Source: Oculina patagonica
Taxonomy: Eukaryota
Direction: 5' to 3'
DNA length: 64,000 bases
Assembly (NCBI RefSeq): GCF_052425735.1
Contig: NC_135766.1
Location: forward strand, 26,598,001-26,662,000
In this document: positions 1-64,000 of the stretch, one piece after another
Position numbering within the stretch: the stretch's first letter is position 1
Layout: each line of letters starts with the position of its first letter
The notes under the pieces: model-generated
Database searches by the model: none
Seen by the model: only the letters and a program-made list of their open reading frames with translations
Told to the model about the DNA's origin: nothing
Made by a program: the position numbers and the translations under genes

Positions 1-460
1 GTCGGCCAATGTCTGATGACCGACTGTTATTTGCAGCCCTGCCCTAACCCCCAAAATAATAGCAACTACCACACTAGAGGACCTGCAGATGATAAGCTTA
101 CGAGACATGCTACACTACTGAGTGAGGATTGTCTAAAAGATTTTTGTTACAAATTTGATAATCGTTTTCAATAAAAATTCTGCATGCATGTTTTATCAAT
201 AATTTCTTTGCTGGTGTTCAGGTTGGAGCAGTGCTATTTGGAGCAGTACTATAACACTTTCACAAGATTCATGACACGTTGAACTTACATAAGCCCTAGG
301 GTGCATAAATTAAAAATTATGATTATAAAGAATTCTCAAGATAGATTACAGGTATCGAAGTGCTTTTGAAGAATAAAGAAACCACATTCGTAGAAACATG
401 GCCATACATTAGTGTCAAATCACATGTAACATAATAAATTCTATTTATGATTTTTCTTAC

Positions 461-3400
461 CTTATCAGTGCCTTCGAGCTTGCATTCTAAAGCCTTAAAA
501 CAGAGAATAACAAGAAATAAACACAATTAATGTCTCAGAAAAATAAACTCAGTGACAACAATAAAAATTATCTACTCATTTACTGTGAGCTTCGCCAATC
601 TTGAGAACTCTGTATGTTTTTCTTGAATATTTTCCTTAACTACTCTCTTAAACACTGGTTGTCTTAACTGTCCTAAGATTGAGATAAAGTTGACACTTGA
701 ACTCCCTTAGATTTACTGTAGTTGCTTCAATCAATAAGATTATTTGCACTGCTGAGTGAGTAAAATGCTACTTTGATGTAATGAAAAATAATTGGAAGAA
801 CACAATACCTGAAATGGAAGTGAGTTGACATGGCCAATAGCTCTTGCTGGTTCACGGAGGTTCGATATTGGAAGTTCCTCTGTGTTTCCATAGTCAACAT
901 ACTGAACCTCGACCTTCAAAACACAAATTGTTGATAAAATCATTCTCGATAAGGAAAATAAGACTGTAGCTATACAAGAATACTGTTTAAAACTAATAGA
1001 TGTATTATTTTCTTGCAATCTTGAAACTTAAAGCAACATCTGTAGTCGAAATGTGATACTATTCAAATGAATGCTATTGAGCATTACCGTACCCAAATTC
1101 GCAAGTAGCCAATCAGAAGCGCGATCTACTGTCCTGATATTCTACGATATCAAGTCACTGACCTGATATGCCCCCATATCACGGTCACTTTGAAGTAAAG
1201 TAGTGTTACCGAACGATGAATTGAAAAAAGGTTTTACAATAAAACAGAACTTCGTAATTTAAATTTAGCTGGTGTTAAGCGATAGTAAAAGGAGAAAAAC
1301 TTTCCCGCCAAAACTAAACTTGAGCGCGCTCGCCAATTGCGCGATGTTTGCCGACGAGTACTGAAACATTTAGACTGAAACAATGGAGTTGGAAGTTCCA
1401 CATTTTTCGCTAAATTTTGATTTTGGAAATTTAGAGAATGAATCTCCAAACAAACGAGTGGAACAAAAGGAAGAAGAGGAACTTGATAAAAGTGTTGAAG
1501 ACCAAAAAGGTATCAACACAAGCAGGTCAACACAATTTGCACTACGTACCTGGCAAGCATGGCTTCAACAAAGCGTTAAATATCACCGGATTTTTGGCCG
1601 AATTTGGGCACGGTAAATACCTAATCGTACCTTTTTGGTACGCTTCGGCTGCATATCAGGCTCGTTTGGTCTCGCCATGGGTATTTTGGCTCGACTGCGT
1701 CTCGCCAAAATACGAACCATGGCTCGACCAAACTCGCCTGATATGCAGCCGAAGCGTACCAAAAAGGTACGATTAGGTATAAGTACTGGGCCGTACTCTT
1801 GGTGTGTTAGTTTTCAAGTGATAATTTGAAAACGTTTTTAAACTACAATCTCTAAACAAGCAATACCTGTCTGTCCGGTAACACCTTGGAAACTATCGCT
1901 CTGTACCAGGCCCCATCTGAACACTTGGCACAGCAGATCTTGTCTTTGTGGGGATTGGACACAAACTCTGCAGCTTTCACTGGCTAAAAATTGAAGTTGA
2001 ACAACAACTTAAAACTGTGGCACTGAAAATAAAATATTTTTCCTACTTATTACCAATTTCACTGATACTTTCTAGGTCTTTTGTAAAACGAAATAGTTAC
2101 AGCTTTGTCAATTACTAAATCCTATGAGGAAGAGTTCCTGCTTATTGTGTTCTGACATTGTTACAGTTCTAAGATTGGAAAACTACGGCCTATGACAGTG
2201 CGTTTTTCTCAAAGAGGCATGAAACGATTAATTGAAGTGTTCACTACGGATGTTTACTCAGATTCTTTAATTCTATATTTACCATATAGGTCTGTGTTCA
2301 ACATTTGTATACCATTTTATTGATTTTAGCAAGTCTGTGAGTTCCCTTTGATAAGGAGAAACTACTTTTTCTACAAAATTTTGCTGAGGTCATCATGATC
2401 TAAGCTAGACCTAGCAGGCAGCACTGTTCCCGTTATAACACTCCTGCCCTGCTTAGATCCTTCAGAGCCAAGCAACTCTTCATCCAAACATTGCTGTTGA
2501 AAAGTAGTCTTCAATCTTTCATTTTTCGTGGTAATTCACTATTATACTCTAATCACACTGAAACAATTATAAAATATTTTGTAATTAATCTAAATACCGG
2601 TAACCTCAAAACACAGAATATGAGCGTGCATATTGTTTATTGATGCACAATATGAAAGCGAGCATTACAGGATGCATAACAACATTTTAGTCTCTGGGAA
2701 AAATTACTGCAGTGAGAAAACAAATAAAATCAAATTAGAGTTGACCGAGATGCCTCAAATGGCCCTTGCAAACCTTAAATAGTCTAATAGCCCCTAGAGA
2801 AACTTTACAAGCACGCCTTGAAATGAATACTTCTAAACATTCTCTTGAGAGATTAACATAGCATTACAAAATATATTTATCATCTCAGTGAAGCTCATTT
2901 AACAAATTCTTGGTCCTACTATTGAAGGTCATTATTCAACAAACCTGAGAGTAGTGTTCACTAATGTCTTCCATTAGTTCCTCCAATCTTGTTGTTCCAC
3001 CACCGGGAATTTGAATAAATATGTCACCCTGGAGTGTCACATATGTCACAAATGCATCGATTTGTTCTCCTACCTGGGATGGAAATAATTTAAGAGATAA
3101 CTATGTTAAACTAAAAAATTCAGGTTACAGTCCAGCTCTAATATTTCTAACAAACTCTCAAACATACTCAAAGGTGAAATTTTGGTTTGACCATCTATTT
3201 TTCATTATACAAGTAACACAGCTGCAACTTTCACCGGAAATCAACTAGCCGTTTTGCCCCTAACAATGGCCACGATAAAAATTAATTACAAAAAATATTT
3301 ATTAAGTTTTATCTTGCAAACAAATGCCAAGCATCTAACCAACCACATTAAATTACTTCTAGATAGCTGTGTTTTGCACAGCGATACAAAAAGCTGTGGG

Positions 3401-6400
3401 ACCACATGGATTGCCCAAAAGTTTGACCCTGGCTTAATGATAGGATCACTTTTTTAACGCGATTCAACTGAAAGGAGACATACGTTACCTTTGGTAAGAC
3501 TGGAGTCATTTCCTCATCTGGTATTACCAAAGACCGTAGCATTGTGTTGATATTAATATCTGCAGCTTCATCTGAGGTGTCATACAACTCAACAGAAGCT
3601 GTATTCCCAGACCTGCAACAGCACAAATAGAAAATAGGTTCAACAAATAAGTAAGAAGTACACTCTAACATTTATTACAATATTATAGTCATTGTGCACA
3701 CGCCTACGATGGTCAAGCAGTTAGCATGCATACATCAGACTGGAGATCCTATGATAAATGGGTCAAGTCCTAAACTCTGCCCTCATGTTGTGTCATTTGG
3801 CAAGATGTTCCACTCTGCAGGGCTAATATCTTCACCCATATGTATAATGGTTCTGACAAACTGCTAGAAAAACTTGACAAAAATGCTGGGAAATTCTGCA
3901 TGATGGGCAAGCATCCCATTCAGGTGGAGTGGCCAGTAGCAAGAAGCCTAGGGGGGAGTAGGTGAATTATGCTGTGAACACCAGAGTTATGTGACAGCAG
4001 TCAAGAGCAAACTGTTCACAGCCTCTCTTTTTCAATGCAAAAGAAAATGTGTGAGAGAAAATAGTGAGCAAAGCAAGCATGTCACATGGGCGTACCATGG
4101 GGGGGGGGGGGATGGAAATGGGGAGTGAGCAAAGCGAGCTTGAAAGACAAATATATCTATAGGTATATTTCTCTTGCTCCTGCCCCTTTGTGCCTCCTAA
4201 TTTGTGCTAACCTGCGATCAGGCGTTATTTAAAAGAAAGCCTGATCGCAGGTTAAATTTGTGCTGGCATTCAGTTCTCTTGCTGTTCTTTCCCTGTGTTC
4301 AATATTTGAGGGCTGTGAACAGTCTAGCCATGATCCACTATATATACTTATGAAGACTTCGATCTACTATCACCGCACATGATTCAACACACATCTAAAT
4401 GTACTTGTTTCTTTGATGGAGTTACTAATGAGGGCTACCAACCTTTTTATGACTTCTGCCACAAGATCCTTGCCAAGTGTCATGTGTTTCAGCTTAAGAA
4501 CAACTTCTGCATTCTTTGTTTTGGGCAAACCGTTGAGACTGATAGTGCAAGCCTTAAACACAATCAGAAATCTATGATTTAATATTTAAGAAGATCGAAC
4601 TGGGTGAAAGGAAATCACAACGGCATCAAGAGAAAAGTCTATAACAATAAGTTATTAACAAATTGATCACCAAAGGGAAATTGTTTTGATCTTTTAACAA
4701 ATTCTCCCACATATACTATAAGAATATGTATGGAGATCATTCAGAAGAATTTGTATGTGGATATTGGGGCTTAATAGGTAAAAAAACCTCTCTGCTGTCA
4801 ATTTATGCAGTTTGTTCATATGTACATGTAGTTCTATTTTTGCATTGCTCAATGTGCCCGTGAAAGGAACTTCCGTTTGTGGAGTACAGTCAACTCTCGC
4901 CTTGCAGACATCCTGCTTTTGCGGACACTGGCTATTACGGACAAAATTTAGATCCCCAGAGAAAGAGGTTTGAATGGAAATGACTCCCGCTATTACGGAC
5001 TCTCGCTATAACAGACACTAATTGACGCCCCGAGCATGTCCGCTATAACAAGAGTTGACTGTATAGGAAATTTTGTAGTGCCTCTATGAAAGAACATGTA
5101 TCAACCATCTCAAAACGGTTAACCCAATCCTACAAATCTTACTTCAAGTAAAGGTGCTGACATTTTGTAAATCTTGCAGTTTTTGAACACATCTCAAAAA
5201 TTCGAATAAGACTAAATTTTGATAAACATTTGACAATAAAAATAAGCGGCAGTAAGACACAACGTTTCGATGTCATCCTGACATCATTTTCAAGTGACAA
5301 ATAAAATAACGGTTCAACAGTGTTATATATGCGGTTAGAGGTGTGATGTTTCATTAACATATTTGTTTTAAACAAATAGTTTCGCGCGGATAGAATCCGA
5401 TTGCGTGTTCAGGCTAGGTTTATTCTTTCTAATAAACAACTTTTCGTAAATCAAGCAGTCCAGTTTTCCGCTGCATTTCTTTAGGACGGAAAAATTACTG
5501 GTAAGGTCGCCGATGTTATTAAGGCCGTGGTCGTTCTTTAAATGCTTCCCGATTGCGGAGAACCTATGTTCATCAATACGTTGGTGTAAGTGCCGGCTGG
5601 TATAGCCGACATAATCTGCATCGCACAGATCACATTGGTAATTGTACACAACGCATTGTTGATTTATTAAAGGTGGTTTTGGTTCACGCATCTTGAGATC
5701 TTCACCGATTTTGCGACTCTTGAATACTGGTTGAAGAGTGTGATCGATTTTCTTGCTCAGGTCAGATAGTTGTTTTTTGACTCTGTCGGCCGACGTTTGA
5801 TCTTTAAAAGGTAATACCACTCGGTGAATGATATCCTTGTTGTTAGGTACTTCAGCTGGCACGAGAGGATCTTTGGTCATCACTGAGGTGACAAAGTGAG
5901 AAATGGTTGAGTTAATTAGGCTTGCAGGGTACTTGAGGTTCGTAAACATCAGCTTCAGGCGATCACATTCAGTCACGAAACACTCCCATGTAGATGACAG
6001 ATGAAAAGCACGGTTTACCATGGTTTTTATGAGCGACTTCTTGTACCTTTTGTCGACATGGCTTTGGTGATGGAGCAGCAGGCCGGTATTTGTTGGCTTC
6101 CGGTAAACACTGGTTTCCAGTTGGTGACCTTTCTTAAGTATTTCCATACCAACAAATGGTAACTTGTTGTCAGAAGCTAGCTCCATTGTGAATTGTATGG
6201 ATGGGTGACAGTTGTTAAGTGTTGATAAAAAGGCTTCTGCTGCTGGCACATCTTTCATCGTGGCAAGCGTGTCGTCGACATATCGCCTGTAAAACTCTGG
6301 GAGCTTGTTGTCATGTTCTAATTTCTCTTTGATGGAGCAGAGAAATGCATTCGCCATAAGGGGTCCCAAAGGTGAGCCCATTGCCACTCCGTCAGTCTGT

Positions 6401-9400
6401 TCGTAAAGCTTGCCATCGAACTGGAACAATTGGTTCTTAGTTGCTACTTCAAGAAGTTGAATCAGATCAGGCTGAGTGATGTTCATCTTGTGGGTTTCGT
6501 TAAACCAGTTGTCTACGAACGCCTTTTCAGCGATTATTTCGATGGTTTCTTGAAGTGGTACATTGGTAAACAAAGATGTGACATCATAAGATACCAATAC
6601 GTCGTTCTCGTCGACTTTTCGGTTTTGAATCTCTTCTGCAAAGGCGAACGTATCAGAAATCGTGTAGCGATTAACTGACAGCGGCTTCAGTTTTTCATCG
6701 AGCCACTTGGCGAGGGCATAGTTGTAGGTACCCGTGGCAGACAAGATTGGTCTCATTGATAACTTCTCTTTGTGTGTCTTTGGCAGACCATAAAGGTGGG
6801 CAAGGCGTGAGCCTTTCACACAAACGGAATCGGCAATCTCCTTTGGCAGAATCTTACGAACCACAGAATCGAGGTGCTTCTCCTTTTCCAAAAGGGGGTG
6901 GTAATGTTTCGGTGGCCGGCCTTTCATCTTTGGTCTCTGCAAGCTGACAGGAGCGAATTTAGATGTGTCATTTATAGATGCTTGACTCAAAAGGCTAACA
7001 TAATCGGATTTGTTCATAACGACTACACCGGTACCCTTGTCTGGCTTCGTGACGACGATGTCATCTAGTTGTTTCAGCTGCTTTATGGCCCTTTGCAGTG
7101 TTTTCGGTGGCTTCGGTGATTTGCACTCGATGTAATTAAGTGCAATCGATCGGAGGGTGGCTGCGGTTAACTCTTTCTTGTCATCAGATAGAGTGCGCTC
7201 CAGTTTCCAGTACAATTTTTCGAAACTAGCTTGTACATCAATGGCGGATATTCGTTGTGGCAAGGAAAACTTTAAACCTCGGCAAAGAATGAGCTTTTGG
7301 AAAAAGGATAGTTTGTGTGATGAAATGTTCTGGATGTGTTTGTCGACATCGTGATCCTTGTTTAACAGCCTCATGATCTTGTTTGTGTGTTTAGACATGA
7401 CAATTTCGTAGTGTTTCTTCCGGAGGTTTACCATAGTTCTTACGATGCACATGTATTGAAGCGGCGAGCATTTTTGTCGAATTTCGTCGTAGATCGCGTT
7501 GATCTCGTCTTTCAAAGATACCTTCTGCTTGAAATTCGATCTGAGTTCCTCTTTGATGACATTGACGATGAACTCTTTTGATGACTTCGGCCATTTATTG
7601 GATTTTGTCTGATCGACCTTGGCGAACGTTGGTGTTAGTTCGAAGTTCTGGCAGAGATGAAGAAATTCAATAGCCCCATCGCATTTAACCTGTTTCTTGC
7701 TACAATCCTCAAGTCGCCTGAAGAAATGTAGCTTGTTGTCGCGTTTCAAAATTCGAATAAGACTAAATTTTGATAAACATTTGACAATAAAAATAAGCGG
7801 CAGTAAGACACAACGTTTCGATGTCATCCTGACATCATTTTCAGAAAGAACGACTTAAAGAACGACCACGGCCTTAATAACATTGGCGACCTTACCAGTA
7901 ATTTTTCCTTCCTAAAGAAATGCAGCGGAAAACTGGACTGCTTGATTTACGAAATGTTGTTTATTAGAAAGAATAAACCTAGCCTGAACACGCAATCGGA
8001 TTCTATCCGCGCGAAACTATTTGTTTAAAACAAATATGTTAATGAAACATCACACCTCTAACCGCATATATAACACTGTTGAACCGTTATTTTATTTGTC
8101 ACTTGAAAATGATGTCAGGATGACATCGAAACGTTGTGTCTTACTGCCGCTTATATTTAGTCTTATTCGAATTTTGAAACGCGACAACAAGCTACATTTC
8201 TTCAGGCGACTTGAGGATTGTAGCAAGAAACAGGTTAAATGCGATGGGGCTATTAAATTTCTTCATCTCTGCCAGAACTTCGAACTAACACCAACGTTCG
8301 CCAAGGTCGATCAGACAAAATCCAATAAATGGCCGAAGTCATCAAAAGAGTTCATCGTCAATGTCATCAAAGAGGAACTCAGATCGAAATTCAAGCAGAA
8401 GGTATCTTTGAAAGACGAGATCAACGCGATCTACGACGAAATTCGACAAAAATGCTCGCCGCTTCAATACATGTGCATTGTAAGAACTATGGTAAACCTC
8501 CGGAAGAAACACTACGAAATTGTCATGTCTAAACACACAAACAAGATCATGAGGCTGTTAAACAAGGATCACGATGTCGACAAACACATCCAGAACATTT
8601 CATCACACAAACTATCCTTTTTCCAAAAGCTCATTCTTTGCCGAGGTTTAAAGTTTTCCTTGCCACAACGAATATCCGCCATTGATGTACAAGCTAGTTT
8701 CGAAAAATTGTACTGGAAACTGGAGCGCACTCTATCTGATGACAAGAAAGAGTTAACCGCAGCCACCCTCCGATCGATTGCACTTAATTACATCGAGTGC
8801 AAATCACCGAAGCCACCGAAAACACTGCAAAGGGCCATAAAGCAGCTGAAACAACTAGATAACATCGTCGTCACGAAGCCAAACAAGGGTACCGGTGTAG
8901 TCGTTATGAACAAATCCGATTATGTTAGCCTTTTGAGTCAAGCATCTATAAATGACACATCTAAATTCGCTCCTGTCAGCTTGCAGAGACCAAAGATGAA
9001 AGGCCGGCCACCGAAACATTACCACCCCCTTTTGGAAAAGGAGAAGCACCTCGATTCTGTGGTTCGTAAGATTCTGCCAAAGGAGATTGCCGATTCCGTT
9101 TGTGTGAAAGGCTCACGCCTTGCCCACCTTTATGGTCTGCCAAAGACACACAAAGAGAAGTTATCAATGAGACCAATCTTGTCTGCCACGGGTACCTACA
9201 ACTATGCCATCGCCAAGTGGCTCGATGAAAAACTGAAGCCGCTGTCAGTTAATCGCTACACGATTTCTGATACGTTCGCTTTTGCAGAAGAGATTCAAAA
9301 CCGAAAAGTCGACGAGAACGACGTATTGGTATCTTATGATGTCACATCTTTGTTTACCAATGTACCACTTCAAGAAACCATCGAAATAATCGCTGAAAAG

Positions 9401-12400
9401 GCGTTCATAGACAACTGGTTTAACGAAACCCACAAGATGAACATCACTCAGCCTGATCTGATTCAACTTCTTGAAGTAGCAACTAAGAACCAATTGTTCC
9501 AGTTCGATGGCAAGCTTTACGAACAGACTGACGGAGTGGCAATGGGCTCACCTTTGGGACCCCTTATGGCGAATGCATTTCTCTGCTCCATCGAAGAGAA
9601 ATTAGAACATGACAACAAGCTCCCAGAGTTTTACAGGCGATATGTCGACGACACGCTTGCCACGATGAAAGATGTGCCAGCAGCAGAAGCCTTTTTAACA
9701 ACACTTAACAACTGTCACCCATCCATACAATTCACAATGGAGCTAGCTTCTGACAACAAGTTACCATTTGTTGGTATGGAAATACTTAAGAAAGGTCACC
9801 AACTGGAAACCAGTGTTTACCGGAAACCAACAAATACCGGCCTGCTGCTCCATCACCAAAGCCATGTCGACAAAAGGTACAAGAAGTCGCTCATAAAAAC
9901 CATGGTAAACCGTGCTTTTCATCTGTCATCTACATGGGAGTGTTTCGTGACTGAATGTGATCGCCTGAAGCTGATGTTTACGAACCTCAAGTACCCTGCA
10001 AGCCTAATTAACTCAACCATTTCTCACTTTGTCACCTCAGTGATGACCAAAGATCCTCTCGTGCCAGCTGAAGTACCTAACAACAAGGATATCATTCACC
10101 GAGTGGTATTACCTTTTAAAGATCAAACGTCGGCCGACAGAGTCAAAAAACAACTATCTGACCTGAGCAAGAAAATCGATCACACTCTTCAACCAGTATT
10201 CAAGAGTCGCAAAATCGGTGAAGATCTCAAGATGCGTGAACCAAAACCACCTTTAATAAATCAACAATGCGTTGTGTACAATTACCAATGTGATCTGTGC
10301 GATGCAGATTATGTCGGCTATACCAGCCGGCACTTACACCAACGTATTGATGAACATAGGTTCTCCGCAATCGGGAAGCATTTAAAGAACGACCACGGCC
10401 TTAATAACATCGGCGACCTTACCAGTAATTTTTCCGTCCTAAAGAAATGCAGCGGAAAACTGGACTGCTTGATTTACGAAATGTTGTTTATTAGAAAGAA
10501 TAAACCTAGCCTGAACACGCAATCGGATTCTATCCGCGCGAAACTATTTGTTTAAAACAAATATGTTAATGAAACATCACACCTCTAACCGCATATATAA
10601 CACTGTTGAACCGTTATTTTATTTGTCACTTGAAAATGATGTCAGGATGACATCGAAACGTTGTGTCTTACTGCCGCTTATTTTTATTGTCAAATCTCAA
10701 AATTAATGCTAAAAATTGTAAAATTTGTCAATTTTGGAGCTGCATTCAATCCTGGGCATAAGTGGGGATAGTAGGGCTACAAAGGACATGACACTGCAGC
10801 ATGTCCCTGCTACATTTGTGTGTCTGTGTACAAGTGATTACATGCCCCCTCGTGAGCATCCATCTTGAACTGGCAAGGCAGACAGATCTTATGCCACAAA
10901 CCTGGAAAGGCAATTCCAGAAATCTTGGTGGAATACTCCTCAAGCTTGAGGTGGGAACCATTCCTGTGTCCCCGTAGTCCATGTACTCAATCTGAACTTT
11001 GTCTCCTTTGACTTTAAGAACCTTTACACGATACCACAGACCCTCTGAATGAATTTCCTTGGAATAAATGGCAAATATACTTCCAGGGATGATTTTTAGG
11101 GCCTCTAAATAAAACAAAAAAACATTAAGTTAGTATAACAAGTTAGGATTATTGGAATGAGAGCTTGTGACTCTGATAACTATGGGGAGACAATGGGACA
11201 GGTTCATCGCTACATACAGATCATTTATTTTCTATTATGCGACCTGCCAGACCTGGCATCAAACCAACTTGCCTCTCACCTTTCTTTCCGGTTTGTGTTT
11301 TTTTTTTACAAGTTCACGACTGATACTCAACAATTCCAAATTTCAATTTGTTCTGGCTTAAATGGAATATTTGTCACTTACTCATACCCATTGCAATGGC
11401 TGGCACAAAACACAGCATTGTGCCCATGTAAAGCGGCTAGGAATATTTCTACTACCCCCTGAATGGGATGCTAGTCCATCGCAGGGTACCCTTCCCAGCA
11501 TTATGTCGCCGGTACCCATTTATACACCTGGGTGGAGAGAGGCACTATGAGAGTAAAGTGTCTTGCCCAAGAACACAACACAGTGACCCCGGCCAGGGCT
11601 CGAACCCGGACTACTCGATCCGGAGTCCGGTGCACTAACCATTAGGCCACCGTGCCTTCCATTGTGCACATGTAGCAGACACAAATATGACACACACAAT
11701 GATTCTTTACCTTCAGAACTTGGTTCTTCATAATGGCACAGCATACTCTGTTCCAGAGCTGTTAGTTTCTCCTAAATAATGCGGGAAAAAAAAAACAGAT
11801 TAGTACAACTGTGAAAAGTAAAGCCCAGCCCAGATAAGAAAATGAATCACCAAGAGTTGAAGGATGAGAATAACACGAGTTTTCTTTAACTCTTATTAAG
11901 GGCTGGCAAACTGTCAATGACATTTACGCAAAAGGTTTACAATGAAAGCACTCAACAGTCGAGAACAGTCACTAAAAGTGCATGCATTTCTGGCCAAACA
12001 AGAGCTTGAGGGCTTGAATTCTTGTCAACTGATCATTCACATCCGCCCCAGGCTTAATACTGACTAAATTGTGGGTAGAGGTGGGGCTTCAATGTTCTCT
12101 ACTTCTTAACAGAGCTGGTATTACACAGAGAAAAGCATGGGAATTAAACTGTACACTGACACAAGTAGGGCATCATCTCAGCAAACAGACCAAACCAGTT
12201 ATTACTCCTGAAGTCTTTTTATTAATTACCAGAATACCTTAAATGTTTATACTAACTTACAGAATAATTTTCTCCAGAAAGATTGACACAGATGTTGTCA
12301 GTGCTGTGCACATTGCAAACAAACACGTCTAGATAATCCTCATCTGGGACTTGTACCCTCTCTAACAAGGAAACAAACAAAAGTTATCAGCATGTTTTTT

Positions 12401-15400
12401 CTTCTTACATTATCGATAGGGAGAAAACAGAAAACTATCAACTAGGAAACATTGTCTTGATTTACCACCAAATTCTATAAACTAAGAAAAGTAAATAATT
12501 ATGTAGAAATCTGTACGGAGAATTGCTATTTGGAACAGCGGGTGATAAAACATTCTGATTGGTGGTTTTTAGTAAAGGCCCTCTCAGCTGTCTCAATCAT
12601 GTAATAACAGGGGTTCAGTGTATGATTATTTCTGACAATGTGTTAAAAAGTATTAATCAAACTTAGAATTTGTTATTATAATTAAAGTTAGATTGTTCAC
12701 AGTCCTTTATTTTTCTGTGAAGCCAAAGAGGTCAATCATTGAGTTCAAGGGACCGCCATTCTAGTTTCTGAAGGTGAGCAAAAACAGGAAGAGTAAAAAA
12801 TGCCCATGGGTAGGGGCGCAGGGGCGTAAAAAAATTCCACTTCCTCGCCTCCACGCTGTTAAAACACAGTGCCCCTACCCATGGGCATTTTTTACTCTCC
12901 CCAGTTTTCGCTTGCCTTCAGAAACCAAGATGGCCGTCCCTCAAACTCGACAATCAACCTCTACAAATTCACCGCAAAATAGGGAACTGTGAACAGTCTA
13001 ATTACCGTAAAGTTCTGTGTATAAGCCGCACCCGTAGATAAGCCGCACCCCCGATTTGGAAGCTCAAATTTTGGAAAAAAAAATATACAGACCATTAAGT
13101 TTGAAGTTCAAGTGAAGTTGTATTGGTAAACAAACAAGGGCAAACAAGCACGGTTTCGAAACACTGACACGGCGGTTGTTGCAATGTTTAATATAAATTA
13201 AGTCTTACGAAAGCTAAATTTCACTTGTCATACCTCCTTTTTAGTTTGAGTTCACAATATCTTAAACTTGGATGCTCTCTTGATATCATTTTTTCGAGAT
13301 TATCACTTCTAAACACTCCTGAAACACTTGTAATTCGTTGGAATCGTTCGCGAATGACGAATGCTTAGTAGCCAAGCTCTGAATTGTAGAGAGGAGTCTG
13401 GGCATTAAAAACAAACAGGGCGGCATTTTCTTCGGAAGAAACCACGTTTTTATTTCAAGATTCTTAGAAACTGCTACCCGCAACAGGATAAAAACTTCAT
13501 GCAGAATAAGAGTTTGTTAATCCAGCAGATGTATTTACTGTGAAGGTCAATAAAAAACCGAAGCGGTCGGCCATTTGCCTTGTGAGTATTTGCGTTTATC
13601 TTGGTGCGTTCTCGCACGCGGCGGAAAGACATGATTCGAAGTCACTGGCAGGCTTCACTGCAAACAGCTTTGCAGAGGAACTAAAAGGTAGTGAACAACA
13701 ACAAAGTTTTCAGGTTGTTATATATTTATTCAATTACGTCTTGAGAAGTTTTTATGAATATTAATTAGGCCTTTGAGAACTCCAACCAGAGATGTTTCCG
13801 TAGATAAGCCGCACCCCCGATTTTTGACTTGAATTTAGAGGGAAAAGGTGCGGCTTATACACGGAACTTTACGGTAAACTGAATATTAAATATATTCAAC
13901 TTCTCAAAAACTGCATATTAAAACAGACACAAACCAGGAACTTTTTGGGCATCTTCATCTTTTGACAAGAATCTATGTCTCAGAAATGGTCGTGTGCTGA
14001 CTTTTCTGTCTTCAGACTCCTTCTCTTTGCTTTCCCTGCTGCAACAAATAAAAAGTTTGTTAACAGAAAGAACTGATAACATTTTAATTTTTCAGATGGT
14101 GTCATGGAAATGTCTATCAGAGCATGGCAAAATACTAGCATAAAGTCCTGTTTATGATAAAACAATGTTAACAATAATTATTGATAAGTGGAATGGTGAC
14201 GAAGACAGACCAACAAGTACTGGCTTTCATGTCCACCTTATAGAGGTGTCTGCCTTATAGGTAGTTAAGTTACAGTAAAATGACTGAAAAACGACAGGGA
14301 TGGGACCAACACCAGGTGTCTATCTTATAGAAGTGTCCATTAAGAGAGAGTTGAGTGAAGACTTCTTTTTTACAAAATGTACATTTTGTACATAAAGTTT
14401 TAGCCTTTTTGAGCAACTCTAAGGTGAAAAGTGACCAAATAACAATGAGAAAATCACACACAAAAGAACCATAAATTTTCCAGAAAGAATGTTCTTTAAG
14501 AACACATAAAATATCCAAGTTTCTGACTTATATGCCATTATCATTTTGTTCATCACCTCTTGAACAAATCCAACAAGCCAGTCTCCTAAATTCTTTCCTG
14601 GTGTACAAAATATTCTGTGTAGTTCTAACCAGCAACATACCTGGGACTGTCTGGGGTGGGGGTAGTACTGATCTGACTTGATGATGATGTAGACGACGTT
14701 GTGGTTGTAACTGATACAAATGAATCAGTTGACGTTGATGATGTTAGTGAGGATGAAGCTGAATTTGAGCTGCTTGATGATGATGTGGTTGATGAGCTGT
14801 CAGTAGGTTTATTTGTCCCCATGTGACCCTCTTTTTGTAAAATAGCTTTGATATCATTGCCTCCTGTGTCTCTAAGATCTACATACAGGTGATGGCCTGA
14901 AACACAACAAATAATTTAATATTATTTTATAAATGTAAATGCAGTGTAATTTATTTACCCACATAACACAGAAGAGCTCTCTCTCAGGGGCTCATTAGAA
15001 AGACATTAGTGTACATGCATCAAAGATTGAATTGGCATTTGGGAGTGTTGGTTTTTGTGGTGGGAGAAACACCCGAGAACCTTGAGAAGGACGACAAGAA
15101 TCATCAACAAACTACACCCACATGTGATCCTGGGTCCAGGATTAAACACAAGTCAAATCAGAATGAAACCATTTTTAAAAGAAAATGACTTTGTAGATCC
15201 TGCATGTTGCATTGCCTAAGTTGCTAAATTTGGATATTAATGGCTAAAATACCTTCAGCGCTGACAACACTCATTTGTAATGCTTCAGAAGCAGCACAGA
15301 GCTCCTTGAATCTCTCTGTTGAGGCAGTGCTCCACTTATCCTGTAAAAGTCAAGGTCATGTTGTAAAATATTGTTGTTGTTTAAATTTATTTTCAGTTTA

Positions 15401-18400
15401 AAATTTTTTAAACCAGTTTCATTTTTGCCTTCCACTGTTTCAGATTATGATAATGAATGTGAGACAAAGTAAAATAAAAATCAAACTGGAAAAAAATTAA
15501 ACCCAAGTTTATTTTTAAGCCATGTCGTACATACATGTAAACTCTTCAAAAATTAATCTCTGCTAATTTCTGCAGCATTATGGAGCTTGAAGTATTGCTA
15601 ATACCACTGTACATATGGACTGTTCCAAACAAACTCTTCCAAATAAAATCTCTCTATTTATATCTGCATTGTGAGGTCAGCTTCGAGCCAAAGTGGCGCA
15701 TACTGCCGGAGCTTATCCCGGTTTCCTTAGCATTAAGCAGCTAGGAGTATTTCTACTCCCCCCTGGATGGGATGCTAGTCCATCGCAGGGAACCCCCCAG
15801 CATTATATCGCCGGTACCCATTTATACACCTGGGTGGAGAGAAGCACTATGAGAGTAAAGTGTCTTGCCCAAGAACACAACACAGTGACCCCGGCCAGGG
15901 CTCGAACCCGGAACGCTCGCTCCGGAGTCCGGCGCACTAACCATAAGACCACCGCGCCTCCCAGCTTGGATTATTGCTAATACCCCTGTATGGGATGTTC
16001 ATCCCTAATAGGTTAGCCCTAGCAATTTCTCTGGTTGCCTCTGTTGAAAATTTGATTGTTGCCATGGGTGAGAAAGACACAATGAGAGTAAAGTGTTTCG
16101 GCCAAGAACATAAAGCAAGGAAAGGCTTGCACCCAAACCAAGCCGATCCAACCAGGTCTGGACAATGGGTGAACCATAAGGCCACCAAGTTGTCCAAAAG
16201 AGATTTTTAATTAATACTACATGTATGTTTAGTTTTTTACAATGTATGTGAACTACAAAACACTCCATTCTCACCCCTCCAGATGGCACTGCCCCATCCA
16301 GTGCACAGAGTACAGCCATCATAGGAAGCTCTGCATGTTCCTTCCTCAGCATTCGGAGCCGTGACACAGGCAGTGCTTCATGGTTGCCAAAGTCTACGTA
16401 AATCACTTGAGCTTGAGCAGTACCTTTTGTAGCACTTTCTGTGATTCTAGCCCGATACCAGCTTTCATCTTCAGTAAACTGAGCACAGCAAAACATTCCT
16501 TGTTTAACTGTGGGCAGGAAATCAGCTTTGTTGGATTGATCCTAAAAAACAAAACCACAATGGTTTCATTAGAACAGCAAGTAGTCAAGTGGATGTCAGA
16601 GCAGAACAGAACACCTCTTTTGTAATCAGGTGCATTCCAGTGTCAGGGCTGTGCTCAAGCAGAGCCCTGACACAGGCAACTTACTTTTGTCTTAGGGCGA
16701 CCTGCAGCTGTTTAACGTTTCTTTCATGAAAGCTTTTAAGAGCTGGGCACCCAAGATTTCTTACAGAAGAACCTTCAGGCACCCTGCAATTATTCTAAGA
16801 GCACAGCTTTGGGTGTTTGTGGAAAAATCCTTTATAAGTGATGTCAATGTGCTGCACATTACAAACCACAACAGATGCAGCACAGCACCGCCAACCATTG
16901 ACCCGTTTTCTATGTCCTTGCTGCAGGAACTCTGTGCAAAATGGACATAGTATTACTGCATTTAACTTTGCCTAATTACCCAACCAAACTTGAAGAAAAT
17001 CGTTCACCAATCATTTTTATGCCAAACCTAAAAATGTGACCATCCCCTCCCAAAATCTGTGAAATGCCTCCAAATTAATTGTTTCCAAAAAAAAGCAATA
17101 TGTACAGTCATCTATATATAAAAAAAAATATCTCACCTGATAAAATTCATTTAGTTTAGTACTTAAGACATCAATTGCATCCCAGTTGTGCTTGTAGTGA
17201 ATAAAGAAGTGAGCTGGACTGTCAACATGTGATACTGAAACTTCTGTTTGAGTACTGAAACAAACAAACAAAATGATTACCTAAACCACTGTGGAATCCT
17301 GTGTACCTTTGGTACATTTAAATAATTTCTTTGTTTTATATTCAACAGCATGTGTTATACACCAGAACAAATGAAAAACCAAACTGTACAGAGGGTAAAC
17401 TTGAACCATAACATACACTTACCCTTTTGCTGGCAAGTTTTGTGGCCGTAATGTATAAAGTTCAACAGGCCTAGGAGATTCTGGATAAACAAGAACGTAT
17501 TATGAATAAGTTTGTTAAGGATGTTAAAATTATAGTTATGGACAGATAACCAGAACACTCCTTAAGACAAACAAATTAATCAAAAAATATATTTCTCTCA
17601 CTTCTACAATAACTAAAAGTGGTAGCCAAAATTTCCTTGTGGGCAAGCTAGAGCGGTTTTCACTTGAGTGTCGAAAGTAAATTGCGTTTGCTTTGATTTT
17701 GCTTTACTTCGCTTAGTGATTGGTTTAAAAATCTCGCGCCACTTTCTCAGCCAATCAGAAGTAAAACCAAAACCAATCGTGACTCGCTCGCGCACGTTTT
17801 CCCACGCTTCGTGCCGGCTACATGTATTTGCTTCGAGTTTTGATTGGTTCACTGGATTGTCTGTGTCCTTTGTGATTGGCCGGAGTAATTACTTTGGTTT
17901 TGGTTTTACGACACTCAATTGAAAACTGCTCTATCATTACAGCTAATAAAACATTAATAATATGCTTTCCCAATGGGTTGTTACAGAAAATATCCATGCC
18001 TCCCCAACAGAAGGTTTTGGAGTTTGAACCCCGTTCAACCCCCTCGCCCCCTAGAAATTCCAGTTTAGCTTCACAGTTTCTTTTAAAATTTTGGCTTTTG
18101 TGATCCCTATCCCCTCAGAATTTCTAAATATGACCTTTTGTGGGGTGGGTGGGTATGGATACTTTCTGGAACCACACAATAGACAAGAGCAGTTTTCAAT
18201 TGAGTGTCGTAAAACCAAAACCAAACTAATTACTCCGGCCAATCACAAAGGACACAGACAATCCAGTGAACCAATCAAAACTCGAAGCAAATACATGTAG
18301 CCGGCACGAAGCGTGGGAAAACGTACGCGAGTGAGTCACGATTGGTTTTGGTTTTAGTTCTGATTGGCTGAGAAAGTGGCGCAAGATTTTTAAACCAATC

Positions 18401-21400
18401 ACTAAGGGTAGTAATGCAAAACCAAAGCAAACACAATTTTCTTTCGACACTCAAGTGAAAACCGCTCTACTACAATGAACCAATCAAAATTTCAGGCATA
18501 AAAAATCATAACAGCTTTCTAACTGATGGTCTGAGATAATTATATGACAAGCACTGTATGCTAAATGCATACTCCACTAATGCAAAGATTTGTTGTAATT
18601 ATACTTTTACATATTCAACATATTTATTTAACACTGTTTTATTCCTTATTTTTACCTCCATTTGCTTGATGAGCTTGTGTGTCAGGTGGCTTCTCTTCCT
18701 GACAATAGAGAATAAAACTTGAATGAAATTGAGTTGAATCTTGACACTTCCACTTAGACTACATGTACATGTAACGTTGTTGACACTTTTGACTTCCCAG
18801 GTTTTCCATGACCCATACAAACCCTGTACTATCAAGATAACTAAGCCCATTTCCTGAAATATTCAGTATGGCACATAATTCTAGTTTAAAACGTTAACAT
18901 ACCGCAGGTTTGGGTGGATAAACTATGGTGTTACCTCCTGCAAACCTGGAAGATAAAAATTAAGGAGCTTAGAAAACTATTACATTTTTAATAATAAATA
19001 TGTTATTCTGTCAGAAACCCAGAATTTCACTGGCTTTTAGAATATATAGAAATATTATTTGATTTTGATTTGACACCAAATGCCAAGCCATAACTAAAAC
19101 AAATTCTTCACACTCAAACTTTATGGACACAATAAATTATACAGTGAAATACACCATTTTTGAGTTTCCGTTCACTTCTGTTTCAAAACGAGTCCTTGTG
19201 CAAAACTATTCAAATGAATAAGTTAGAGGTGCATGGAACTAAACATGCAGGTACAAGGCTGTGCTCTAGAGGTGCCTCAGGCAACTAACATTTGGTCTCG
19301 GGCGACCGAAAAATAAAACTGATCGCCCGGCCGGGCGTCCGGCCCTCTTGTTCGCCGTTCTACACTGTCGTATAGCAGAAGATTGACTGTAAAATTATGC
19401 TTTTGGCTGATTGATAATGTTATTTGCTGGAAAATAGCCTTCCGCACATTACGGAGTCAAATGTTTACGCTTGCCGGCACTGTCAAGTTTGTTCCACATG
19501 ATTTACAGTCGTTCCCGTAAAACCGTGAACACCAGAGAAAAGTTCTGGAATGTTTATTGTTTCGCGACCAATCAGATGCGAGATGAAACCGCAAAAGATA
19601 ACCGCCAAACCGCAGCATGGATTAGTCACGACTTGACACGGAACAACAATCTGGCTTTTTCTTCCAGGACAAACCTTCAATTTTACCGTTTTTCAAATAC
19701 TGAAATTGTTCTTTTTCTATTTAAGCTTATGTATGAGCAAAGAATAGATATGAACGATATTTTTCGGAAAAGCGATGTTGAATCGAGCAGACAGGATCAG
19801 ACACAGGTAGACAGGACGTCTGAGAGCAGAAAAATTGTACTCTCCTCTCAATTTTTATTTCGGTGTCTACAGTATTGTGAATTATACGGGTAAGTATTTC
19901 TGGGTTTTAGCTTTGTAAAAAAAAGCTTTACATCGCCTTACATGTACTTCGGTTCCGGAAAACGAGACATAACACCTGGCATATTATGAGAATTCTCCGG
20001 CTCAAGATGTCACGCAAACCGTTAGCCTATAAAAATTTGGTGCTGCACAGCGATTCTCAAATTCCACGAGCTAATTTCCTCGGTTCGCAGCGTTTATACC
20101 CTTTGGAAATATCGAAAATTTTATTATTTTTTTTATTTCAGTGAGCTGCTGTCTAAGCAAAGAGTCACCGTGTCTTCACAACTGAACAATGTTCCAGTTT
20201 GGGTTGACGCGAATCGCCTGTGAAGTACTCTTTGCTGTTTGCATAAACATCCTCATTCATTCATCCTCATGGTTCTCTGTGAAAAATTGCTATTTTTTTT
20301 ACTATAAACCAACACCAGTTACTTGATTCTGTCGGCTCAAAAACCAAACTACCGATTAGACCAAAAAGCGAGTGTAAATTGTCAAAATTTACAACGATAC
20401 AAGTTTGCCTCATTTGACGGGTGCGGGTTTCTCAGCTACAAAAAATTACGGATCGAAAACCACCAATCACAGCCCACTAGCATGACCTTTTGAACTGCAC
20501 GAGAAACAAACAACGGTCAGCATCGCTTGTGATTGGATCATTTTTTTGCTCTCAGACGTGCTGTCCAGCTGTGTCTGATCCTGTCTGCTCGATGAATCGT
20601 TTTTCCGTATTAAATATATCGTTCATATCTATTATTTGCTGATACATAAGCTTAAATAGAAAAAGAACAATTTCAGTATTTGAAAAACGGTAAAATTGAA
20701 GATTTGTCCTGAAAGAAAAAGCCAGCTTGTTGTTTCGTGTCAAGTCGTGACTAATCCATGCTGGGGTTTGGCGGTTATCTTTTGCGGTTTCATCTCGCAT
20801 CTGATTGGTCGCGAAACAATAAACATTCCAGAACTTTTCTCTGGTGTTCACGGTTTTACGGGAACGACTGTAATACCAGCTTGACTTTGTACATGACAAA
20901 CTGCACGAACATTAAAAAAATATGCGTTGAAATCTTGAGTTTTTTCCTTGAGATGATTTAGTTTTCATTTATTTTGGTATATCAATAGTTTTCGTTTGTG
21001 CAGTGTGTTGGTGTTAACGTAAAATGAAATTCTTCGTATATGCAAATTTCTGCCTCTTCTGCTTCGTCTTCAGATGTTTACATAGGAATAGTGACGACTT
21101 GTTGCTCTCTAAATCTTGATAAAATGTAATTGTCATTTAGCTTAAATCGAATTTATTTGTTTTTAGACTCATTGTGGTACTCTCAAACGAAAATTCTTAA
21201 CGAAATCGTCCTTGCGCTGCGCGCTCGGCCAATTTTGAAATTACTCGCCCAATTACTCCCTGAATTGTACTCCATTCAGTTCAATTACTATTACTTATTG
21301 ACTAGAAGTCAAGGAAATTACTTACTCTTCACATCTTGCTATATCAGGCAGAGTTTTGAGTCTCTCCAGCTGGTCATTGGCCAGTTCATCACCATACATC

Positions 21401-24400
21401 TTCTTATACTCTGCACCTATTCTTTTTAACCACAGTCCTTTTGGCTTTTCTTCTAACAACTGGTTACACAAAAAAAAAAACAGGCATTGTTAGTAAAATG
21501 CACTTTCACGCCCTATTCTCCCAGAGGAGAAATAAAGGATTCAGATGATGAAGTTAAACTCATCGACAATAGATGAGTTTTGGGAGCTAGTGCCTTAAGG
21601 ATTGGTGGTGCTGGGCAACAACTAGTACAGAATAAACGTCACGCAAACGCATGCAGAGGCGATGGGGTTTGCTAAGGGGGTCTTAAAAATTTTTCAGGAA
21701 TTTTGTCAAAAAATTAATGTAAACAAAAGTAGCTGACAACTTCGTTGAACGATTCTTCAACAAAGATTCCTCAACAAATGTTGCGTTACCTTGTAGCATG
21801 ACAGCCAATAAACGATATACAATACTTTTTGAGAGCGACATGCAAGGTCAAGGGCTGTTTCATAATTATTTACACAGACCAAAACACAGACCCATTGTAT
21901 TAATAAAAGTAGAGACTTTGTGATCATGTCTGTCGACTGAATTCAATAGAACTCCTCAAATATGTAATTTGTCTTTTTTGTTTATACTTTGCATCAGGCC
22001 TTTATAACTTTCCAAAAGTTCTTTGCTTCCTGTTTTTCGTCTTAATTTGATCTCCGTCGCACGTAACATTTATCCCTATAGTGCCTTCTTAGTCCCATTC
22101 AGTTCTCTAATGATCGGTCGATCGCAACAGAAAGTGGTACAAATTCCTCCCACTGCCTCTGACATTAAGGCTTGACTGACATCATCGCCTAAAAAGGAGG
22201 TAACTATGGCAACCCTGCGAGTGGTCACCACCTGGGAACATCACACTGAATGACTCAGTGAAATACTTACATGTACCAATCAATACTAACCTTACCCATC
22301 CGCACCAAAGGGATAGTGGAGTGGACAAAAAGGCTTCAGAATGCGCTGCAAGCAAGCTAAGTGCAGTGAAATATCAAAGCGAATTGTGCAAGCAAGCAAA
22401 GGCAGCAAGGTGGCAAGGCGCCCAACTGCCTTTGTTTATGACAAACATTTAAGTGCAGTACTTTTTATGACATATCTTTTTAATTTACAATACAACAAGA
22501 TAATTTGCCAAACTTTGAACAAAGTTAAAGGCCTCATTACCTTCTTTATTCTGGAATATATTTTTATGTCTGAAAAAAGAAAACAATTCAATATGTAAGA
22601 AACCATTAAAATGAACCAATGCACAGATGAACAAACAGACAAAATAATGACAGCACGAACAAATGAATGAATAACGAAATATATAGTCATCTGGGATGCA
22701 CTTGTAAAGATGTTCTGTCCTACCTTCCCCACTTAGAGGATTGCCTTTGGGTGCTATTTTGTCTTTTGGTGCTGAAGAATTTGACAAATAGACTACACGT
22801 TCATCAGATCCCTCTTTGTTGTCATAATCACACATAAGTGTCACTTCCATATCCTGCCAGTTGGGTCCACTTCCTAAAATCAAACCAGTGCACTTACATT
22901 TACATAACAAAGTTATTTGTTTTTATTCAGAATAATAATAATAATAATAATAAAAATAAATAATAATAATTGAATGTTTATCCAGGATAGCCCTTCAGTA
23001 CATGCGTACTGTTATCAACGGGGTCCTGCTGATTAAAAATTAAAAATTACTAATAAAAATTACTAATTATATAATATACAATGAAAATTGTGTAAAAAGC
23101 GGATCATGCACTAAGTTAAAAACCTTAAAAAAAAACTACAATAAAATATTACAAGTAAAAATCGTCCATTGCTTTCCTAAATAAAAGTCTAGAATTAATG
23201 TTTCTTAAATTCAAAGGTAAAGAATTTGAAGCTGTTTTGCTGCATCAGCAAGCAAGTGAACAATTAGTTGTTTATCAACTGCAAGTTTATAAAGGTAATA
23301 TATAAACTGCCATAGTAAATTTAAAAAAAAGTTTGTATTTTGAGAATAAGACCTTCATTGGAGTATTACATTATTTAAGACTGTATGTCATAACTTAACT
23401 CATCAGATAATTCATTGTGGTAAAGTTGATTTTTATTCTGACTTATCCCTGTGACTACCGGACAATACTACTCCCTTATTTGGCCAAAAACAGGACATGG
23501 TATCAAACAGATAACACTTTAGAGTCTTTCAACTTGAAAGAGGTATACAATTTCATAACTTAGCATATTAAACAGGGAATCTGTCTGGTTCGGCGGGTTT
23601 CAAGGTTGGAAAATGCTATTCTGACAACAAAACCAGAAAGCTACACTATAGATAGCGTTATCCATCCTCTGAACAAGGGACTGGGGTTTATAAGAAGTTC
23701 AGTAAACAAGCATTCAAAACTTGTTATGTACCTGGGCTTCTTGGTTTCTTTTTCCAACTTTTCTTTGCAGCAGATGCATCTAAAATGTAACAAGCAGAAA
23801 GCAAAGCTGCATTGTAAGTGGTTATTCCTTACATCAAAATCCTAAATAAATGATACATGCACTATGGGTGTTGGAATCTGTCCTTCCTTATAGTTCACCA
23901 CTAAATTTTCTATGATTCTGATTGGTTTATATTGATCATGTGACACAATAGTGTTCATCCACAGAGAGATACTATCTATTTCCCTTGGAAATTTGATGTT
24001 CTTAAAACTAGCATATAAGCCCATAAAGCTTTCCTTGTTGGGCTAATATTTGTTTTAAGAACATCAATTTCTATGGGGCAACTATCAGTCGATAGTTCCT
24101 CAAAAGAAACACTCTATTGTTAAAATAGAGACAGGGGAGGGCCTTTGGAAAGTTTTGTTGTCCCATTTGTGGTGGTTTTTGTTTTGTCAAAACGCTTAAT
24201 TTGTGACACACCCCCTGGCAGGGGTTCATGTCTTTTTGCACTTGAATCAGGATTCTCCTCGGTCAGTTGTGCTTTCTCCTCACTAGTTTTACTCTCCCTA
24301 CCCTCTGTGGGTTTAATTTTATAGCCTGTAGTTTAAATAAATAATATTGTTCTTTTGCCCCAAACTTGTTGCATTGCTTTTGTGTCTACTAATTCTTGAG

Positions 24401-25239
24401 AAGAAAAATGTTTCTGAAAAAACTTCAGAGACAATTTTTCCTCTGCTTTTGCAACAACTGTTGCAAACAGAAAACTTTTAGGGAGACAATGTCTCTTGTT
24501 TTTGGAGATCTTAGAGGCCCTATATACCTTGATGAGGAGCCACAGTCACGTTCCTGGTAAAAGCTGCAGGTTGCTGAACTGAAGTTCTGTTGGTAGCTTG
24601 TTGTGAGACTACTTCAACTTTCCTAGCAGTGTTCATAGAAGAAGCTGCAAGAGTTTGAGCTTGTTGCTGTACTTGTCGAGCAACTCCTCTCTGGACTAAA
24701 GTCCTTTCTATAGATTGTGCAGTAACTTGAGAAACAGCCTGCCTCATCATTCGAGGTGGAATAAAACGGATGCCTGTCCCAGTGCGAGCTGCAGGAGGAG
24801 GAGGCCTCACTGCTACTGGGGGTCTGCTCATAGCTACCGGCCTGCTGACAGCTACCGGCCTACTCACAAATACCGGCCTGCTTACAACAGGTCTGCTCAT
24901 GAATGGCGGTCTTTTTGCAAACATCGGTCTTCGTGGCGTTGCTTTCGCTCGTTTCTTCGGCTTCTTCTGTTTTGCTATCAGTTTTGCGACATGTTGGTCA
25001 GATTCGCTAGCAACTCCCCTCACAACAAGTTCGCCGTCAGCATCTCTTGTAAGGCTAGCTACTTTAGGAATGCTCCTGATATAATGTTCAAGGCTGGCAT
25101 AGCCCATTTCACGGAAGGGTAGCGAAGAAAACGTAACAGTCTTGTATTCCCTGTCCAAACGGCGGAGCGCTACTCCACGAGGGCTACTAATGAGCACTGC
25201 TCGGAGCATGGCCTCAGTTTTCTTCTTCAATTCTTCCAT
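461..25239 (-). CDS. TDRD7: Tudor domain-containing protein 7-like (2 visible LOTUS/OST-HTH domains + at least 3 extended Tudor domains); multi-exon, 3' end beyond the left window edge
   Basis: Exons in transcription order with GT/AG ends and consistent phase: 24528-25239 (LOTUS1, MEELKKKTEAMLRAVLISSPRGV..LPFREMGYASLEHYIRSIP), 23732-23779, 22724-22873, tentative 22154-22188, 21326-21459 (LOTUS2, LLEEKPKGLWLKRIGAEYKKMYGDEL), 18903-18945, 18656-18698, 17423-17480, 17137-17254, 16275-16541 (Tudor, CCAQFTEDESWYRA..YVDFGN), 15253-15340, 14641-14896, 13935-14035, 12261-12361, 11711-11771, 10902-11104 (Tudor, WYRVKV..YMDYGD), 4443-4552, 3489-3612, 2945-3073, 1867-1983 (GAWYRA), 809-913 (YVDYGN), 461-493. 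LOTUS plus several Tudors fits TDRD7/tapas better than single-Tudor TDRD5. Confidence 0.85.
1075..1795 (+). mobile_element. Non-autonomous Crypton-like (tyrosine recombinase/DUF3504-type) element relic with a 164-bp 3' hairpin
   Basis: ORF 1383-1616 (EEELDKSVEDQKGINTSRSTQFALRTWQAWL) resembles the N-terminal NT..ST.(W/F)A...W..W segment of Crypton/ZMYM-QRICH1-type proteins. Subterminal inverted repeat at 1084-1103 / 1594-1616; hairpin at 1617-1780. Family call is from recognition, not a search. Confidence 0.55.
4010..4326. mobile_element. MITE with ACTGTTCACAG TIRs containing a nested 47-bp mini-element (4208-4254)
   Basis: ACTGTTCACAGCC..GGCTGTGAACAGT ends. Nested TAACCTGCGATCAGGC..GCCTGATCGCAGGTTA flanked by 9-bp TSD AATTTGTGC (4199-4207, 4255-4263). 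Confidence 0.7.
4887..5061. mobile_element. Tc1/mariner-pogo-type MITE
   Basis: CAGTCAACTCT..AGAGTTGACTG TIRs with TA on both sides. Confidence 0.8.
5200..7843 (-). mobile_element. Penelope-like retroelement (left copy; 5'-truncated inside the pseudo-LTR)
   Basis: Contains the intact RT+GIY-YIG ORF and a 3' pseudo-LTR with tail. Mirror image of the 7855-10693 copy. Confidence 0.93.
5368..7827 (-). CDS. Penelope-like element polyprotein (reverse transcriptase + GIY-YIG endonuclease), 819 aa
   Basis: KPDKG, LYGLPKTHK, SYDVTSLFTNVP, GVAMGSPLGP, RYVDD, VYRKPTNTG, and C-terminal VVY..CDLCDADYVGYTSRHLHQRIDEH..E.LFI..KPSLN. Confidence 0.95.
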   Translation of the reverse strand: MTSKRCVLLPLIFIVKCLSKFSLIRILKRDNKLHFFRRLEDCSKKQVKCDGAIEFLHLCQNFELTPTFAKVDQTKSNKWPKSSKEFIVNVIKEELRSNFKQKVSLKDEINAIYDEIRQKCSPLQYMCIVRTMVNLRKKHYEIVMSKHTNKIMRLLNKDHDVDKHIQNISSHKLSFFQKLILCRGLKFSLPQRISAIDVQASFEKLYWKLERTLSDDKKELTAATLRSIALNYIECKSPKPPKTLQRAIKQLKQLDDIVVTKPDKGTGVVVMNKSDYVSLLSQASINDTSKFAPVSLQRPKMKGRPPKHYHPLLEKEKHLDSVVRKILPKEIADSVCVKGSRLAHLYGLPKTHKEKLSMRPILSATGTYNYALAKWLDEKLKPLSVNRYTISDTFAFAEEIQNRKVDENDVLVSYDVTSLFTNVPLQETIEIIAEKAFVDNWFNETHKMNITQPDLIQLLEVATKNQLFQFDGKLYEQTDGVAMGSPLGPLMANAFLCSIKEKLEHDNKLPEFYRRYVDDTLATMKDVPAAEAFLSTLNNCHPSIQFTMELASDNKLPFVGMEILKKGHQLETSVYRKPTNTGLLLHHQSHVDKRYKKSLIKTMVNRAFHLSSTWECFVTECDRLKLMFTNLKYPASLINSTISHFVTSVMTKDPLVPAEVPNNKDIIHRVVLPFKDQTSADRVKKQLSDLSKKIDHTLQPVFKSRKIGEDLKMREPKPPLINQQCVVYNYQCDLCDADYVGYTSRHLHQRIDEHRFSAIGKHLKNDHGLNNIGDLTSNFSVLKKCSGKLDCLIYEKLFIRKNKPSLNTQSDSIRAKLFV
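8098..8140 (+). ncRNA. Variant minimal hammerhead ribozyme motif in the PLE pseudo-LTR (also 10625-10667 +, 5256-5298 -, truncated 7806-7843 -)
   Basis: CAC-TTGAAAA-T-GATGTCA(GGA)TGACATC-GAAA-CGTT-GTG: helix I, variant CUGAnGA box, 7-bp helix II, GAAA, palindromic AACGTT in place of helix III. Minimal HHRs are established features of PLE pLTRs. Confidence 0.6.
8120..10555 (+). CDS. Penelope-like element polyprotein (RT + GIY-YIG); first ATG at 8120, frame open from 8021
   Basis: Same motifs as the left copy. Nine amino-acid substitutions and an 8-aa (24-bp) N-terminal deletion relative to it. Confidence 0.95.
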   Translation: MTSKRCVLLPLIFSLIRILKRDNKLHFFRRLEDCSKKQVKCDGAIKFLHLCQNFELTPTFAKVDQTKSNKWPKSSKEFIVNVIKEELRSKFKQKVSLKDEINAIYDEIRQKCSPLQYMCIVRTMVNLRKKHYEIVMSKHTNKIMRLLNKDHDVDKHIQNISSHKLSFFQKLILCRGLKFSLPQRISAIDVQASFEKLYWKLERTLSDDKKELTAATLRSIALNYIECKSPKPPKTLQRAIKQLKQLDNIVVTKPNKGTGVVVMNKSDYVSLLSQASINDTSKFAPVSLQRPKMKGRPPKHYHPLLEKEKHLDSVVRKILPKEIADSVCVKGSRLAHLYGLPKTHKEKLSMRPILSATGTYNYAIAKWLDEKLKPLSVNRYTISDTFAFAEEIQNRKVDENDVLVSYDVTSLFTNVPLQETIEIIAEKAFIDNWFNETHKMNITQPDLIQLLEVATKNQLFQFDGKLYEQTDGVAMGSPLGPLMANAFLCSIEEKLEHDNKLPEFYRRYVDDTLATMKDVPAAEAFLTTLNNCHPSIQFTMELASDNKLPFVGMEILKKGHQLETSVYRKPTNTGLLLHHQSHVDKRYKKSLIKTMVNRAFHLSSTWECFVTECDRLKLMFTNLKYPASLINSTISHFVTSVMTKDPLVPAEVPNNKDIIHRVVLPFKDQTSADRVKKQLSDLSKKIDHTLQPVFKSRKIGEDLKMREPKPPLINQQCVVYNYQCDLCDADYVGYTSRHLHQRIDEHRFSAIGKHLKNDHGLNNIGDLTSNFSVLKKCSGKLDCLIYEMLFIRKNKPSLNTQSDSIRAKLFV
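11430..11660 (-). mobile_element. tRNA-derived SINE
   Basis: Minus strand reads GGTGGCCTAATGG (A box)..GGTTCGAGCCC (B box)..CTTGGGCAAGACACTT core. Near-identical to 15673-15962. Confidence 0.8.
12689..13000. mobile_element. TAG..CTA-ended palindromic MITE
   Basis: TAGATTGTTCACAGT..ACTGTGAACAGTCTA ends; internal inverted arms GAGTAAAAAATGCCCATGGGTAGGG / CCCTACCCATGGGCATTTTTTACTC. Confidence 0.75.
13005..13874. mobile_element. Non-autonomous pogo/mariner-type DNA transposon
   Basis: ~27-bp TIRs CCGTAAAGTTC(T/C)GTGTATAAGCCGCACC, TA TSD, internal ATAAGCCGCACC repeats. Confidence 0.88.
15673..15962 (-). mobile_element. tRNA-derived SINE (near full length), followed by a degenerate copy at ~16065-16190
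   Basis: A/B boxes on the minus strand; same body as 11430-11660. Confidence 0.8.
17649..18469. repeat. Two inverted copies (17649-17933, 18185-18469) of a ~285-bp MITE flanking a third small TIR element (~17972-18180)
   Basis: TAGAGC(G/A)GTTTTCA(C/A)TTGAGTGTCG TIRs; mirror-image ORFs in the track (17668+ vs 18226-). Confidence 0.85.
19506..20870. mobile_element. Non-autonomous Tc1/mariner-type element with ~320-bp long TIRs
   Basis: TA|CAGTCGTTCCCGTAAAACCGTG..CACGGTTTTACGGGAACGACTG|TA. ORFs 19471+ and 20552- are mirror images of the TIRs. Confidence 0.85.
22931..23226 (-). mobile_element. 5'-truncated CR1/L2-type LINE 3' end with (ATT)n tail
   Basis: Minus strand encodes NSLPLNLRNINSRLLFRKA (typical RT C-terminal WNSLP-type segment), then a 3' UTR and an (AAT)n microsatellite on +. 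Confidence 0.55.
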
Positions 25240-25719
25240 AGTTCTGTTTTGCTTCGTCTTCTACTCCGCAGAATAATTGTCTTTCAAACTTAATTCAACA
25301 TCTGTCAGGTCAAGTATTGCAATGACAGGGTTATTCTGCCACTTTCAAGGTTTCTTCGTCAAAACATGTGAAGGAAGTCACGGCGATAAACATGGCGCTC
25401 CTTCCGCACGTCAAAACGTGAGGTCCTGGGAATGAATCCTGAGCAATTTTGCCACTCTCCCACCCATACTGGCAATTTTGAATGGCTTTTTAATTGTGCA
25501 GAATGTTCAAACCTTTTTTGAGAAGCGGAGTGTTTATTACCAAGTATAGATAAAAAAATAACTATAGACCATTAAACATTTTTTAACAAAATCCCTTTAG
25601 GAATTTACATTATATAAAGTTTTCATTCCCCACCTCCCCCCCTCCCTAGATACAAAGATCCACTCCATTTCCCAGGTTGCTTTGCAATCGTTCGTCCTCT
25701 TCTGTCCTGTCCGTCCAAG
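25240..25719. promoter_or_regulatory. Bidirectional promoter region TDRD7-like / RPS8, including the RPS8 5'-TOP pyrimidine tract
   Basis: Divergent ATGs at 25239 (-) and 25720 (+). CCTCTTCTGTCCTGTCC at ~25696; YY1-like AACATGGCG at ~25389. Confidence 0.65.
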
Positions 25720-32112
<6,393 letters not shown>

Positions 32113-32625
32113 AAAGTCAACTCCTCTGAAATTTGTACAAACAACAATAAAAGTACATTACAACTGAGCTGTTGTGTCTTGAGTATTTTTGACAAACCCC
32201 CTTATCCCACTTTACAAACCACTTATCTCCTTTTCTGGCCGAAACATCTGGTGGGACATTGGGTGATTGGTTTGAATCTTATTCTTTTTATCCTTTCTGC
32301 TCATATCTTTAAACTCTTTCAGTTGACAAGCTTCCAGTACAGCCCTCCTGTTGGGTTAGCTAGACACATGTACAGTGTAAAATAATATTATACACTGTAT
32401 ATGTACTTGTAAAATTCATTAACTATTCATGAGGGTGCAAACCACTACCAGCACTGTATTCAGATCACATGTACACAACTATAAACCCCAATACAAATCA
32501 AACAATAGAATTAACTTTTGATACAGACTACTGCTCAGTTAATTAGTATTCATTAACTTTTGATACAGATCTCTACTGATTCGCATAACAAAACTTTGCA
32601 TTCAATTTATTGTTTTCATTTCACA

Positions 32626-32734
32626 AGTAGAATAAAATATTCACGTCCAATCTGTATGGGCGTTTACAATGGCTCGCCTATCGGCTCGCCATTGTAAACA
32701 CCCATACAGATCTCCCACTCATATTTTATCTACT
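32626..32734. repeat. Isolated hairpin of the CTCG/CTCG-mismatch type
   Basis: ATCTGTATGGGCGTTTACAATGG-CTCG-CC(TATC)GG-CTCG-CCATTGTAAACACCCATACAGAT. Confidence 0.8.
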
Positions 32735-33072
32735 ACATGTCCTTTGCAATAAACACATATTGCCATTCATCATTAAAAGACACTGATGAGCATCACAGGA
32801 AATATTAACGAATTGCAATCACAGGGTAGTTGTACAAACACTGTTTATTAAATAGACATGTACCTTATTACAACACGGAAACAAGAAAATGCTTTACAAA
32901 CTGTCTTGCATGATAAGTTCAGAAGTACTAATGTTAAAGTGATTCACTTGATATGGTAGCAGATGGATGTGAATTATAACTCGTCCTGTTTATTTTCATA
33001 AGTGTTAGGTTATGGCAGTGCCTAATGTTCCACAGCACACCAATCAGAGGAAAAATTCTTCTTTGTTCATAA

Positions 33073-36000
33073 CTAAAACACACCAGCTTTAACCGCCGAG
33101 TACAGCACACTGCCACCAAGAACTGCAGTAGAAAAAGCACCGATTCCAAAACCTGCGGCTCGAGAGAGTGGGAAGGCATTCAGATAAGCAATGGTGTGCA
33201 TTATTCTACCGGTTGTAAAAATACGCAGGCCCCAGATACCCCAGACAGGAGGCATATTGGAAAACATGTACAACAAGGTGACAATCATAAAGATTGGGAT
33301 GTTTTCCAGATCATTGAGATGAGCCCTGCAAATGAAAGGGGTAAGAAGTGTCTGTTAAACGTTTTTTTAATTTAAGCTAATGTGAAAACTAAAATAGTAT
33401 CTTGTTCTGTAAGTCCACCAAAACACAGTCCTTTCATGGTTTTCAATGTCTTCTTGCAATGTAATATTTTTTTTAAATGTGACTTGGTAAAACAAGCTTG
33501 GTTACAAAATTATGACAAATAATTTTGATCCTTCAAAGAAATTTAGAGGTACATCAGACTTAAGATTACTCTGTACAAACTTATTTTGGACAATTTAAAA
33601 TTATCTGTCCAAAATAAATGTAAAATAAAAATGTACAGTGATTTAGAGAAAAGGCCTAGGGGTAGGGGGTGGGGTTTGCCTCTGTTCCTGTTGGAGAATA
33701 TAGCAAAAAGACCCAGGTTAGGACAAGAAAGATTGCTTTTTCCCTCCCCTTTATTTGGAGTAGGAAAGGACCCTCCCCCCTTCAAGGGCCATCTGAAAAC
33801 CATAACTGTTGTAAAGCCATGAGGGGATGGAGTGGAGTTTGCAGATGACTAACACACACATGATTAGTGATAACTGTGAATACCTTCTAACCCTTTCTAC
33901 ATCAGGATGCTGTATAACAGGTTTGTCTTTGTTTTTTCGTCCATAATCCTCTGGGCTTGGAAGTGCCTGTAATCAAATATTTAAAACAGATGGTTGAAAC
34001 AAGCCCAGCTATGTATGTCCAGTCCTGCATTATCCCTACAAAAATTATGTTGTGAACACTGAAAAAATGGGATTGTTCATACAAGTCCCCTCATATAAAC
34101 ACTAAAATGAATTTGGCCCAGTCCTCCAGGGTTCCAGTAAATTATAGCCTGCATGGCAAACATAGCAGGACCAGATCTGACTCGTCATCATGCAGCATCT
34201 CACCTTGCATTCCCTTTCTCGGTACCCATCTCTCCCTATGCTGTACCTTTGCCGCATGCTATATGAAGACGACTGGGAACAGTCAGGGACTAGACTACAT
34301 CTCAGGGCATATTCATTTCAAAAAATATTTTGGGGGGGGCATACCTCTGGACTCGGAACTTCTCCCCCAAGAGATAATAAATCCTAGATAGAACCCTACA
34401 TACCTGCAAAATACTGTCTTTAAATTCAAGCTTGGTTGGTTTTTTAAAAACTGAAGTTAATTAGGGACTGTTCATTATTTTTGGCCGGGGGAAGGGGGGG
34501 GGGTGATTTTCAGCCAATTCAGGCATATGAAAACTTAACCCCCCCCCTGAAAGTGGATATTTTCAAAAATTACCCCCCCCCCCCAGTTTATGTGACAAGC
34601 CCAAAAGTTTAGAACTCTTCATTATTTTTAATCAAAAATTCTTCATCTTTATAATAGCTTTTGAAGAAGTAGCACAAACCCTGTAACATGTTACGGTTTC
34701 TTGACTTTTCAACTCTCAAAACGGCTACACGTGTGTTGAAACTAGGCCTTTCTCGATTATGCTAGTAAAACTGGCATTTAATGCTACTAGAAATTCTCGC
34801 ATAAAGCCAAAAAAATGCTAAAATAATGCCTGATTTCCTTAAAAAATGCCACTTGAATTCCAAAAAATGCTTTGTTTTATTTCAAACAAAACGTACAAAC
34901 TCTCACATTATATGCTCATATCAACAACAGATGATACTTAATAATTGTTTGTTTATAAAAAATAAAAATAAAAAAAATTATTTATTTTTTAAAAAAATAA
35001 AAAAACACACACACAAGTAACACAACACAAGTACACAAGTACACAAGTGACACAACGCACAAACAGTCGAAACAGACAGAAAACAATCAAATTATGTAAT
35101 CAAAATTGTGAAACTTTAGGATTATTTATCCTTCTGAGTTCTGAGTGCTGAAAATCTGGATCACAGTCATGAAAAGTGACAGAAAATGCTAGCAATTCTT
35201 TTTTGAAAAAAAAAAACGAAAAAAATGCTTGTTTAACCAACAAATGCCGAAAAAATGCTAGCATAATCGAGAAAGGCCTAGTTGAAACAACACTTTCTAA
35301 AAGTCTTCCCCCCTTATTTGTACTGTATTTTAAAAAACACCCCCCTTTTTATTGGTTTTGAAAATTTTACCCCCCCCCCACCCCCACCTCCTTAGGGAGC
35401 ATTCATTATTTATGCCAGGGGGTGGGCCGGCAAGAATAGGGGGTGGGTCATGATAAATCCAGGACACTCAGAGGGGGGTCATCAAGAAATCTGCATACAA
35501 AGAGGGGGGCTATCTGTTTTTATGTGTATTTTTGTTTTATTATTTTTGATAAATACATGTAATTTCATTGTTGCTTTCTAATAATGAAAAATGTTGAGAG
35601 TCTCTGAAACGTAATAGTTCATACATTACAGTTTAAAGCTAATGCAGAAAATGGTCAAGGTATCACAAAATGATGTTTCAATATTACGTCCAGATCGAGT
35701 TTAGTGAGGTAATTAACGGTTAAGCTGGTACCAGATTTTCCTTTGCATTGTTTTCCTCAGCATAGTTCTCGCTCTCTGAGTACTCCGCACTACTGTAATG
35801 CGCAACAACGTTTCATTCGCTATCTTCACCAGAATCATTAGATTCATTGTCTGATAACATTTCTAGGTCTTGCCTTGGGACTATGTGTAGAGCGCTTCTT
35901 TCTGTTTGTTTAGACACATGCAATGACCCTTCTGACTTTATCATCTCTCTTGCCTTTCAACAGAAGATTAAAGTGAGTTAGATATACAGCTCTTGGATTT

Positions 36001-37057
36001 TTAGCTTCTGGAATTCACCAGTGTGACAAGCTCAAGGAGTGTCACAGTTATATTTTTCGAAACTTTTCTGTTGTCTCTGCTGCCATTTTTCAATGTGTCC
36101 TTTTTGTGAAGATTCTTTGTCCTCTGTAGTAAGATGAAGCATAAAAATTATGATCTTGCACTAGTTCTTTTTCCATGGTGAAATTTTTAGAAAACAATAA
36201 ATATATTTTTGTTCTCACCGATTGCAAGTGATTATTAAATAACTATTTTTAATACGAATTAATTAGTAGTGGATAGCGTTGTTGGCACCTTCTGACTGGC
36301 TACTCAAACTCGGGATATCCTTTGCTATTAACCTGCGAGCAACTTACACAGGAAAATTGTAATCGTCGACGGGAGTAAATGAGTTAAAAATCATTCTTTT
36401 AGGATTATTTTATCTCAATATTTAAATACTAAAACGGCGAGGAAAATATCCCTGACTAGCCACCTCCACTTCGATAAATAGTTGTTAAATAAAGGCTAAA
36501 TGTGTTTCTGTGTGTGTGTGTGTTTTTTTTTTTTGCAGGCATGGGAAGAGGGGGGGGGGGGCTATCTATTTTTCACATTCCTGTAGAGGGGTCGCGACCT
36601 TTCTTATTTTCCTTAGAAGGGGGTCAACAACTTTTGTTTTGCTTGAAGATAGATCTTGCCGGCCCACCCCCTGGCATAAATAATGAATGGTCCCTTAGGC
36701 ATAAATAACAAACAGTCCCAGTTGGCTATTTATATCGTGCCAAGTCATGCTGACATAACTTCACTCTATCGTAAGAACTTTTGTCAAAGGACTGAAAATC
36801 AATCCAAAATCGCAGAACCTTATTGATGCAATTTGAAATTTGCAACATCGACTTGAAATCCTCAAATAAGACAGTTAAGTTTACATACTGATCTATTAAA
36901 ATACAATACAAATTATTTGCCGAGTCACACGCGGTACCTTGTTCTTGAGACGGTGTCTTGCGGTTAAAAAAGACATGGCCCAAGTTTTCAGCATGAGGAT
37001 ACTGCCATAGAAAATATAGGCAGACAGCAAACGATCATCCAGATTTAGTGTCACCAT
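33073..37057 (-). CDS. MGST1: Microsomal glutathione S-transferase 1-like (MAPEG), copy A, 151 aa
   Basis: Exons 36938-37057, 33884-33966, 33073-33325. Motifs PSPED, DVERVRRAHLNDLENIPIF, FTTGRIMHTIAY. Confidence 0.9.
34464..36719. mobile_element. Nested MITE stack in MGST-A intron 1
   Basis: Outer GGGACTGTT..AACAGTCCC element. Inside it: 34743-35280 (TAGGCCTTTCTCGATTATGCTAG TIR, 8-bp TSD GTTGAAAC) and 35395-36694 (GGGA.CATTCATTATTTATGCCAGGGGGTGGGCCGGCAAGA TIR, TTA TSD, Harbinger-like). Confidence 0.82.
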
Positions 37058-37843
37058 TTTAGAACTGGCAAGACCCATGGATTAATCCTGAACGGAGCGG
37101 TTCAAGAAAGCGTCCTTCGTCACGCAAGGCTGCCCGACACCAAATTATCGTTTCTATTCGTTATCAGGCTGTTTATGCGGGACTCAGTCTCCCTGACCGC
37201 GCGTCGGAGCGGGAGAACTCTTTTCGCTCGCGCGATGTAAAACAGGACGTTCGCACTGATAAATTGTATCACTATGTAGTAGATTTTCTCTTCCTCTCAG
37301 TCTTAAGTATCATAAAGCAATTAAGCCAAATAAGGGAAACAAAAATGCAAGAATCAAGCGCGCGATTAAAACTCATTTATAATGTCCGTGGTGAGCAATG
37401 CACGCCCGTGTCCCGCGACAACGTTACTCATGTCCTCCCTCGCTACGTATTACTCCCTTTCCCTTTCGAACGCCTGATCGCAAGTTACAAAGTCTGCTAA
37501 GGAGGCTAGCGACAACCTGACCGTACGAAAATCTTTTTTTGTTCCAACTCTCGTGGCCAATTGTTAATAACAAAATTGTTTTTAATCTTAGAGTTATTTT
37601 TAGACCTCGCGCGCTTCGCTATTTCAAGTTAACTGTCGAGGAACAGGAATCACGAGACGCAAATCTAGCCTTGAAGCCAAAATTCTTCCTAGCGCTTCAT
37701 GTAATCGTAAAAAAACGCTGCGCATTACTAGAAAAGAGCTTTTGAAATAAGACAATTGGATATATTGTTGGTCATTGCTTTTTATAACATTTGGTGGCTC
37801 CTAAAGGAGCCGTTGGTTTTGGCGGCAAACCCACAAAGTGAGT

Positions 37844-38215
37844 TTACTTGCTGCTGGTGTACTTGGTCACAGCCTTCGTTCCTTCACTGACGGCGTGTTT
37901 GGCCAGTTCACCGGGCAGAAGCAGCCTGATGGCGGTCTGGATCTCGCGGGAGCTGATGGTTGATTTCTTGTTGTAGTGGGCAAGGCGGGAAGCTTCGGTG
38001 GCGATGCGCTCGAAGATGTCGTTGACAAACGAGTTCATGATGCCCATGGCCTTGCTGGAGATTCCAGTGTCAGGGTGAACTTGCTTCAACACCTTGTAGA
38101 TGTAGATAGCATAGCTTTCCTTTCTCTTTCCCCTTCTCTTCTTCTTTCCTTCAGCCGAGGCCTTAGCTTTACCGGCTTTCTTCTCGCCTTTCTTTCCTGC
38201 AACTTTGGGTGCCAT
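37844..38215 (-). CDS. H2B: Histone H2B (replication-dependent)
   Basis: Canonical H2B protein, intronless, stem-loop 37796-37811. Confidence 0.99.
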
Positions 38216-38545
38216 GTCTGTAGATCAGAATGGATTTGAATGCCTGACAACTCGATTCCTTTTGTATTTATACTAGAATAAGGACAAGATCAATTATCGT
38301 ACGGATCGAAATCCTCGATTAGTGATTGGTTATTGTGTTCAACTGACCCTCGAGGTCAATTTTCTTTGTATGTCATTTCTTTTGAAAACAAACAAGAAAC
38401 AAATGCCCATTGAGGCGGTCCATTGAGAATCATTCAAAGTTTTGATTGGTGCATTTCGATCCTTCTTGCATAATAAGTAATTATAAATATTGTAGAGTGC
38501 TAATTTTTCAGCAATCTTCCAATTTGATTTCTTCGATTATCAAAC

Positions 38546-38926
38546 ATGTCTGGTCGCGGTAAAGGAAAAGCTAAGGGCACCAAGTCAAAGACTCGCTCAT
38601 CCCGAGCAGGGCTTCAGTTCCCAGTTGGTCGTATCCATCGTCTTCTCCGCAAAGGCAACTACGGAGAGCGTGTTGGCGCCGGTGCTCCAGTGTACTTGGC
38701 TGCTGTGCTCGAGTATTTGAGCGCTGAGATCCTCGAATTGGCGGGCAACGCTGCTCGTGACAACAAGAAGAGCAGAATCATCCCCCGTCACCTTCAGCTG
38801 GCTGTCCGCAATGACGAGGAGTTGAACAAACTGCTCGCTGGTGTCACCATTGCCCAGGGAGGTGTTCTTCCCAACATCCAGGCTGTTCTTCTACCCAAGA
38901 AGACCGAGAAGAAACCAAAAGCTTAA
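38546..38926 (+). CDS. H2A: Histone H2A (replication-dependent)
   Basis: [14 protein letters not shown]..; stem-loop 38952-38967. Confidence 0.99.
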
Positions 38927-39880
38927 AAAGCTTCAATTTACAAACAAAAACGGCTCCTTTAGGAGCCACCAACTGTTATTAAAGTCTTGATCAACGGTTC
39001 CCTTTCAACTGTAAAGATACATATTCTGATGATTTTCACCATTCCCGCGAATCAATTATAACTTTTTTTATTTTCATTTATAAACCCCCCCAGAAATTCT
39101 TACGAAAGTCGCGCGGCTCCAAGATTTCGCTCCTGCAACACACGCACAAACTACTTACATGAAACAGCACATGAACGCGCGTGTAAAAAGTTCAGAGAAC
39201 TGTGCAGGCTCACTTAACAAATTATATATCAACGGCTTGACCTTCCTTCCCACCATACCGACGTAGCCTTTCTGTTAACTGAATTTTCACTTTTCTGAAG
39301 CCCAACGGTTTTGGCGCGTTTAAAATGCCTTTCAATATTTGCGCGCGCGATTCAAATGGTTTGCACGCTTATAAAATTTGCATTTTAATGGGACAAACAG
39401 ACTCTCTTTAGGGTCGAGTATCATATTTGAATAATGAAAACGACAATACGCTGTGCTCGAGGCAAATATAACGCGCAAGTAATAAAATGTCCTAACTGTT
39501 CTGGTTTTTTGTTACGAATCTTGATTTTAATGAATCGGTAGCCTGTTCCAGGCGTTCGGTTAGTTCTGAAGCGGCGCAAGAAACGGCGAGCGAAAAAATG
39601 GGGAGGAACAGGCTAATGAATCGGTGGCCTGTTCAACCCCGTACCGAATGCCTGGAACAGGCTAAAGACGGTCTAGATTAATCGGTGCGCGTAATTTTAA
39701 AGCTAATTTTTTTTCCTGACCTTTCAGCATACAGAATTTCATGGGATCGCAAATTAAATCAGTCTGTATCGGTTTTATCAGGTTACAGCAAGATGGGAAA
39801 CTGCATTTATTGGTCATGACTTTTGAGAGATTTGGTGGCTCCTAAAAGAGCCGTTTGTTTCGTGTTGGTAGACTGCGCGT

Positions 39881-40267
<387 letters not shown>

Positions 40268-40677
40268 TCAGAAAACGCCGTATCAGACAAAATCCTATTG
40301 GTTGAATGTACCCAGCAGGAACAAGGGTCAAGTATTACCATAAATTGCATAAAATATTCGTCTTTATTCACACAACACGTGCTTGCATCTTCTGCAAAGG
40401 AAAACAAGTCTTTACCTTTAAAGAAGCTACATATAAACTTTTCACGAAAGCTTTTGATCACCTTTCTATCCCTTGAAGTAATTCAGTCATAGCAAAGTAA
40501 TTTCTTAACCCTGAAAAAGCTTCAATGTTTATTAGGATCGAAATATCACCACACATCCATAAAATTATGCACAGTTTTCATGCTAAGCCAATCAAATTTC
40601 TTAGTTTTAAGCCAATCAGAAACAAACCCGCCAGGTATAAAATAATTTCTAAACGGTTATTTTGCTTCAATCGTTAA

Positions 40678-41115
<438 letters not shown>

Positions 41116-41842
41116 AGTGGATTACAACCTTCATAAAACAAACGGCTCTTTTAGGAGCCACCACATTAATAAAAGCAATGACCAATTCATCTATAAAAGG
41201 AGATAGTTTAAAAATATAGACTGACAAGCAGTCTGTTTTAAGACACCTTCAAGCACAGATAAGGCAAAAAATAACGCTCCTGAAATATAGATACGCGGGC
41301 TAATAAGTTTTTTTAAGTGTTCTGAGCAGCATGACTGCATCCCTGAGAAAAAAATAAACATCACTATAATTTTCGAGCCTCGGTAGTTTTTTTCGCGAGC
41401 TTCCATAATGCAGGCTGTTCAAAATCAAATGACAGATATTCAAGTGCAAAAGAAGTTTTGTGTTTTTGTTTTCCACGCGATCCGTTATTTATGATTAAGG
41501 TGTTATACACCGTATCCATAAACGTTGATGAAAATGAAGAACAGTGCAAGGTTGAATTGTCGCTTTTAATATCACGTTTCACCCACCAAGGCATTGTATT
41601 GAAGCAGCGACAATACTCTTTTTTGCAAGCCATATTTGTGTAGTGTGTACAGCCGTCCCGCTCCCCTCAAAAAAAATCCCCGGTTTTTTTGAGGGGAGCG
41701 CTGTACACAGGCTATATTTGTGCTGTTGAGATCAATTTTGGCGTTTCGTTAGCGAACGTATTTTTCAGAATCGTGGGGTTTGCTGGCAAGCGCTCCCTCC
41801 TCTCCCTACTTTCTTGCTTTTAGCTCTTGCCTAAATAGCGCG

Positions 41843-42653
41843 CATAGGCGTACGGGCACCTTCGGACCTGGGGGGGCGGAGACCTAATTGCCCGAAAAAT
41901 AAAATGACATGCATTGAAAGCCGAATAAAAAGGCATTTTAAATGGATAACGAAACGTGCATTGAAATAGTTGTGTACAAACCTCAACTTGCCTGCTTGCT
42001 TTAAGGAAACGATCGTGTTCTTTTATTAATTTCGTGGTGTTGCCCGAAGATGTCAATGCACTGTATCTTTTTTCTTCGGAAATATAATTATTATTTATCC
42101 ACTCCTGAGTTCAGCAAAAATTAACGTATTTTCGGGCAGCCAATTTACATTCCCTCACTTGAAAGATATGTAAAAGCGTGCATGTCAGGTAAATGGGTTA
42201 AAACATTTCGTTAAAAGTTTTGAGCTAGGCCTTACAACTTAACATTTGAGTCAAAGCACTAGTTTGTTTCAAGGTCTTAGGCTGGATTCACCGTGCGCAA
42301 ACGGTCGAGCTACGGAGAATCCTTACTTCTGGTTACCCTCGCCAATTTCCTTCTTACTTCAAAATGATTGTAACTGAATCAAACTGTGGAGTAACACAAA
42401 ATTTGCGAGGAAAATCGAACGAGATTATAGCAATTGACATGAGAAATCAGTTAGACTTTTGAACCACAAAGTTATATTTCCAATACTTTTTTCTGTTGAT
42501 GTAATTCGTTTTGAACGTCCTGTTGAGATTTGTCGGCTTGTTTTCTATTTTTTCTCTAGGCTTGTTGCCCGAATTCCAAGCATTTTGCCCGAAAAATTTC
42601 GGCACTGGGGGGGCTGCAGCCCCCCCTCGCCCCCCCCGCCCCGTACGCCTATG
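41843..42653. mobile_element. hAT-like non-autonomous element between H3 and H1
   Basis: CATAGGCGTACGGG TIRs, 8-bp TSD ATAGCGCG (41835-42, 42654-61). Confidence 0.85.
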
Positions 42654-43213
42654 ATAGCGCGGCCAGAAAACCGAAAAAGCTCTTTCGTACGGGAAGGCTT
42701 GCTACTCAGGCCAGGCGTTTGAATGCAAATTGCTTGCTTTCCAACATGGACTTAGAATAATCATGTTCGAATGTTCAGGGCTTATACAATTAATGATTTT
42801 TGGTGTGTCCGAGAAAATAAATCGATTACCGTTTTCAACGCCAGCGTTGCGTGACGAACAACATTTGACCGTGACAAGCATGTGAGTCACGCAAAAGATA
42901 AACATAAAGACAAACAGCCCTCACTCGGAAAATGTTTTGTAAATTAGAGTGTAAGAAAAAAACAAGAACGAAAAAAAAAATATTTAGCGGGCGACCGTAA
43001 GAAAGCATAGGAAGAATGAATAGTGTTTAAACTGATCGGAGAATATGCAGAAATTATATTTTATATTGTGGTAAATGTGAAAAAAATGGGAAATTTTGGA
43101 TTTCTATACGGTTTTATATTGTTGAAAGTGTACTCTGTTGTTCATTGCATTTTATTATATTTGGTGGCTCCTAAAGGAGCCGTTTTTGTTTAGATCAGGA
43201 TCGCCTTTGCACT

Positions 43214-43786
43214 TCACTTCTTGGCGGGCTTCTTGGGGGATTTTTTCGCCGCGGGCTTCTTCGCTGCTTTCTTGGCGGGCTTTTTGGCTGCGGGCTTCTT
43301 TGCGGCTGGTTTTTTAGCCGCGGGTTTCTTCGCTGCTGGTTTTTTAGCTGCAGTTTTCTTCGCTGCTGGCTTCTTAGCCGCGGGTTTCTTTGCAGCCTTC
43401 TTTGCCGCTGGTTTCTTCGCTGCCTTCTTGGCGGCGGGCTTCTTTGGTTTGGCGGCAGGCTTCTTTGCAGCGGGCTTCTTCTTCAGTTTCTTCTCTTTCT
43501 TTTCCTCAGGCGCCAACTTGAAAGAACCTGAAGCGCCAACTCCTTTTGTGTGTACAAGTTTTCCACTGGCAGCGCCTCTCTTCAAAGCCATCTTTAAGTG
43601 CGCGCCGACCTCACCAACCTTGTAGTTGGCCTTGATGTATTTCTCGATTTTTTGGCGGGAAGAACCGTTTCGCTCCTTCAACGCCGCAATCGCAGCTTTG
43701 ATCATGTCGAAATAAGGTGGATGATCGGCTGGCTTTTTAGGCGCTGCCGGCTTCTTCTTAGCTGGGGACTTTACTGCTTCGGACAT
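43214..43786 (-). CDS. H1: Histone H1 (linker histone)
   Basis: [31 protein letters not shown] globular domain, KKPAA-repeat tail; stem-loop 43166-43181. Confidence 0.98.
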
Positions 43787-44692
43787 GTTGTAGTTTTAGA
43801 ACACAGAATCTTACCTATCACAGAGGAACTGAAGACTCGAAATGCATATTCGAACGCGCAACTAAAGTTTATGCGGTTGATGCGGACCACCGAGAAAACA
43901 GGGCTTCAAAATGGCGTCCTCAATTTTGTGCTAGTTTGCCGGACATATTCTCCATTACAAATGCTATAATGAGAAGTTTGATTTAACCTAGACATATAAA
44001 TTTTCAGTTGGAATCTGCCTCAAGTTAAAGACGTAAAAAATACTAGGATAACCACTGGCAATGTGTGAGATTTTTAGCTTAAAAGTTCATTTAGCAGTAA
44101 CATTCAAAACAAAATTTCGTCTTTACAGCTAAATAACTTTTGTTCAAATCGCTATAATTGAAAATATCGAAAATGGTACGACAGAAAAACTACTAAACCT
44201 GATAATTCTTGGATTAATTTAGACCCACTGTTTATTTCCAATCGCTGAATGTCTTTAAAGTTTGAACAACAAAGACAAGCTTCTTCGGTCCGCCATTTGT
44301 AAATTACTGTTTGAATTCCGACATTTGAATTGCCGTACAAATTGCTCTTCTCGTCACTCTTGGGCAAAAGTTCTATTTATAAGAGGAATTGAGTTTTTTT
44401 AGGGATAAGATAGCACTGAAAGTGGTAGTTTTGCATTGAATTTTGTGAGCAGTTAACGGATCGGAGATACACTATCAGATTTTCGACATGTGTTCTTCGT
44501 TTTATTTTACCCATCGCTTATATCCGACTTTGAATCAAATCGTGCAAACTATAACAGTTACTATTAACGTTTCTTGTCATCTTTTACGAGTTTATTTTTA
44601 TCTTAAATCGTAACAGGTATGGTTATAAAAAGCTTAAATGTAGTAGAAGATTAGTACGCTGAAACAGATCAATAAACTTATTTTGTTCATGG

Positions 44693-45106
44693 CCCGGGGG
44701 GGGCACTCAAATAAGTTTTATACGGGGAGGCTCCGCCCCAAGCTCTTACCCCTTACCCTTTTATATACCATTCTCACAGAAATTGTACCCCTTTCGTATA
44801 CCTTTTACTGAAAAAAGGTACCCCTTTCATATACCTAAAAGACATGGCATAGACTTAAAACAGGACGTTTTCTTGTTATTTCCATGTTGCGCTTTATAAA
44901 TTAAAATAATACAGCCATAAAGTGCGTCTGTTCGAAATATATTAATTCAAGGCCCTTTTAAAAAACTAAATGACGGATTTACATACCCTTTCATATACCT
45001 TAACTTGTAAAATCCCTACCCTTTTATATACCTGGAGCCTGAAAAAGGTACCCCTTTCGGGCGGAGCCTCCCCGTATAGGCCATTATATGGAGTACCCCC
45101 CCCGGG
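44693..45106. mobile_element. CCCGG-ended MITE; a second copy lies in opposite orientation at 52591-52984
   Basis: 8-bp TSDs GTTCATGG (this copy) and CAAGTATT (second copy). A related element at 50577-51008 has TSD GTAAGGAG. Confidence 0.82.
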
Positions 45107-45693
45107 GTTCATGGCACCACTGTCGCAAATGCATACGCCAACATCGATTGATTGCGATTGCTTTACCAATTCCAACATCATATGAAGTCGGCGATTTTAT
45201 ATGTATGGATATGTATATATTTTCTTTAAATAAAAGTTAAGGACCAAAACAGAAAGAGTGAGTCAGAGAGGCACCATCACCACGCACGGTTTCACTGTAT
45301 GCAGAGTGTATGCAGTTTGATTGCGCGCCAAATTGCGACAAAGCTGCGCGCGTAATTCACACAACAAAAAAATTCCAAAAAATCTCACTCACGCTCATTT
45401 GCGTTGGAGAAAATTTGACACATAATTCCAAGTGTAATATTTTATTTTATTATGTGTAGAACAAAATGAACCTCTGATGAGAAGTATTACTGAAGCTGTT
45501 TCTGAACCAAGACTTTTTGCCATGCGTTCTCATTGTTTGTATAGGATTTGCTTCGGCATAGATTTCATACACGGTAAAAATTTTCCAATATTACTCATCA
45601 CTGTTATCGATCGTAACCGTTTCTCAACAACACGAACTGAAGAGATAAAGTTTTATGAACCTGAATGAAGGCTGGAACGGAACAAATCAGAAC

Positions 45694-45868
45694 AAAAATA
45701 AAACTTAAGGTAAAAGCTGTTAAAATTGATGCTAAACGTTTTCGATCTGTTCGATCATCATCAGAGTGATGATGATCGAACAGATCATCATGATGATCTG
45801 ATGATGATCGAACAGATCGAAAACGTTTAGCATCAATTTTAACAGCTTTTACCTTAAGTTTTATTTTT
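45694..45868. repeat. Perfect 72-bp-arm inverted repeat with a self-templated 31-nt spacer
   Basis: Arms 45694-45765 and 45797-45868 are exact reverse complements. Confidence 0.9.
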
Positions 45869-46101
45869 AACCTTTTATCGGCGAAATGTATATTAATCAG
45901 AACAAATATAAAATGATCCACCGGAAAAACTGATAGTATCGCGATTATGAACGAACATGCCGAGATTTGCACTCAAGAGGGAATCACCTATTTTTATTTT
46001 TTTTTAATTTCTAATTATGAATTTTTATTGTAAATAGTTTGTAATTAACTTTCGTTTACTTGTATTTTTTTTTTTTACATTGCTGCTGAAAGGCCCTTTT
46101 T

Positions 46102-46451
46102 NNNNNNNNNNNNNNNNNNNNNNNNNNNNNNNNNNNNNNNNNNNNNNNNNNNNNNNNNNNNNNNNNNNNNNNNNNNNNNNNNNNNNNNNNNNNNNNNNNN
46201 NNNNNNNNNNNNNNNNNNNNNNNNNNNNNNNNNNNNNNNNNNNNNNNNNNNNNNNNNNNNNNNNNNNNNNNNNNNNNNNNNNNNNNNNNNNNNNNNNNNN
46301 NNNNNNNNNNNNNNNNNNNNNNNNNNNNNNNNNNNNNNNNNNNNNNNNNNNNNNNNNNNNNNNNNNNNNNNNNNNNNNNNNNNNNNNNNNNNNNNNNNNN
46401 NNNNNNNNNNNNNNNNNNNNNNNNNNNNNNNNNNNNNNNNNNNNNNNNNNN
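46102..46451. other. Assembly gap (350 N)
   Basis: Run of N. Confidence 1.
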
Positions 46452-46861
46452 NTCGATTGTTTTAAGTCCTTTTTTAGGACTTAAAATGGTGGATGCCAAA
46501 AACAGAACAGGGTGAACGGTTATGCTAATAGCTTGTTAGTCGCGCCTTGGGTAGACCACCCAAAATTTCGAAAAACGGACTCTAAACCTTAGGACGAATA
46601 GGGTAAATGTTTTCTGGAAACCTTTCTGAAGTATTCAAGACCTTGAAACGATGAACTTTTCTTTGCTAGGAAAACGGACTACGAAAAATTGCCGAAATCG
46701 AGCCATTTAGCTCATCGATCGTACAAATCTCCCTACTTTTTTCGTAATCTGAATTGCTAGTATTTGGGGTGAAAATACTGTAACATCACCATTGGTCACT
46801 GCTTTTATTAATGTGGTGGCTCCTAAAAGAGCCGTTTGTTTTATGAAGGTTGTAATCCACT

Positions 46862-47314
<453 letters not shown>

Positions 47315-47744
47315 TTAGAAATTATTTTATACCTGGCGGGCTTGTTTCTGATTGGCTTAAAACTAAGAAATTTGATTGGCTTAGCATGAAAACTGTGCAT
47401 AATTTCATGGATGTGTGGTGATATTTCGATCCTAATAAACATTGAAGCTTTTTCAGGGTTAAGAAATTACTTTGCTATGACTGAATTACTTCAAGGGATA
47501 GAAAGGTGATCAAAAGCTTTCGTGAAAAGTTTATATGTAGCTTCTTTAAAGGTAAAGACTTGTTTTCCTTTGCAGAAGATGCAAGCACGTGTTGTGTGAA
47601 TAAAGACGAATATTTTATGCAATTTATGGTAATACTTGACCCTTGTTCCTGCTGTGTGCATTTAACCAATCGGATTATTTCTGATACCGCGTTTTCTGAG
47701 AGGTCATCCTTGCCCCTATAAAAAGGATGAACCGTGCAAGTTGA

Positions 47745-48095
<351 letters not shown>

Positions 48096-48995
48096 ACGCG
48101 CAGTCTATCAACACAAACAAACGGCTCTTTTAGGAGCCACCAAATCTCTCAAAAGTCATGACCAATAAATGCAGTTTCTCATCTTGCTGTATCCTGATAA
48201 AACCGATTTGCGATCCAATGAAATTCTGTATACTGAGTGGTCAAAAAATAACTTAGCTATATAAAATTTACGCGCACTGATAATTCTTGACCGTCTCATT
48301 AGCCTGTTCCAGGCATTCGGTACCGTGTGGAACAGGCCACCGTTCCATTAAGATCAAGATTCATAAGAAAAAACCAAAACAGTTAGGACATTTTATTTCT
48401 AGCCTGTGTACAGCCGTCCCGCTCCCCTAATGGCTACTTGCGCGTTATATTTGCCTCAAGCACAGCGTATTCCCTTCTACACCTCGCCGTTTTCATTATT
48501 CAAACATGTACTCGACTTAAAGGGAGTGCCATTGAAATGCAAATTTAATTGGCGTGCAAACCGTTTGAATCGCGCGCGCAAATATTGAAAGGCATTTCAA
48601 ACGCGCCAAAACCGCGTCACGCATGGGAGAAAAAACGGTTGTTCTGACGAGCTTCAGAAAGAAGGTCAACCGTCTATAAATTTATAAGTCAGCCTGCCAA
48701 AATTTCGGTACTACTTACTCGCGCGTTTATGTGCATGCTGTAAGGAGTAAGTAGTTTTTGCGTGCGTTGCATGAGCCAACTATTTTGGAGCATTTTCTAT
48801 TAGAGCCGCGCTTAGTAAGAATTTTCTTGAGGGTTTAAAAGAAATAAAAAGAAGAGGTATAATTGATTCGCGAGAGTGGGGGGGGGGGGGGTGAAAATAT
48901 GCATCTTTTTGATTAAAAGGGAATCGTTGATCAAGACTTTAATAATAGTTGGTGGCTCCTAAAGGAACCGTTTTTGATTGTTTATTCAAGCTTAT

Positions 48996-49376
48996 TTAAG
49001 CTTTTGGCTTCTTCTCGGTCTTCTTGGGCAGAAGAACAGCCTGGATGTTGGGAAGAACACCTCCCTGGGCAATGGTGACACCAGCGAGCAGTTTATTCAA
49101 CTCCTCGTCATTGCGGACAGCCAGCTGAAGGTGACGGGGGATGATTCTTGACTTCTTGTTGTCACGAGCAGCGTTGCCTGCCAACTCGAGGATCTCAGCG
49201 CTCAAATACTCGAGCACAGCAGCCAAGTACACTGGAGCACCGGCGCCAACACGCTCACCATAGTTGCCTTTGCGGAGAAGACGATGGATACGACCAACTG
49301 GGAACTGAAGCCCTGCTCGGGATGAGCGGGTCTTGGACTTGGTGCCCTTAGCTTTTCCTTTACCGCGACCAGACAT
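48996..49376 (-). CDS. H2A: Histone H2A (second cluster)
   Basis: Protein identical to the first copy; stem-loop 48954-48969. Confidence 0.99.
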
Positions 49377-49705
49377 GTTCAACAAATGACGAAAACAAAC
49401 TGAAAGTTAAGATTGTGGAAAATTTGGCAGGCTACAATATTTATAGTTAGTAATTATGCAAGAAGGATCGAAATGCACCAATCAAAACTTCAAATGATTG
49501 AATAGATTTCAATGGACATTTGTTTCTGGTTTGTTTTCAAAGACATGACATACAAAGAAAATTGACCTCGAGGGTCAGTTCAACACGATAACCAATCACT
49601 AATCGAGGATTTCGATCCGTATGGTAATTGATCTTGTCCTTATTCCAGTATAAATACAAAACGAATCGAGTTGTCTGGCATTCAAATCCATTCTGATCTA
49701 CAGAC

Positions 49706-50077
49706 ATGGCACCCAAAGTTGCAGGAAAGAAAGGCGAGAAGAAAGCCGGAAAGGCAAAGGCCTCGGCTGAAGGAAAGAAGAAGAGAAGGGGAAAGAGAAA
49801 GGAAAGCTATGCTATCTACATCTACAAGGTGTTGAAGCAAGTTCACCCTGACACTGGAATCTCCAGCAAGGCCATGGGCATCATGAACTCGTTCGTTAAC
49901 GACATCTTCGAGCGCATCGCCACCGAAGCTTCCCGCCTTGCCCACTACAACAAGAAATCAACCATCAGCTCCCGCGAGATCCAGACCGCCATCAGGCTGC
50001 TTCTGCCCGGTGAACTGGCCAAACACGCCGTCAGTGAAGGAACGAAGGCTGTGACCAAGTACACCAGCAGCAAGTAA
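49706..50077 (+). CDS. H2B: Histone H2B (second cluster)
   Basis: Protein identical to the first copy; stem-loop 50110-50125. Confidence 0.99.
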
Positions 50078-51606
50078 ACTCACTTTGTGGGTTTGCCGCC
50101 AAAACCAACGGCTCCTTTAGGAGCCACCAAATGTTATAAAAAGCAATGACCAACAGTATTTCCTTTTCTGTTTTATTTCAAAAGCTCTTTTCTAGAAATG
50201 CGCGTATTTTTTACGACCGAATGATGCGCTAGGATCTATTAAGAATTTTGTCTTCGTTCGCGTGACTCGTCTCTCTGCCGTGTCACTTGAAATATTTCTA
50301 CCCAGATCCTTAGTGGGTTTCCCCCAAAACCAACGGCTGAGCCACCAAATGTTATAAAAAGCAATAGCCAACCGAATCTGAGTTGGTGTTTGATTTTTGG
50401 AGCTTTATTTTTAATCGAAATGCGCGCTTTCACACGGCTTTAAAAAAATTCTAACCCAAATTAGTATTTTTGACGCAGGAGTTGGTCGCTAGCGCCGCGC
50501 ATTTTGTATTGAAAGGCAGGGAAACCTCGTACCCAGGATCTTCGTTTCGCTTTCCCCCTCGCTTGGAGGTAAGGAGCCCAGGGGGGGGGGGGGGGGGAGG
50601 TACTCCGACTTGTAGATGACGGGGATGATCAAAGGATTTTTTTGGGTTTGAAATTTTCGATTCCGGGATTATTTTGGGTTGGAAAATTTGGCAAGTATTT
50701 TTTTGGGTGACTTGATTTAGAGAGGGGATTTTGGGGGTATTAAAAACGAACTTAAGTGCCTTAGCGTAATTATGGTATGATGAATAAACAAACACGAGCG
50801 TTCAAAATTTTTATGGTTTTCTTTGTGTTATATTATTGCCCCTCCTGGCAATTTAGGGGTAATTTGACAAGGAATTTTTTGGGGGATTATTTTCGGTCCA
50901 GGGATATTTTTTGGGTAATGTCGGAAGACTGAGGGATTTTTTTGGTTCCTGAGTCTTGCCTCCATTCGATAATCCCCGTCATTTACAAGCCGGAGTACCC
51001 CCCCTGGGGTAAGGAGGCGCATGCAACGTCAGCCACATGCAAGAAAGAAAGTTGGAGGTTATATATTGTTAGTGCTTATTTTTTATTTATTTTTTTAATC
51101 GTGAGCACTTTTTAAAATATTTTAATTAATCATCATCAGCTGTTTGTTTGGCTCTACAATAAACTTGATTTCAATTTTTTGACCATCGCACATATGTTCT
51201 ATAAGAGGCTGCACCAGGTCTGATACAACCTTTTGAAACAATTGTCCTTCTCCTATTTATTTACTCTTTAAAATTCTAGATGTGATTGGTTGTCAGCAGC
51301 CCGAATAGGCCTTATGCATGATAACGTCATAAGCTCAAAATTCACCACCAAGCCTCGTTTACGCGAATTATTCTCAACCCTTTTGCCATCTTCATGCAGT
51401 TTTCACGTGGGTATTCTTTTCATCTTTGCTGCTTTGGGAATTCGTTTATGATCAAATTTACAAGTTTGCACTTCGAAAGCGATGCTTGGTGGTGAAATTA
51501 GCCAGTCTGACGTAAACATGCATAAGGGCTATTGAGCACTAATAGACTACAAGTTGTACAGGATGATCAGAATTTTTCTGGCTGAGCAACAAGTGTCTTT
51601 TTACAG

Positions 51607-54291
51607 TTATAAAAAGGACACACCAGCCTGAATAACTGAGTACAGCACACCAAGAGCCAGTACTGCTGTACAACCTGAGCCGATTGTAAAACCCAATACC
51701 CTTGTGAAGCTGAAGACATTCAAGTAAGCTATGGTGTGAACGATCCTGCAAGCTGTAAAGATACGCAGGCAGCAGATTCCCCAGATGGCTGGCATGTTAG
51801 AAAACATGTACAACAAGGCCATGATCATAAAGATTGGGATGTTTTCCAGATCATTGAGATGCGCTCTGAAATTAGAAAAGGAATCATTATAAGCATGGCC
51901 AGGGTCACTCAGTTCTGTTAGCAAGCCTGCCCTCAGCATAGCCTGTTCCAGGCTCTCAGTAGTTGGGGGATAGCGAAAAACGCGAGCGAGTGAGGAAAAA
52001 AAAAGAGGGGGAGGAGAGAAGGCGGGCGAAGGAAGGAGAGCTCTCCTTCCTTCGCCCGCGTTTTTCACCCCTTGTTTTTTCCTCACTCGCCCACGTTTTT
52101 CACTCTCCCCCAACTACCGGTACCGAGAGCCTGGAACAGTCTACCCTCAGCACAGCTATTCAGGGCCATAACTTGCAAGAGGCAAGACGACTTGCCTCGT
52201 CTAGATTTAAACCCAAAATTTAAAAAAAATATATGTTCAGGTGAGAAAATTATTCCCAATTGAACCTGATTTATTTTTTTGAATAAATACCTCAAAAAAG
52301 AATTATGATAAATTATGATAGTGTCTCATAGCTTCTTGATTTCAAAAAAAATTTTCTTTCCAGGCCCTGCTAACAGCTTGTGCCTTCAACACTTACAATT
52401 TTTGCCTCATCTATGCCAAAAGTCTGGCTATGGCCCTGCTATTGAGAGGGGCATGTCATTTTGGGATCAGAAAGAAATTATGTGTACTGGCAAGTAATGT
52501 ACATGCATATTGGTGAGAACAAGAGAAATTGGATAAGTGTTATAAACACTTTATAAGCTTTAGGTAAATTTTGGACTACATACAAGTATTCCCGGGGGGG
52601 GGGGGGGGGTACTCCCTATAATGGCCTATACGGGGAGGCTCTGCCCGAAAGGGGTACCTTTTTAAGGCTTCAGGTATATAAAAGGGTAGGGATTTCACGA
52701 GTTTAGGTATATGAAAGGGTATGGAAATCTGTCACTTAGGTATTTAAAAGGGCCTTTAATTGAAATATTTCGAACAGATGCAAGGCTGTATTACCGGTAT
52801 TTTAATTTATTAAGCACTACATGAAAATGACAAGAAAACATCCTGTTTTAAGTCCAGGCCACGTCTTTTAGGTATATGAAAGGGGTACCTTTTTTCAGTT
52901 AAGTACAATTTCTGTCAAAATGGTATATAAAAGGGAAAGGGGTTAGAGCCTCCCCGTATAAAACTTTTTTTGTGCCCCCCGGGGCAAGTATTGCTTTTCA
53001 TAAAGTTTATTGTACCTCCGAACTCTTTCCACATCAGGATGCTGTGGAACAGGTTTATCTTTGTCTTTTCCTTCATAGTCTTCTGGACTTGGAAGAGCCT
53101 GTAGTTCAGATTTAAACAGAAACAGCACAGGTTTGGCCCTCTCTGTCACGCAAATATGCTACATTGAGTGACAGGGAAAGTGAATAAACCAGACCAAAAG
53201 TTAAAACATTCTAAACCCAAACATTGGGCAAGTTGTAAGACTGGTTTTACTGGTCCATAATCAGCTATAATCTTTTAAATCTGGTACAGACCTGGGGGGG
53301 GGGGGCACCCTGGTGGGGGTGTGGGAATTTGAAGCCCTCCCATATGAAAGGGGCAGATAGAGATACCAACTGATACTAAAAAGTATTATTTGCATATAAT
53401 TTTTTTCGAACGGCAACCCTAAACAAGACCTTGACAGCTCAAAATATTGGTGTTTTGCCTTGGGCACCCTAACTGAGACCAAAATCTGAAATTTTCACCC
53501 CTAGGCAAGATGAAGAACATCCCTGCCCCTTTCATATGGGAGTCCCCCCGGGATATTGGAGAGTTCCCCCCTCCTCCCATTATAAAAGATGGTAGAAGTA
53601 CAAAATGGGTGAGTAATGGAAAGAGCATTTAACAACTGATGCTAATGTTTGAGATGGCGGTTTGAAAATTTGAAATATTAAGAAGATTTGCTTCATCAAA
53701 AGTTGCCATCCAGCAACTAACGTATATTGCAGGTGAGTGGACATATAAACAAAACAACTATGGAATGCAGGTTGCTACTGTAGCACGCATGTACAGTAAA
53801 TCAAGCAACATCCCAACCCTGAACCAAGTTAAAATGTTTTTAAATAGAAGCAGTCTTTCTTTAAAAATTGAGATGTTTTAACTTTCGTTGAGGAAAAGAA
53901 ACCTCAAACCCAAAGGATAGTCAGGCAGTGGCTGATATTATATTTGTAAATAGAATTTGGAAGAGCAACGCTCATACAATCGAATTTTAAATTTAGACCT
54001 TTCATGGAAAAAACTAGAATCTAAGCCGTGAGGTATAGTAAATTCTCCAGAATTTGAAATTCTATCCATCCCAGCATGATTTGACATCCTCGAATGAAAA
54101 AAGCCTGCAGTAATTCAGACAATAACGACAAGTATTTAGACTGTATTGTGCAATGTGTTGAGAGGTCTCACCTGGTTCTTTACGCGGTGTTTCGCTGTTA
54201 GAAATTACATGGCCCAAGTTTTCAGCACGAGAATGGTGCCATAGAAAAGATATGAAGCAAGCAAATGATCATCCAGCGTAAGTGTTACCAT
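51607..54291 (-). pseudogene. MGST1: MGST1-like copy B with an in-frame TAA in exon 1 (probable pseudogene or null allele)
   Basis: Exons 54172-54291, 53016-53098, 51607-51865. KTWAM-TAA-FLTA at 54205-54207, where the paralogues have Ser. Confidence 0.8.
51939..52143. mobile_element. TAG..CTA palindromic MITE with 9-bp TSD
   Basis: TAGCCTGTTCCAGGCTCTC..GAGAGCCTGGAACAGTCTA, TSD CCCTCAGCA. Confidence 0.82.
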
Positions 54292-55068
54292 TTTGGCACA
54301 GGTTAAAATACTACCCACAAGAGAACGGCGAGTGATTCTGCAAAAATATATATGACCCCCCACGAGCTGTGAACGTCACGCGACCGTTGCGCAACAACTC
54401 ACGCAAGGACTCACGCAAGGACCCCAGAGGTCAGCAAGTATTTGTAATGTCTGCAATACTGGGCATTTTCACGCCAGGTGTTTTTGTTAGCTTTTTTATA
54501 AGGTAAAGTAATGCAAACAAGGATTGCATGTTCACTGACATTGCACGATTCTCAGGCTTTATAGTTGGTGCTAATTTTTACCACGTGCAATAGTCCATAA
54601 GCTGTCACGCACGCCCACCAGATACCCCGCCTATGTGACAAGGTATTCCGTTTCTTTGGGCAGGCAGCTGGTATGTGCAAATGACAAGTGGGTGGGTGTG
54701 CTGAGTGCAGAGGAAGCTGAGAAAAAAAATGCATAATACTAAACGTTTCCGTTTGGCCGGACCACATAACGGCTTGTCCTGCCGTGTATCAAAATCTCGT
54801 TGTGAAAGGACGATGAACATGGCTAATTTTTCCGTTTTAAGAAATCCCTTTTTATAATTAAGAGAACTGATGGATCAGGTCAGTGAAACAGTGGTTTGCT
54901 TTGTTTTTCTCATGTTTATTAACTCCTTAATTTAACAGTCTACAAATTCTACAGGTGTTCGGTGATAACTGGAAAGCAACATTCCAAGAATTTTACTGGC
55001 GTTCAGCACGGCACTAATCTCTATTAAATCAACTTTGGACTACAGGCGTTAGGCTTCCATGTTGATGA

Positions 55069-56801
55069 CTAAAACACGCCAGCTTTAACAGCCACGTACA
55101 GCACATTACCAATCATAAATGCATTACACGCTGCGCCAACCATGAAACCCATGCCTCTTGGCAAGCTGATGGCGTTCAAGTAGCAAATGGTGTGGAGGAT
55201 CCTTGCAGCTGTGAAGATGCGCATGCACCAAATGGCTCTCATGGCTGGCAAGTTGGTAAACGAGTACAACAAGGCCACAATCAAAAATATGGGGATGTTT
55301 TCCAGATCATTGAGATGAGCTCTGAAATTTAATCAGGCAAGAAGATGGCTGTTAAAACATTTCTTTGTAATTTTACAGTTCAAATAAACTTTGTTGTTGT
55401 TGTTGTTGTTGTTGTTGTTAACAATTTCAAAAGCTACCAAACATACCTAAATGATATTTTACAGGCCCTTGTTGTCTTTTTAGTCCATTTACCTCTGCTC
55501 TCAATTCTTGTCCCCTAGAACTCCTCGATTCTTTTGGCAGGCGTGGTCTAGGTACAAGAAGATGAGCCCACCCCCCCCCCCCCAAAAAAAAAGGGTGCGT
55601 CTAATCTGAATGAAAAAAGCTTCATTTTTCAGAATTCAAACGGGCCTGACATTTAAACACTTTCCCCGTAAATTTGCTGCATAGTCACGCTTTACTTTCT
55701 ACATAACACACTTGCAGCGACGACTTCTGTACTTAATGATGTACACTAGCCTGCTCTCTTGGTACAATTTGGTCGACTGGTCTAATTTGAGAGTGAATGA
55801 GAACAACGTGAATACCTTCTAACTCTCTCCACATCATCATTGTGCGGCACTGGTTTATCTTTGCCCTTTCCGCCATAATCCTCTGGGGCTGGAAGTGCCT
55901 ACGTTAGATAAATGTACAACGAAGTCCAGAGGTTAGCGCAAAGATTTTTAAGACTATTAAACGCTTTTGTTCCGTTCCTTAATTTATAAGTCCAGTCCAG
56001 ATGAGCTGTTCTACTCCGTTGGCTGCATAAAACTCAGGCTGCAAGGCGAGCAAAATTAATTATACGCGCAGTTTGATATCTTTCTCTTTCGCCCGTTTTT
56101 TCGCCCATTTCCGCAACACGAGAGTACGGTGGCCCGTACGAGAGCCTTGAACAGGCTTAAAACAGAAAATCATCTTTACGTCATACGTATATATCCTGAA
56201 AGGCCATTTAGGATGTACACTCCACTATTAAATCGAGTTTTTCCAAAAGTAAAGTAAACAAGGAAACAATGAAGTAACGATCGATCGATTGGAATGCATG
56301 CAGACTTAATTAATTTCTTCAATAACATACTCGTATTTCTTGCCAGTGCGCGCGATCGCAGTTGGTAGCGTCAAATGTATAAATGATGCAGTCTTCCTCT
56401 TATCATCTACCCTCGAGGTTTTGTACCTTTCGATTGTTAAAAGAGGCATTAAAATCGAAAACATTTATCATTCCATATAGTGGCGTTAGTTCGCTGTTGG
56501 GAGTCGTTCGCCTAAATCAAGTTATGTTCATAAATTTAGAAGGGAAGCTTTTATACTTTTAAAAAAATCAAACCGTCATTTCTTTATAACTTGAATTTTT
56601 TGCCATTCCGTCATGATTTAGCATCTTTAGATGGGACAGGGGCTCCCACAGTAGTTATTTCGCAACTTGTTCTGGTCTTACCTTGTTCTTGATGCGATGT
56701 CTTGCAGTAAAGAAAGACATGGCCCAAGTTTTTAGCAAAAGAATGCCGCCATAGAAAATATAGGCAGAAAGCAAACGATCATCAATCGTTAGTGTTACCA
56801 T
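55069..56801 (-). CDS. MGST1: MGST1-like (MAPEG), copy C, 151 aa
   Basis: Exons 56682-56801, 55816-55898, 55069-55321; exon sizes (120/83/253) match copy A; intact frame. Confidence 0.9.
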
Positions 56802-56872
56802 TTTGTAACTGGAGGCAAATGCTAGTTAGAACGAACACCTACGAGTCTGCAAAATAATAGCCGCCCACCGAA

Positions 56873-56957
56873 CCACGCAAAAGGCAAGCAAGCCTCGTTG
56901 ACTCGTCACGCGATCACGCGATCATGTGATCACGCAACGAGTAAACAATGACTCAGC
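56873..56957 (-). promoter_or_regulatory. MGST-C proximal promoter: 4x CACGCNA (XRE-like) + TGACTCAGC (ARE/AP-1)
   Basis: Motif matches seen directly. Similar motifs at 54376-54420 (copy B) and ~37120 (copy A). Confidence 0.5.
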
Positions 56958-57489
56958 TGTTATCGCATCCTGACCACGTGACAGGAGTGACATTGAACCA
57001 ATTGCTACACAAGACCAGTGAAGAGAAGCTTGTTGAAATGGAGACTGTTGGAAACAAACAGTTTTCGTTAGCTTTGCAGCTATCCTGGCGATAAATCTTC
57101 CTTTTTAGCGTTTTTCTCTGGACGGCCTCACGAATGATTTCCGCAAATCTGCATCTTGTTTTAGATTTTTTTTTTCTATTTTTTGCTTCTCACCCGGTTA
57201 TCGGACAGTTATACAAAGGATGAATTGCGAATAATACTTCAAAAATCGACGGTTCTACTATTTAGACAAATATTTAACGACACAACCTGTACACTAACAT
57301 ATATCAAAAAAATTAAACTATTTTCCTGTTAATTGTGACACCTTGTGAAGCAGGAGTTCTGAAGTGAGATCCCCTTAGAACTACACCAGAGAATTGTATA
57401 TGTTGTCAGGAGAACTTTATGCTCGTGATGCTTTGAGGTGTGTTTGATGACGTGACTCCCATGCTAGTAAACCAAGACTTATATGACTA

Positions 57490-57968
57490 CAGTAGAACCC
57501 CGGTAACTCGAACTCTGAAGGGAAACGAAAAACAGTTCGAGTTAGCGGGGTTGAGTTATCGGGGTCGATTGAATACTTATTTGCCAAGTTATAATTGATA
57601 TTTACTGATTTTCAGCACTACAGTATACAGTACAGTCAAATGAACTTATCTTGCCAGAAACTCTAACACGGCCATACATTCTAATGATAAGAGTGGAAAA
57701 TGGCGTCAAATACGTGATCTGTTCGTTGCTCTAATCATGGGCAACCGTGGCCGGCGTCTTGCAAGAACCGGAAGAGTTATGGGGTAAATTTGACCCAAAT
57801 TTTGTTCAAGGGAAACGAAATTTAGTTCGAGTTAACGGGGTTTTCGAGTTATCCGAGTTCGAGTTAACCGAGTAAAAATGACTGTGGGGTCTCCAAGGGA
57901 AATGGAAGTTTGTTTGAGTTAGCGGGGTTGTTCGAGTTATCCGAGTTCGAGTTACCGCGGTTCTACTG
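57490..57968. mobile_element. pogo/Tigger-type MITE
   Basis: TA|CAGTAGAACC.CGGTAACTCGAACTC TIRs|TA; internal TTCGAGTTA repeats. Confidence 0.85.
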
Positions 57969-60397
57969 TAATTGTGTACTTCCTTTGTAATGACATTTGC
58001 AAATGGTTAGAAGTTCTAGTCTTCTCATATAAAAGTGATAAACCGTAGGCCCCGTCTCCTGCATCTTAGAACCCACACACTCATCTCAAAGAGTAGGGCA
58101 CGGAGTTCCCGGTGTCGTGGTCTGGCCTTGTTTCAAGGGTTGGTGCTTTACATAGAGTTAACCTCATTGCGCCTTTTCCCCTTGGACGGAATTGTCCAAG
58201 AAAAATTGCTATGACTGGCACTATGACTATGAACTTTCCTGATTGATCAAAATATCTGGCAATGTTTTCTTTTCTATTTTCTAAATCTTTAGTTAGTGCA
58301 AGTGGTCCTTTGCTTGTTTAACAGAAGTCTTTTGATAATATCATTTAAGATGCTTTATCATGCTGAATTGGCCAATCTGACTGGTCGTCATGGAAACCTA
58401 TGAACAAGAAGTTTTGCTGACAGGGTGAAGCCCGAGGGATAAGGGACTACACTGATTAGCTTGGAAGACAAAACGTATCACTTCCATTTTCAATTTGAAT
58501 CAATCTACCAGCATGAATCAAGCTGTGAGTTTTGCAATCCCCTTTCAATCGGTCCCCTAACAATTCAGCGAACAGCTTTTTTACCAATTATGTTCCAGTA
58601 GCCTTCGATCCCATTCAAAAGATTAATTCCCGTTGATCAAAAGGGCCTAAAGGCTAAACAAGATCATTAGTGATTTGAGAATACCGCTTTCTGTAGCTCC
58701 GGGCGAGAGGGTACTCCCACATGTAGGCAAATGTGGGTTTGTACTGCGAAATAGGGTATAGTTTTTGCCCCTTTTGGCGATGTGATCCGGTGTGATCCTT
58801 ACATAGGATTCCTTTAAATTGTATTAGCTAAAATTGTAGAGCGAAAACTCCCAGGTAACCAAAAATAAATAATAAATAAAAACTTAAAGGTATAGTCCAT
58901 TAAAACTGAAACTAAACTGCCCAGCCTCATTTGGTATGCAAGTCCAATGATTGAATACTCCTATCATCTTGCTAGATTACGGTAGCAATTAGTCGATATA
59001 GAACACTATGAGAGTAAAGTTTCTTCCGAAACAAACTGCCATTACAAGTCAAACCTGCTGAGTGCGGAAATGCAACGTTAGAATAAAATGTCTTGCCCAC
59101 GTAAAAAAACTGTGGTTTCCGGCGAAGTTAACACACTAGAAAATATCTATCCATAACGGCCAACGTGCCTACCACAAAATCCGTTTTATTAGCAACTACC
59201 GGTATGCCATTTTTTTTCTTGCACTGGACATTACGAAGTTTCAAGAACAACATAAACCGATAGGACAACATGGGTAGTTTTAAATTTGGAACTAATTGGA
59301 TAAAAAATTTCCGAAAACGTCGGAAATGTTTTATCCAATTATTTACGAAACTGCTCAGCACTTAATTATTTAATTAATCCTACTCTGTTAGCAAATCATG
59401 AAATATTCAGTAAACGAGCAAGTAGGTAGTTGGTCTTCAACTAGTGTGGGCTGAAATACAAATGTTTTAGCAATCAACCCGACTAAATTTACTGCTCCTA
59501 CGCGAAGTTTTTTTGGCTCGGAGGCGAAAGTAACTGTTATTTTGCTCAACGGAAATGATGTGTTAGGGCGGAGAACGGATATAAAAGATTACATTTTTCC
59601 GTTGCGTTTTCTCTCTTGCCGTATTTCCTTTAAAATCCTGTTTGTGTGTGATCATCAACCTTTTATGGCAACAAAATTTGTTGACGCAAATTATGTTATG
59701 ACTGTGCGCCCAAGGGAATCACTGCATTGTGTTTGAAGAAATAATTTAATTCAGATTTTTACATTTTCACATCTTCTGTTAAATACTACCAACAACAAAT
59801 GCCTTTTTACATAAAACATGTTTAAAATAAATAAAACGACTATAAAATGTCTACTTTCTGTTCGGTGTTAAATTAAAATTGCCCCGTTTTGGAATATCCA
59901 CAAGCAAACAAGCTTGTTTCGCGACTCACAGGCCACAAATAATATAAAACTACTCAATGTACCAATAATATGCGGGCGATTGAGCGGATTATCTCGAAAA
60001 AATACAAATAAAGCCTTTGTTTATAAAATAAGCGAAATATTTTGTCTGATCGTCGGATATTACAACAACGCAGGCCTGTTCGTTTTCTAAACCAAGTTCA
60101 CACAGTCAAATATTATAAGTCCCTGAAATGCCGGTAATGCACGGTGAAACACATGTCACTGAGCGTCATATATAAATTAAGTGGGCTCTCTCGTAATTTT
60201 ACTCCCTCCGCTTTGAATTTGCTGAGATGGCAGGCTTTCTTCTTTTTTTCCGGTTTCCAGGGAAACTTGCTAAAAGCAGCTTTCTTCGACATCGCAGCAA
60301 CGTCAAGTGAAGCCGGAATAAAACCTCAGCATTCCACACACACTTGATAAATATTCTTTTTCACTCTGTTCAATTCAATGCATCAAGATCAGCATTT

Positions 60398-60655
60398 CTA
60401 GCAAAGTTCTGACAGACATCCATAGCTTTTGCTGTGCTTGAGTAATCTTGAAGAGATGGAGATGAGGAAAAAACAGCCCAAAATTATCACAACGGCGCTG
60501 TATTCCAGCACGACCTCTTGAAAAGAATAGAGCCTTGTGATGCGAGAACCTTCCATTTGCGAACCGTGGCCTGATCTTGAAGAAGAATCGTGAGTTGTTG
60601 TTGTTATGAGGGGTTGTTCAGTCATCATTCTTGAATGTGTTTTGTTTTGTTCCAT
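60398..60655 (-). CDS. Putative small single-pass membrane protein (85 aa), function unknown
   Basis: ATG-started ORF with a polar N-terminus and one hydrophobic stretch (SAVVIILGCFFLISIS). TATA box (TATAAAAG, minus, ~60740) and perfect CRE TGACGTCA (~60767) upstream. Confidence 0.45.
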   Translation of the reverse strand: MEQNKTHSRMMTEQPLITTTTHDSSSRSGHGSQMEGSRITRLYSFQEVVLEYSAVVIILGCFFLISISSRLLKHSKSYGCLSELC

Positions 60656-63600
60656 TTCTTCACCGTCAGCGCCTTGGAATGGGTTCTAAATCGGGCGAGG
60701 AATTTTTACCAACTGAAGATCCTTTTCTAAATCAAACGCTTTTATAGCGAGATGTTGTAACACGATTGACGTCATATCCGGTAAGGCGAGAACCACAATT
60801 GACTTTATGAACGGAACTTAACGCCATTTAACGTCCATTAATCAGCATGTGTTGATAACAGATGTCACCGATAAAACGGTAATCTCCTCGAAAAAACTTG
60901 TTAAATTTATATTTGTAAACAGGTTAATTTGATTTCGCCATTGGGGATGAAAGAGGTGTTAAGAAGAAAGAAGATCCAAATTCCACATACAGATATTAGG
61001 CAAGATTTGGAATTAAGAATTTTACTGTGGAATCTCGATTGTCAAAGCCTCAAGAGAAACAAAAATTGAGAAATCTGAGGCAAAATTAATATTAGTCTTG
61101 GACTGTGGGAACGGAAACGATTTTTGGTTCTAGTTATCTGAAAGAACAAAAAATATCGGGGGTACGGGTACAAGAAATCAACATTCTATTGCATTCAGTA
61201 CAACAACAGAAAGTTAATTTACAAACATTTACATAGATAGTATTGCAGGGAAAAAAGATTACATAAATAACAAGAAAACAGAGTAAATTTTTAATCTTGC
61301 ATGTATTGTTTCGCTTGTTGCAACCACCTATTGGGCAAGAGTGTAATCATGGTAATCGAGTTGGCGGCGTGGAGTGAAAATTGAAGCCCTGATCGAAGCC
61401 AAAACACGTGAAACAGAATCGTGCACGTTTTATAGTTTACCTTGTGAGTTGGCGGCGCGTCAAGAGATCAAGTAAGGCGGATTGTATGCTGACATAATTC
61501 CTACTAAGTAAAAGCGGCAATTTATCATAAAAAGGTTTTCACAGCCTCTTATCCTTAAGAAAGAAAAATACTTCGTTTTCAGATTATTGCAAATCACCGT
61601 GTGAAAGGATTGTTGTGTTTAATAAGACCATAGGAATCAAGTTACTAAAAAAACTCCACATCTGCATGCAGGTCCGAGCCGTGCTGCGATTCACACGCCC
61701 TCCATAAGGGTTATAGCATCTTATAGAGCTGTTGTAGCATTTACAAATTTTGTGGTAATCCAAAGTCAATGCAATTAACTACAAACTAAACCGCCAACTA
61801 AACAAGAAGAAATCTGATTAAAACAACTAGCAAAACAATCCGATCCATCAAACAGAAAAATAGCGTGCTTTATTGGTCTTTATTAGAGCAGCAGTTCTGA
61901 AGACAGTTTCAAATTTCTGAAAGTTTATACTTTGTTAAAACCCTCAATCTTCTAAAATGTCAATTGAAAGCTTAAAATTAAAGCTAATAAAGCCACATAC
62001 AGATAAAACAAACAGTGTTGAAGGCTTTATGAACCTAAAGTGACTTAAATACGAAAGGAACTTTTACATATTTTACATACGTTTTCTTGTAGTCTCTCTC
62101 GCAGCGGTTTACACTACCCCTCCCTCCCCCCCCCCCCTAAAAAAAACAACAACATCATGTCCCGAAAAACATGCAGTTCCAAAGCACCTCCAATTCCCCG
62201 CAAAAGAAAAAGCCAAAAAGTAAACAAGGAGTACGGAAATTCTTGTTGAAGAATTTGCGACAATTTTTTTTATTGATCCGAGATTAAAAAGCCACTGAAC
62301 AAAACGTTCCAAGTGAAAAAATTCGGTGTCTAATGAGATTTTGCGTCCATGACGCATGCGTTTCGTTTTGACGCGCGCGCTAAAATCGCAGCTGTATTTT
62401 ATCAGATTCTTTGCACGATGATGGCGCGCTCAGGAAATGAACTCTGAAAAAATATTTTTTACCGGCCACATTTGTGCCAGTATTGTTCAGTGGCGAGTCA
62501 CGTCCAGTTCGAATATCACGCAAACGTTTGCAATGTTGTTTTGTGTGAAAACACCAGTCGAGAAAAGTTGTACATTGTGTCATAGGGGGTGCATGTATCA
62601 CACGTGGACTAAATATTTGATGAAAAAGCTAAATAACCCAAAATCGTTTCTCTCTTACGAGGAGAAGCAAAAATATCAGACATACTCATTCAACACCATG
62701 TTGAATCAAATATTTGATAGTTTAGCTGGGCTCGGTCAAAGCTAACTAAAGTGTTGAAAATCGATGCGGCCTCAGAAGAGTTATTGTACCAGGCCATTGT
62801 GTTATGACCATGGGGGGGGGGGGGGGGAGGGGGGAGGGAGAAGATCTGGCAAATCTTCAAAAAATTCCTGCACTGTAAAATTAAAGTGAAGAAATAAAAG
62901 GCGTGCTTAACGAATCAAAGGAATAAGCCCTGAATGCTAATCTTCTTAATGAAACAAATCAAAACAACATGAAAAAGAGAAAACAATTTTCACAGAACCT
63001 AAACGTGGAAAGAATGTTGCCAAAAAGAAAGGTAGCACGATTCTTCTCAGAATCTCCCCCGCGCCCTAAAAACATAAAGTGGTCCTCAAAAAATCTGCGT
63101 TTGTTTATCTAATTGAATTCTTTCGTGATCATCTGTGTTGAACTCTTGACAAAATAGACAATTTGTATTTTTAAACGGACCGGATATAAACTCAGTCTTT
63201 TAACTTACGTTCAAGAAACAGGATGTTCGCTGATATCAATTGAAAATTCCTCAATATTTTCAGCTTCGTCATGATCATATCATAAACATTTTCCATCTTC
63301 CATCACGTCGAATCCACTTTCATCTGAATATTTAATCCAATACTGAAGTCATCAGGGAAAATTTTAAGTTTAATTAGTTATCATCGTATTTTTGTGTGAA
63401 AGGGACAACAGCTGGTATTTATAATTCAATTCTTTCGTGATCAACAACGTTGAACCTCTGTGACCCTTAATTTTTATTTTGTGTAATCAATTAATTTAAC
63501 GATTTTCCAATTAATTGTTTCCTTTTCAGAATGTACCCTGAAATCCTTGATAATAAATCTTAATGATTAGAACCTAAAAGGAACTATTTGATGGAAATAA

Positions 63601-64000
63601 AACTTTAAAAATATACTCTCTTTTAAAATCTTCTTACGAGGTCATATTGCCCTTAAAAACGTCCTTAACATTCCACTAAAAGATAGCTTAGGTGATAGGA
63701 TACGTGTAACAACGTAGATTGAAGTCATTGAGGTCAAAATATACGTAATAACTGTAAAGAAAGACGACTAGAAAATCCATTTAAGATCTGCATGAAATAA
63801 CAGTGCCAGGATTTCCTTCTTGAGTATTATGTTCTCCATGTTCTCTGATAAAACACCTTAAATTTAAAATAAGCTACAGTGGGAAAGTGATCTGTTAACA
63901 CTGATACTGTATTTTATTTCGTATAGTGAAAATTTAACTCTTTTTATTGGATTCTTAGAAAAGTCTTAATGCAGAGGACCACACGTGACGCAAGAAAAAA

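Follow-up and report, generated by a model that had tools for sequence, protein, structure and literature searches.

Two near-identical, full-length Penelope-like elements (PLEs) lie at 5191-10702 of the window, the 64,000-nt stretch of Oculina patagonica DNA analysed here, with their 5′ ends together and their 3′ ends pointing outward. Our findings support a single retrotransposition event as the source of both copies, very probably one in which reverse transcription started from both target 3′ ends and the cDNAs were joined 5′ to 5′. The head-to-head layout is the locally usual insertion form of these elements and not a new kind.

Results

The two RT+GIY-YIG ORFs, both open, point away from an 11-nt junction (7844-7854; table 1), and the inverted arms, 5228-7768 and 8155-10695, run for 2541 nt. 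Between them there are 12 substitutions, of which 9 change an amino acid, and one 24-bp indel, present in the left copy only (7769-7792). Each copy is a partial tandem, with direct repeats of 96 nt and 300 nt at spacings of 2551 and 2527: the left pLTR (7748-7843) equals 5197-5292 over 96 nt, and the right one (7848-8147) equals 10375-10674 over ~300 nt. At the outer ends, the 3′ end of the left copy extends ~31 nt beyond that of the right copy, the extra stretch being the PLE tail. The diverging ORFs, the dozen or so substitutions with their nine amino acid changes, the 24-bp indel and the enclosure of a ~5.5-kb unit within a single apparent target-site duplication (TSD) had been put forward in an earlier sequence-only reading of this DNA, and all of them are borne out here.

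Table 1. Features of the head-to-head pair and its host gene (positions in the window)
Feature	Position	Strand	Remarks
Host Tudor-coding stretch	809-916	-	Next detected, downstream in gene
Left TSD copy	5191-5202	.	ATCTCAAAAATT; last 6 nt also readable as element end (microhomology)
Left arm	5197-7747	-	One full 2551-nt Penelope-like unit
3′ tail	5197-5227	-	~31 nt, left arm only; right arm ends at the equivalent of 5228
Left ORF	5368-7827	-	819 aa; RT and C-terminal GIY-YIG; ATG inside 5′ pLTR
Left 5′ pLTR	7748-7843	-	96 nt; repeat of 5197-5292
Junction filler	7844-7854	.	11 nt, GAAAGAACGAC; repeats adjoining AAAGAACGAC of right pLTR
Right 5′ pLTR	7855-8147	+	~300 nt; repeat of 10375-10674
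Right ORF	8120-10555	+	811 aa from ATG (844 aa from upstream TTG); RT and GIY-YIG
Right arm	8148-10695	+	One full 2527-nt unit; lacks the 24 bp at the pLTR/unit junction and the tail
Right TSD copy	10694-10704	.	ATCTCAAAATT
Host Tudor-domain exon	10902-11105	-	Donor GT at 10901-10900; insert begins 199 nt into the intron
Host LOTUS/OST-HTH exon	25024-25224	-	Best solved-structure match TDRD7

On their predicted products, the two copies class as canonical C-terminal EN+ PLEs. The left and right products are identical at 802 of 819 residues, with one 8-aa gap; both match RVT_1 at 36-37 bits (cut-off 29.6), and GIY-YIG is matched at 24.5 bits by the left ORF (cut-off 22.6) and at 21.7 bits, slightly below the cut-off, by the right. 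The homologues of these products are coral PLE-type proteins, with PF00078 found in 1577 homologues. Aligned, the two products also contain a CCHH-type stretch, VVYNYQCDLCDADYVGYTSRHLHQRIDEH, with two Cys between GIY and YIG; by inspection only, the CX2-5CxxC linker is absent upstream of GIY-YIG, as it likewise is in Penelope/Poseidon (PMC8557442). A hammerhead motif in the pLTR is typical of the Penelope/Poseidon and Neptune clades, though not universal. A canonical hammerhead was rejected here, in which respect the pair differs from the typical EN+ PLE: Rfam returned none at E<=1 in 4500-11500 or in three relatives (L012-L014), and the CTGANGA...GAAA core pattern had no match within the element. 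The ATG is overlapped by a 7-bp hairpin with GAAAC after it; the CUGAUGA box is missing. The miRNA-family matches in L013 fell below the gathering score and were dismissed as an effect of the palindrome.

At the outer boundaries, ATCTCAAAA stands at 5191-5199 and again at 10694-10702, and this 9-12-bp duplication brackets the entire 5.5-kb unit; compared with the empty allele it reads ATCTCAAAAATT / ATCTCAAAATT, 11-12 bp, part of which is shared with the element ends as microhomology. No TSD surrounds either single arm, the sole duplication enclosing both. The empty allele, which the sequence-only reading had proposed to look for with one TSD copy, was found in a 513-nt contig of run X1 (another coral sample), where 5196 runs straight into 10699: the duplication is present once, there are no extra letters, and the flanks have only 1 mismatch. 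Since an empty allele with one TSD copy exists, the two elements came in together, in a single event, and the insertion is polymorphic. A contig of run X3 crosses the right boundary in its filled state (10668-10900), and no half-filled allele was seen. When both flanks were searched for an empty-site haplotig in the same assembly, only the locus itself and an unrelated ~180-bp dispersed repeat at 4885-5065 matched.

Compared with every other copy, each of the 12 arm differences occurs in a single arm only, 6 in the left and 6 in the right, and the arms were therefore identical at insertion. A model with two source RNAs was rejected, no arm difference being common to any other copy. The right arm carries 4 G>A, 1 C>T and 1 C>A, the left arm a mixed set, and 3 of the 12 changes fall at CpG; an editing or APOBEC-like signature was considered, for which 12 changes are too few.

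The same design recurs across this genome. Of ~39 loci in this family and a sister family, 18 are head-to-head (-/+ abutting) pairs and none is tail-to-tail (+/-); a genome-wide survey of PLE 5′-5′ junctions had been suggested by the sequence-only reading. A single 9-14-bp TSD is found in 11 of the 15 pairs inspected. Wherever both 3′ ends are intact (12/12 pairs), a ~30-nt tail occurs on one arm only, the end point of one arm lying near reference position 2616 and that of its partner near 2640-2647. The design is shared by more than 14 other loci, each with its own TSD and different truncation points, and family copies are mostly 5′-truncated. Three other pairs (L003, L004, and L013) are exactly symmetric; exactly symmetric and asymmetric 5′ junctions coexist in this genome. 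The pair is not special, given that the structure described as typical for PLEs has an inverted copy placed head-to-head, a single TSD and a 30-40-bp tail on one side (PMC3846280, PMC8557442).

The host gene runs on the minus strand. An OST-HTH domain is matched at 25024-25224, and Tudor domains are matched at 16293-16517, 10896-11051 and 809-916 as well as outside the window; among PDB entries, TDRD7 gives the LOTUS exon its best match (3.7e-12, versus 1.5e-9 for TDRD5). This domain content, LOTUS/OST-HTH and then several Tudor domains, supports a predicted TDRD7-like gene, and together with the donor GT it supports the proposal that the insertion lies within an intron of a gene of this kind. 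The position of the pair in such an intron is most likely a coincidence.

Discussion

A palindromic mis-assembly could in principle have produced the second arm, the true allele then holding one full copy and a short inverted pLTR or some other form. The central junction is without independent support: no listed contig is shown to span 7844-7854, the contigs stopping near 7776 where the repeat begins, and searching the runs for 7815-7884 listed none, a weak result from 2 sampled words that is not evidence of absence. Tandem and inverted PLE structures are also known to trouble assemblies (PMC8557442). Yet the arms are not mirror copies, differing in pLTR length (96 versus 300 nt), in the 11-nt filler, the 24-bp indel, the one-sided tail and the 6 private substitutions each; the right boundary is seen in run X3, the empty allele matches the TSD-bounded unit, and the other loci of this design have TSDs and truncation points of their own. 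We thus regard an artefact as very unlikely. Even less credible is a pair of independent insertions in which the later element hit the exact 5′ end of the earlier one. PLE pLTR sequence can be a target of PLE endonucleases (PMC11167929), but the one duplication present encloses both arms, each arm has as many private mutations as the other, half-filled alleles were not encountered, and single-TSD pairs of the same layout recur elsewhere in the genome.

In the reading that we prefer, a single retrotransposition primed from both target 3′ ends, the GIY-YIG endonuclease would cut both strands in a staggered fashion, giving the 9-12-bp duplication, and both target 3′ ends would prime reverse transcription in the 3′ region of a tandem-unit PLE RNA, at start points ~30 nt apart that would leave a tail on one arm only. 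Each cDNA would then copy a whole unit and part of the preceding one, yielding the 96-nt and 300-nt pLTRs, and the cDNA ends would be joined via the 11-nt filler into two full-length copies with central 5′ ends. We infer both-strand priming from published in-vitro work and the outward 3′ ends, and end-joining probably formed the central junction. The Poseidon protein cleaves and extends both target strands in vitro (PMC11167929); this both-strand extension by Poseidon PAc, with reverse transcription starting inside the RNA, fits the two outward 3′ ends and the offset end points seen here, although PAc represents the biochemistry of a lizard element and the coral family is known from its sequence. 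The sequence-only reading had likewise proposed that both strands prime and that the cDNAs are joined at their 5′ ends; the single event and the outward 3′ ends agree with it, but sequence alone cannot separate two-strand priming from cDNA snap-back.

Twin priming of LINE-1, reportedly described by Ostertag and Kazazian in 2001, is similar in that the second target strand primes and an inverted 5′ segment comes to lie inside one TSD, but it joins non-overlapping pieces of one RNA, whereas both arms here hold the complete element. An inversion of the L1 type was therefore rejected, the arms overlapping over 2541 nt. Complete elements in both arms call for two templates, a multi-unit RNA or a first cDNA that was itself copied. 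With the typical EN+ PLE insertion, a pLTR-ORF-pLTR unit and an adjoining inverted 5′-truncated copy (PMC3846280, PMC8557442), the pair shares the partial tandem pLTRs, the head-to-head partner, the single ~9-12 bp TSD, the one-ended ~31-nt tail, the ORF start in the pLTR and the mostly 5′-truncated copies of its family; here, by contrast, the partner is untruncated, both arms exceed one unit and both ORFs are open. The architecture, two-strand extension and siRNA from inverted Penelope copies are all already published, and the biological novelty is minor. With its complete arms, empty site, young family and ~15 sister pairs, the locus nonetheless offers a very clean natural example of the unresolved PLE integration mechanism: a model of two-strand priming or snap-back must explain the tail on one arm in 12/12 pairs, the single 9-14-bp TSD in most pairs, and the occurrence of symmetric and asymmetric junctions together.

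As the sequence-only reading had also proposed, it follows from the sequence that read-through of the host gene would place a long, near-perfect hairpin RNA (~2.6 kb) in the pre-mRNA; folding of 7560-8360 on the host-sense strand reproduces the stem, a 24-nt bulge and the ~260-nt loop (z = -41). By analogy with inverted Penelope copies in Drosophila, such RNA may feed RNAi. The pair resembles hpRNA/endo-siRNA loci of that kind (PMC3681739) in having a long transposon inverted repeat whose read-through would give dsRNA; those loci have small RNAs of 21-23 nt on both arms, whereas here an intronic, segregating coral insertion is described from its letters. No function for the pair is indicated. 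A functional small-RNA source in TDRD7-like-expressing cells, making anti-PLE siRNA or piRNA and favoured by selection, would draw on 2541 bp of near-perfect complementarity on one transcript, on siRNAs mapping exactly to the inverted regions of Penelope copies in transformed D. melanogaster (PMC3681739) and on the small-RNA polarity of inverted PLEs in Adineta vaga, which flips from one half to the other (PMC3846280). We consider it very improbable all the same. Such siRNAs silence Penelope poorly in the Drosophila work (PMC3681739), the same architecture occurs at many loci whatever the host gene, and, among dozens of insertions, the link with this gene is a coincidence noticed after the fact. 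An empty allele exists, and since the insertion is not fixed, conserved function is argued against. In run X15 the RNA contigs, which show 17 mismatches in 493 nt, derive from diverged copies; at ~3.4% difference they belong to other copies or another species, and they were set aside as a sign of locus-specific expression. A shade more doubtful again is the suggestion that the pair acts as an intronic hairpin "vaccine", transcribed in germ cells as part of the TDRD7-like gene and supplying anti-PLE siRNA or piRNA. If it held, the somewhat greater age of a pair that is still segregating would reflect selection keeping it; arm divergence is 0.48% here versus 0-0.23% in 7 other pairs, so that this pair is older or faster-mutating than the others.

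Structure of the Head-to-Head Pair

Near 7.85 kb, two long ORFs of the window diverge, both with Pfam matches to RVT_1 and GIY-YIG, and their proteins are identical at 802 of 819 residues with a single 8-residue gap. Because two families of direct repeats are present, each copy is a partial tandem made up of a pseudo-LTR (pLTR) and one full unit of ~2.55 kb, and the ATGs of both ORFs lie inside the upstream pLTR. Aligned base by base, the arms differ by 12 substitutions, nine of them nonsynonymous, and by a 24-bp indel; the latter, private to the right arm and without flanking microhomology, amounts to eight codons (IVKCLSKF) lost in frame from the stretch of ORF that the tail/pLTR junction encodes. 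The filler between the arms repeats the neighbouring AAAGAACGAC, the 3' end of the left copy is ~31 nt longer than that of the right, and ATCTCAAAA stands on both sides of the unit. Every element of the structure described in the sequence-only reading was thereby borne out. By inspection, the endonuclease contains the CCHH motif and lacks the CX2-5CxxC linker, as in the Penelope/Poseidon type; no canonical hammerhead motif was found in this PLE (Penelope-like element) family. In typical Penelope, the ORF lies between two pLTRs, with the first codons within the pLTR, a neighbouring inverted pLTR completes the insert, and a 9-bp target-site duplication (TSD) is present, as is a 31-bp tail on one of the ends, the commonest inverted form being head-to-head (Arkhipova et al. 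2013, PMC3846280). The window pair is a known phenomenon, correctly observed, and not a new system; it is a new, unusually complete coral instance, and serves chiefly as a reference for how PLEs integrate.

Features of the window (window coordinates)
Feature	Position	Strand	Details
Left ORF	5368-7827	minus	819 aa
Right ORF	8021-10555	plus	844 aa from TTG; 811 aa from ATG at 8120
Inverted arms	5228-7768 / 8155-10695		2541 nt (repeat finder)
Direct repeat, left copy	5197-5292 = 7748-7843		96 nt (repeat finder)
Direct repeat, right copy	7848-8147 = 10375-10674		300 nt (repeat finder)
Segment in left copy only	7769-7792		24 bp; indel site in right copy, 8154
Filler	7844-7854		11 nt, GAAAGAACGAC
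Host LOTUS/OST-HTH exon	25024-25224	minus	
Host Tudor matches	16293-16517, 10896-11051, 809-916	minus	
Dispersed repeat	4885-5065		~180 bp, SINE- or MITE-like
SNORD46	29060-29155		
Histone 3' stem-loops (RF00032)	37771-50150	both	five
Palindrome	45700-45860		~160 bp, almost perfect

A Single Insertion Event

Contigs from four public coral runs were compared with 5000-10900. In a 513-nt contig of one run (X1), 5196 is joined straight to 10699, with no inserted letters and with six letters that can be placed on either side; the 364 flanking bases contain one mismatch. This junction, ...CATCTCAAAAATTAATG..., is the empty allele with a single copy of the duplicated site, as the sequence-only reading had expected, and the window insertion is polymorphic. 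Compared with the empty allele, the left duplication reads ATCTCAAAAATT and the right one, shorter by one A, ATCTCAAAATT. The filled right boundary is crossed by a contig of another run (X3, 10668-10900), and the same assembly has no alternative haplotig carrying the empty site.

Two independent insertions are ruled out by the single duplicated site in the empty allele, by the lack of a duplication around either arm alone, and by the arm differences themselves: when each was compared with every other family copy covering the site, all 12 proved private to one arm, six left and six right, and the arms therefore had the same sequence at insertion and have diverged equally since. The insert is young, since the CpG observed/expected ratio is 1.03 in the arms versus 0.52 in the surrounding intron, despite three of the 12 changes falling at CpG. 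A mirror duplication introduced during assembly is unlikely; although none of the listed contigs was shown to span 7844-7854, and no runs matching junction-only words were listed (two words sampled), the arms show four asymmetries.

Related Loci in the Genome

A one-unit query returned 84 matches from the 529-Mb genome of the window, grouped into ~39 loci that comprise the pair's own family and a sister family 72% identical. Head-to-head (minus/plus abutting) pairs occur at 18 of these loci and tail-to-tail (plus/minus) pairs at none. Sixteen loci were fetched and re-aligned to the left copy as reference. Both 3' ends are intact in 12 pairs, and in every one of these the 3' end of one arm falls at reference position 2610-2624 and that of its partner at 2635-2647, so that exactly one arm carries the ~30-nt tail, on the left in six pairs and on the right in six; under independent assortment the chance of this is 0.5^12. 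A single exact direct repeat of 9-14 bp brackets 11 of 15 pairs (e.g., AAAGGATAAATAT, ATCACTGGTTTTAG, GAATTAAAAATCA, GAACTTTAAGTT), and the 5' break points of the two arms are usually unlike; a TSD was confirmed for the pair at L013. Only five copies in the genome keep the 5' region, and the window pair is the only one with both arms complete; its arms differ by 0.48%, versus 0-0.23% in seven other pairs. One head-to-head pair (loci L003 and L017, G000:C4:62979068-62980870) has arms made of a 128-nt pLTR and the first ~845 / ~903 nt of the unit, both 3'-truncated yet flanked by a perfect 12-bp TSD, GAACTTTAAGTT; this pair suggests that reverse transcription began deep within the ORF on both strands.

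Integration Mechanism

From the sequence it had been proposed that both strands of a staggered cut primed reverse transcription and that the two cDNAs were joined at their 5' ends. The geometry, the single TSD, and the filler are observed, together with the one-sided tail and the fact that the arms were identical when inserted, while we infer the two-strand priming and end-joining. Most likely, the GIY-YIG endonuclease made a staggered double-strand cut, and both target 3' ends primed near the 3' end of a PLE RNA of several units, from start points ~30 nt apart and with short microhomology (AAAATT left, AAT right); each cDNA was then extended past one unit and the ends were joined with a short templated filler. 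In vitro, a Poseidon protein cuts the top as well as the bottom target strand, extends both, and starts reverse transcription internally in the RNA (2024, PMC11167929). At the window locus, the filler and the asymmetry of the 5' ends argue against simple snap-back. Elsewhere, the pairs at L003, L004, and L013 are exactly symmetric, both arms breaking at an identical element position (2520, 2042, and 461, respectively); they suggest that snap-back or strand switching may take place as well, which hints at two routes among pairs, snap-back and the joining of two cDNAs. The junctions at these three loci are spacerless or overlapping, and most other pairs are asymmetric.

Host Gene and Predicted Hairpin

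Against solved structures, the LOTUS exon best matches TDRD7 (3.7e-12; TDRD5, 1.5e-9), and two more minus-strand Tudor matches lie past the window start. A Tudor exon whose last residues are ...LPFQ ends at 10902, and its donor GT is at 10901-10900; thus the insert starts 199 nt into the intron. The placement in an intron of a TDRD7/tapas gene holds for position and for LOTUS plus Tudor architecture, and the predicted domains justify "TDRD7-like" as a name for domain architecture only, not orthology. The host transcript would contain the right arm in antisense followed by the left arm in sense, and folding 7560-8360 of the host-sense strand gave the stem expected from the predicted hairpin, the bulge being 24 nt and the loop ~260 nt long. 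Dicer or the piRNA pathway might use such an RNA. The available RNA contigs derive from diverged copies, not from the window locus. In transformed D. melanogaster, Evgen'ev's group found that siRNAs arise from rearranged copies of Penelope in which long inverted repeats are present; these siRNAs map exactly to the inverted regions and silence the element poorly (PMC3681739). Given that the insertion is polymorphic and that the architecture is the same wherever the family lands, the TDRD7-like context is best read as coincidence.

Other Features of the Window

The dispersed repeat and the insertion site are 125 bp apart. On a first look, the genome contains >1600 candidate matches to this repeat, with ~90% identity among those scored. 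The palindrome carries CTGATGATGATCGAACAGATCGAAA on both strands and hammerhead-like core words, but no Rfam match in it reaches gathering score; it may represent a further foldback or a junction derived from a PLE. SNORD46 is also found in the window, and the stem-loops indicate a histone gene cluster.
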